Of a DNA stretch of 64,000 bases, positions 1 to 64,000 are shown piece after piece; the first letter of the stretch is position 1, and each line of letters opens with the position of its first letter. This DNA is from Takakia lepidozioides (Eukaryota; Plantae; Bryophyta): assembly GCA_030704615.1 (NCBI GenBank), contig CM060733.1, positions 7,998,001-8,062,000 of the forward strand, read 5' to 3'. The translations under genes and the position numbers were made by a program. The notes beneath the pieces are model-generated. The model saw nothing but the letters and a program-made list of their open reading frames with translations, was not told where the DNA came from and made no database searches.

Positions 1-65
1 AGACTCCAATAACTAAGCACTTGAAGAGACAGATAGAGCCTCCCTGTCATGGTCAAACAGCGTAC

Positions 66-1105
66 CAGCTTCACAATGAGTGCCTTCTCCTGTCGAAGAT
101 GAGAAAGCTGAGACCGGAGCTCATCTGCTGAAACAAAGCCTTTTCCACTACCATAGCCTCCATTTCCACTCACTGCAGGGATCATATGGCCTTGACTCAG
201 CAATACACACCTGCCGCAAAGGACAGTCTTCAGTTGATGATGTTTCTTTTTCTGCATCAGAATTGGCAGAAGAATCATGTTTGGGACAGAATTCTCTATC
301 ACTTGAATGATCTGTATGCAGGGTGCAAAGTCATAAGTGCTATCCTCAAGGTTTGGTCCAAGCTGGTCTGGAGGCCAGACACACATCCATGATGGTCCTC
401 ACATGTGATATTAAAATTCCTTGGGCGGAAGAAACTTTGTTTGGAACTGCTTGGAACTCTATAGGTAGTTCCAAGTTTCAGGTAGCCAAATTCAAAGTGA
501 AAACTGTGGAATTCATATATCAACTAAGCCCTAAGCCCTAAACCCTGCACAATAACATCAAACAGGGAAAGGATGGCTGGTACCAATTCGAAAGTATCGA
601 GAGGGAGATAACCAGGAGCTTCCACAACAGCATATTGGAGGAGAGCGCCACAACCGTAACAGCAAGGCTCAGAGCTTTTCGCTACTTTAGGCTTCTCTTT
701 CTTCTGAGTGCGTTCTTTTGTTAATTTGAAGCCTGTTGCAGTTTGATCTTGAGTCTTCGCTACACGTCTTTCCAACGCACGCTCCAGGAAAATTTCACCT
801 CTGCTTTTTCCTGTAATGTGTGCTGTCTTGCCCGACGCATCATCTCTGCCACCTTGTGGTTCGTCTGATTCACTCAAGTTCCTGAGAATCATTTGACTCT
901 TTGCAACACTGTTACCTCTAATACCCCCTTCCCAGTCGTCCGCTCTTTCCAAAGCTTTCGCACCAGACTCAGTCCGGTAGCGTCTGCCAGGGAGCCACAG
1001 CAAATTGGTCCGCGGGCCCGGAGGCACATCAACACGTGCATAACCCGTGCAGAAGATGGTACCTGAGAAACGGAGACCATGGACTGTGGCAAAGGCTTTT
1101 TCCAT
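66..1105 (-). CDS. NOA1: NO-associated protein 1 / RIF1 circularly permuted GTPase (YqeH family); 5' part only, gene runs off the window start
   Basis: Exon 584-1105 ends CCYGCGALLQYAVVEAPGYLPLDTFEL at a GT donor. Exon 66-251 (AG/GT bounded, 62 codons) reads KKKHHQLKTVLCGRCVLLSQGHMIPAVSGNGGY...LRQEKALIVKL, the CxxC...CxRC zinc finger of NOA1/YqeH. The start codon is uncertain. Confidence 0.9.
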
Positions 1106-2475
1106 GGCAGACTGCTCAGCTGCTCCTCACCTTGATGCACTTCACAACCCTACACAGTCATGTAAGCAAGCTCCCTGATCACGGAGGGGTGACCTTTGTG
1201 ATGGTCCATATTCTACCTTTCTGCGATTCTCCCTGAGATTCTCCCTGCAATCCAGCGAGAGTAATTTACGATTGCGAAGCAGGGAGCAGGTGGGTGGGAG
1301 GGGCACATCCTCAAATGTATGAAATGTGAAGGCCGCGGTCCATATTGTCTGCATCAAAAGCACAACACTGCTAGCAGCGGAAGAGGAGTCTGCTGCACCT
1401 GTTTCCCCACCTCAAAACTACATAAAAAGTCTAGGTGATAGTCACCCATATTACTCAGAAGAATCCCTACATTACCTACTTATGCAAAGGCAGGCACAAA
1501 CAACCAACTACAGGCTGCCTGCTGAAGTGCAGGGAGAGGGACTGAAAGACAGAGGGCAGCACCAACTTATGGAGCAAAGAAAGAACGTAAGAGAAAATGT
1601 TTAGGGACGGCATCAGTTCGTGGCTAACAAGATACCCCCATCCACCCCTCTAGGGCAAAGCACCAACCTTACCAGCTGATCAAAACCGTCGCCAAAACCT
1701 GGAACAGCGTACGTTGCTGCAGACACGCTGAGCATGCATCCAGCACCTGCTCATCAACGGACCTCCAGTTTTTTATTCATCACAATTCCACACTATCCAT
1801 CTCGGCTGTTCTTATCTAGAAATTCTACTTATTACAGAGGGTTCCAGACTCATCACTAGCTATTTGAACCTATCCACATTGGGCTCCAGAAACACTTCGT
1901 GTATCTAGTACCACACAAACAGCAATTTCTTCAATTTCAGGTGTTAACAATCATTCTCCGCATATGGCATCTTCTCTTCAATCCGACGACCGAAAATCTT
2001 CCCCAAACCAGTAGGGTCCAACGACCTTGAAAACGAAAGTTTAGTTCACCAACTCCTTCCATGCCCTACCAGGTATTGTTTCAGAAAGATCAGCTTTGGA
2101 TAACTCGTGAAAGCGAGTCCAGCTCATTGACAAGTAGTTTTATAACGTTATAACCACGTTGAGAAATTTGCTGGTACATGTGGCTGCAGGGGGAAGGATT
2201 CAGCAGACTCGTATTTTGGGAAGAAGTGACCAATGACTTTGTTCAGTTAAGAAAGTACACGGGACTGCGAAGGAGTAATAATTACTGGGACAAACAATAT
2301 GCGGGCACGTTCCTCAATGGTCACAAAGCTCTCCAGGTTGCCCCAACTTCAGATAATCAGGAATGGCCGAGTTCACAAACCATGTGTCACCTAAAGTAGA
2401 GGCCTATTTTCACTGGCCACAAAGATAAGACCTTCTGAGCAATGAAATTGGCTGACACTGAAACTCCTGATTCAT

Positions 2476-5400
2476 ATGGAGGCTCCGTGGATGTGCACTG
2501 GTTGTGCTTCTCCTTGCTCTGCTCTGGCTTCCTTCTCCGCGACATCGTCTCATTTTGGCTGTCAACTTGAGCCCACAGATTCAGTGTGTTTTGAAACCAA
2601 TATTTGGTGGGTTTGCGCCCAGCCGTCGAGTTGGGTGCACAATGCAGCTTCTCTTCGTCCTTTCCCTCCAGCAGCCCATGCTTTGTCTCCAGGAAGAATT
2701 TTTAAAGGGGCCCATTTCCGACGTCGTTTTCATGCTGGAAGTTTAGTCAGCAGATGGAGGGAAACTTTCCCTGCACCCATCAATCTTCAAGCACATTGGA
2801 ATGAGCAAACAGACAGTTGGCTGACGGACTCAAGGCAAACATGTGCAGATAGTTTGAGAAGGCATGGTGGGATTTTTGCATCCCAATTCAGCTCAGTAAA
2901 CACATTGAAAGGTACATCTTTGAGGCCACTCTCTCACTCTTACGGACAACATGGCAGGATGGCACTGGCAATGGGAGCCACGGCGACAGAGATGGCTGAA
3001 ACAGAATCTACCGGCGACGAAAATGATGCTAAAAGCAAAGAACTGCGGTTCAAGAGTAGCCCGCAGTTGGCACGGTGGGCAAGGGCCAGGCGGGTGCGGT
3101 CAGGAAGGACAGGGGAGCCCAAATTGGTCTCAGGCACTGGTAATGCAGTGATGCAGGGGCCATCCATTACACTCTCTGTAGATAGTGATGCCGATTCGGA
3201 TGAAGATGAAAGTCCTGGTCCCGAAGTGCAAGGGAAATCTATCTACATGGTCTCTGATGGTACAGGCTGGACCGCAGATCATGCGGTGCAGGCAGCTCTT
3301 GGCCAATTTGAGCATTGCCTGGTGGACCAGCGCTGCTCTGTTGACACCCATCTTTTTTCACAGGTACCCTAATTAGGTGGAATCCAACAAAGTGGGATTT
3401 GTCTAGGGTATGTTGAAGGCTTGCTCTTGAGCCATCCCCAATTTGCATACACATTTCCTTGTCTCCAACACCCTTTTGCTGCTTGTTTGCAAGTGATCTT
3501 TGTGGGCAAATTCTTCTGTCTGCATCAGTGTTCAAGCACGTTTCTGGGCCAACTCGGGCGTTAAATTTGAGTGCTCCAACTGGGTTTCCTTTGCAAAATT
3601 CCTAAGAATTGCAGTGTTTTGTGAAGGACTGAAGTACAAGAGACTGTGATCCTCTTGCAGGTCAATGAGGTGGATAGGCTCATGGACATAGTGCGACAGG
3701 CGGGGCAGGAAGGAGCCATCTTATTCTACACTTTGGCCGACCCACACATGGCAGAGGCTGCGAAGGAGGCATGCCAGGTGAGGATAGCTAGTAAGATTCT
3801 GGTGACTGAGAGATCTGTTAGGATAGTTGTAGCCTTAATTTTCACATCTCAGAATCTGAGTTTGTTGTAATGTTTATTGAGCGTCTTCCACACAAAAATT
3901 ACTCACCAATGTTCTCAGATATGTAAAAAAAATCTGTTCGAGTCCAGAGAGAATGGGGTTGAAAGGAAAAGCCAGGTATTTGAAAAAGACTGAACAATAA
4001 AGCAACTTTGTGCGTGAGTTCTTCAGTCCACAAGACTCATTGAAGTCTCTTTGAATTCCGAGAATGTTGATGATAAAGTGCATTTGGATGTGGTGAGATA
4101 AAATACGCAGATGCTGCATGTACCTCACATCAACATTCTGGGGCCCATCACAGATGCTTTGGAAGCTCATCTGGGAGTATCCCCTTCAGGCATTCCCCGT
4201 GGAGCCCCAGGAAGCAAAAGCACCCTCTCCAAGCAGTACTTCAAGCGGATAGAGGCAGTTGAGTTTACGATACGGCAGGATGATGGCGCACTGCCCAAGA
4301 ATCTGCATCAGGCAGACTTGCTGCTGGTGGGAGTGTCACGCACAAGCAAGACCCCTCTCTCCACTTACATGGCTCAGAAGGGCTACAAGGTGGCACCTCT
4401 GTGTGTTCTCTTGAGTGTATTGGTATTTGTTTCTCACTATTTTGTGCAACTGTATGTTATAGCTCTATCTGTCTGTGTTTCGATTTTGCCTCTGTTGCTC
4501 TCTTAACAGCGGGAACCTGGGAGTTGGAGAAATCATAAAATACCACCAGCATGTAGACTGCATAGGCATATAGCACACAATGACTGGATCTGGAAGGGGT
4601 CAAAGTGGGTATAAACCTTCTTTGTCCGTCTCTTCTCCGGACAAGTACAAATATTATAGCATACCAGAGAGGAAATGAGTTGTCAGTTGGATGTTGTTGC
4701 AGGCTCTTTGAAATTGCAGTATAAATTTATTGCAAGGAAATAGTCAAGGCGTAGATTGATGAGAAAGAGAACAGCGATGTGAAATAGCTCTGACTCTAAA
4801 CGGAAGACATTTCAGGTAGCAAATGTGCCATTAGTGCTGGGAATTGACCCACCAAAAGAGCTCTTTGAAGTGAACCAAGACAAGGTGTATGCGCTGACCA
4901 TCAACCCAAACTCTTTGAAGTCCATACGTGTTGCTCGCTACCGAAGCTTGGGCATGCCTGAGAATTCAAGGACTTCTTACTCTGATATGGAGCACATTCG
5001 TAAGGAGCTGGAGTACAGCAGCAAGCTGTTTCATCAAAACCCACGGTGGCCTGTTGTCGGTAAGTTGCTGTCATGTATGTTCAAACTGGCTAGGGTTAAG
5101 TGTGATTTTTCAGCTGAGAGAGAGAGAGAGAGAGACGGTGAAAGTTATATTGTCCATGAGCAGCCCAAGGGTCCATGGGAAAAAGTAGAGCATCAATTAT
5201 AACTACAGCAAAGCTCGTCCAAGAAAAGCTGCCAAGCACTAAAGCTGAAGCCTCTGCCAAGATGGAAAGAAAGTTTATGATATCCGCAGGAAGCCCTAAA
5301 TAAAGGCACACAAAGATGGGAGAGACAATGAAAGAAGGGAAGTAACCTTATGATTTCCAGTATAGGAAGTCCAGAAAGACTGAGTTACATAGAATGGGAA

Positions 5401-5858
5401 TGAACTGCAATGATGAGCTGCTTTAATGAACAAAATCTTTATCAGGTTTTGTTTGTTGATGGGCGTTTCCTGACATTTAGTGGACTCCCTTGCTGCACTG
5501 TGCAAAATGTGATCTTGGCAAGCCTATGTGTCTAAAGAAGTTAAACTCCACTTACGGATCCGTTGACTGAGTGGTTGGCCAGTGAAAGCCAACCCCCGTC
5601 TTTGATTGACTGATGTTGACCTCCCAGGATTGAAAGCAAAGTTTTGAATAATGTGTTTGAACCTGTGTAAATGATCCACTAAGCCAAAGCAATCAAATGG
5701 ATCAGATATATCTAGAGTCTTCACTGACCTATTTGACGTTTTTTCCCTCTGCAGAAGTAACAGGCAAGGCCATTGAAGAGACAGCAGCTGTTATCCTCCG
5801 CATTTTTCATGAGCGGCAAAGCAAGCACCAAATGCCTCGAATCTCTCGGCGGTACTGA
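2476..5858 (+). CDS. PDRP1: Pyruvate,phosphate dikinase regulatory protein (PDRP/RP1, DUF299 kinase-pyrophosphorylase), likely plastid-targeted
   Basis: Exons 2476-3363, 3661-3777, 4111-4389, 4816-5059 and 5755-5858 splice in frame at GT-AG sites. Motifs: [58 protein letters not shown]. Stop TGA at 5856-5858. Confidence 0.95.
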
Positions 5859-7624
5859 TACAGTGATGGAGGTACCAGTAGTCGGTCAGCTGCTGAAGCT
5901 CACCAGAAGGCTCTTTCTCCCTACAACACTTGTACATATATACCATTTGTCTACAAAATTGTGTATATAATTGAGACATGACTCACCTCCAAGTATTATA
6001 CCTATCGATATCTGGGGTCTTAATTTTTTTTTTAATTTCTTAAAGACGAGATTAGAGATTAGGCTTGTTCTTAAGCTCCAAAAATCAAGACCAACCTCAA
6101 GTGATTCAGGCTAGCCTACGTAGCAGCTGTTCCAGCTCTATATAAGATTGTACAAGTGGCCAAGTGAAGGGGATGCAACATGGATGAACAGACCCGAGTC
6201 TCCGGCTTCCTTCACACGTGCATCCATCCACCTTCTTCGTTTCATTGAAGAAATTGTTAGCTAACGAAGGTACAGTAGGTATCGAAGTTATTCTAACGGG
6301 ATTTATATTGCACTACCATTTTTTAACAGTCAACCGTGTATGTACTCGTATGTAGCGGCTCACTTGGCAACACGAGAGAATACAAAAGTATGAGGCGGCT
6401 AAAGGGATCGTTTCTTTGAGAAACGTCAGCGTCATATGTGGAGATCATTCACTCCGATCTCATATAAAATCAGTGTAGAGACATATCGAGTGGTAATGGA
6501 ATACAGAATAGTGCATCGGAGATGTATTTCGAGCAGAAATTTCTGAAAATTCATACGGAGCATAGCGTGACATAAACATACATACAGGTGGGCATGCAAC
6601 TCATCGGTTGTTATACCAGCTCGTATACGACTGAAGAAGGTTATAATGAAGACCAATCCAGCTGTATGCTTCAACTTCAAGAAAGAGAGAAATAGGCAGG
6701 TAGGCAAGCTCGATTTGTTGGGCTTCGTCAAATCTCTTGAGTCGGCCGCATGGTCACCTCCAGAACAGTGAGTGGCCTTCTCAAGGATTGCAAGTGGGGA
6801 GACTGACATTTCTGGACTTGTTTATTGAGAGCATATTTAGGAGCTTGAAATATTTTGTTGGCGGGGTTCCTTTGGTGGGGCTCTTGATTCCCAACTTTGT
6901 CCTTTCTTAAGATAAGCTGCTTTCTTGAGGCTCGGGCATATGTAGATGAGACCTTAGGTAGAGCTGCACAGTTCTGATGGAGTCTTTAGATACCAACTGT
7001 TGATATGATAATAAGCCTCTGTTTCCAAAAGGAGGAGTTTTTACAGTGTGCAAATTGGAATGGTAATAATGATCATGCATTCTCCAGATTATTTAGGATC
7101 AGAAAGTCCTTTCCTCCATCTGGAATCTGAACTTCTCTTTTGCTTGGAAATTGTAACAAAGGGGTCCCTTGGGGTGCCCTACTCCATGCAACTAAGTGTA
7201 CTCTGGCCCTACTGTAACTCCTGATTTGTAATCAGTTGTTGACCAGGCTGCTGTCACTGAGATGTGCTCATCTCAGCGAGCAATCAAGAACAACCACTGG
7301 TTTCCTTCAAAAGATTTCACGGTTGTTTCACACTGCAAATCGTAGCTTTTGTGTATGCATAAACCTCAATACTGAACTGAGGCAGTCAGCAAGCTGACCA
7401 TAGCAGCAGAGTTCCCTTTGAGACAGGGAGCTATGGCATGGACACCTACCTATTGGCCACTCACAAAATCCTTGTGATCTTCAATCTTGAACTTAAGTCT
7501 ACATCTAGGCACACCATCAGTGGGGACCAGAAATGCTTCTGGACAAACGACAGAGCTATGGTACTCTCTCCAAAGACAAAAAAAGAATTCCAAGTTGGCA
7601 AACCTGGGCAGCATTTACATCTGA

Positions 7625-9328
7625 TCAGGCAGATAAAACTCCCTGCTCGAGCATCAAAGTGTAATTGGTGGTGTTGGAAGTTGGGCCGAAGAACTGGATG
7701 GGACCTGGACTCAAGTAGCTATCCTCATAAGCCCACTGCTCCCGCACTGACGCAAATTTCTTGAAGGGGGAACCATTCAGCTCCACCATGGCCTTCTTAA
7801 TCACAGGCTTGTTCTTGCCCTTCCGACGCTCGACGTCCATGAGCTCTGTGAGAGCTGTCCCTCCAACGGTCCAGTCTTTTGATGGCGCGGTCAAATTGCC
7901 CACCGATGCAATGAGCCCCGTCTGGCCGGTGTGGGCAAGAGCCCCTGCAACAAATCCAAGGGCATAGCAGTAGGTAGCATCAAAGTTGGTGGGCATGCCA
8001 CATCGGCCTTCATACCCAAAGAAATGGGATTGCCCCTTGAAGTTGCCTGTGTACGTCCCCTCGTGTTTCCTTGCTATGAGTTCCGTCTCTATCATAGATA
8101 TCAACATTTTCTCTGTTTCAATTCTAGCTACCTGCACATTGCCGTGGGGGTCGCGTTCCAACAAGAGTTCTTCTTGAATGCTATGTGGCAGCGAGTCAAA
8201 GAGGGCCCTGCAGGGGGGCGCGAGCTTCTCCTTCCAGTGACCCTGGTCATCACATACACCACTTGCCAGAATCTCGTTCAGCTCTGCAATCAGATGTTGG
8301 ATCTCGGGAATGAAATCTATAAGGCCCTCTGGTATAAGGATGATCCCGTACTGCTTCCCATTCTCAGCCCTCTTGCACACCAAGTCTGATATACTATTTG
8401 TCACTTGCCGTAAAGTCATATGAAGCGCGTTCACCTCCTCTCCTATGATTGCAATATTTGGGTGAGTCTGGAGAGCACACTCAAGGGTAATATGAGAAGC
8501 AGCTCGCCCCATCAGACGAACAAAATGGTAGTATTTGCCGGTTGAGCGCGCATCCACCATGATGTTCCCGATCATCTCCGAGTAGATTTTGCAGGCTGTG
8601 TCAAACCCGAAACTTATTGGCACATGCTTGCTTTTGAGGTCGCCATCGATGGTCTTCGGGCACCCGAGCACGCGTGTCTTCAAATTTCTGGCCCGGAAAT
8701 ACTCAGCAAGGAGGGCAGCATTGGTATTGGAGTCATCTCCACCGATCACCACCAAGCCATCTAAGTCCAGCTTAACCACCGTCTCCTCTGCTTGCTTGAA
8801 CTGTTCAGGGGTCTCAATCTTATCGCGGCCGCTGCAAATGATGTCAAATCCTCCCTGGTTACGATAGGGAAAGATAAAGTCAGCCGTGATTTCTACCACA
8901 TTATTGCGCATGATGCCAGCCGGTCCCCCTTTGAATCCATACAAAATGCTGTCGCTTGCGTGCTCTTGCAAGTAGTCAAAGATGCCAGCAATCACATTGT
9001 GACCTCCGGGTGCCTGCCCTCCAGACAAAACCACTCCTAGTTTCAGCTTCTTGTCGGCATTGTATGTGGTTCCTTCGCTGGCGATGAGCTCCACTGAAGG
9101 TTGCCCATACAGATTCGGAAACAGCTTCTCGATTTCCTCTGGGTTCCCGGCGGCCGTCGTAGGAGGGCCATGGACGAGCTTAAACTTGCCATTGAATACT
9201 GTGGGAAGGGGAGGCTTGTGCTCCAATCGATCCGCCTGCACTGGGCTGTAGGCTGAAGTGTCACGCAGCGCCCGTTTTTCTGCCTCTTGGCTCCCTACCG
9301 TCTCTGTCCCATTGGCCGTCATACCCAT
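7625..9328 (-). CDS. PFP-BETA: Pyrophosphate--fructose-6-phosphate 1-phosphotransferase beta subunit, intronless CDS
   Basis: Uninterrupted 567-aa ORF with GVVLSGGQAPGGHNV, YRNQGGFD, GGDDSNTNA, CPKTIDGDL, RLMGRAASHITLE, GYEGRCG and SPGPIQF. Confidence 0.96.
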   Translation of the reverse strand: MGMTANGTETVGSQEAEKRALRDTSAYSPVQADRLEHKPPLPTVFNGKFKLVHGPPTTAAGNPEEIEKLFPNLYGQPSVELIASEGTTYNADKKLKLGVVLSGGQAPGGHNVIAGIFDYLQEHASDSILYGFKGGPAGIMRNNVVEITADFIFPYRNQGGFDIICSGRDKIETPEQFKQAEETVVKLDLDGLVVIGGDDSNTNAALLAEYFRARNLKTRVLGCPKTIDGDLKSKHVPISFGFDTACKIYSEMIGNIMVDARSTGKYYHFVRLMGRAASHITLECALQTHPNIAIIGEEVNALHMTLRQVTNSISDLVCKRAENGKQYGIILIPEGLIDFIPEIQHLIAELNEILASGVCDDQGHWKEKLAPPCRALFDSLPHSIQEELLLERDPHGNVQVARIETEKMLISMIETELIARKHEGTYTGNFKGQSHFFGYEGRCGMPTNFDATYCYALGFVAGALAHTGQTGLIASVGNLTAPSKDWTVGGTALTELMDVERRKGKNKPVIKKAMVELNGSPFKKFASVREQWAYEDSYLSPGPIQFFGPTSNTTNYTLMLEQGVLSA

Positions 9329-10663
9329 TGTCCTCTAACACCACCCAACTCTGCGCTTGCAGAGAGAAGATGGAAATTGAAACTGTGACAGTACAAGATT
9401 AACGACCTTCACGCTCGTGTGTCTCAGACAGAGAGAGACAATTGTTCTCAGACAATGTGGGGCTGTATGTGCGTGAGAAGAGAAACGAAATGGTACTCTA
9501 TAATGTCCCAGAGAGAGAAAGAATTGAGGAAATGAATGTTATTCACTGCGGGTACTTGTGTGCGAGTGAGAGAGAGAAGAAAAGATAGAGAAAGAATCTG
9601 AGTTGTATCTTGTTCTTGCGTGTGTGTGCAATAACTTACGGTAATCCAAAGTCAGGAGGAGTGCAGTACTTTGGGCCTGATAGAGATTGCGGTGGGCTGA
9701 GAAAGCGAATGTATGTGCCAAACAACCCACCAAACCGGAAAGACAGGAAATGTGGAAGAGTAAACCTCGGGAGGTGCGAGAAGAAAGCTGAGGGGCCCAG
9801 CTGACGGATTAAACCATGCAGCGCCTTCTTGGATAATAACAGATTGTCTGTAGCAGCGACAACATCGCCAGGCTCATGGATGATATGTTCCTTAGACATT
9901 CTACGGAAAAATCATGCCCCACCTACCACAACTAGACGTTGATCATTCCTGTATCTAAGATTGCCCTTCCGCAGACAATCATCAAATGCGTGGGCAAGCG
10001 CTGCAGAAGTTGAACTACTTCAATACCTTCTGCAGATTGCTGTGTAATGGATCAAACTAGCAACTCTGGACCCCCACAAAATTGTTGACAGCGCTTGCAG
10101 TGGCACCTTTTCTCCAACTGTCAATTGGGGATGCCAGCACCTTCCGCATTGACTCCAGGAATTTACTCCAGCTTACTGATCGGAAGCCAAAGACTACAAT
10201 CTGAGGTGTCCCATGGACCTCAACTCTACACTTCCTGTGAGACTGTCAACCAGGCAAGAGATACATAAACTTCTGCAGGTATTGCAGTTTCTGCAAACAC
10301 TGTAAACAGTAATGTAGACCAAAGAAATGCATTAAAATGTAGACTACAGACTCCAAACCACACTGTGAATGGAGGTGGACTCCTCTGCCCACTCAAATAA
10401 GACTAACAGAGAGGTGGAAAGTGTTACACCACCCATGCCGTTCTTAATTACAAATGCCTCATTTTGCCCGCAAAATTTTACCCTATGAATAACTCTGTGG
10501 CAAGAAAAGGAGGCAGCAACTCAGACCTAACCTATTGTAAGATTCCCTAGCGATGGCGTTTCAGTATCATCAGACACTTTTCTTTCTTGTCTTTCATTGA
10601 AATTTTGGACTAGAGTACAAACGGGCTATTGCATCCCAAGCGTGTTCCGACTAAGTTCCACCA

Positions 10664-13600
10664 TCACTTATTTGGGGCCGGCTGCTGCACAATCTGGACC
10701 ATTTTGAAGGGCGTGATTCTTCGGGTGGAGCTGTGCAAAATTATAACTGCACCACAGCATACCAACCTTCCAGTCAGATCTCTCTCACTTTGGATGTACT
10801 ACTTTTCTGTTCTTTTCGTGTCTCTTGCTACAATGAGCCCCAGTAAGAATATTATTACAACTGAAGGATGTCAAAATGCAATCATTAGACCTCCCTGAAG
10901 GTTTCAGTTGAAGCATACTGGAAAACCCTTACCCCGGTAAGAAGGTGGTCCATCCCTGTTCCACACAGAGATGCAGTGCCATCACTTAGGTATGCCCCAC
11001 CCACCTCTCGTCTCACACATGCATATGCTCACTGGGCCTCCCAAGGAGATAATACATTCAATTTTCTGTCTTTCTTCTTCTACCCTGGTGAACTGGAACC
11101 CCACAACCAGTTCTGGAAGGGTTAGTATTCTACAGGTACTATAGACAAGTACAGCGGCACACAAATCCATTCAACTGGGGGGCTTAAGGAGTGCTTGTCA
11201 GCATGCTCTAAAACAGCCCATGTGGCTGTTCGGGGTGAGTTTGGCATCCCTTCCTTAAGCTCCCGATGAGATGAATTCAAGGTCAGATGGTGGGTTCAGC
11301 TGCAACATATGTCCAACAACAAATATCCTAAGTTAATCGACTCTATATCTTGGAAGCAGGATCGCCCTGTCAAACAGGCTAAGTTAATCGACTCTATATC
11401 TTGGAAGCAGGCTCGCCCTGTCAAACAGGCTGTCCTGGCGGAAGAGAGTAGAAGAGATCCTCAACGATCTGCTGGATAAATCCGACTTAGAGGCTGTAGT
11501 GTCCAAAGCCATGTCTGTTGCCAGGAAATTGTCTGATGAAAATAAAGTTAGGCAGAAAACTTTCCTGAACTTGTTTCCTGTTGTGACATGCACAAGGACC
11601 TTAAGGATGATCTCAAGGGCCAACCTACCCTTGGCACTAGACTGAAATTTACAGTCAGGGCAGGAATCCTACCTTTGAACAATAAACAAATGCAGAGAGG
11701 CAGAGGAGATTGTAATTGCCCGAAGTGTGGACAACCTGAAGACAATATCTATTTTCTGATACAGTGTCCGGGATATTCTCGCCAGAGAGAACCCTCTTCA
11801 GGACAATCAAGAACAATGTCTCGGCACCTCTGTTCACCAATTTCCAAAATCTTGAGGCTGAGCCTAAAGCCCTCGCCCTGTTGGGGTCTAAAGCTCACAC
11901 ACAGCAGATTGATGCTTGTGTGAAGGGCTTCCTAGAGGATATATGGAAAGCCCGAACTAATTGTTTGTATCAAGGTAAGTCATACTACCGGAGTGAGCCC
12001 CTCACAAAGATTGTTTCTGGTCCCTTGTGTTCCGCCCAAACTGGGGGCGGGATCTATGGCCACAAGGCTTCGGCAAACAAAGTCTTATGAGTACATCTCT
12101 CTCTCTCTAATGGAGTTATGATAAGAAACTCTTGTCGGCCTTACAGCCTAAATGGCCAGCAATACAGGCTTTCAGGAATAATAAGGGTGCAGTGGTGACT
12201 TCAACAGGTGACATCGACAAAACCTTTGAACCACACTACAGCCTTCTCGACCGTGAGTCAACTCTAATAGAGAGGGGCAGACTGGAAGAACAGAGTAAGA
12301 AAAACTGTTCCTGTATCCCAAGACAGCCCTGATGAACTCAAAAGGGTTACAACACGCCTATTAGTTCTTCTGAGGTCGTGGCTATAAAGCATCTAAGCAG
12401 CAATGAAGCAAGTGGACTAGCTGCCATGGTCAACAAGCTCATTAAGTATGGTGGTGACCCTACGGTCATAGGGACTGCACCGACCATATCTTCACTCTAA
12501 GCCAGATCATCCAGAGAAGCAAAAAAGAAGGAAAGCCCACTTTTGTCTTCTTCCTGGATGACAAAAAAGCTTCTGACACAGTATGGTGTGACAGACTGTG
12601 GTGCGTTGATCTTCTGGTCTCAGGGGAAAGATGTGGAGGATGGTCCACAACCTGTATGCAAACACCAAAACCTGTGTTATGGTCAATGGACAGAAGTCTA
12701 ACTTCTTTGATATAGATCAAGGTGTAGGGCACAAGGTTGTACCCTCTCCCCATGCTCTTCAATGTTTTCATTAATAAGCTTCTTAAGGTATGGACAGTGG
12801 GGGGTTTCGACTAAAGGTGGGTGATGCCACCATACCAGCTCTTATGTTTGTGGATGACTTCACAGACCTAGGGGAACCCGTATCCAATCTCCAGGAGCTG
12901 ATTAATTCTGCAAAGAGGTTCTTTGACCTGTGGGCTAGAAGCTAATGTTAGTACATGCGCAGTGGTGGCATTCAACGACTGCGGGGAGGGAGAGATTCAT
13001 GTACTCCCTTCCTACATATATCTTGGTGTTGAGTTTTCCTCCAACTGTAACTGGGATACTCGTATACAAAAAATGATTCAATCAGCTAAACGCAAAGCTT
13101 TGGGACTCACTAAAATTTTCCATCGCAGAGGGATTAATACTGAAGTTAAAGGGACCATGCTTTACACGTTATTAGGCTGGTGTTGGAGTACACATCCACT
13201 GTGTGGGACAACAATTCCAACCATGCTAAACCTCTAGACTCCATTCAGGTCGCAGTACGCAAAGAAAGTATGTCAGCTTGTTCTAGAACAGCTAATGTGG
13301 CTGTTCAGGGTGTTTTGGCATACCTCTGCACCTCTGTTCGCCATCTTGAGGCTGAGCCTAAAGCCCTGGCCCTGTTGGGGTCTAATGCTGGGCAGCTCAC
13401 ACAACAAGTCCTCTCTAGAGGATATCTGGAAAACCCGAACTAATTGTCTCTATCACGGTAAGTCTCACTACCAGTGTGAGCCCCTCACAAAGGTAGAATC
13501 TGTTCCCTTTTGTTACGCCCAAACTGGGCGCGGGGTCTATGGCCACAAGGCTGCGGCAAACAACATCTTATGAGGTACATTCTCTGATGAAGTTAGGCAT

Positions 13601-16600
13601 AAAATTCCCCTGAACTTGTTTGCAGTTTGTGACATGGGCAAGGACATTAAAGATGATCTCAAGGGCCTACCTACCATTGGCACGAAATTTAACCTTAGGC
13701 GGGGAGCCTACCTCTGAGCAATAAACAGATGCAGAGAGGAAAAGGAGATTGTAATTGCCCGATGTGCGGGCAGCCTGAAGACAACATCCATTTTCTGATA
13801 CACTGTCTGGGATATGCCCACCAGAGAAGTGATCCTCTTCAGGAACATAAGAACATTGTTCCTCCACCTCTGTTCACCAACTTCAAATATTCTCGAGCCT
13901 AAAGCCATGGCCCTGTTGGGGTTTATTTGCTGGGCAGCTCACACCCAGCAGATTGATGCTTGTCTTCTAGAGGATACCTGGGAAGCCCAAACTAATTGTC
14001 TATACCAAGGTACGCCCCAATACCAGAGTGGGCCCCTCACAAAGGAAGAGTCTGTTCCTTTTTGTTCAGCCCAAACTAGGCACGGGGGTCTATGGCCACA
14101 AGGCTATGGCAAACAAAGTCTTACGTGTCTCTCTCTTCGCTCCACCCTCTTTTCTCTCACATCCCTGCATCCAATGTACAAGCTTCCTAGCCAGAATTCT
14201 TCTGTTAATCAGAACACATCACCGTAAATTCTGAGGCCCCCATCATTTTCCTGTACCCTCATAATTCTTTACAATCTAACCATCCTGGTGCACCGTACTA
14301 CCCAGCTGCAACGGTATGCTGTATTTGACATTGCTCCAAGCTCTTATCCCTAATTTTACCAAAGTTGCATGCTATAGCGAGCATGTTTACATCCTCTTTG
14401 GGGAAAAAGTCACTCTGCAAAATGAGAGTTTAGAACCAGAAAGAACTTGATGCTGTTTCGGGGAGAAATGAAGAAAGAGAGATCGAGAAAGGGAGAGGGA
14501 GAGAAAGCTCACCTAGAAAACTAGAGACTCCTGTCCAAAATAGTGCCATCCCTACTTTGCAATACACCATCAACACCATCGTCACTGCACCCATCCACAC
14601 AGAGCACAATACTTCAGTCAGCCAACAGTCATTTTCTTTCTGTTCTGGCTAGAAAAGTGCAAGCTGCAGATCCTCGTGGACAAGACAGCCAGCAACTTCC
14701 CAGCAAACCCTTTTCCAGTCACCTTTCACTCTACAAGTACATCAAGGTTCTGTCATAGCTACTGTTTCCCAGGGAATGGTTAATGGATACTTGATCTTTA
14801 ACTCTCTTTCTACCAAGCAGGCTACGGCAAACAACGTCTTATGAGTACATTCTCTTTCTCCCAAGCATACCCTCATGGCTGAAACCCTATGGGCCACTCT
14901 GGAAGTCAGTTCACACCAGGACTATGCCCTGAAGAGAACATCATAGCCTGACTTGCAGCCATTGTGTACATCCCTCCCTCTATTTTCCTCTCAGTATGTG
15001 TTCTGTACTGTTTTGTCCAACCCTGCGAGGAGTCAAATTCCTTGATGAACTTGGAGCCAACAGCTTGTCAGAGAACATCTGAGTAAAGCTGCAAGCAGCT
15101 TTAGTCATGTTCCAACCATCGACCGAGCACAGTAGGATGACCTGTTAAAAGAACATGGAAGGCAACATCCATCACGACATCTTTCAGATTAAGATAAACA
15201 ACCTCTGCTCATCCTCTTGATAGTAATCACCCAAAAAGTAACTGGGACTCAGAAAATTCACGTTTTTCATTTTAAAATGGATGACTCGAAGACAGGGGCA
15301 GGTGCATACATATATTTCCAAGCAAAACAAGTGCCCGGTACCGAAAACTGTGCTGCTGAAGGCCCCAGTCGTCACAAGCCTTTTTCAGTGTATCCCATAC
15401 AGAGATCAGTGACACCACACCCAGCAGTGCCATTGGCATTTTGTACCTGCAGTCTCAGAACCCCATTTCACCATTAGCACAAACACTTCATCCTGGACCA
15501 ACAGATTACGAGTATTTTTCTCTTTCAAATCGACGTCTACAAAATTTGTCAATTGCTTCTGTTTGATGGTAAAAGAAATTGAGGGACTTTTCTCAAACAT
15601 GAACACGCCCTATTACTGTTTCAAAAAATGATGGTCTAATCCCACAAATTTTCCATCCAATTTCAAATTATTCCACAGTTCGTATGAAGGAAAATGCTGT
15701 GGCATTAACTTCCGCCACCAGGAAAAACTTCGACCAAGGGAAGTGCAACCCATAACATGCTGTAGACCAGTGGTATTCTCTTTGCAGCCTCTACCCACTC
15801 ACTAATAACAAACCCTGATTGAACAGCTAGTGTAAAGTTCAATCCCGCCAAAGGTAAGTTGGTTAATATGTCCGAGCTATGGCTGGTCTGATGAACGATG
15901 GTGCAAGGCTGCAGGATCTGTGCAATGGTGAAGCAATACAAATTACAGGCACATACATGAGGGAAGCTTAACCACCAATCTGAGAACTTGACCTCAAGTT
16001 TGTGGCTAACATTGTGGAGACCTTATCCCCTGGGCACTTTGTTCAGAGCTAAGTATGTTGCAGTTCTCCGCTCAATCTAGAGAGAAAATAGAGCTCAAAT
16101 TGAGGAGAGACGATAAATTCGCTGGACCTGAGGAGCTCGGAGGGCATGGCAAGTGGCTTTTCAGCAGCTTGTAATATATAGAGGGTGACTAACAATCCAT
16201 AGAACAGACTGCATAGGGTCACCCTAACCGGCGACAAGAATTGCCCTAAAACAAATAACATCTCCTCAACTGACAGGAGATCAGGTTAAATGCCTCGGTA
16301 TTTGAAAACATCCCACCCTAAATCGAAATTGAGTTGAGGACCCTCTCCTTTACAGGAGCTGTAGATTGAGTTGAGAAACACCGACGAGACCCGCAACTGG
16401 TAATACGTTTGATGACAAGGTTTATTCTAGCTGATGCTCAACTCCTTCAGGGTTTGAGCACACCACCCGTCACCCAAAGTATATCCAAGTTACATGGTTT
16501 CTTGTCTGAATTCAGGTTGCATCTTTCCGGAGGTGGAAGATGGGGCGCAGACAGCGAAAGGGACTTACAGGAAGCAAACAAATATGATAAGAACAAGGAT

Positions 16601-16939
16601 CAGATAGTTGCCCATATATCTCTTCACATTCTCCTCCATGCGCAATTTCGTCTGTGTGATGCTTCGTGGCCAGGAATACGTCTCTCGCGGCCCCAGCCCG
16701 CAGTCAAAAAACTCACCGGTCCACGGCACAGGCTTCCGTAATAGGTCCTCCATTGTAAGATTCCCAAATGGATTGATTTTCAGAGCCTTCGAAAACGCGG
16801 CAAACGAGCCCTGCCCTGCCATGATTGCATGATCCAGAGCACATTTGTCCAGGATTTCCAAGTACCCACTGTCTCGCAGCCATTTTTCGAATGTGGCTTG
16901 TGATAGAGATAAGGATAGTGGATTCTCCACGAAGGCCAT
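10664..16939 (-). CDS. PRA1H: PRA1 family protein H (prenylated Rab acceptor), 4 exons
   Basis: Exons 16569-16939 (MAFVENPLSLS...WLRDSGYLE...EENVKRYMGNY), 15310-15446 (YKMPMALLG...), 14513-14584 (TMVLMVYCKVGMALF...) and 10664-10746 (IILHSSTRRITP...stop) join in consistent phases at GT-AG sites. Confidence 0.88.
11170..14130 (+). mobile_element. Stack of three degenerate, 5'-truncated non-LTR retrotransposon (LINE) copies in the last PRA1.H intron
   Basis: Broken RT motifs at about 12540-12860 (FLD..KA.DTVW, GVxQGCTLSPMLFNVFIN, LMFVDDF) and YIYLGVEF. C-terminal CPxC...ED..FL..C..Y zinc-knuckle region at about 11710 and 13750. The same 3' end (tatggccacaaggct.cggcaaacaa.gtctta.g.gt...ctctct) recurs at about 12090, 13570 and 14120, with a further scrap at about 14840. 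Confidence 0.85.
11328..11430 (+). repeat. Tandem duplication, 2 x about 51 bp, within the LINE remnant
   Basis: ctaagttaatcgactctatatcttggaagcagg(a/c)tcgccctgtcaaacagg is repeated directly. Confidence 0.85.
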
Positions 16940-18371
16940 TACCGTCAAAAGCGGCAATTCCTGCCCAAATTCTGTGCAAAATCCTCCCAAATTCAAAGCT
17001 TCGTACTCCGGAGACTCATGGCGAGACAGAGAGACAGAAAAACAGAAAACAGACGAAAACTGGGGAACCCAGAGGTCAGAAAAAAAAAGTTGAGAGACAA
17101 TTCTTTCACCATGCCGAATTCCCTGGAAGTACTCAAAACTTAACTAAGAGGAACACACATCTGGGTAAGAATTTTTCAACACGATCCCAACAAGCTGAGC
17201 GCAACATGCGAATTTAACTCCGAAGTCCGATCTCGACAGCATCGACGATGGAGCAGGCCGGCGACCCAATCCGTCCCTCGGTTAGGGTAACTCCGGTTAA
17301 CTCCCCGGCTTGGTCAACAGCTGGCCCTAATCGTGGTGGAGATGTGGATGGATACTGGCCTGATGGATACAAAGCATCCATGACCAACACGTGGTTAGCT
17401 CCACGCCTAACGAAGTTCTTATCCAAGTTGTTTGTGCAACAAACACTCAAACTTCACTATCAGTTGCCAAACAAACTCAACTGTCTTGCTCTTCATTCTC
17501 TTCATTCTCTCCTCTTGTATTATTAACATTTAGGATTGGAAGTGTCCTAGGCTTGTGTCATGGCTCCTGTTTTTACTTGTTGTGCAAACATTGACAATGT
17601 ATCTCGAATCCGAAGTGATATTGGTGTCTTTGGTACTAGACACATTCCACTCTCTCTTAGCGGACTTTTTCTGTGAATGTTTGAGGCCTGCTTGGTGGGA
17701 GTGATAACTTAAAAAGAGTAGTGTCAAGCTTGTGAAGCTCGATCCCGGTGAATGACTGGTGTGTCATAGGTTTTGCTCAAGAGCGAGATGAGCTATCAAC
17801 TAGAAACTTTGTTGAATTGGGTGATTTATGTTTTGTGTTGGAATTTTGATTAGGAGTATATCAGGCACCTCAAGGCTGCATGATGTTCAGGGCATGATGT
17901 GGACATGGTTCCTATATATATATATATATGATTGGTCGCAAAACATATATATATATCTATCTATCTATTAACTAGACTCTCACAAATTTTGAGGGGTCAA
18001 ATTGTCTTTAGTTGTAGAGAAGCTCACTAGGCAGTAGTGTTTTGCTCTAACAGCAAACAAATTGCAAGAGAAAAATAAAAAAAATAAAACAAACTTGTAC
18101 CTACTTAATTGATTTACCCTATTGGTATGGTTCCAAATTAATGTTCTGAATTGTTTGGGGTGCAGGAAGTATAAACCAAACTTGCATATAACAATGAGTC
18201 AATGCCTTAGGAAGTACTCCACTCTAAGATTACGACATGAGACTAATATACTTGAGGGACTGTAAACTTCATACCAACATATTTTGCTCTCTCATGCAGT
18301 ATTGTTATTAACGCACAATTAGTTTGTAGAGCAAAGTATTGAATTTAGTACATTAAGCCAAATAGGGGATC

Positions 18372-20129
18372 ATGACTTCCCTTGAGCAATTCACTGAACT
18401 AGACCTCTTAAGACAAGTGGAATTGCAAAGAGAGATCCTTCTATCACACTCAAAGCAAGTGGTGGGAGAACAACAAAACAATGAAGGGGCATGCTTGCGA
18501 GATAAGATGTCTGATAGAGAAATAGAGACTTGTGAGGAATCATTCAAAATGATAGTTGACGATCCAAGAGAAGAAAACATGGAACCCAATCAAGCACGCC
18601 GACTTGCATCTCTTGATGTTTTTCGAGGGTTCACAATAATAGTAATGATATTGGTGGATAATGCGGGGGGGATATGGCCAGTGATCAACCATTCACCGTG
18701 GAATGGGGTGACGCTAGCAGATTTGGTTATGCCATTTTTTCTCTTTATTGTTGGGGTAGCCATGGCTTTAACCTACAAAAGAATAACTAACAAGGTTGTA
18801 GCTACTCAATCAGTCATTATGCGTGTTATCAAGCTTTTCGCTTTAGGGGTCATGTTGCAAGGAGGATACTATCATGGTCTAGAAAATTTGAGTTATGGGG
18901 TGGATCTTAAGCAGATTCGATGGTGTGGTATTTTGCAAAGAATAGCATTTGTGTACCTTCTGGTAGCATTATGTGAGATATGGGCACCAAGAGGTATTTC
19001 TAATGGAGCGTATTTGGGTGTTTTCAAAATATACTCTCTTCACTGGGCTATGATAACAACAATCATAGTAGTTTATGTAGCGCTATTGTATGGCATCTAT
19101 GTGCCCGACTGGGAGTTTGCTCCTATTACTCCGTCTCATGTGTCAATTTTGGCACCTAGTAACACTATCAATGTCACTTATGTCAACAATATATTTTCGG
19201 ACTCTATCTCTAATCTCACTAGTGCGAGTGCAGTCTTATTTGCCTCCACATCTAATCTAACCAATGCTAGAGAGATATTTTCTAACACCATCACAAACCT
19301 TACCTACACTGATGTAGAAACTATCTTTCCAACATCTGTCTCTAATCTTGTTCATGTCAATAAAGTATTTTTTGCTTCTATTTCCAATTTAACCCATGTC
19401 AACAATCTTTTATCTGCTTCTTTATCTAATCTCGTCAATGCCAATAATTTGGTGACTCGGTCTTTCTCAAATCTCAATAACAATGTCAATAATATTCTGC
19501 TTCAAGTAAAGTGTGGAACAAGAGGGCAGCTAGGACCGGCTTGCAATGCAGCTGGCTACATAGATCGTTACTTATTGGGAATTAGTCATTTGAAAGTGCA
19601 CGCAGTGTATCAACGTGTTGTTGAGTGTAGTGTAAATTCACCAAACTATGGATCGCTTCCAGTAGGCGCTCCTGCTTGGTGTCAAGCCCCTTTTGATCCC
19701 GAAGGCATTCTTAGTTCTTTATCGGCTATGGGAAGTTGTTTCATAGGATTGCACTTCGGTCATGTTTTGTTGCATCATAAAGGACACATCCCAAGAGTTT
19801 GGCACTGGATTCTACCATCATTTGGACTTTTGGTGGTAGGGATGGCACTCAACTTCCTTGGCATGCCCATGAACAAGCCGCTATACAGTTTTAGCTATTT
19901 GTGCTTCACTGCCGGGTCTGCTGGCGCATTGCTCACAACATTCTATCTTCTTGTGGATGTGTATGGATTGAGACGACCCACGTTGCTATTAGAATGGATG
20001 GGCATGAACTCATTATTCATCTTTGTATTTGTTGCCTCCGGCGTCCTCCCAGCGATTGTTCAAGGCTTCTACTGGAGATCACCTCTTAACAATCTCATCG
20101 TTTTTATCAAAGAACATATATATTTTTGA
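18372..20129 (+). CDS. Heparan-alpha-glucosaminide N-acetyltransferase-like (HGSNAT) multi-pass membrane protein; intronless, with an internal Asn/Ser-rich repeat insert
   Basis: 585-aa ORF with RLASLDVFRG, HSPWNGVTLADLVMPFFLFIVG, GILQRIA, CNAAGYIDR, PFDPEGILS, MNKPLYSFSY and GMNSLFIFV. Confidence 0.93.
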   Translation: MTSLEQFTELDLLRQVELQREILLSHSKQVVGEQQNNEGACLRDKMSDREIETCEESFKMIVDDPREENMEPNQARRLASLDVFRGFTIIVMILVDNAGGIWPVINHSPWNGVTLADLVMPFFLFIVGVAMALTYKRITNKVVATQSVIMRVIKLFALGVMLQGGYYHGLENLSYGVDLKQIRWCGILQRIAFVYLLVALCEIWAPRGISNGAYLGVFKIYSLHWAMITTIIVVYVALLYGIYVPDWEFAPITPSHVSILAPSNTINVTYVNNIFSDSISNLTSASAVLFASTSNLTNAREIFSNTITNLTYTDVETIFPTSVSNLVHVNKVFFASISNLTHVNNLLSASLSNLVNANNLVTRSFSNLNNNVNNILLQVKCGTRGQLGPACNAAGYIDRYLLGISHLKVHAVYQRVVECSVNSPNYGSLPVGAPAWCQAPFDPEGILSSLSAMGSCFIGLHFGHVLLHHKGHIPRVWHWILPSFGLLVVGMALNFLGMPMNKPLYSFSYLCFTAGSAGALLTTFYLLVDVYGLRRPTLLLEWMGMNSLFIFVFVASGVLPAIVQGFYWRSPLNNLIVFIKEHIYF

Positions 20130-21556
20130 TTAGTACAAAAACCACGCATTAGTTTTGCACATCATTTCAATCTATTAATATTTTATCTAATAAAAAAAGG
20201 TCCAATTCCAACATGTATCAATAATTCATTCATGATTTTTTTTAAATATATATTTGAAAGAGAAGTATAATTTTATAATAATTATTTAATTTTATAATGA
20301 ATCTTTAAAATATATTATTATGAAAAACAAATTGTAATTTTTGTCATGTTAGTGTCACCAATGGTCTTAAATTGTATTATCCATGATTTGAGATGAATAT
20401 GTTTATTTTATTTATTGATTTGTAAATGTGTATATATATAGCACATCAAATTTTGTCATTGGTAAAAAAAAAAATTTAAAAAAACTTGTAACATATAAGT
20501 AATTCTCATCCAAAACACTAGGCTCAATATGTTTACGCGTGTGCGAGGATTAGTGAGACGTATTTTTCATGAACTTACGGGAACAAATATATTTGCAGAT
20601 TCTTGTGCCATATAGACACGTTTTGCATTAGGATTGGGCTTGAACAGTTGAAATCGTTAGCATGTCAGACATAAAGTTGTATGCAAATAAATTCAAATTC
20701 CTCATTGTCCAATATAAGTGTGTTTATTAATTTATAAATTTAAATTATGAATGCCAAAATGGGACAAAAACCCGGAAATAGATTGATAGGGGTGGAAAAA
20801 AATAACCACCAACAAGGGCCAAGATGCAAAGATGAGAGAAAGATGAGTAACCAAAGTACCAAAAGATGCAACCACTAGAAGGGAAAAACTAGCAACTATA
20901 ATTTGATGAAAAAAAGAGTTGATGTCTAAACCTATAGTTTCTATTCTTTGAAATTTCACTGAAATCAGCATAGGTATATATTTCTCATTTTCACTACGCC
21001 CCAACAGGTTAGAAACAAGGGCAACACTCATCATCAGGTTTGTCGTCACAAATTGCGCAAAATAAGTTCACAACCTTAATCGTGGATGTCATTGAATGTG
21101 TAAGATTATCAAACACAAATACATATTCAATGGGGCTAGGCTTGCAAATCCCTCCATTGCACACGACACGAGCTACGATGGTATATGTGATTAGAGATCA
21201 TTGTCTAAGTTAGGTGCAAGTATTGATGAAGTTAACCATTAACTGTATCCAAATTGTTCCATAAGCTCTTGAGCTTCCCATGGACATTGAGTTTATCACT
21301 TTCCCTCTCTTTCCCATGTGCGATCGTTGAGGACCAAAAGCAGCTATTGCGAGACTTGTGTCCACAACTCAATGAATATGTGGAACAAACTTGGGGATTA
21401 ATGAACCATTTCACTTTCCAAAAACCAATTCTACAAATGCACCTTTCGTTTTAGTCCCCTTGCCTACCATTTCCGTCCCACCTGCCATATATACAATGGT
21501 GCTCGCGCTTGGGCAAATGCGGCCGGCGGTGAGTAACACTCATTGCATACTTCGCA

Positions 21557-22291
21557 TGTCGCGCACCTCACTTCGGTAAGCTCCCCTTCAAGTCATAGTT
21601 ACTCGCTTTGATGCGCGCGCCTAACTCCCAACCTGGCCACCGGGCCAACTCGGAGCCTCGGCTGCTCACCGAGACATAACGGTCCTCTTTTTTCCCCCCA
21701 GCAGACCCTCCACCAATTTGGCCCTAGTGGAAATTCCCTTTAGTTGATGGCAGTCCGGAATAGCTCCCCACTCCTTGGTCGTTTTCCGGCTCGCTCGCTT
21801 ACTCACTAGTTTTTGGTCACCAACGGGCTTGCACCGTTCTCGGGGCTACTACTCCCTATATATACTTATGTGACTGTCCGCGGGGGTTTCACAAACAACC
21901 ATGTCATTTTATGGCGAACCACCACGAAGACCCTCGATTCCCAGTGATGAGTCGCGGTGAGTTACGGCCCCATTGGACCGTGATGAGTCCCAAGACTCCC
22001 CATGACTCCCACCACAAGGTCTCCGCCCCCCATGGTGAGTCCTATGTCACCCCCACTAAGTCCCACTAAGTCCCACTAAGTCCCACTAAGCTACCGCCAC
22101 CCCTCGTGGAGCCACCCCCACCGCAACCCCGTGTGCGGGGCTCCACCTAGTGAGTGCCTCCGCCTCCTTGAGTGCTTTGGGCACTCAAGGATGCTTCAGC
22201 CCCCGCATCTATTGTTGCCACTGCCCCCACCATATGGACAACCCCTCTTGTGTCCTGACCCCCCCTGCCCTCAAAGCAAAGAGCCGCGACA
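21557..22291 (-). repeat. 3' LTR of the gypsy element (735 bp)
   Basis: Begins tgtcgcgc and ends ccgcgaca. By-eye identity to 31833-33787 is roughly 93-95% once the CACTA insert is removed. Confidence 0.93.
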
Positions 22292-23539
22292 CACACCCCT
22301 ACCAACAGGGAGTCGATGTCCTCATCGACTTGTCCATTTTGCAGAAACGAACATCCAAGTTGTGGCGTCCCACATCAAGGAGTTTGTTCCCGTACCATGG
22401 CATCCCATAGCAAAGAACCAAACCCCCACTTGACTCTGCTCTCCACTAGCTAGTTCGGACGACTTCCTCCAAGTCTCGGCCAAGGGTGGAGCCTCTCAAG
22501 CTCCACCTAGTGCACTCTTCTTGGCCCACTTCAGGGCCAAGGAACGATCCTCCCCGAGGATCAAATCGCCTTACTGTAACAACATTTGCTTGCGACTGCT
22601 CGTGATGCCGCTTTTGGCACCACATTGACACTAGAAGCATTCATGTCTTTTCCGAATCGACTGCATGTCCAAAACCACTGAGGGAATAACTTTGAAATGT
22701 TTGTTACTACTGCACAGTTGTAACGGATAAATTCACATTTCTAATGGCGGATAGAAGTTGCATCAATGACTCCGCAGTCGGCACAATATTCGCGGCGATT
22801 TAATTCAATTACGTAATTTTTTATTTTTTTTAAAAACAGCAATTACAAGTGGTTTTAAGCACTAGAGAACGACTCTTAACAACTAGGCATTCATTGCACA
22901 CCCTATTCAAAAATGGAATTTTTATAAGTGCTCCACATGGCTCATGACGTGGAATATTTTAATGTATTTTAGGGCTTGTGTGGCTCGTAGAGATTGTTCT
23001 AATCGTCGGATGTAAAATGATCTAAGGGTGGAAGAGTAACTTTGTCCTTTGCCTGAATTTGTCTAAGTGTTGGGAGAGGGATGGAGGCTTGAGAGAGAGA
23101 CGAACAAGTGATGCGAGAAGGACGAAGACCAAATCGAGGCTCATGTCCTGTTGTTGCAAGCGTTTATGGCGTCAAGGGCGCATTATGTGCAAATGTGGGC
23201 TCCCCTTTGTACCATGATTTGGTATTCTTCCTGATGATCACAAGGTTCTTGGGGGAATCAGCTTGGTCTTAGTAACCCATATTTTAATCTCTGCCCGCTC
23301 AGCTGCACCGTGGTGGTTCTTACGAACCAATCCCACATTACCTGACTAGAGATACAAACAACACGCACAAGAGGTCTTCTTGGGTTCATGGTCAGTCTAA
23401 TCCGCAATGGGTCATGACACAAGGTAGAGGACAATGTGGTGAGGGCACCTTCTTCTTCGAGCTATTTCAGCCTGTTTTGCCGAGATGTACTGTCGTGAAG
23501 TGCGATGCTTGCAGGGTATGCACAGTAGGGACGTGGGAT

Positions 23540-26500
23540 GGAGGCTTTGGAGACCTATGAAGTTGCGAAGGGAGAGTTTGATAACATGGCTGAACAAGAT
23601 GTTGTCTCAAGGAACACGCTGAATCTCGCAAGATATGGCCAGCATGTGTGCGGGATGAGGGTATTGGAGACATATGAGCAAATGTTGAGAAGAGGTGCAG
23701 CCTGACCGGGTCACGTTCATTTGTGTTTGCAATGTATGTGCAAACCTGGCAGCCCTGGAGACTTGGTAAAGGGCAAAGAGGTCCATCGTGACATTGTCAA
23801 AGCTGGAACTGTACCAGATGTAACAATACCTCGTCGACATGTATGCCAAACGTGGGAGCATTCCCTTGTGGACAAGGAGTGTTTAACAATATGGCTGAGC
23901 GAAATGTGGTGTGGTGGAACGTGATGATCGCAGGACATGCACAACATGGGCGGGGATTGCGGGTTTTGGAGACCTATGAGCAAATGATGTGGGTCTAGGG
24001 GGTGAAGCCCGAGCACATTACGTTTGTTTGTGTTTGTAGTGCATGTGCGAGCCTGTTGGAGAAGGGCAAAGAGGTCCATGGTTGCATCGTCAAAGCTGGA
24101 ATTGTGGTAGATGTCATTCTGAACATGAATACCCTTCTAGATAGGGAGTGTTCAACAATATGGCTGAGCGAAATGTGGTGTCGTGGAAAGTGATGATCGC
24201 AGGACATGCACAACAGGGGCGGGGATTGTAGGTTTTGGAGACCTATGAGCAGTTGATGTGGGAGGGGGTGAAGTCCGACCACATTACGTTCAGAGAGTTC
24301 AAATGCCTCTCCACCATGACCTTGCTTAGCTAACCATGCCTTGCTGATGTTGTTGTCTTGCACTTGAGCTGTTTTTGGACACTGGCTGGAACATCCACAA
24401 GGCGGCTCTGCTCGAGAGAGAAATCAGCTTGAATGCAGGGGCAGATTTTGAGATCACAATCGCCACTCAAAACGTTGTTCTTTGCACCGGCATGGCATGT
24501 CAGCATGCATATCAACCCAAACTCATTACTCCGTGAGCCTTCCACTGCCGGAGTGTGCCCATTCAAGCCAGATCTTCGAAACGCAGGGATGGAACGGGGT
24601 TTTGAAACCAGCATTGCCTAACTGGATACCCAATTCCGCTCCGCATCTTGGTCCATTAATCTGCTGCACATTGTGAAGTTTTCTGCCCGTTCACCGCAAG
24701 TTGAAGAAGGAGTATTCTTAAAACAGGGTACTCATAATCTGAAAATGGCTCCAGCTTATGTTGCTTGAGTGCGAATATGAATGTGGTTGGCTTGGCAGCT
24801 TTACATCTGGTCCATCCCACTCGATATAATGAGCAGGTTCAGCTTGACTTCTCTCACACAAAAGACGCTGCCAAGATGGGGTTTGCTGCCCTAGATGACT
24901 TCCCGTCGTTGTTCTGGGCTGCAACATACAATTAATCTGGCCCATGGCGAGGGGCCTTGTCTTCCACCAATCATCTGTACCAATCACCAGTCCTGTGAAA
25001 CTATTTTTGTGGCAGTTTGTAAGCAGTGGGCAGCGATGGTGGGCTGTTGTAGGATTTGATGAACTCAATGTCGTGTACTGACAACAACCCCTCATCTCTT
25101 ATGCAAGCATTCAACAAGCCAAGTTGACTGCAGAGCATATTCAGCCCCCCACGTTTCTAGTTGCCTAATGTTCTTCATCTCCTGGGCAGAGCATTTTCCA
25201 GGGTCTCCATCTGTGATGACACACTATCTTCTCATGTGGTTCAGCTTCTGGTCTTGCTCTTGTTTGCACCACCCCAATGAAGGGCAGTTCCCACCTGCTT
25301 GATTCTCTCTATATGGTTGTCTTGGGTCTTGGCAGGGTTTCCCACAACCGCCTTTCCTTTTCAGACTGCCAGTCATCAGCCTCGTTCTCCAATGCTTCAC
25401 TTTCTTCCCAAGTGAAGTGCTCTCCTCTTTTATGCTTCAACGTCCCTGCAGGTGTCTTTTCCTTCATCTCCCGTGGTGCTTTCAATGAATGAGCACTGAT
25501 TTACATCTGTTGGCAACACTTACGGTGTCCCTTTCCTTGCATGCCACTGCAGGCCCGCATTGACTTTCTTGGCAAGGAAGTCTCCTCCTTCTCCCTCATT
25601 TTCTGGCTCTGTTGGTGCCCCACTCACCATGCTATCAGGGCTGCACTTATTTTGTGGTGTTGCGCCAGCCAAGGGCGATCTTTCACTGGTCCGATTGTTG
25701 GCAACAGCTAATTGGAGTCTTCTTGGCAGAGTCTCCCACGAGCTCCCATCAATTTCAGGCATCAGGTTTTCTACCCTGCCCTTCCACTTTTCATAAGCGA
25801 GGTGCCTGTCTTCCTCCCTTTCACTCTTCAGCGTCTCAGGCAGATTTTTCTTCATGCGATTGCTGCTCCCATACTTCCAGTCCTTGTTTAATTTTCTCCA
25901 GCCATCACCCTCAGATTTGACAAGGTATTGCTGCCCTTCCTTGTGTCTTTCCTCACTCCCAGCTGCTGGTTTTATCCCAGATTCACCTCTCATCCTTGCC
26001 TGGGGTTTTGCTTGCCAAACAGCCCTTGTGTGGGGAACTTCAACGAAAGGCAACATCTCATTCTCAGCTCCTGTCTTTGTACCTCTTTGCAGCAGTCCAG
26101 CCTCGGGTGCCTCACTTTCTGATTGTTGGGTTGCATTCTTCGCCGCCAACCTTTGACAAGAAAGTGTGCTCCATCTTCCTCATCTCCTACTGGTTCCCTT
26201 GATGCTTCACCTCGTATGTCTTCCTCCTCATGTTTAGCAGCAGCTCCCATGCTTGAATTGCTACTTTTCCTCGTAGTTGATCTTGTGTTTTCCTTTTTCT
26301 CCGTAGCCTAATCAACAGTTTTGTCTTGGCAGCTCCCTTGCCATGAGTGCCTTGTCTCACTGCATCTCCCTTGGCTGCCCACCATCCGTGGAGTCTTTCT
26401 TGCACTATTCTGACCCTCGTTGGCATGCACTTTGCTGCGATGCCCTACATGTATTTGCTGCTCCCTTTAATCATCAACATAGTGCTCCAGAGCCAGTTCC

Positions 26501-27127
26501 TCATTGTTGACTAGTTGACCTTCTCAGCCCTTGGACCCCATTTTCCCTTCTCCCATGTTGCCTCGTTTTTCTGCTTCATCATTTGCTTTACTTGCACGAT
26601 GTTGCTTCTTCCCTACAGCTCATCATGTGTTGTGGCTCTTTCCCATGTTGCACTCACTCCCATCATACGTTGTGCAGTTGATAAGACTGAGATGAGTTGA
26701 TGCAGGATAGGGGGAGGGCTTGCTGGTGTATGTTGTCCGATAGGCCCCATGCACAGAGTCAAAGCTGGAAGTCAGCCTTGCAAGGACCCAAGTGAGAGAA
26801 GTCTGGTGGGGGTAGCATCTTGGGGGATGGCAGTTAGGGCAATGTGTGTCTAGGGCAATATATGTCATAGCAGCGGGTGATGTGCTGCCAATTTTGAGGA
26901 TAGAGACAGCCTGTAAGCTGTAGATTTGTATAAGTGGTTTCTTCTGACACATATTGCTCCCAGTTTGCCACAACCAGTTGTTTGCGTTTGTAGTGCATGT
27001 GCGAGCCTGCTGGGGAAGGGCAAAGAGGTCCATGGTTGCATCGTCAAAGCTGGAATTGTGGCAGATGTCATTCTGAACAATACCCTTGTGGACAGGGAGT
27101 GTTCAACAATATGGCTGAGCGAAGGAT
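23540..27127 (+). pseudogene. Degenerate PLS-class pentatricopeptide-repeat (PPR) gene fragments inside the CACTA (23540-24290 and 26978-27127)
   Basis: Repeated, frameshifted motifs: VKPEHITFVCVCSACASL, KGKEVHGCIVKAG, NNTLVD, VFNNMAERNVV.W.VMIAGHAQ.G. Confidence 0.85.
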
Positions 27128-27134
27128 AGAGTGT

Positions 27135-28210
27135 AATGACTGCTAATGAAGGTACCTTCTTCAATTTCACCTTGTTTTCCCCTCTTATCAGAATCGCCCG
27201 AATTCTGCAAGTTAGCTGGTTGAGTGAAGCTTTGATAGTTTGGAGTGACTTTGACATGATTCTGCCAATGTGACAACAGGAAAGTATCAGAAACAGTAAC
27301 ACAGACGAGGAGAAGTTGTGGAATGAATATTTTTCTGACCCCAGTCAATGGTGGGACAATCGAGGCAAGAAGGTGAATGTTTGTTGGATTATAGAGAGTA
27401 GCAGATGCAATTGAGTATAGGAACTAGTGTGATAAGTTGAGTTGGGTGCTTCCTAGAACAAGTCTAGGCTGTCATCGTCAACTGCTAGCAACAAGGCAAG
27501 GTTGTATGCATGATTCGTGCGAGGCATGGATAGTTGAAGGAGCAAGGATAGAGTGTGGGTGCAGATTCACCCAAGAGGGCCAGACTTCAAGCTCCAGATT
27601 AAATATGAAGCTACAAGAAACCTGCATGGGTAGATGGTCAACTGGCAGCAACGGAACAATTGATAAAATCAGACATTGTTAATGAAGGCATCTTCTTCAG
27701 CACATTTCACCCTGTTTTTCCCTCTTATTAGAATCGGCCAAAATTTCCATGTTGAATTATGCAAGTTAACTGGTTGAGTGAATCTAGTTTGGAGTGACTT
27801 TGACATGATACTGCTATGTGACAACAGGAAAGTATCAAAAAACAAGTAACAGACATGAGGAGAAGCTGTGGAATGAATACTTTTCTGCCCCCAGTCAATG
27901 ATGGGACAACTGAGGCAAAAAGGTGAATGCCTGCTACATTTCAGAGAGTAGCAGACGCAATTGAGCATAGGAACTAGTGTGATAAGCTGAGTTGGGTGTT
28001 TCCTAGAACAAATGTAGGTTGTCATTGTCAGCTACTAGCAGCAAGGCAAGGATGAATGCATGATTTGTGCAGGGGCATGGATAGCTGAAGGAGCAGGGAT
28101 AGAGTGTGGTCCAGATTCATCCTAGAGGGCCAAATTTCAAGCACAAGATTTACCTATGATTCCCTGTGGATCAATAACTACAAGAAACCTCCATGGGTAG
28201 ATGGTCTATT
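27135..28210 (+). pseudogene. Two tandem copies (about 545 bp each) of a spliced OSB-type PDF-motif coding module
   Basis: Copy 1: DEEKLWNEYFSDPSQWWDNRGKK (27304-27372), GT..AG intron, then IHPRGPDFK. Copy 2 has nonsense changes (SQ*WDN*GKK), then IHPRGPNFKHK...SLWINNYKKPPWV. This fits the W..FF..P..WWDNR..K..P..PDFKHK....LW motif of organellar ssDNA-binding (OSB) proteins. Confidence 0.8.
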
Positions 28211-29659
28211 CCGTGGAACTCGCTTAAGTTGCATTATGAGGATCAGAACTGCTTGACTTGCACGAGGCCTTGACCCTTAGGCAATCCCCAGAGCAGCAGT
28301 AGCTTTTGGGCTGCTTTTTTACTTTGTGTTTTTTATTTTGTCCCATAAGCTCTTTGAGCTTTCCGCAGATGTAATAAAGTAACATTTTGTTTCATTTCAT
28401 TCATTTTCATTTCATTTTGTTTCATGGCATGTCTTTCATCGTTTGTGCATTTCTAATGCATGATTAGTTCTCTTGTATGGCATTACTAGTCGACTCACTA
28501 CAAACACCAAAACTCCAAAGCATGAATCACTATGAATGATTGTTCAAGTAATTTTGAGCATTTCATGTAAAGTAGTAAAGCAGTGGTTGCGCCAACTTCC
28601 GCAGTCGCAATTTCCACTGGGCATGTAGCACTGCAAGTTATGTGGTCTACTACCACGTGGCAGCAGTGGTGCTCGTCGTGGCGCCGCCACGTCGGCATCC
28701 ACATCGTCGTCCACGTCCGCGTCCATGTGTCACCGCGCTTCAGTGAGTCAGTCCACTCATCCGGAGGGAAAAGTCAAAGTCAGCCCAAAAGGTCAGACAC
28801 ACGGGCGGCCCGCCTGGTTACGCCACATGGTTCTTCAGCATTAATCGCATTAATCGCTGAGCAGTTGTTCGTGCGTCTGCGTCCTTTACCACTCCAATCA
28901 TTGGATGTCCAACCCAACTACCACGTCTGTTGTAACTTCCAGTAGATCCCAGTTTTTTGACTTTTACGACTCAAAATGAGTCGTTACCCCAGTGGTAAAT
29001 GACACGAATGCTTCTAGTGTGAGCAAGGGTTCGCCTTGAACCCTTTTTGACTAGGAAGATAACCTTGAACCAACCGTGCGCCCCAATCACTACAATTGGG
29101 CCCGCTTTGGAATGTTGGCCTGAGGTATGGGAACACGCCAAAGCCGCATTACGACTTCGTTCCGAGGCTACACAATTATAGTACGTGAACAGAAGCGCGT
29201 AGCTTCCGTGTTAGCCCACACTACAAGGCAACCCCCTCAATAGCGCAGTTATAGTACGCGCACGCGTCAGGTGCGCACTAGCACATGAACTCCCAAAGAA
29301 GGCGCAAGTTTCTTTGCCCCTTGGATGGGAGTCACCCGATTTCGGCACTACACAAACACATGATTAATCCAATTTACCTCTCCCACTTTTGTAAGCTAGC
29401 ATGCATTCTACACACTAGCCAAACATACCATGCATCACCATTTCAACCACAATAGGCAGCACAACATTTGAAAACCATTTCATTTATAACAAAATTTGTA
29501 CAACACAAGTTTTTGCAATCGGATTCCTGGGCTAGCTAAGCCTGGCTAAGCATGCATTTCCTCCCCCACGCTCCAAGGTTGATGACCCCATCAACGCTTC
29601 TTCCGCTTTTGAGGTCGCCCTTCGAAAGCTGCAACCGCGTTTTCCATTCTCGAGGCACG

Positions 29660-30600
29660 CAGAAGTCCGTGATGCAGGACTTGAGGATGGGGGTTAAATC
29701 GCAGTTCCACTTGCAAAATGGACTGCTCCGGTATAAGCAAAAACGTCTCTACGTGCCAAAGGGAGGGATCAGAGATAGCCTCTTGAGAGAATGCCATGAT
29801 AGCCCGCTTGTGGGCCACGGCGGAGCCAAGCGCACTGCGGCACTCTTGAAGAAAGAGTATTTCTGGCCCAAAATGAGGGAGGAGGCAGAGGAGTATGTCA
29901 AGACATGCACCACATGCCAACAAAACCGGAGCGAGTACAAAAAGCAAGCGGGGCTGTTACAACCCTTGCCGATTCCAGAGGGGACTTGGGAAAGCGTCTC
30001 GATGGATTTCATGACTGCTATGCCGCTGTCAAAAGGATTCGATGCAATCATGGTGGTGGTGGATAGGTTCAGTAAAATGGGCCATTTCATCCCCACCAAG
30101 AAGACAGGAAAGGCGCAGGAGACAGGGCGACTTTATTTCGCCCACGTCTTAAAGCATCATGGAGTCCCGAAGGATATTGTCTCGGACCGCGATCCAAAGT
30201 TTACGAGTAAATTTTGGAGGGCACTTTGGAAGAAGATGGGGACGAGGCTGAAGATGAGCACCGCCTTCCGACCTATGACCGACAGCCAAACAGAAAGAGT
30301 GAATTCCGTAGTGAAGCATATCTTGCGGAATTACGTGTCGGCAGACCAAACAGACTGGGTGGAACACTTAGACGCGGCAGAGTTCTGTTATAATAACACA
30401 GAACACTCCGCAACGAGAGTTTCCCCTTTCGTATTGGTCTATGGAAAAGCACATCTGGTGCCGACAAGTTGGGCCGCCTAGGACGTTGAGGAACCGGCAG
30501 TAGCAGCGGTACTGGAAGAACGCGAGCGTTTGTTGAAGCTCGCAAAGTACAACATTGCCAAAGCTAGGAAACGGTATGAAAGGCAGGCGAATCGAACTCA
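29660..30600 (+). pseudogene. Gypsy integrase segment (H2C2 zinc finger plus catalytic core), inverted relative to its element
   Basis: ECHDSPLVGHGG...YVKTCTTCQ, WESVSMDF, VVVDRFSKMGHFIP, IVSDRDPKFTS, TDSQTERVN. In-frame TAG at 30479-30481, then AKARKRYERQAN. Confidence 0.93.
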
Positions 30601-31777
30601 CAAGAGTAGTTGCCTCCCTTGCAAGTCTTGGCGACCACCGCCTCCACCAAACGACTGATGGAAGCTTCGGACAACTTCGTGGTTACCCGAGTCATGTTCA
30701 ATTGTCGGGGATTCGTACACTTCTTGGTCATGTGCCCGGGCTCCCCACAATAGAAGCACACTCCATCGAAGGTCGCCTTTTGTCCGCCATAAGGCGTCGC
30801 ACCTGATTTTCCTTTCGAAGCACCGGGTGTCGTCTTGGCGTGTGAAGGTCCTCCCTTCGATTTCCACGTGCCATTGTCGCCACGTGGCCTATCCCACTTC
30901 TTTTCCGGTCGAAAGGAGTCACCCTCCCGCCGGGTCTTCTTGTGGTTCATCTCCGTACGGCCTTGTCTTTCGCCCCTAGGGACATCCGAAAAACATTCAG
31001 CCCTCTCAATTGCCTCGTTCAAAGTCTTAGGTGGCTTCTCCTCCAACTTCCGTCTGGCCCATGGGACCAGTCCCGCCACAAAGTTGAAGACCATTTCTGG
31101 TTTTGCCATGTCCGCGACGTCGAGCAACAGCACATTGAAAGCCTGAACATATCCCCGAATGTCATCCGTTTGCTTCAGATTCCTCATCTTGTCCCGGACG
31201 AGCCAGGACCGTTGAGGGGCACAAACTGTCTCTTCATCAGTTCCTTGAACGCACTCCAGTTCAAGGTTTCCGGGTTTGGACCTCGGTCGTTAAGGCGTTT
31301 CTGCCACCATTGTTGAGCATAGCCCCTCAAATAGGTGGGAGCCACTTCCACCCGATCCTCATCACTCAATTTGGCCGCCCGGAAGTATTGCTCTAGCTCC
31401 AAGAGCCAGGTGTTGAGTGCCTTCCGATTTCGGACGCCCTCGAAGGTGCCGGGTTCCTTAGGCTTCACCTTAAACTTTGCCTTGGTGGAAGTGGCATTAG
31501 CCGCCTTCAACACATCTTTCAACGTCCCGCCAAACTGCGCCAACAACCCTTCCCAAAAGGCTGCTGGCATTGGAGGCATTTGTTGGTCTGTCGGAGCTCT
31601 CAAGGATTCCTCGGGCTTCGACTCCTCAGATTCTTCCCGTTCTTGAGAGGCCTCGTTTTCAAAAGCATGCATCGCTTCCTCAAATGGTCGCTTCGGTGAC
31701 ACATCGCCCCCATCGGGCTCACCAGGATCATCATCTTTCGGGTCGTTCCGCTTTCGCTTTGGCTTGCCCGACCCCAT
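30600..31777 (-). pseudogene. Retrotransposon gag with a CCHC zinc knuckle, frameshifted near 31185
   Basis: KPKEPGTFEG, YLRGYAQQWW, LKQTDDIRGYV..F and CFYCGEPGHMTKKC. It starts just downstream of the PBS. Confidence 0.92.
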
Positions 31778-31832
31778 GATGAGGCCGATCCCAAGGACGA
31801 TCGCGTACTAAACTCTAAGCTCTGATACCAAG

Positions 31833-33787
31833 TGTCGCGCATCTCACTTCGGTAAGCTCCCCTTCAAGTCATAGTTACTAGCTTTGATGCGCGCGCCTAA
31901 CTCCCAACCTGGCCACCGGGCCAACTCAGAGCTTCGGCTGCTCACCGGGACATAACGGTCCCCCTTTCCCCCCCCCAACAGACCCTCCACCAATTTGGGC
32001 CTAGTGGAAATTCCCTTTGGTAGATGGCAGTCCGGAATAACTCCCCATTCCTTGGTCACTTTCCGGCTAGCTCGCTTACTCACTAGTTTTTGGTCACCAA
32101 CGGGCTTGCACCATTCTCGGGGTTACTACTCCCTATATATACTTCTGTGACTGTCCGCGGGGGTTTCACAAACAACCATGCCATTTTATGGCGAATCACC
32201 ACGAAGACCCTCGATTCCCGGTGATAAGTCGCGGTGAGTCTTGGCCCACCCACCACGGCCCCATTGGACCGTGATGAGTCCCAAGACTCCCCACGACTCC
32301 CACCACAAGGTCTCCGCCCCCATGGTGAGTCCTATGTCACCCCCACTAAGTTCCACTAAGCTACCGCCACCCCTCGTGGAGCCATCCCCACCGCAACCCG
32401 GTGTCACTACAGGAAAAGGGGGGGATTTGCGACGCCGTGGCCACGCCGCGGCGTCGTAAAACAGCCTTTTTTCGGGCAGGGGGAAAAACCCAAATTTGCG
32501 ACGCCCGAGCGTCGCACGCCCGTCGCCAAAAGAACGTCGCAAATTTGCGACCAATGGGGGTCGCAAATAAGTGAACCGCGATTTGCGACGCCGACGCGTT
32601 TTGCGACGCCCGGGCGTCGAAAAAGAAAAAGAAAACGAAAAAGAAAAAAACCTACTCTGCAATGCAGAATTAGCACCGTCCGGGGGTCGCAAAGTGCGAC
32701 GCCCAGACGTCACAATTGAAGGGGGTACATTTGAATTTAGGCGGGAAAATTTGAATTTGAAATTTAAATTTCAAAAACTTGTTGACCATTGACTCCGGTT
32801 CTCTCTAATGGCGATATGTTCATTGTTCTACATACATCATGCAATGCAATGCATACTTGAACCTAAGACCTCCACGTTATAACATTTCTAATACACTACA
32901 AACTAACCAACATACCTATGCTACATCTATGTATCACAAAAGCAATCTAAATATATATATACACATATAAAGATTTCCTTCAAGAGCCTTTAAGTTCCTT
33001 CTAAGGGGGTCTCTCTTGTGATGCCGGGTTGTTGCAACCTCCACAGCCTTAGTGCCCAGCCCCAGCCCTAGCCCCAGCACCGTCGCCGTTGTTGTACCCC
33101 CCCCACCGCCAGGCGCCCCAAGCGACGTCCTTGTGATGACCTAAGCTGACCACAACACCATTGCGACCCCCCGTGGCGACGCCATTGCGACCCCCTGGCG
33201 TCGCAACATTGGGCGTCCTAGCGCGAGGCGCCCCCAGCGACGTTTTTGTGAAGTTGAGGGCCGCAAAGTCAAAAAAAAAAAAAAAAACTCCCATTATGGT
33301 GATGCTGTTGCGACGCCCTGGCGTCGCAGAGGCGCTGGGGCACCCTTAGTGACGGCGAGGCGTCGCAACGTCCCACAAAAATAAAAAATAAAAAATAAAA
33401 AATTCCGACGTCGGGGCGTCGCAAGAAAAAAAAAAACCCGTCAAATCGAGGGCCCTCTTTCCCCCTTCATACCACCTTACGATGGCTGGGCGTCGTAATG
33501 GTGTCGCAGCGGGGGATTGCGACGCCGGGGCACGCAAACAAACGTCGCGGGCTCGGCGTCGCAGGCTCAGCGCCGCGCAGGGCGTGGGGCGCGGCTGGCA
33601 TCGCAAACCCCCCCATTTGCTGTAGTGTGTGCGGGGCTCCACCTAGTGAGCGTCTCCGCCTCCTTGAGTGCTTTGGGCACTCAAGGATGCTTCAGCCCCC
33701 GCATCTATTGTTGTCACTGCCCCCACCACAGGGGCAGCCCCTCTTGTGTCCCGACCCCCCCTGCCCTCAAAGCAAAGGGCCGCGACA
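31833..33787 (-). repeat. 5' LTR of the gypsy element, interrupted by a CACTA insert
   Basis: Matches 21557-22291 on both sides of 32405-33627 and lies next to the PBS. Confidence 0.93.
32405..33627. mobile_element. Non-autonomous CACTA element, 1223 bp
   Basis: Imperfect TIRs of about 31 bp: CACTACAGGAAAAGGGGGGGATTTGCGACGCC versus CACTACAGCAAATGGGGGGGTTTGCGATGCC. TSD TGT at 32402-32404 and 33628-33630. Many TTGCGACGCC/GGCGTCGCA subterminal repeats. The empty site is visible in the other LTR at about 22130. Confidence 0.96.
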
Positions 33788-34539
33788 TTGCACCTTAAAT
33801 CCTCCTTCCTACGTAGGAATCTCCATCGCTCAGATATCCAATGTATCAAGCACTTCATGTGCACAAACTGTAGAACCACAAAGCGGTGTCAGTCAGACGG
33901 TATGCGCACAACAAATCCCAAGCTTACAATGACAACGAGACTTACTTACCTCCACAGTGCCGCTGCACCCACAAGGCTTGTAGAGGGGCTCTGGGGAGTC
34001 TTCATCGAAACAAATCCGATATTGTCTGCTTTCGGGTTCGACATCCATAGCTCGCAAACAGACGCCGCTATCACGAGGATGAGGAAGATGATGGAGCTCG
34101 CGCGGACGATGATGGAATGTAAAAGCATCTCTTGACTGTTTGGCAAGTGAGAAAAATGAGCACGAAAAGGGCAAAGTGGATTGGAGTTTCTTGCATGGAA
34201 TGAGATGGCCCATTGTACAAGAAGCCTTAAGAAACAATAGGTCAATGTAGAATTAGAGATAAGCCCCATTTGAGATGGATGGGGTCAATCAAAAAAATTT
34301 GAGTACCTTCAAAACATTGGGACCGTTTCGTTTTTTAAATAACAAACCCATTTTTATTCTTAACAAGTAGCTCCGCCACGAGAGGCTATGCCCTAAAATT
34401 GTGTCTTATGTAAAATCCTACAAAGAATGAGTAATCGTCACTGTTAAGATTGATCATGTCTAGGTAAATAAATATGTTAATGGTTCATTGATATATATTG
34501 GAAGTGTGTTTGGTAGTTTGAATGCAATATAAATTGGTT

Positions 34540-35054
34540 TGTGGAATATGCTTCTGTCACATCAGATTCACATTCCTTGAATTTTATATTAGAGCTTCAA
34601 GTTTGTTTAGGAACGTAGAAACTGTACATGAATGAGCTCTATAAACACATACAATATGTATTGCTTTTCGTGTATTGGTATTGAATGTGGCTGTTATGAA
34701 TTTTGAGCCATTACGGTTGTTGTATTGAAAGAGTTTAAGTTCATGTGTATGTCATACATCATCATTATTCCATGACCATCATGGATTGAAACATATGAAT
34801 ACTTGGATGAATTTATGAATTTGTGCACATCGGTTGATAAGTGGGTATATTCTTGTTTCCATAAGACATAAGATGTCAGACATTTGGAGGTTATGATCAT
34901 GGTTAATGTCTTCATAATGTTGCCATAGAGAAGTTGTATTTAAGGCTTGTAAACTTACATGAGAATGATGCAAGTTTTTTAATTGAGGAATATATGGTTT
35001 CCAAGTTGCAGTTGTTTTTAATCTTTTCATTTCTGTATGTACCCTTGGATCCAC
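34540..35054 (-). mobile_element. Degenerate apurinic/apyrimidinic-endonuclease-like domain, probably the C-terminal part of a Helitron/Helentron RepHel-EN protein
   Basis: EMKRLKTT...QALNTTSLWQHYEDINHDHNLQMSDILCLMETRI (N..SL..H..DI..D.....DILCL.ET pattern), later AIHIVCVYRAHS. Contains frameshifts and stops. Confidence 0.6.
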
Positions 35055-35639
35055 AAAAGAGCCAACAAAAATAGTCTTTCTTTTGTTCGAATGCGAGATA
35101 GAGCTCTATAGATAAGAAATAGAATCGAGAAGACAATTGCCTACTTTATGGTTATATGTTGAAACCAGACGAAGTTTGGATGAATGTAAAACATGGTCAA
35201 ATAAAGAATGAAGAAGAAGATCCGATGTAATTGTCTCGAATTTTAATTAAATAGATGTAAGAACTAGATTTAAATTTAAAAACTAAATTTGAAAATTTGA
35301 TACTGGACTGAGAATTGAAATATTGCCCGGTCACCAATTAAAAAATGATTACAAATATGAACTGTATTTTTGTCAATAAAGATTGGGTTTGAATAAGTTT
35401 GATCACATAATAGAAACCGTTTACATAGAAATTGCTCTGTGAGATCCCTATCTTAGCAGGCCGCGGGACCAGACATCTTGCTTGCATGAAGGCTGTCTCA
35501 TGTGAAGTCAAACAACGGGCTGGAGACACTTACAACTGGACCCGATTATTTGGTTTTCAGAGTAGTCATACAATGCTTTTACACCAGTAGCACATACCTG
35601 CCGTTGGCTGCAAGACTGGTGCTCCCATGCCTGTCAAGG

Positions 35640-36265
35640 GTGACACCCTTCTTCATACTTGCTATGTCTCAAGTACACATTGTGTCTACAGGCTTTGCTT
35701 TCATCTGCCCACAAGGCAAATACCTTGAGATTGAGGGTTGGAAGCGCCTGTCATTGCAAAAACATTGTTTAGTTGCATTAGGGATTTTGGATAGAGGTTT
35801 TAGGGGTCATGTTCGCATTCTGATTGCCAATCCAAAGCGTATGCTGGCCACTATTAAAAATGGTCAAGTGCTTGCCAGGCTTAATGTTGTGCCCATTAGT
35901 GACATATCTTTGGTGGACCCAACTTTGCATCTATGAGACATTGGCCTGGAAGATAATCCTCTGGACGGTCTGATTGCCATGACCAGTCTAGCTGCAGCCT
36001 CAACAAATCATAGCCTAGCTGCTGAGCAGGAAGTTTACTTTCAACATGTATTGGCTGAGATTAAGGTGGGTGAACTGACTGATTCCCAGCAGGCTCAATT
36101 ACATCTACTGCTCAAAAGAAACTTGGACATATTTACCAGTGGGGTAAGACTGAGGCATTGGCCTTTGAGAGACTGAAAATAACATTGACTTCTGCTCCCA
36201 TACTAATATTTCCTGATTTCTCTGTTCCCTTTCTATTGCAGATTGATGCTAGTGACCTAGCTGTT
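35640..36265 (+). mobile_element. Gypsy pol remnant: dUTPase-like domain, pre-RT linker, and RT-RNase H connection; RT core deleted
   Basis: IVSTGFAFICPQGKYLEI...LVALGILDRGFRGHVRILIAN...IKNGQVLARL (dUTPase-like). LTDSQQAQLHLLLKRNLDIF (linker). WGKTEALAFERLKITLTSAPILIFPDFSVPFLLQIDASDLAV (connection/RNase H start). Confidence 0.75.
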
Positions 36266-38271
36266 TCAGTTACCATTACAGTACATCAAATCAAAATGAT
36301 TCAACAAAAAATGCCTCACTAATTCATTGTAAAACTCTGCACCACTATACATACTGAAACTGAAAATGTTATGAATCTGTATTTTCTCTCTCTTACCCAT
36401 GTTGACAAGGGAGAAATGTAGAAACACAGCAACACGTACATTGTATCTTTGGTTAAGAGTTTTAGAGATAAGAAAGTTAAGGCTATCATGTGGGAAAGTA
36501 GTTTGTGTGCAAAGAAGTGTACTGTTTGATTTAGTGTGAGTTCTACTCAGCTTGGTCCCTAGGAACTTGGAGGTTGGTGTAGAAGCTTGTATTAGTTCAA
36601 TTGTCATTTAAGTACATCTGCCCATTTGCAGACAGTTCACATAAGTTCAATTGTCACTTAAGGAGGGCTGTCTGCAGCATGCTTGAATTTGAATAGTGAG
36701 GTGCAACATATGATTGTTGTAGGAATTTCAGAGACTACTTGTGATAAATAACAGTTACATTCTTTAAACTTATACATTTGAATTTGATATCATGCTAGGA
36801 ATGGTATCGGATTGTCTTACAAGTTGGGTTCCAATTTCTTGTCAATCAGAACAGCCTGATTGGCATCTCCATCATGGGCCATACCAAATGTGAGGTATGT
36901 TAAGTTCATCATTTTCGTGAGCGATGTGCTTGCTAATTTTTTGCATGCATGATAGGCCAAAGCCTCTCTCATCCTCTCTCATTGATGATGGGATCTAGGG
37001 CAACTAGTTTACACAACATTTAAATGAGTAGTACCTCTCTGTCTATCCTTCTTTTTCTAAACAAGACCCTGAACCACACTACCGGCCTCGAGGGGATGTC
37101 ACATGCAAATTTAAATTTTATTGGCAACGGACTCTCAACAAGGGTAGGCTCATGAAAGCAATTAGCAGACAAAAATACCAGGAACTGAAAGCATATAAAA
37201 GGTGGAGGGAAGGATATCTGAGTCGTACACAATTTCCATGGGACATGTTGCAAAGTCGAGAAACTCATCCAGCTTTGGTGTTTTCTCTGCCTGCAAGACT
37301 GCTTGAGATTGGGACATATCACACAATCAAATGATGACTGTTCTTATGTGCCTCAGAAATGAAAATCCACCATCCGAAGACAACAACAGAGAGAGAAAGA
37401 CACTATCTTATATGAGATTTTAACCTACAACACACGCATGAGGATAAGAACTTGAGTACTCCAGTTTGACATAAAAGCAGCCTGAACATGCTATGATGCT
37501 CCCTGACACCAAACGATAGGGAAGTGAATTTAGTAGTTGACATCCACATCCTACTATAGGTTCCACATACCTACCATTGGGAACATTTGGCGAGACATAA
37601 TGGAGGGAGGTGTTTAATGACTGTGCATCCAGATCATTAAGGATTTTTTTTCTTCCGGATGGCCGGCTCAATGATCCCCTTGCTTCTCTCTTCTGGATGG
37701 CCTTTGTGTCTAAAGCTTGTCGGACTTTAATTAATTAACACAACTTGAATTGGTTGTGCTTTATGTTGGCATTTAGATTGACACCTACCAGAGCACCACA
37801 CCTCGATAGCAGAGCACACACCTAACACATTTGTTATTCTTTCTTATGCACAAGCTTGATGAATTAACAGGTCCCAACTCCCAACTTCAAAAACTCTGAC
37901 TCTCTTGTGTCTCTCTAGTTGTGGGCCGTGGCTCTCCTTGCTTTGGTAGGATGAGGACGGGGTGGTGAAAGGGGCCAGTATTAGTACGGGCATATATCTC
38001 TGCCGGATCATAAGGTAGTAGATCTTCGGCTGTTGCCCGCAATGATTCCAATGCCAACACCCGTTCGTCCTGCTCAAGACAAACTATCTCATTATGAGTG
38101 TTATCTGACGAAGAATGTGGCTCCTGAGTCCTACTATGCCAATGTCACTCTTGAAAATATTTGTTTGAATTCTTCTTTATGTGCAACAAGGGAGACATAG
38201 GGTGGATGCAGAAGAAGGGATGGATAGGGTTGTAGTGTGATATAACATGTTGATTATCCAACAAATCTTAC

Positions 38272-40467
38272 CTTGTCCATGTCAGTGAGCTGTCTTCCCC
38301 ACTTCAGCATGTTCAGATTCATGTTAGATACCTGCCAAGGCATCATTGTAAATTGAATCACAACAAGATCGCCCTTCCATAAAAAGAGGGATCAATTCTC
38401 AGGATCTTGAGCTTGCACATATGGAAGCTCAACAATCATCTCCACCTGAACAATGAGCAAGTTTGTTCATTATGTGGGCTCTCTTTTCTTTATATAGAAG
38501 TGACTTGATTTCAAGAGAGAGAAAATCTCACCGCATTCAAGACGTTGAAATCCTCCATGGTGTACTCATATGGACCAAAATTTTCAGATTTCACAAATAC
38601 AGTCATCCATTGGGGGAATGCTCGTAATGCTACCTGCATCAATTCTTCATCATCGCTGACTGGATCTGCGCTAAAGAATGAGCAAGGTTTCTATTTTCTT
38701 CATTAGTTTGGCAGTTTATCAAACAATCAATATTGATTTCTGTTAATAGCTAGTGGCCGTAATAAGATTGCAGCCTTGCTAGAAAACAAGGGAGTGAGCA
38801 GCACTTAAAACTAATTGCAACTGAGCTTCCAGGAAGAAGAGAGAGGGTTGGTAGGATACTTATTCAGTCCATGTAAGGACACAGACTGCTTCTAGCATGG
38901 GCGATTGTGATTCAGCAGTCATGCGTAGTGTCTGGAGCATCGTCAGAAGCACTGGTGTCTCTGCCTACATTCATGCATTCATTTTTTAATCAGCATATGA
39001 TACCCATATTTAGCTAATTAACCTCACAAAATTGCATGTGTATTGGTAGATTTGAAAGGGAAGGTAAACTGAGGTACTCTTTTGGGAGTTTCACTTGTCA
39101 CAAGACACATGTTCACAATGCAAGGTATTCATGCAAGCATTCTACACTTGCTTAACATGAAGATTGTTTGAACTTGAGATATGATCCAACGCCATTTGCA
39201 CGGATTGATAGAGAACATAAAACATCAAGTTGGTTCCTTAGCTAGAGATTAAACTGAAGCTGGAACAATCGTTGATAGCAACTGGGGAGAATTGATCTCT
39301 CAGCAAATAGGTACACAAGAGTATACCTCAAGGAAATGGAGAACACATGTGGGGTAGACCATTAGAAAACCTGTCATCCTGTTGAACTGGCCTGCAGCTT
39401 TGAGTGTCTCTTCATGCCAGGCTGCATGCTAGCTAGCACAGATCCACACTGAATCATGCTTTGGTAGGATCTCAAATAAATCAATGTTGGATGTCGATTA
39501 ATTCATGTTGCTTATGCTGGGGCCATAGACCACGACTTGGTTTGCATGGAGAAGAGAAGTTTATTTTTACTCTTTCATATTGATTCTTGTCTATTATTGT
39601 GAACGTCCCTTACTTTTTCCCTTACTACATTGCGAAAACTCACCACCTCCTCTGCGGCGCACCAAAAAAAAAAAAAAACCAACAACAACTCGCCTCCAAA
39701 TGTGTGCATCTTGGTTTATGAGACTTAAGAACCAAAAACAGAAAACTAGAGAGGAAAAATGTTATGTAAGTACACGCAAGGCGCTGCTTGGTGGTCTCTT
39801 TGGCGTTGATTTTTCCGGCATACAACATGCGGCTTATACTTGGTCCTCTCTGCACATGTTAAGAAACTTTGTGCTTCTCAGATGACCCCTTATTAGAACT
39901 ATTACTCTAAATTGAATGACTTTGAGTAATCCACACGTCTACACAACGCATTACCTAGTCGTCTTTGAAGCCACTTTAATGTCAAGGTGGAGATTGTGGG
40001 GAAGGTTTTTCAAAGGTGTCATATTTCTTGTAATCTACAGCCCCATTCATATCTAATCAACAATATTTGTGGTCTTATTTTCTCTGTGAGTTATAGGTCC
40101 TCAAATCTCCCAATGAGTATTGCATCAGTGTAGGCTCCAGCCATAGACTCGTGCACCAACCAAAGTTAAACTTGACATTTTTAGGGTAAACCAGGTTATG
40201 GCAGAACATCTATATGCAGATGTTGGATCATACAGAAGTCACTCTCTCCTGTAGATAATTGCAATCATCAACAAAATGATGCAAGCTTCCTTTTCCTCCA
40301 ACACGTTCCTTCTATGAGGCAGAAGGGGTGGTGGATTGTGTCAAATGTAGTCTTAATTTGGAATATGGGAAATCAGACATGACCTTGGCAGATGCTGAAA
40401 CATTTTCTATCACTAGATCCAACATGTTTTGCCGCGGTTGGTGTATGTTCATTATATAGTCGTCCAT
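38272..40467 (-). pseudogene. TEX47/MOT7/DYBLUP-like (dynein-associated BLUF-like) gene; six exons, one in-frame stop, 3' end not found
   Basis: Exons 40384-40467, 39774-39849, 39327-39421, 38860-38964, 38532-38633 and 38272-38331 join with consistent phase at GT-AG sites. Product: MDDYIMNIHQPRQNMLDLVIENVSASAK-RGPSISRMLYAGKINAKETTKQRLAS-WHEETLKAAGQFNRMTGFLMVYPTCVLHFLE-AETPVLLTMLQTLRMTAESQSPMLEAVCVLTWTE*-VALRAFPQWMTVFVKSENFGPYEYTMEDFNVLNA-VSNMNLNMLKWGRQLTDMDK. Confidence 0.75.
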
Positions 40468-41012
40468 GGCTGCTGCCTTTCAGAATTCTCACAAGAGAGG
40501 TCTTCACAAATACCCGCAAGAAAGAGAGACGGATGGCGAGAGGCTTAACTTCTCAGTACCCTTGGAAATTCCGCTCAGAGTTATTTATTTATTTATTTAT
40601 GGCTCAGATTTGCAATTAACCGCTTATAAAGATTGAAATATAGATTTAATAAAACTTCTTTCCATTTTCTTAATTTTACAAAAACATTATTTCGCATTAA
40701 TTTTTTTTTTCTGTTTTATTTTTAAAAACAGGGATGGCTAGAATATCATTTGAATTGTTGAAAACTGATCACATATGATGATGTGAAAATCGCCATGTAT
40801 AAAGAACTTGATTTACGTATGAAAACTATGTGTAATACAAAACCTTTCTTTGTACCACAACAATGGGAAAAATACTATAGTAAGGGCTACAAAATGAAAA
40901 TTGTAATATAAAAGTTTTTTCACATCACAAGCTTCTTATCTTAAAGAGAAGACAACAACAAAGATGATGCACTAAATACTATTTACAAAAATACCAAGTG
41001 TTCAGGAGGTTT

Positions 41013-42400
41013 TTACAGATCATCAAAGTGAAGTTTGCGTTTCACACCGTGTTGCACATCATCATATGGTTTTGATTTCGATGGACCAGGAACAGCTGCC
41101 AAAGGGGTTACAATCAAATCCATACTACGAATAGGAAATTTTATTTTAGGGATTGATTGTTGAATGTCCTCTTGAAAACCAACAAGGGCAGATGTGGGGG
41201 TCAATTGAAATTTATCACGAATGCAAATTGCGTTTTGTTTTGGACGAGGGGAATTGAGGAACTCAGATTCTGCCAAATGCACGATTGCCTCGAGCCATTT
41301 GCCCTCAATGGTCAGCAACATAGGTTCAACGTCGGTTGCAATGGAGGTACGGAGAAAACCTGACTTGTGAACATTTGTTTTCAAACGACAGCCGTTAGAA
41401 TGAACATCGCCGATTGGAGAGATGATGATATCTGATACACGACAGTACTCACATACTTTCTGAAATAGAGGGGCAGTAGGGCTGAGTATGGACAGCACCC
41501 CACTTACTTGGAAAAATCCCGGATTACATTATTTTAGATTAAGGTACATAATAACTAAAATTGATAGTAAAAAAATTCAATACAAACAAAGTAAGATATA
41601 ATGGCTTACCTCTCTTACTGCGGGCTGAGTGCTAGTAAATTTGTTGTGCAAATGAAGAAGACGAGCTCAAACGCTTTCATCAACAACCCTGCTGAAAATT
41701 GTGTGGGGTTGCGCTTTCAAATGTTGATCTCCTTTAGACGTTGTTGCGATATTCTTAATCAAGATCATAACACATTAGCCAGCATTGTATGCTTCCACAA
41801 TTTGATCATATTCTGTTTTGAAATTCCTCCCCATGACAAGAACATCCTGGTCAAATTCTCTTGCAATCATTAGTTGCTTTTCATCCTTTGTATCTTGTCC
41901 TCCCCCTCTTACTGCAGTAACAATGACAGCAAAGGTGACACATGCCTAACTCTGAAGAGAGGCTCAGAACTATCTTATGGAATTCGTGTGGAAAAATAAG
42001 GGAACCATCTCAGGTTCAAAGGCAGGAATTGAAGACACGGTTGTAGTCGACTCAACTATTATGACGACATACATGCCGTCTTTCTCAAAACCTCTTTTGG
42101 ATTTTGAGTCCATCCCAAAATTTTCCACCCTCACATACATGTTTTTTTGCAAACATTGCTCATGCATTTCTATAAAGGGCGACTTCACTCTTAAAGTGAC
42201 TGTGGTCAAGATTATCTTATCTAGCAAATCACGTTGCAAGTAAGCATAACCTGGATCTTCCATGGTCTTATTGGCAATCCGATCAAAGGTGCCATATCTG
42301 TTCAGCACCTTCGCCTCAAAGGCAACATCTCGGATTCTATAGTTCAAGTCATCCACTGTGACGACCATCCCCTCTTCCTTCGGTGCTACAGCAGACATTG
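41013..42400 (-). pseudogene. Degenerate OB-fold / RPA1-like ssDNA-binding protein gene, likely Helitron-associated
   Basis: TVDDLNYRIRDVAFEAKVLNRYG...DLLDK...VTLRV...LQKNMYVRVENFG, followed by a second VTFAVIVTAV-type strand. Internal stops. Probable intron at about 41505-41628. Ends in NLS-like VKRKLHF. Confidence 0.5.
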
Positions 42401-43049
42401 TAAAAGCAACTGCTACCACAACAAAGACCAGAGGGTGAAAGATGCAAAGAGAGAGAGGGGACGGGAACAAGCTTATACTCACAAATGAAGCTATGACCTT
42501 AAGCTAATTTATTTGCAAGAATGAGACCGCCCCATGTGTGCCTCAACTGCACTGCTCCACAGGTTACTTAGTGCGTCGCCTACTTTACGATGAGGTCATG
42601 GAGAAAGACGACAATATGTTGTAGAAGATGAGAGTAAAAATGAAGAAGATGAACTCGAAAATGAATGCAAAACCCTAAACAATCCTGAAGAATCTCAGGG
42701 CAATGTGAAAATTGTAGTTTATTCCAAAGAGTAGGGTGTGGTAGTTTTGAACCCACAACCTCTTAGAATACAAAGTCTTAAGAGTACTCATGATAACCAC
42801 TAGAGTAACCAGGGCTTCTTTTGGTTATATTATGGTTTTTTTTTTCCTAAACTCCTAGACTCATGAAGGTTTATTTAAAAATAGATGTCGGTGCATTACA
42901 AATAGTTGTACGAACATTTATCGAGAACAAAATTTTGTTTTGATTGTAATAAATGGTGACAACTACAAATTTTGTCGGTACATACCAATAAATAGTACAT
43001 GTGATTTATAAATGTAATGACCAAAGTTGATACATTTATTATAGTAGTT

Positions 43050-43745
43050 TATTTTTTTCCATTTCCTTTAGGACTCCTTAGGGCCGTTCTAAGGAGTCCT
43101 AAGGGCGACTATAAATAACAATGTCCATTTTTCCATTTTCCCCCTCATAGAACTCCTTAGGGCCACCCTCAGGAGTCCTAATGATAATTATAAATAATAA
43201 TTTATATCTTTCCATTTTCTCTCTCTTAGGATTCCTTAGGGCAACCTTAAGGAGTCCTAAGGGCGACTATATATCGCAATTTACATCTTTCCATTTCCCC
43301 CCCTCTTAGGGCCGCCCTGAGGAGTCCTAAGGGCAATTATAAATAATAATATATATGTTTCCATCTTCCCCCTTTTAGGATTTCTTAGGGCCGCCCTAAG
43401 GAGTCCTAAGGGCGATTATAAATAATAATTTACATCTTTCCATTTTCCCCCTCTTAGGACTTCTTAGGGCGGTCCTAAGGAGTCCTAAAGACGAATAATA
43501 ATTTATATCTTTCCAGTTTTCCCCCTCTTAAGACTCCTTAGGGACGCCCTAAGGAGTCCGAAGGGCAATTATAAATAATCATTTACATGTTTCCATTTTT
43601 CCCCTCTTAGGACTTTTTAAAGCCACCCTAAGGAGTCCGAAGGGCAATTATAAATAATAATTTATATGTTTCCATTTCCCCTCTTAGGACTTTTTAGGGC
43701 CCTAAGGAGTCCTAAGCGTGATTATAAGTAATAATTTATATCTTT
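43050..43745. repeat. Tandem array of about 9 units of about 78 bp, each with a roughly 35-bp palindrome
   Basis: The core TTAGGACTCCTTAGGG-CCG-CCCTAAGGAGTCCTAA is followed by a conserved AT-rich gggcgattataaataataatttacatctttccattttcccc segment. Confidence 0.92.
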
Positions 43746-44612
43746 AGATTTTTTTTTTCTAGTCCTAAACTTGCTGACACGTGTCTTTTCATCCCAAAAA
43801 ATGAAAAAACTGTCATTTTCAGTTCATTTTTCGAAATTTTTGCCTTTTTTAATATTTTTTTTGACCTCCTCCTCCACTTTCATCTGTTCTTAATGTCAAA
43901 AAGTTTACAAATGAATGAACCTTTCCATCCAAGTTCCTGGCTTTTTCAAAAATATATATTCTACGTGGCATGAAAAGTTTGAACCCTGTTACTGATAGAT
44001 ATTCCAACCTTCTCACCACCAAGCTACACTTGTTATATTGATGGTAGGTCAAACTACAATGTTGTAGATAGATATAGTTGCTCCTACATTAAAAGTGTAT
44101 GCTCTAGTCTATAATTATCCGTCGTTATCTTTTGACGCCTGTCCTCTGTCATCTGTTCTCAATGTGAAAAAGCTTACAAATGATTCAAATGGAATTTATA
44201 TTAATCTTCCTTAAAGTTAATAATATATGTATTAACTAGGGACGGGGGATCCAAACCCTCACCACCTGGTGAAGGTATATCTAGAGGCTTATCCATTCAG
44301 CCTACCACCATTATTCACACCCTATACCCGCTCAAAAGGAGTCCCCACAATGCCTCTATCCCAAGTAAATTGGGACAGAGCCAATAAAAAAGGATGGCAA
44401 AGTACTGAAAATGCACTGTGTTGAGTCCCCTCCGGATCACTAGAAAGGAGGTATACCCAAATTTTGTCCAAAACATCTAGAAGATTAGGAGAAGCCGCCC
44501 AACATCATAAGACATATAGTTGTAGAAATTGGACTCAATTGGATCAGCCATTTAGGAATTTCGATATATCAGTGTGATTTTGTTTTCCAATTTTGCAAAG
44601 ATTGCAAAATCA

Positions 44613-44680
44613 TTTCATGCTCACAAAATGGTTATAAGATTCCAAATTTCATGCTCACAAAATGGTTATAAGATTCCAAT
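44613..44680 (+). repeat. Tandem duplication, 2 x about 34 bp
   Basis: tttcatgctcacaaaatggttataagattccaa occurs twice in a row. Confidence 0.85.
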
Positions 44681-46232
44681 TCTTGCTGAAAAAAAACATG
44701 AAATTTGAGGTAGGGGTAAGCGATATGGTTACGAATATGATTGAATGGTCAAATTCTGTAGATCTCAGAACAGTCTTATTAACAAATAAGAAGGTAGAAT
44801 GGGGTGTATATTTTGCTTCGGTTCTGAGCTCCTTTCTATATGACCAGTGCTTCCTGTCTAAACTTGTGTGCATAACTCATGAGGTATTTTAAGAAATTTC
44901 TATTCAAACGTAAGTTTACCTCCCTGGAGGTAATGTAGGAGTTGTCAATTTTGCAATCAAACGTACTAGCGTGGCCTGTGCCGTTGGCCCAAGTGTCCAA
45001 CTTGTCATTTAAGTCCAAGTGCGTCTGGGACGTTGAGGCCCAAGTGCAACCTCTAGGGCAGCTTGTGCCCTTGGCCCAAGTGTCCAATGTTATCTAAGTC
45101 CAAGTGCATCAATATCTGAAGCAAGCCATGTCTAATCATTTTTTTTCCCACAAAGCCTACGACCAAATTTGAACCAGAGACCTTTCCCTTGATATCTCTC
45201 TGTTGAGGCTCCAACCATTGTCCCAGGAATGCCCACTTTGCTATTTTTTGTGATTTCCAGTGGCCCAAAGTACTTGAAATTCCACATCTCCCACACCGCA
45301 AGTCCAAAAATCATGAAACCAAGCCCGTGCACCCCTCCTCGTCAAGGGCTTTCCAATGGTACCAAGCACAAGGGCCTCGCGGTTGGGGACTTCTCAAATC
45401 TACAAAACAAACAAATCAAATGTATTGTTTATGGATCGTCTCACAAGAGATGACGTCGACGTGAGCAGCACTGCTCTCGCTCCCACAATTTCTCTACAAG
45501 TTTTGCAGGTGGAGTTGATTTATACATCTCTCTCACAAACCAACTCATGTACCACCATGACTGTGTGATGCTGAAGCAAGTGACGAGAGATGTTGGGGAG
45601 AATTAAGAGACCAGATGTATGAGAGGGCTCCACAAACCAAGGAACATGGTATAGCGAAGCAGATGCATCAAAGTTATGTTTCATGGCGGATGTGTACGCC
45701 AGCTTACAAGTCCATTGAATACCCTCAATTTACAGTAACTGGATTGTCATTCGTTGTGTGCAAGTGAGTCTGAAATAAAATACACTGGTGCAAGGCTCTC
45801 TACCCGCATGGACTGTTGACAAGGGGTAACAATAAATGAGTTTCTTTCTTCTTTTCTCTGTGTGATGTTTGGGATTTGCTCTCTTTGAGTTCTGGAGTTT
45901 TATTGTGTGGTTTTGCAGCGTCTTATAGCCCCTTCGGTCCTCCTGTGGACATAATACGTTTCTCAATTACGATCCCTCTTTCTCTCGGGCTGGAGAGGCA
46001 GAAGCACGGAGGTTTTCAGAAGCAAGGGGAGGGAGGCCATCACAGCCACCTAACTGCAGACTATGATGAAACTGAACTGGGAATGTGTAGCAACCTTCCA
46101 TTGCCCTACCTGTAGAGGATTCAATCCGTCATGATTTCCCAGTACCCTTATCAGCAGAATCTGTGTCAAGAGGGAATTTCATACCATTGGGTTTGATTGC
46201 AATAAAAGAATGTCTTGTTGAAAAACTTGGAG

Positions 46233-48187
46233 CTACTCAAAGAGCCTTTCTTGTCCCCACACATCCACGAGAAAGTCCACCATCTCCTGCATATTTTGAG
46301 CAAATCTAGAGCACTTTAGTGAATCGAAAAAATTGTCCCCTGACAAACAATGTTTACCCTCGCAGTTGTGTATGACCAACAGGAATTATCAGGCAAGAAC
46401 TATTCAACTTCCACAGGGACTTTGAAGCACATTAACTTTTGAAAGACCAGTCAAAAGTGATGAAACTCACAGGTAAAGGAATAGGCTGAGGAAAGGGACG
46501 GCTGGTGCCAAGCAAGTCCTCATAAGTTGTGTTCCAGCTAATATACCATGTTCCCCCACTTTCAGCATTGTCAGATGCATCATGTATAACCTTCCCCATG
46601 ATTCAGCAACATAAGAGTTCATGCGTGTCCAATAAACTTGTGTATCCTGATAGCACTTTACAACAAAGCAAGCTGATGTTCCAAGGGCATTCTTGACACG
46701 TTTCAGTACCCGTGGCGAACATTGAGAAATTCCACGGTACATGAAGTTAGTTATTGCCGCCAGATTTTTCTCTGCAAAGTTCTTAAGTCTAGCATGAACG
46801 TGATAGCAGAGTATTCAGACAAAAAGGAAAGTCACAGCTTTCACAATGTCTTGACCCTCTCAAACTGACTAAAGAGATCAGTGAAGTCTGCTTGATGCTT
46901 TCGGAGTGGGCCTCCCATGAGCCGAGTACTCACTACAACGTAAAAACCGTTTGATATCTGCATCATGCCCACAACTCCGACATGTGGAGCCAGAGAGAGA
47001 GAGAGAGAGAGAGAGATGGGGGTGTGCTGGGGGGTGTTGTGATCTGGCATAGCTCCAAGTGTAGCCTTGTGGCCCAGGGTACACACCCCTCCCAGTTGGA
47101 GTAACCTCTATATGAAACTGCCATAGCCCGACCATTTGCAAGGTTGACCTTCTGCTGGTATTACACATAATGAGCCTCTAACACATTACATTTGAGGCAT
47201 CCAAAGAGCAACAGGATCCAAGGCCAGACATGTACCTAACAACTGCTTCGCGGGGTTGCTGATGCCTTGCATGCTGCCAAGAACCAACCCACTCGCGCCT
47301 TCTCTCTGTCCACAACATCAAGGCTGCACACACAGTACTGATATAACCATAAAGAAAACTGTTGACACTTGTAGACCTAACTGCTAGCTAATTCTGCTTT
47401 ACAGTGTCATGAAGGGTACGATATGTCGTGTCTTTGCCGAGTGAATTGATTTTCTCTGTAGTCCATCCGGGAAACCACTGCCTTAGTAAACCCAACCACT
47501 GTCTTAATCTCTGGGCTCTCTTCCCAACCATAAAGTCCTTAGAAGCTAAGTTGCGTGGTTCCATGTAGGACATCCACCCAGCTGTCTAGCATCATCCATT
47601 TCATCTCGTTTGAGTTTTGTTCATTTGTGGTTGGCATTGCAACTTTTCAGTGGCATTAATTCACAGGAATCCATGGGAGCTTGCCATTCACAAAATCTGG
47701 TTGCTTTAATGCTTGATTTCTGTACTGTCAACGAGTCCATGCCTTGTAGAATCCATTCAACAAGACAGCCTGGGCATCAAAGCTATCAGCACAACCTTGA
47801 AGTGCATACCAGTACTTCCAACTTCATGTGCCACCTAAGCCTGTGTACTTATACCTCCCATATAGCGTTGAGAAGAGCTAGTCAGGAACAAATAGAAAGA
47901 CATGGACTCAAGCCTTACCGTGATTCACAAACGCACTATTGTTGGGATCGCTACTGGCACTTGCACAAGCCTCCTGGCTATGGTTGTTCCCACTTATTGA
48001 GCCTGGATTTCTTTGTTGGCGAGAACTGTTGCCATTGTTGTCCATGTCATTAGGGCTTGATGTCCGCAAGGTCTTGAAAAGGCAGGTTGCATGCCCACCG
48101 CCCCCTCTTCTGGATTCTGGATTCTGCAGAATCTTCAGAGTTGTTGAAGGGAAGGGGGGTTGGATAACCTCCAAAGCAGGTACTGCT
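46233..48187 (-). CDS. DUF4050 / Gag1-like clamp domain protein; true start uncertain (ATG at 48045 or an upstream exon)
   Basis: Exons 47919-48187, 47236-47323, 46471-46537 and 46233-46286 give ...AFVNHALMLWTERRREWVG...EAVVSWNTTYEDLLGTSRPFPQPIPLPEMVDFLVDVWGQERLFE*. Confidence 0.88.
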
Positions 48188-49866
48188 CTGTAGAAAATAC
48201 AGAACAAAAACATATCAGCAATTTGGTGAAGATAATACACAAAATAGCATAGAATTCTTCAGAGGCCCAGATTAGCCAGGGGGAGAACTCTGGAATTACT
48301 AACCTCTGCATAGTGTCAAGCTTCTATGCACAGACAGTGTGGACCACTTCCCCCCATCCCCTATGTTTCTTCCCTTTGGTCCTTACAAGTGTCGGTCCAA
48401 TCACAGCACAGCTATATGTCACCTCTGTGTAGTCGGAGGTTACTTGGTGGCCTTGTTCTTTCAAGTGTTGCTGGCCATGCCACAGTGCTGCAATTAACCA
48501 CGCTTTCGGGTATGATGGCAATGCCAACACATTATACCACACTCAACTCTTTGTACTCTGATTCAAAGCACTAAGCGATTCCTGGTTTAGTCTCAAGTAA
48601 CCCAGTGGGCTGAAACCCCACAATTGGTTGCCATGGATTCCATATCCCCAGGGCACTATATCCTTAAGGCCACATGGTTCGGAGGGAACAGTCCAGGTGA
48701 GCCTCTGTACTAGCATTGGGAGCTTTTTTAGCTACCTATACATTCCACTGCTACTTAACCACACTCACTAACTCAGGAAAGCAAGGAGGAAGCAAGCAAG
48801 AAAGGGAAGGAGACAAACCACATACATCCAGTGCATGGAAAACCTTCAAAACGTAAAAACATAAAATTAGCAAAATTGCTTTTGATGCAGACAATATGGA
48901 CTGTGGCAGCTATGCTAGAACTGCATGCTTCACATTTCACACATTTGAGGGTGTGCTGCCTCCCACCCACCTGCTCACTGCTCCCCAATCATAAATGGCT
49001 CTCGCACTGCTTGGAAACTACCTTGCACTGCAGTGGACCTCAAACATGGAAACCCTATTTGCAGCACTGAAAGGTACGTGAATTTCGAGCTTTAAGTCTC
49101 TCAAAGTGACGTTGTTGTGGCATCGCAGCATGATTTTGCAGTACACATGAAGAGGAAAGGTGTGATTGCCGTGTTCAAGGTAACCTTATCAGTACTCCGA
49201 TGATTCGACGAGGAGCATTCATTACACCTAAGCTCCCCGCACATGAATAAACTAAATGGTATCCAACATTCGGTCATACAACACTGTCATATGGAATCTG
49301 GTTCAAGGCAATAGAAGTCCTCCACAGGCCGATTATGCAGTCCTTATTATTACTAAGCAAAATATTCTGCGTATTTTTTCACAGGGGCGTTTTCATGTCC
49401 GACTCTCTAGCTGCCCGATGAAATGAACTCGGATAGGACATAAAAAGGTCAGGCTGGATGGGGGGAGATGATGTAAATTGTGAGTTAGGCTCGGATGGGT
49501 AGGCACACATAGCAGCCATGGAGTTCCATCAACAGCACTCCAAGAAGAATTAACCAAGAGTCCCCAAGACAATATCAAGAAGTGTTGTTTCAGCTCAGTA
49601 GCTAAAACCAAACTCATCGTCTGCTGATTTCCTGTATTCCCAAAAGTGGTTCATGCAGTCGTCACTTGGAAGGAAGGACTTGTAAGGATATGTGTGGAGC
49701 TGGCAAGAAGTGTGACAAGAAAGCACGAGGGACATGCCTGAGGGAGGACAAGAGCAGGAGAAAAATGCTCTAGCAAAGAAGAAGATAGCCGCCGAAATAC
49801 AATGGTCCTCCGAATTAACTAACAAGATAGATAGAAAGTCAAAACGACTCAACCATCGTACCAGTC

Positions 49867-49939
49867 GGGGGCGTAGCTCAAATGGAAGAGCGCTCGCTTT
49901 GCATGCGAGAGGTAGCGGGATCGATACCCGCCGCCTCCA
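49867..49939 (+). tRNA. trnA-UGC: tRNA-Ala (anticodon UGC)
   Basis: Cloverleaf: acceptor stem GGGGGCG/CGCCTCC with G3:U70, D-arm GCTC/GAGC, anticodon arm CTCGC-TT TGC AT-GCGAG, T-arm GCGGG-ATCGATA-CCCGC, discriminator A. A T-run follows about 22 nt downstream. Confidence 0.97.
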
Positions 49940-50820
49940 TCAACCAAGATGCATACTGGACTTTTTCTGTTTTCTTTAAGTTTTTTCTTTCATTTATTAC
50001 GTTCATTGCTACTTTTTGAGCTCCCTGTGCACACGACGAAGTTGTACTCGACAAGCCCTTCTTCGGACTTCCAGATTGAAGGCGGCCTTTTGAGGTTTCT
50101 AGGGGAGGTCTGCAGTGTGGCAATCACCCACCTACAGAAGGCATTGATTTCCTTGTGTTTGTCTCTTCAATCTGGGGGAGTGTACACACCACACAAAGTT
50201 TTGACTGGCAGTTTGTGAAGTCAGGCTCCCAAATTGCAATGCTTTGTGAACATTGATCCCTATTGAGGATCGATGCACTCACATTTGACATACATGTCCA
50301 GCAGGGCAGTGTTCAGGATGACATCTGGTACAAATCCAGCTTACAGAGCATAAGGGGGATGTTTTACTCTTTGGTCCTATCTCTTGAGCTGAAGGCTTTG
50401 GAAGTCTTACAAGGTGAACTGAAGAGTTTAATGTCTACAGATTTTGAGAACCAGTCCAGTCTTACACATCTCTTAAGATGTTCCAAGACGTGGACCCAAA
50501 ATGGAGGTTCAAACCCAACCATAGGTGAGTGCATCTGTTTGCTGCCTTCCCTGTGAAGGTGATTGTTCTGAAAAATGAAGTTTTGCCTGCCTCTTTGTGG
50601 CTCCTTCAGTTCTCTACTAGAGGCGTGGATGCACTATGACCCCGCATAGGTCCTGCGAAAACATACTTCTGTTTCTTTACCAACATGAAACTTGGGCGCT
50701 GCATGTAGTGATGTTGAATGTTACGTATGCTGCAGCTGAAGTGTATCTATGTGATAAGAGAAGTTGATTAACAAAGTGATTCAAGGACATGGAAGGTCTA
50801 CAACTAGCCTCCAGAACTAA

Positions 50821-53800
50821 TTAGTAAGAAAGAGGAGGGGAGGTGGTGAGTCTATGCTGGTCTAGCAAACCCAAGACAGTGGATGCAGCAGCCATGCTTG
50901 GCATTTGAGAATGGCTCTCCAGCATATAAGATGACCCATCAGAGTGCAAACACATAGATGTAGGGGGGGCCAGCATGGCCAAGACTTGCTCTGCTGCTTG
51001 GGCTTGTCTCTTCTGCACTTCGTCACTTGTCAGCACTTTCCTGACAAACAAGGAACATAATTCGTTATGTCTGCAGGAGGCCCAAAGTGAAGAATTAGCG
51101 AGAAGAGAATGTACTGATGCTGTTCCCTGCAAACATAGGTGTGCCATAGCTTATCCCTGCAGCTCAGCTGCAGGTATAAAATTATTTTCCCACAACTGTA
51201 TTAAGGCACTCAGAGAGGCCCTTTGTCCGGAAGCAAACTTGACAGCCTGGTGCAGGATTACTAGTGAGGAGATAGAGAGAAAAGAGAGATCTATTACACT
51301 TGCCAGAGGCTCAAAGAGCCCAATGGACCAATAGAACAACTGCGGAGAGAAAGAACGAAGGTTTATAAGGTCTACGATGGGCCCCAAGGGCGATGGGCAA
51401 GGGGAGAGAGGGATCGTTCCATCTAAACATTCACTGAAAAACATTAGCAAACAAGATTCTAAAACAGCCTAAAATTTGGCAGGAGAGAAAGATTCACTCA
51501 TTGACCATTTCCTGTGAATGCTGGAAATTTTCACCACAGTCCCTGCAATATAATAACCCTCTCGAAGCTGGTTGTGAGCTTTCAGCCCACCAGGGTGCAA
51601 TAAGACTCATCATGAAAGCCAGAGCACTTTCACAGAGTGAACAACACTCTAGGTAGAGTGAATTGAAAGAAAGAAAGCCAGTAACTCTATTACTTCCAGC
51701 ATTGTCTTAGTCAGCTAACCACACCCTGGAGCCAGTTGTGTGTTCAACTGAACGAAGGAATAACACTGACTCCAATTACATCACCACTGCCAACAGAGCT
51801 GATGATAACTCAGTTACATGATTAATATATGTGTTGGTTTGAAGGCCTGCAACTAAAAGTAGAAGCTCAAATAGGTAGTAGAGACTAGAGACCAACCTGA
51901 GGAGCCCGGCCAAATGCTCAGGTGTACATGCAGCAAATAGAGATTCAGGGATCACAGCTTGATCGAGTAAAATGTTGGGAAGCGAAATGAACCGTAGTTT
52001 CGTGCGCGACTGGATAAGCCACTCTGTCAAGGGGTGCGCACGATATGCTACCACACTTGGCACACGGGCCATCTGTAACTGTACCACTGCTGTTCCTGAT
52101 GTGCATAACCCTGCATTACTTGCCTGCAAGACATAATGGACAGATCAATGCATGCTAGGACATAAAACACCTACCTCTGAACATGAAGAAAGAAACACCC
52201 CAACTAACAATGTGCTAGGATGTTGTAAGGTCTCTGGTGGTAAAAAAACTGTAGCCAGGGGCTTTACTTGAAAATAGAGAAAATTTGACCATTCAAGGAC
52301 TGCCAAGACATCAATGAAGAATCTCTCACACATCCCTCTCCAACCAGACCAAGCTCACGATTAAAAGGTAATGCATTGCTTACTGCAAAAGCATCATACT
52401 TGAGTCGCTCTGAAGCGCCGGGCAGCAATATAACGGGTGTCTTCCATCCCTTTACCAGCCTTGCCACAGTATCTGTGACAAGAGGACTCGGTGCAGTTGG
52501 AATGACTGCTGTAACATTCTGCACCTTGTCAGCTAGATACCCCAATGCCCCTTCAAAGAGGGGCAGCATGCGCTTCACTTCCTGTAGACGACTGCCTGGT
52601 AGTACAGTCAGCACTGTTGCACCTGCTTTCCGTGGACCAACAGGGAAGTTTCATTAGAGGGCTGCAGCACTGGATCTCCACTGCAAGGAACCAATGCTTC
52701 AGCAAAAATTAGGTGAAAGCTTGTTGAAGGGTATCAAGACATGGAAAGGCACAGAGGTAATTCAAGAACACTACATGATCCCCAGGCTAGAAGTGACAGC
52801 CTAGTTCCTCAAGACACATTGATGTGCTGCATATTCTATCATGCCTGTGTGCATTGAGAGGTAGTCTTACTGCCTCTATTTTGATCTATGTGTGGGTAAT
52901 ACACTCCTAACGGTGGCGGCTTCATCTCCATATGCCAACATCATGAACAATATAACAAAATAAATATTAAAATCCAAGGTACAAGAATGACCTGGGTGCA
53001 AGCCATGATGTTTCCGAAACCCAGGTCCGTCTCCTTTTATCCACCACATGTGTGCAGGAATCTCCTCAATCTACAGATCAAACATTAGCAATTGACGATT
53101 TCATTCTCCACTTGGTCTGCTCTCAAGTTATGTCTATTTTGAACGGCAGACAAAGCTAAGCTCACATGTCAGCCCACATAACAGATAAAGAACAAATCAG
53201 CACCAGATGCAAGTGGGCAAAGGTACCAGAGGCCGCGTACAGCAACATTCCTAAAAGCATCGTCCAGCACGGGATGTCCAACAAAGGTAGATCCCACCCC
53301 ATGTGCTTTGCATAGTGCCTCTTCAAAGGGAAGAATACACAACAAGTGGTCAACCGTGCCTGCCAGGTGCCTCAGCTTTTCCTCGCCCCCTTTCCAAGCC
53401 CAATATGAGGGAGCAACATAATGCACCAAGAGAGGCCGTGGAAATCCCATTTTACGATATGAAGCTGCAAGGGAGACAGGTTACATCAGATTCCGTTGCA
53501 GGATACAGATAGTACCAAGAGGAAAAGAAGGAGAATCACCAAGGGCCTGCAGGACCAAATGAGAGTTGCAATGAACTTACAAAACCGAAAACCCATCAAG
53601 CAATCTCTGTGAGGGAAAAGAAAAATATTGATTGTATTTACACAAGGCCAGAAGGTCTGTAAGGTGCATTAGAACTACAGGAGAAACCTAGAGAAGAAGA
53701 AAAAATATAGGAACAAAAATTATTACATCTACAGGAGACACAAACAGCCTAGGGAACTATGTATAAGAGAAAGAAATGAAACAAAATCATTTTGTCCACA

Positions 53801-55181
53801 TGAGGCCCTAGGCAGCCCAGAGACAGCGCCAAAAATACGCAATGGAGGGCAATACCTGCAATGCTGCGAAGAGCACGGAAAGAGAAGCCCTTGGCATCTA
53901 TTGTGATGACTACATGGGGCTCGAAGTGAATGGCTGCTGCAACTGTCTGCCGCAGGCGCACCTGAGAAACATATCAGCATAGCACTCGGCTTAGTGTGTG
54001 ATTCTTATCTGCTTCCCTGAAAGTCAGCTAACAGTTCATAAGGGATCTCACCCAAAGGCGTAAAAGGTGGGGAAAAAGCTCTGCAACCCCCATGACTGCA
54101 ATCTCCTCCATCTTGAACTCTGTATGTAGACCCTGGTCCTCCATCAAAGCTCTGTACACCACGCCCAAATCTCCAGAGTCAAAATACAGGATGCCATTCA
54201 TTGAGAATTATCAAATTCTCTCACCCTGCCAATTTTCCACGGTAGAGCTGCAACAGAATCTACATTTGTTGCTGACATCCAAGGACATGGAAACTTCAGG
54301 TCACAAGTACAAATTAAGGAGGAACTAGCAATTTTGAAGATGCAACAGCATTGTTGCTTGTGGCTGCTAATTTCACCCAACTCCAAAAAATACATCGGCG
54401 ATCCGTCCTTATCAATTGATATAAGAAATCCGACTTCGTGAGGGCATCCAATAAAACCAAATATGATGCACCTGTAACCCCAAGAGTGTAATACATCTAG
54501 TCTTATGGTAGCCTCAAACCCTGAACCCTAAACAACCACGATACATGATAAGTTTCAGGTACAGTAATGAACTGACATGTCGTTGCCCGTTCCCTGTGAA
54601 GTTAGCTATAACATAACTGCGGGGCATGGTACCTCTCGCAGCCAATAGTTGGGTTCACCCAGCTCAGAATCACCTCAGAACTAGAACAGGGAATGGGTTG
54701 CTGATTAAGGGTTGGCTGCAAAGCATGATGTCAAACTCATTGTATGGCTACGGTAGCACTACCAGGGGCATAGGAAGTGTGCAATTTCATTTTGAAACTT
54801 TTTGGAGAAGGAACCGCTGTAACCTGAATTTCGAAGGTCTCGATGTGATTTCGCAGAGTGATTGACCTAGTGATCGCACAGCCAAACTAGCATGGAAAGT
54901 GCATTTTTGAGATCAAACAGATTGACCTACCCTCCAACCCCAGCAAACCGCAAGGGCTTGGGAGAAAGCCGCCGCAGAGATTCCATGAGGCGGCTGCCAA
55001 TCACATCCCCAGAAGGCTCCCCAGCCAGGATAAACACTCGCGTTTCCTGGATATCCGTCCGCCCACTTGCCACAGTTGAGAGAGGAGACCAGAAATCTTT
55101 TTTACAGAAAAGCTTCCACGATGAGGATGACACTGCCAGTGCTCCTTTCGTGGCACCACGGGACCAAGCCCACATAGCCAT
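50821..55181 (-). CDS. LPXB: Lipid-A-disaccharide synthase (plant organellar LpxB), about 8 exons
   Basis: Exonic motifs in order: RVFILAGEPSGDVIGSRLM...FAGVG, EEIAVMGVAEL, PHVVITIDAKGFSFR, VHYVAPSYWAW...CILPFE...FVGHP, LPGSRLQEV, SGTAVVQL...PSVVAYR...SLPNILL, MPSMAAA. Separated by GT-AG introns. Confidence 0.93.
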
Positions 55182-58100
55182 GGAACCCAAGCCCCTTCTT
55201 GATATCTGGGACTAGTACCCCTTCCCCACTACAAGCGACTGCTGCTTCGGGAAACCCAAAAACATGCATGAAATTCCACACAGGAAACTTTCGAGGGTTG
55301 AAATATCTCGTGAGCCCTGCTCCTCTTTCTCCTCTCAGCGCAGACCCCACTGGACTCACAGAAGTGACCTAGGATTCAAAATCCACATAGGTCACACTAA
55401 GCTCCAGTACATACCATCGGCAGCCCGAGACACATGCAGCACTAATGTGCCCTATTCGATTTGCTGGGTCTGTCGCCACTCCATATGCTTTGTATATTCA
55501 TACCCTAATTTGATCTTTCTTCCAGTTTTCCTCTATTTCTCTCGTTGTCTCTTCTTTATTGCGCACACCGGAAAGCTCGCCCTTCTTAAAACATTAGCGC
55601 TTCAGTTTTCGAAGTTTGTAGTTCTGGAGGCTTATCACTGTTAGTTACAAGCACTTTGGAAAGGAATGGGCTGCCTCATACAACACAGAAGAAGAGTGTG
55701 GGCACACCAAACTAGCTAAATGGACAACTCATCAGTCCCATTGTTTCGTTTGGCCTGGCCATAGTGTGTGCACCCGGACTAATCTTTTTAGAGCTTTCAT
55801 CAACCGATCTAGAGAGCAGATTGAAGCATTCTGATTTCATTTTGCACAAAGTGAGCTTCCATTTTCCTTGTCGTACTTCTGTGCGGGTCTCGTAAGTGTA
55901 TCATGGCCCAGTTGTGGTGTAGTATAGAATGGATTCAGAGATCCATTTTGCGCTCAGTGTGGTTATGTTAGGCTATACCTTGACGAGCTTTTGAACATCC
56001 GCTTACGGTGCCCCCCCATACCATTCTTGTGGTGTTCTGTGGCTGTGAGACTGGAAGTTATTGGAATTTCTCATTAGGGAGCAAGGCGTATGTAAAATAT
56101 TTCTATTCGTTGCATCAATGGAGGGGCCTGGGGGGTTGGTGCGACAGGTCTTGACAATCTTTCTTGAAGATCTAGTCATGGTTTTCTCTGTTCAAAGGTT
56201 TTCTTGAATGATGGTTGCTTCTATCTGCAAGACAGATTAGACATTTTTGTACTTTTAAGTGTACACTGGTGTCTAAACTTATAACACAAATCTGAGTGTT
56301 AGTGCAATTTTTGAATCCAAACTGCTCATAAATGCAAAGTCCACCAGACATTTTTCACCACAAATGAAAAAGAGACCATCTTGAAGGTAAAATTATACTC
56401 TTCTGATAATACGGGGCCCGCCTCTTCTGTCTCGCTCACTGCCTTTGGCGGATTTGATGCACGCAGTGGGATGGGACACTCAATCTTGCAGCTAGATTCT
56501 GGGCTAGTGTCGTTCTCTTGCTTTTTACCTATACACAACCCAGGTGGCGAGTTTGAGCAAAAGCCCAACATGATGTGACTGTACATAAGATTAGAACGGG
56601 AAGAAGAGAGGACCAAACAACAAAGGAAAAGCTGACACTGAAGCAAATCAAGCTCATCCAGCGTCCCAACCTGCCACTGCCTGATGTAACTCAGACAGCA
56701 AAAGGAGAGTGGGGTCACCAGTCCGGCCGCCTCTGCCTGGCGTAAAATGGACATGGCTTGAACAGCAACGTCATAAATCCGTTCTCTGAAGAAAGCCAGA
56801 GCACGTTTTGTTCCTTTGTGATTGTGTTACAAAGGGGTTTCTCTCTAGCGGAAATTCAGTCACATAACGACTAACGACTCGACCCATATTATCGCTGAAC
56901 TGCGCTCAAGCATGATCAAGTGAATTGGCGCCTCGCCATAATAATCCAAATCACAGGGTTTGTGATGCATTGAAGATCAAACTCAGACCTAATCCGGATA
57001 CCCGAAATTTTCCTTCATAACTAATTGCAGAAACATTCCACTTCTTCATGAACAATTGAAGAACACGTTCATGAGTGCTATCTGGCTAATCATGACGATC
57101 ACCTGACTACAGAAGAGGTATGACAACTCTGAAGTCTAGACTGATTTTGGGGTTCACATGGTAATAAGAGAATATCAGAGGTATCCCTGGTGTTCCTCAA
57201 GGAAGATCTGGGAGTGTCCATCCCCAGGGGTTTGAGCTATTTTTCCATGCCTCCCTGTCACTTGAGGGCAAACTCTTGTAGCCGCAGCTAAACGACCAGA
57301 AGGGATTGCAGAAGGTGGCCGGTCTGTTGCCTTCAATAGACAAACGGCTACAGGTACCATGCCAACGCGTAGCCAAGAGCGGGGGGAGGAAGAGCGACCC
57401 CCATTTATGAGAAGAGCGACAGAATATATGTGTTGCAGTACACCCTGTTGAACGCAAGTGCCAACATGCTTGGAATGCTTGCTTCTGCAAGTAGAAGTGC
57501 CAGAACCCAAAACGGGCCACTTATCGTCTAAGAGTTAAAGCTCTTGAAATGCATCTCCTGGCTCGACACGAATTATAGCCGAATTATAAGCTGAGCCGCA
57601 TTGAGATCAGAAGAGCAGGTACTGACATCTAAAGGTTTATCTAGTCCTGGAGGGCCTGGTCATTCAAGACGAGCTGCACAAACAACTAATTTTCCAGTGT
57701 AGTGAAATCAGGCAAACCGTCCCTTGTTTTCCTTACCGATTGCATGCAACTATCATTGCCCCGAACCAGCGAAGAAGAAGCTTCAGAAAAAGCACAAACA
57801 CTAGCAGTGGACATCATAAAACTTACGTAATCCCAACAGAGGGGAAGAGATAAGAGATCGAGAAACAACATAGTTTTCAATAACTGTAGAAAAGTTTAGA
57901 CATTCAGACGTTCAGAGTTCAGAGACCTCGAGCAAACACAAAGTTGATGGAGGCAGAGGTCTCAGTAGAAGCATGCTGCCTGTGGGCCATGCCTCACACT
58001 TATTTCCTGCAACGCTCGATCTCGTCAGACGGAAGCCGACGGACTTTACCGGCGAACACAGACACGCCTGACTACCGCACTGCCACCAAATTTGAATTAG

Positions 58101-60285
58101 GGCGGTCTCTCTGACAGCCGTTCCCTGCCGGCAACGTCAGTGTCCGTCAGTTGCTCTCCTGACGTACGGTCACTTCACAACGAACGCAACTGTTCATCCA
58201 AATAAGTAATAGTATTTATGGCAATCAAAAGAAGTCAAACCGTAGAATCTATCCCTTGTCAACGTACAATCATCTTTCTTACTTTACCCTGTCAGACGCA
58301 TGTTTACTACTAATTAACTCACTAACCAAATCACTAATCTACTTACTAATCTGCTCACTAATCCGATGGCTTGCGAGCACCCTGATTTGTGGAGAGCGGT
58401 GGCGGCGCTCCGTTTTTGTTTTTAGGGTATATATAGTTACCCACCGGATATTTTAGGGTATATATATCTACGCAGAAGGATATTTTCACCGGCTGCCCGT
58501 GCACCTACGTACAAGGGCGCCAGCTGCTTGGTTTTATCGTGACTCTGCACCCAACGAGAACATCCCACGTGGCCACTCATGACTAGTCTTGCGCTTTACG
58601 GTCGTAGAGTCACTTCTAAGTTCCGGAAATAGGAAGGAGTGGTTAGTGAAGTACATATTGAGTGGGTTTTTTGTAGTGTCGGGATTCGAACCCAAGCCCA
58701 GCTGGGTGCTTGTAACGGGCCCGAAATCCAACAATGTATAACAGTTAATTCGGGCGTGATTGGAGCTCAACAGTCGAGGCGATCTGGCGACATATGCCAA
58801 ATAGCCATTACTTACTACCTGAATTTGACCCCAGGATCTCAGCACTTATTGAGTCCCCTCATTTATGACGATTAGTTATCCATATTTTTTATTTACTAAC
58901 ATTAGATATCACTTACGGTCGTGATAAGACAAGTATTGCGACACCCCGGCAAAAATTTTAATGTATTCATAATCCACGTAGTTTTCGACTAATAATAATT
59001 TTGATTATTTAGAATAAAGTTAGTGTACGAGAAACTGTAAGAAGTCAGCGAGGACGACTATGTTCATCCATTTTGCTTGCGACCTTCATCTAATCAACTG
59101 CAGGGTTTGGTCTTCCTGGCTGCGGTTAGTTAATGCGTGGTAAGACTAAGTCACTAATCCGTCGCGTAATGCAAGCGCAGGTGCCCAGAAAGAAAATAGA
59201 GGATTGGAGGCCTGCCCGGAAGGGCTGCCCTCCACACGTGCGGATGCTCCCCATGCGCTGCTGTTGGGCTTCTCGCTCGGCACTCTCGTCTGTCTGTCTG
59301 TTGTCTCTCTCCCCCGCTCGTCCCCCGCGTCGCTGCTTCTTTCCTTCCTCGGATCAAGTCTGTTGGCACATGTTGAGCTGCACCCAAGCATTTTCTTCTG
59401 TTTCTTTGCGGGGTTGTATGTCGAAGTTGCGTGTTTCTTGCCTTCGTCGGGGGTCAGGGGACTGGGAGTGTTCGGTTTCTCTCTGTTGTAGGACTTGCCT
59501 GTTTCCTCAGCGCTTTCTCTCCGCGGGTGCTTTTTCAACTGCATTCAGCCTGTCTGTGTGGTGCTTGTAGCGTGGTTGGACTTTTTGTCTTCCTGTCCGT
59601 CTCGCTCGCTCTGGCTGGATGGTCTTCTGTAATGGCGACAGTTTGGTTGAGTCTTGTCGTCTATTACCTGGAGTGGCTTTAGTGTTTTCTATAACCCCCC
59701 AACTCCTCTCGCAGCTTATCGTTATGAGCACGGTCCTGTGGTAGGTTTGGATAATTTTCAAGCTTTGTTACGTTATGGGGATTTCTTCCTCTCTCTCCGA
59801 TGTCCGTTCTGGAAACTCTCCTCTTGACAGGTCACGCCTGCATGCTCATCAGAATTGTAGAAGTGAGGCGTGCAGGAGTTATGCAGGAATCGGTTGGAAA
59901 GGTGAGGCGAGCAGTTGTGCCACTCCCCTGTCCTTTTTCTCTGCTCCTGCCTCGGGCAGTATGTCCTAGGAGTGGAGAAGGCGGGCCAAGCAGGGAGAAA
60001 ACTCACAAAAGAGTAGTGTTTTTTTTGAAGATTTCCGGTTCTTAAGAGAGGTCCACTGATGCAGACCAATAGAGTGGGCGGTAGTATTATCGGCGCCCTG
60101 CATTTCTTTGATACCACTGACCGACATTGCCAAGCTTCATATGTACTTGGCAACGTACTGCCATCACTTGGAAGTTCGGCGCCTTCATGGGCACTCCAAG
60201 GCGCAAAATGCTTGTCATTCGAGACTCTCAAGATACGGAAAGGAATGTGCGTTGGGGGGCCCGATGTCCAGTAGAGTCCCCGAGG

Positions 60286-62640
60286 ATGCGCACAGCTCAG
60301 ATGCTTGTTCTTTTTCTTGCTTTTCTCTCTGGAATTGTGGGTTCACATGGATTCGGATACATGTCCACAATAGCAGCTTCTTATGGTGAAGCGGGTGTAG
60401 TGTGTGCGATTGAGGCAAGTGGGGAACAGCAGGTACTTTGCTGGGGAAGAAATAATTCACAGGTGGTTACTCTCTCCACCTCTGTTCCTGAGCCATTTCT
60501 GGCTATATCTGGCGGCGATGGCTTCATGTGCGGATTGAAAGCCCGCAGTTCCCAACCCTTCTGCTGGCAAGGAAATAACACGGACGTGAACACAATTCCC
60601 CAGGAGTATCAAACCCAGAGCTACAAATCTCTTGCCGCAGGAGCATATCACGTATGTGGGATCCCAGCTACTCCCTCTAGGTACGGAAATCTTGCACGGG
60701 TAGATTGTTGGGGGACAAGTGCGAATGGGGGAAGTTTTCCCACACCTAGCCTGTCAGCACTTGAGTCGATTGTAGCAGGCAACGGGTTCGCTTGTGGGGT
60801 CTATAAGCAGACCAAAACCGCCGTCTGCTGGGGTGACTCCCAGCGGAATGTGACCACGCCTCTAAAGAAAGTCCGGTTTGAGAGTCTGTCTGCAGGCAGG
60901 GACCATGTGTGTGGAATAGCCATGCGCAGCAAGGTTGCAATTTGCTGGGGGGATAACAGCAGAGGGCAAGCTGACGCCCCCACCAATATCTCCTTCATGG
61001 CCATTGCTTCCGGATTCTATCATACTTGTGGGATATTAAATAGCAGTCATGAGGTGCAGTGCTGGGGAGATGCGAGCATCAATCGAACAGTGGTGCCCGT
61101 CGGAGCAGATTTTATGGCTCTCACTGCTGCCTCTAATGTGACATGTGGAGTGAGAGAAAACAATTTGTTAGCAGTCTGTTGGGGGGACGGCGCAAACTAT
61201 CAACCACCCCTCGAGCTCTTCAGCCCTGGGATTTGTGGCAGTGCGCCATGTGGTAGAGGGGAGTTTGCATTCAACTCCAGTGTGATAGACAGCACCCTCC
61301 CAAGCATTTGTTTCAATAGGTCTCAGAGAGTCTGTGCTCCTTGTGCTGGGACATGCCCACCAGGGACCTTTCTATCATCTGCATGCTCGGCCGACTCAGA
61401 CAGGCAATGTACGGACTGCTCGCTCTGCCAGAATTCTCTCTGCCAGGCTGTTTGTAGAGCTCACTCTATTCCAGTGGGTGCGCCATTCAGTGACATCTAC
61501 AAAACTACCGTGAGGGATGAGGGTACAGGCGCAATCGTTGCCGCAGCAACAGTTGGGGGGGTCGTGGTAGCCCTGCTATGTGCATTGCTGCTCTGCGTGG
61601 TGTATAGAAAAAGAGTAACACATTCCCTCTTTCGGTGTGGGTCTAAGACGCGGGACTCAGTAGAGAATGGCCTCATGCAGACTTCATCCTGTGCGACTTC
61701 CATCTCAGGTCACACTCGAAAGCCCTCACATGAAATGATTCGCATGCAAGCTTTCCGCTTGGCCGAGCTGCGGGATGCAACTAATGGCTTCAAGGAGCTC
61801 AACGAACTTGGACGGGGCAGCTACGGCTTTGTCTACAAAGCATTGCTTCCCGATGGGCGCCAGGTAGCAGTCAAACGAGCCAATGCTGCCCGACGCATCC
61901 ACTGCAACAGCCGAGATTTTGAGTCGGAGCTCGAACTTCTGTGCAAATTGAGGCATTCACAGCTGGTTAATCTGGTGGGATACTGTGAGGAGATGGGGGA
62001 GAGGCTTCTGGTCTACGAGTTCATGCCTAACGGCACGCTTCACGACCATCTCCATGGAGGGCTCGCGCAACTCAGTTGGGCTTTGCGATACAAGATCGCA
62101 GTGCAATCTGCTCGGGGAATAGAATACCTACACAAGGACGCATGCCCGCGAGTAGTACACAAAGATATCAAGTCCTCTAATATTCTGCTGGACGGTGATT
62201 GGAATGCTCGGGTGGCAGACTTCGGGTTGTCTCTCTCAGCTGGGGTGCCTTCAGGGGACGCCAAGGATGAGCGCATGTCACCAGTCCAGCAGTCTGCGGT
62301 AGGCTACACTGATCCTGATTACTTCAAGTCCCAAAGCTTCACTGACAAGAGTGATGTTTACAGCTTTGGAGTAGTACTGCTAGAAATCTTGTGCGGGAGG
62401 AAGGCATTTGACACGGACTACAGCATTCCCAGCATTGTTGCCTGGGCCGCCCCTTATGTTCAACAAGGGAAAGCAGCATCTATTCTTGATTCAAGCTTAG
62501 AGCTACCAAAGAGTGTGGACCCTTTGTTGAGAGTGGCAGAGATTGCAGAGTTGTGTGTCCGACAGGCACCTGATGAAAGGCCTGGCATTTCGGACGTCGC
62601 AGCATGGCTTGAGCTCGTGGGGCGGGGCCATGCCTTGTAG
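60286..62640 (+). CDS. CRINKLY4-related receptor-like kinase (CCR1/CCR2 type), intronless
   Basis: Signal-peptide-like stretch after Met 60286. Crinkly/RCC1-like repeats (CWG, SAGxxHxCG), a TNFR-like Cys-rich region and a TM segment. Kinase with ELGRGSYGFVYKA, VAVKRANAA, HKDIKSSN, DFGL and KSDVYSFG. Confidence 0.93.
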   Translation: MRTAQMLVLFLAFLSGIVGSHGFGYMSTIAASYGEAGVVCAIEASGEQQVLCWGRNNSQVVTLSTSVPEPFLAISGGDGFMCGLKARSSQPFCWQGNNTDVNTIPQEYQTQSYKSLAAGAYHVCGIPATPSRYGNLARVDCWGTSANGGSFPTPSLSALESIVAGNGFACGVYKQTKTAVCWGDSQRNVTTPLKKVRFESLSAGRDHVCGIAMRSKVAICWGDNSRGQADAPTNISFMAIASGFYHTCGILNSSHEVQCWGDASINRTVVPVGADFMALTAASNVTCGVRENNLLAVCWGDGANYQPPLELFSPGICGSAPCGRGEFAFNSSVIDSTLPSICFNRSQRVCAPCAGTCPPGTFLSSACSADSDRQCTDCSLCQNSLCQAVCRAHSIPVGAPFSDIYKTTVRDEGTGAIVAAATVGGVVVALLCALLLCVVYRKRVTHSLFRCGSKTRDSVENGLMQTSSCATSISGHTRKPSHEMIRMQAFRLAELRDATNGFKELNELGRGSYGFVYKALLPDGRQVAVKRANAARRIHCNSRDFESELELLCKLRHSQLVNLVGYCEEMGERLLVYEFMPNGTLHDHLHGGLAQLSWALRYKIAVQSARGIEYLHKDACPRVVHKDIKSSNILLDGDWNARVADFGLSLSAGVPSGDAKDERMSPVQQSAVGYTDPDYFKSQSFTDKSDVYSFGVVLLEILCGRKAFDTDYSIPSIVAWAAPYVQQGKAASILDSSLELPKSVDPLLRVAEIAELCVRQAPDERPGISDVAAWLELVGRGHAL

Positions 62641-64000
62641 CATAGTCCTATCTGAGGAGAGGTGAGTATTCCTACTTAGATTTTGCCCCCTGTTTTCATA
62701 GGGCTGGCTGGTTACTCCAGGGCTCAAATAGAAAAGTGTACAATAGTTGTTTTCCATCACATGGGGGCAGAGAGAGCAACAGGGTGAGGGAGAGGCTAGG
62801 CTTTCCCTGCAGCCATACCTGTGGGTTTCAACACCTCGTGTACTGGCAGTCAGCAAGGATTAGTGATTTTAGTAATTGATCAGAGGCAGCAGCATAGTGC
62901 TTGACAGGATCACTGATCAGTAATAGCGGTAGTAGATCATATTGATCAAAGAGAAAGAACCAGCTATCCGGACCAAAAGCCAAGAGGGGCCATTCTAGGA
63001 GTGTACAATGAATTTCTATACTATCAGAGGCAGAGAAGGATTTATTAATATCATGACAGCTCTCTGACTATTTTTTCCACCCTCTGTGTTTCTAGGCTCT
63101 CTTCCAAGATCACTTAAACATGCAGGGACACTCAAATCTGCAAACCTTTTTCTCCAGATATGCAGGTAGGTTGCTTTGGGTTGTTGTATTCATCAGAGAA
63201 CGACAAAAAGCATGAAAGAAAAAAATATTTTTGTCCCTAGGAAGCGCAAATGGCCCAAGGAAAGACAGGACACATTCTTGACCTCTTTGACAGTCCGGTA
63301 ATGATAGGATGAAAGAAACTTGCCCTTCTCACTGCAAGCTCTCACTGGCGTGGCTTCATTCTGGACCTGATCAGGAAGTCTATCAGCCCATCCAAGTACT
63401 CAGTGGATTTCTAAGGACTGGATCCCATCGGATCCCTCACTTGCCGTCTCACACCTCAGAGAAGGAGAGAGGAGTGGGGCCAATGAAAGGAGGAATTAGA
63501 AGTGAGGCTACCTTACCAGCACCACTGCTTGAAGCTCGCATAAGATGCTTCTGTTGTGTCCCCAGCGCATGTAACTACTATCTCTCGGCCTGGACTATGT
63601 TTCCTCTGCGTTCTATTGCTACTGCAGACCACCAGCAGCCTCCAACCTTTTGCTCTTAAAATCAAAAAACAACTTGCCAAACTCTTGACCTCACTGATTT
63701 GGACCCTACCATAAACCCTATTAGACCATCCAAATACTCGTCCGACTCTTAAGATTAATGATTTTAACTATGCCATCAGTGGGTTGCTGTTTGATCACCT
63801 TCACAATCGAGAATAGGTTTGTTACAACTTGAAACAGCTACTTCAACCAGGCTGCTGCTGGCAGAAACACTCTTCATCCTCATTCCAGGTGTGCGGGTGT
63901 CCTACTCCCCCAAGTTCAAATCCCCTATTGCAACTTGACATGGGGCCTACTCTTGTGGTTCATCAACTAAAGACAGTCTAAAGACAGTCAATTAGCTAGT

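Follow-up and report, generated by a model that had tools for sequence, protein, structure and literature searches.

The MOT7 protein of Chlamydomonas lies in the middle of a star-shaped complex, the FAP43/FAP44 tether/tetherhead, by which dynein f/I1 is docked (PMC10266980). When MOT7 is lost, the connection with the 1-beta motor disappears and blue-light acclimation changes, and mot7 mutants retain both positive and negative phototaxis (PMC7909887). The MOT7 of Chlamydomonas reinhardtii (chain 8glv_D9, "inner-arm dynein f/I1 light chain", 238 aa) shares a Pfam family with mammalian TEX47, also named C7orf62 (9fqr_H0, 252 aa), and with the DYBLUP protein of Ciona. TEX47 and DYBLUP are associated with testis and sperm and carry a BLUF-like N-terminal domain, and TEX47 is absent from human airway axonemes (PMC10266980). 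Leishmania LAX28 is a proposed distant relative needed for the assembly of f/I1 and its tether, with a sequence relation too weak for its own authors to claim homology. The bacterial BLUF photoreceptors (E. coli BluF, AppA; PF04940) present the same layout of motifs, that is, a Tyr in strand 1, TG...LE in strand 3 and R.F..W close to the end.

When DYBLUP was defined, clear BLUF-bearing orthologues outside animals were found only in Chlamydomonas, a chytrid and Paramecium (PMC7909887), and our literature search retrieved no paper reporting the TEX47/MOT7 family in land plants. Here we describe a member of this family in a 64-kb stretch of Takakia lepidozioides DNA, referred to as the window. 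We estimate at about 0.8 the probability that an early-diverging moss has here its full-length TEX47/MOT7/DYBLUP orthologue, carrying one recent GAA to TAA change at codon 120.

A nine-exon gene on the minus strand

An earlier note on this DNA had proposed a gene hidden by the shortness of its exons, with six exons that ended at 38272 and with no C-terminal exons to be found. The hidden gene was confirmed on the minus strand, where the Sphagnum orthologue P0004 gave colinear tblastn hits (E 8e-9 to 1e-15) far beyond chance. It extends from 40467 to 36846 and comprises nine exons, which sum to 732 nt, equivalent to 243 codons and a stop. The features, in the direction of transcription, are the following.

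40384 to 40467, minus strand: exon 1, ATG at 40467, 28 codons, donor gtcatg; tblastn with P0004, E 8e-9
39774 to 39849, minus strand: exon 2, 25 codons plus 1 base, containing SRMLYAGKI; tblastn with P0004, E 2e-9
39327 to 39421, minus strand: exon 3, start revised, 2 bases plus 31 codons, containing TGFLMVYPTCVLHFLE; tblastn with P0004, E 9e-15
38860 to 38964, minus strand: exon 4, 35 codons of which TAA is the last, followed by gtatcc
38860 to 38862, minus strand: premature TAA, codon 120
38532 to 38633, minus strand: exon 5, 34 codons, containing RAFPQW; tblastn with P0004, E 1e-15
38272 to 38331, minus strand: exon 6, 20 codons, 90% amino acid identity to Sphagnum
37988 to 38069, minus strand: exon 7, newly found, 27 codons plus 1 base, donor gtacta, conserved in four lineages
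37218 to 37301, minus strand: exon 8, newly found, 2 bases plus 27 codons plus 1 base, conserved in relatives
36890 to 37217, minus strand: intron 8, U12-type, 5′ end ATATCCTT (37217-37210), branch-like CTTAAC (36904-36899), 3′ AC (36891-36890)
36846 to 36889, minus strand: exon 9, newly found, 2 bases plus 13 codons plus TGA (36848-36846), containing LVWPMME

Reading of the sequence between 37800 and 41000, together with exon-wise translation, showed AG acceptors, GT donors and compatible phases for exons 1 to 6. The same translation placed the motifs in the order that had been quoted for the family, namely PRQNMLDLVIE, SRMLYAGKI, TGFLMVYPTCVLHFLE and RAFPQW. SRMLYAGKI, in exon 2, would correspond to the first strand of the BLUF-like domain, with the Tyr. 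Exons 1, 2 and 4 to 6 and the end of exon 3 stood as proposed. The start of exon 3 had to be moved 30 nt further upstream, from ∼39391 to 39421, which adds the peptide WHEETLKAAG; this peptide is conserved in three relatives, lies within the annotated Sphagnum proteins and extends the match to Pfam TEX47.

Nor is 38272 the end of the gene. Comparison of the window with the Sphagnum locus (L001) by blastn and tblastx revealed nine colinear coding islands, all nine exons having identical lengths and equal phases in both, and the supposedly missing C-terminal portion turned out to lie in three conserved exons (38069-37988, 37301-37218 and 36889-36846). We assigned exons 6 to 9 to the gene on the basis of this colinearity, the matching phases, the lack of a stop after exon 5 in four lineages and the total length. 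Seven of the introns are of the GT-AG type and the remaining one, intron 8, is a U12-type AT-AC intron. It is from this conservation that splicing and expression of the nine-exon gene are predicted; contigs from two presumed RNA runs of the same organism (X6 and X7) contained no piece of it.

The gene belongs to the TEX47/MOT7 family

Family searches were run exon by exon, with the orthologue P0004 as an additional proxy query. Against Pfam, exon 3 alone matched a single family, TEX47 (PF24787), with an E value of 1.1e-4 in its long version and 1.9e-4 in the earlier short version; the long version scored 22.3 bits, below the gathering score of 25 bits. Against 177,635 PDB sequences, the same exon matched only 8glv_D9 (MOT7) and 9fqr_H0 (TEX47). 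Exons 1, 2, 4, 5, 6, 7 and 8, too short to score alone, gave no Pfam matches when searched singly, and neither did exons 4, 5, 7 and 8 against PDB. Profiles of exons 5, 7 and 8 built exon by exon from three to four species produced only chance-level PDB matches.

A full HMMER search with exon 5 returned five proteins, including P0004, a 159-residue hypothetical protein of Sphagnum magellanicum that is 77% identical to the window over the exons in common; an ESM Atlas search with the same exon gave nothing usable. P0004 scored 69.2 bits against Pfam TEX47 (E 4.6e-19), above the gathering score, and its only PDB matches were again 9fqr_H0 (E 7e-11) and 8glv_D9 (E 3e-10). Its close neighbours in the Atlas were all TEX47 clusters. 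When searched by tblastn on the 64-kb window, P0004 hit exons 1, 2, 3 and 5 only, in colinear order. The matches of exon 3, the Pfam and PDB scores and Atlas neighbours of P0004, and the colinear tblastn hits together support well the family membership that the earlier note had proposed. AlphaFold2 modelling of the Sphagnum orthologue from a five-row alignment was unusable (mean pLDDT 37).

Alignment of P0004 with MOT7 covers residues 10-138. The moss and algal proteins have in common the motifs PR..LLDV, R.(L/V)Y, TGFLLVYP...H..E and R.F..W, and both have a Tyr in the putative first strand, at which the mammalian TEX47 chain has a Leu. They are also similar in size (243 and 238 residues, respectively), although identity is low outside the motifs and the likeness shown lies in the N-terminal half. 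As for the C-terminal part, the 243 codons of the gene come near the length of both MOT7 and TEX47 (252), and exons 6 to 9 taken singly show no significant family match.

Conservation in other moss-type lineages

Besides the Sphagnum locus, we compared two sequences reached through ORF fragments from the exon 5 HMMER search: L003, a 1.4-kb metagenome contig with 27% GC that contains exons 4-7, and L004, an 11-kb Logan contig. All nine exons are intact in Sphagnum. They are likewise intact in L004, together with the AT-AC intron, and there the exon lengths equal those of the window except for 2 codons in exon 1, phases and splice signals being conserved. The public Sphagnum models, of 159 and 184 residues, end after exon 5 or read into an intron, and for this reason the C-terminal half is missing from them.

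The dN/dS counts for the window, Sphagnum and L004 were taken per exon and then summed. Pairwise dS values were 1.4-1.6, that is, saturated, with dN of 0.13-0.18 and omega of 0.09-0.11. In a three-point split of dN, the window had the shortest branch (0.049 versus 0.084 and 0.098). The low omega and the short dN branch indicate that the gene has been under strong constraint, as expected from purifying selection, during nearly all of its history in the window lineage. Amino acid identity of 77% to Sphagnum, which provides the closest relatives with a name, with saturated dS places that lineage as a deep moss-type one distinct from Sphagnum, in agreement with the proposal that the host is a land plant; the gene belongs to the moss lineage. 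A word search with P0004 retrieved only Sphagnum-type proteins and ORF fragments, a result that does not bear on absence from other plants. MAFFT misplaces the short exon peptides on the orthologue. No flanking gene is common to the window and the Sphagnum locus, a comparison that is uninformative at such divergence. The ORFs that flank the gene in L004 contain no Pfam domain, and L004 and the window have no repeats in common.

The last intron was compared with the U12-type AT-AC pattern, in which the intron opens with ATATCCTT and a branch site resembling TCCTTRAC precedes the 3′ end by ∼10-15 nt. Intron 8 of the window begins with ATATCCTT and carries CTTAAC 10 nt ahead of its terminal ...cac. 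The intron of L004 combines ATATCCTT with TTCTTTGAC and also ends in ...cac, and that of Sphagnum combines ATATCCTT with TCCTTGAC at equal spacing, but its 3′ end is AA. On the strength of these signals, we class intron 8 as a U12-type AT-AC intron that has been conserved.

A premature stop and an intact version of exon 4

The TAA noticed earlier as the last codon of exon 4 is present and in frame, so that the window copy, interrupted at codon 120, lacks the intact ORF by which a functional TEX47 member is recognized. At this position Sphagnum has GAT (Asp), L004 has GAA (Glu) and L003 has ATG (Met). As a read check, public contigs were placed on 37800-40600. Contigs of run X1, DNA carrying the same organism label, include both A and C at 38862 of the plus strand, with depths of 15.4 and 10.1, respectively, bearing in mind that rare variants are lost from contigs and that contigs do not allow phasing. 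On the coding strand, these letters read as TAA and GAA. A second run (X5, "plant metagenome") yielded pieces 95-99% alike, which lie outside exon 4.

The contig with GAA also differs from the window in two synonymous changes and in a Gly, where the window has Ala, within ...LEGVCVL; Gly is the state of all three relatives. Set against the other versions, the window haplotype bears three derived coding changes: codon 5 encodes Ile instead of Met, the conserved Gly of exon 4 has become Ala, and the third change is the stop. The two versions diverge by ∼5% in the block 38862-39116, with single collapsed contigs on either side. These collapsed flanks fit alleles. Between the two bubbles, however, the ratio of depths is inconsistent (10.1:15.4 versus 11.4:7.75), which points to more than two haplotypes. 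The TAA is a young nonsense version, whose intact counterpart is an allele, a near-identical second copy or the gene of an admixed relative; we infer that TAA and GAA represent allelic forms at a single locus.

A different reading of the same data takes the gene for a pseudogene, already fixed and just beginning to decay, in a plant whose swimming sperm are rarely or never used, with GAA coming from a second locus or an admixed relative. The three derived coding changes of the window haplotype could be taken in this sense, and ∼5% is a high difference for alleles. Besides, North American Takakia lepidozioides forms archegonia and its sporophytes are not known there (PMC9021317). Relaxed selection on sperm genes is, given the lack of known sporophytes there, a fair hypothesis. 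However, only one change disables the gene, which shows 0 frameshifts and has every splice site intact; the dN branch of the window lineage is the shortest of the three compared; and outside the divergent block the versions collapse to single contigs, as alleles do. We consider a fixed pseudogene possible though rather doubtful. The "decaying gene" that the earlier note described applies in a restricted sense: there is one nonsense codon, with no frameshift or lost splice site, a short dN branch and a GAA version in the read set.

It is very improbable that the TAA arose from faulty assembly or sequencing in a plant whose gene is intact, even though it differs from a sense codon by a single base and the GAA version exists in reads of the same organism. 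The TAA was seen twice, in the assembly and in the X1 contigs, where it has the higher depth (15.4 of 25.5), and X1 is no plain copy of the assembly since it shows only the non-window letter at more than 10 further sites.

The suggestion that the gene is a duplicate, captured by a transposon or otherwise dispersed from an intact locus elsewhere, would suit a transposon-rich window (an LTR element spans ∼21557-33787 and has others nested in it) and the existence of another version of exon 4 among the reads; yet captured genes are usually fragments and this copy is full-length, its nine exons, start, stop and eight introns all being at ancestral positions with intron places and phases equal to those of Sphagnum, so that we hold this origin to be extremely unlikely. 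A search for direct or inverted repeats bracketing the gene found none, there is no second copy within the 64-kb window, and the nearest LTR element (LTRs at ∼21557-22291 and 31833-33787) ends ∼3 kb from the gene. With a complete gene, ancestral introns, no bracketing repeats and no second copy in the window, Pack-type capture was rejected.

Predicted consequences of the stop

In the preferred reading, an orthologous moss gene with a young nonsense version, a single recent G-to-T substitution would have turned GAA into TAA at codon 120, three bases ahead of the exon 4/5 junction. The TAA product would end at residue 119, inside the BLUF-like domain, and would be devoid of the RAFPQW strand and of 123 C-terminal residues. 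Nonsense-mediated decay is expected because five exon junctions lie downstream of the TAA. Given the truncated product and this decay, the TAA haplotype is very probably null. No other GT donor that would bypass the TAA was found. Skipping of exon 4 would keep the frame at the cost of 35 residues of the domain core, and is unlikely to give a working protein.

By homology with Chlamydomonas, the intact product would be a small BLUF-like protein placed at the centre of the FAP43/FAP44 tether/tetherhead, the complex that in the alga anchors two-headed inner-arm dynein f/I1 on the doublet microtubule and adjusts how active it is. The moss protein likely works like MOT7, and its axonemal location and function are proposed by analogy with the alga. 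Its role would be structural and, in contrast to that of MOT7, restricted to sperm flagella; the window copy also differs from MOT7 in stopping at codon 120. Since mot7 mutants keep phototaxis, the phenotype looks mild, and a nonsense allele could therefore drift in a sexual population too.

Resemblance to BLUF photoreceptors

The earlier note regarded the protein as a BLUF-type blue-light module. P0004 matched Pfam BLUF (PF04940) over positions 2-89 of 92 with 17.8 bits (E 0.0038), below the gathering score of 25 bits. The first-strand Tyr is found within RMLYAGK in the moss and RIVYVAR in MOT7, and its match to the BLUF Tyr column follows from motif order only. In the third strand, where BLUF proteins have F.Q.LEG, a His is common to the moss (VLHFLE), MOT7 (YIHVIE) and TEX47 (ILHILE). 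This His falls on Gln49 of E. coli BluF (FFQLLEG) in an hhalign alignment that is non-significant (E 0.16). The Gln49 column is what we take to be the essential photoactive Gln of BLUF proteins. With a sub-threshold orthologue and a His at the Gln column, membership of the moss protein among bacterial-type BLUF photoreceptors is not claimed.

These data bear on whether the intact protein is a true flavin-binding sensor that makes the motility of moss sperm responsive to blue light. In its favour count the nearly full-length, if sub-threshold, BLUF match of the orthologue and the Tyr of RMLYAGK, along with the reports that DYBLUP/MOT7 is a weak flavin binder and that Chlamydomonas mutants in mot7 show abnormal blue-light acclimation (PMC7909887). 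The sub-threshold score and the His at the Gln column, shared by moss, alga and mammal in that non-significant alignment, make flavin photochemistry doubtful, and flavin is not resolvable in the axoneme structure (PMC10266980). We deem a sensor of this kind improbable and, as far as its sequence goes, blue-light sensing by the moss protein is unproven. A wider proposal, in which a dynein-bound BLUF-like tether gates the beating of moss sperm by light and a segregating null allele marks the start of its loss in a rarely sexual lineage, would in our opinion be a little less probable still.

Implications for plant sperm and for Takakia

The gene proved complete, with strong conservation, in no fewer than three deep moss-type lineages, and public annotations truncate or miss it. 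Plant sperm are reported to be without outer dynein arms. The moss gene is a defined candidate regulator of inner-arm dynein f/I1 in plant sperm. The stop, lying beside an intact version, provides a usable natural knock-out of this candidate, and it is also one data point on a possible degeneration of sperm genes in Takakia.

Public Sphagnum models of the TEX47/MOT7 gene

The Sphagnum magellanicum locus of the gene occupies positions 6001-9123 of L001 (CM038911.1), and the public models are truncated. In the orthologue of this species, P0004 (159 aa), exon 5 is followed by a short, spurious last exon, the Sphagnum jensenii model P0006 (184 aa) reads into intron 4, and exons 6-9 carry no annotation in the public Sphagnum models.

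Genomic surroundings of the gene

The following ORFs were found elsewhere in the window:

7625-9328, minus strand: phosphofructokinase, 567 aa; long uninterrupted ORF, ordinary plant domain
18372-20129, plus strand: HGSNAT-like acyltransferase, 585 aa; long uninterrupted ORF, ordinary plant domain
29552-30481: integrase ORF, inside the 21557-33787 element
35502-35936, plus strand: dUTPase-domain ORF, 144 aa; domain match E 1.5e-7
60127-62640, plus strand: receptor kinase, 837 aa; long uninterrupted ORF, ordinary plant domains

The receptor kinase combines RCC1_2 repeats, a TNFR-like Cys-rich region and a kinase domain, a layout that resembles that of CRINKLY4. The dUTPase-domain ORF lies ∼0.9 kb past the 3′ end of the TEX47/MOT7 gene and could be a fragment of a transposon-borne or a cellular dUTPase. 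The element that contains the integrase ORF is delimited by a pair of direct repeats, 92-94% alike (about 21557-22291 and 31833-33787), which look like retrotransposon LTRs. On the other side, 2.5 kb upstream of the gene, a tandem array (42998-43760) comprises some eight units, each about 79 nt long, with the core CCCTAAGGAGTCCTAAGGGC..., and these units also pair mutually as inverted repeats.

Within the gene, the depth of contigs from X1, a run of public DNA contigs under the same organism label as the window, was ∼34-49 at 39774-39961 versus 13-23 elsewhere, and a second X1 contig in this interval differed at 39861 and 39863. Other sites in the genome may carry further copies of a portion of exon 2 and intron 1.

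U12-type splicing signals

Directly 3′ of the TAA, the intron 4 donor (38852-38859, minus strand) reads GTATCCTA and matches the U12 5′ consensus at 7 of 8 positions. Because the corresponding donors are ordinary in Sphagnum and L004 (an 11-kb Logan contig), and no U12 branch-site match was seen at the right distance in the window intron, this resemblance is probably a coincidence. U12-type signals are conserved in the last intron:

Window 36890-37217, minus strand: last intron (intron 8), U12-type AT-AC signals
L001 8458-9079 and L004 6684-7035: counterparts of the last intron

Its 5′ end is ATATCCTT and a TCCTTRAC-like branch site lies 10 nt ahead of its 3′ end; on these signals it is a U12-type AT-AC intron, with splicing predicted. 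In Sphagnum, the 3′ end appears to be AA instead of the AC of the AT-AC type. A U12-type last intron is common to three deep moss-type lineages, represented by the window, Sphagnum (L001) and L004.
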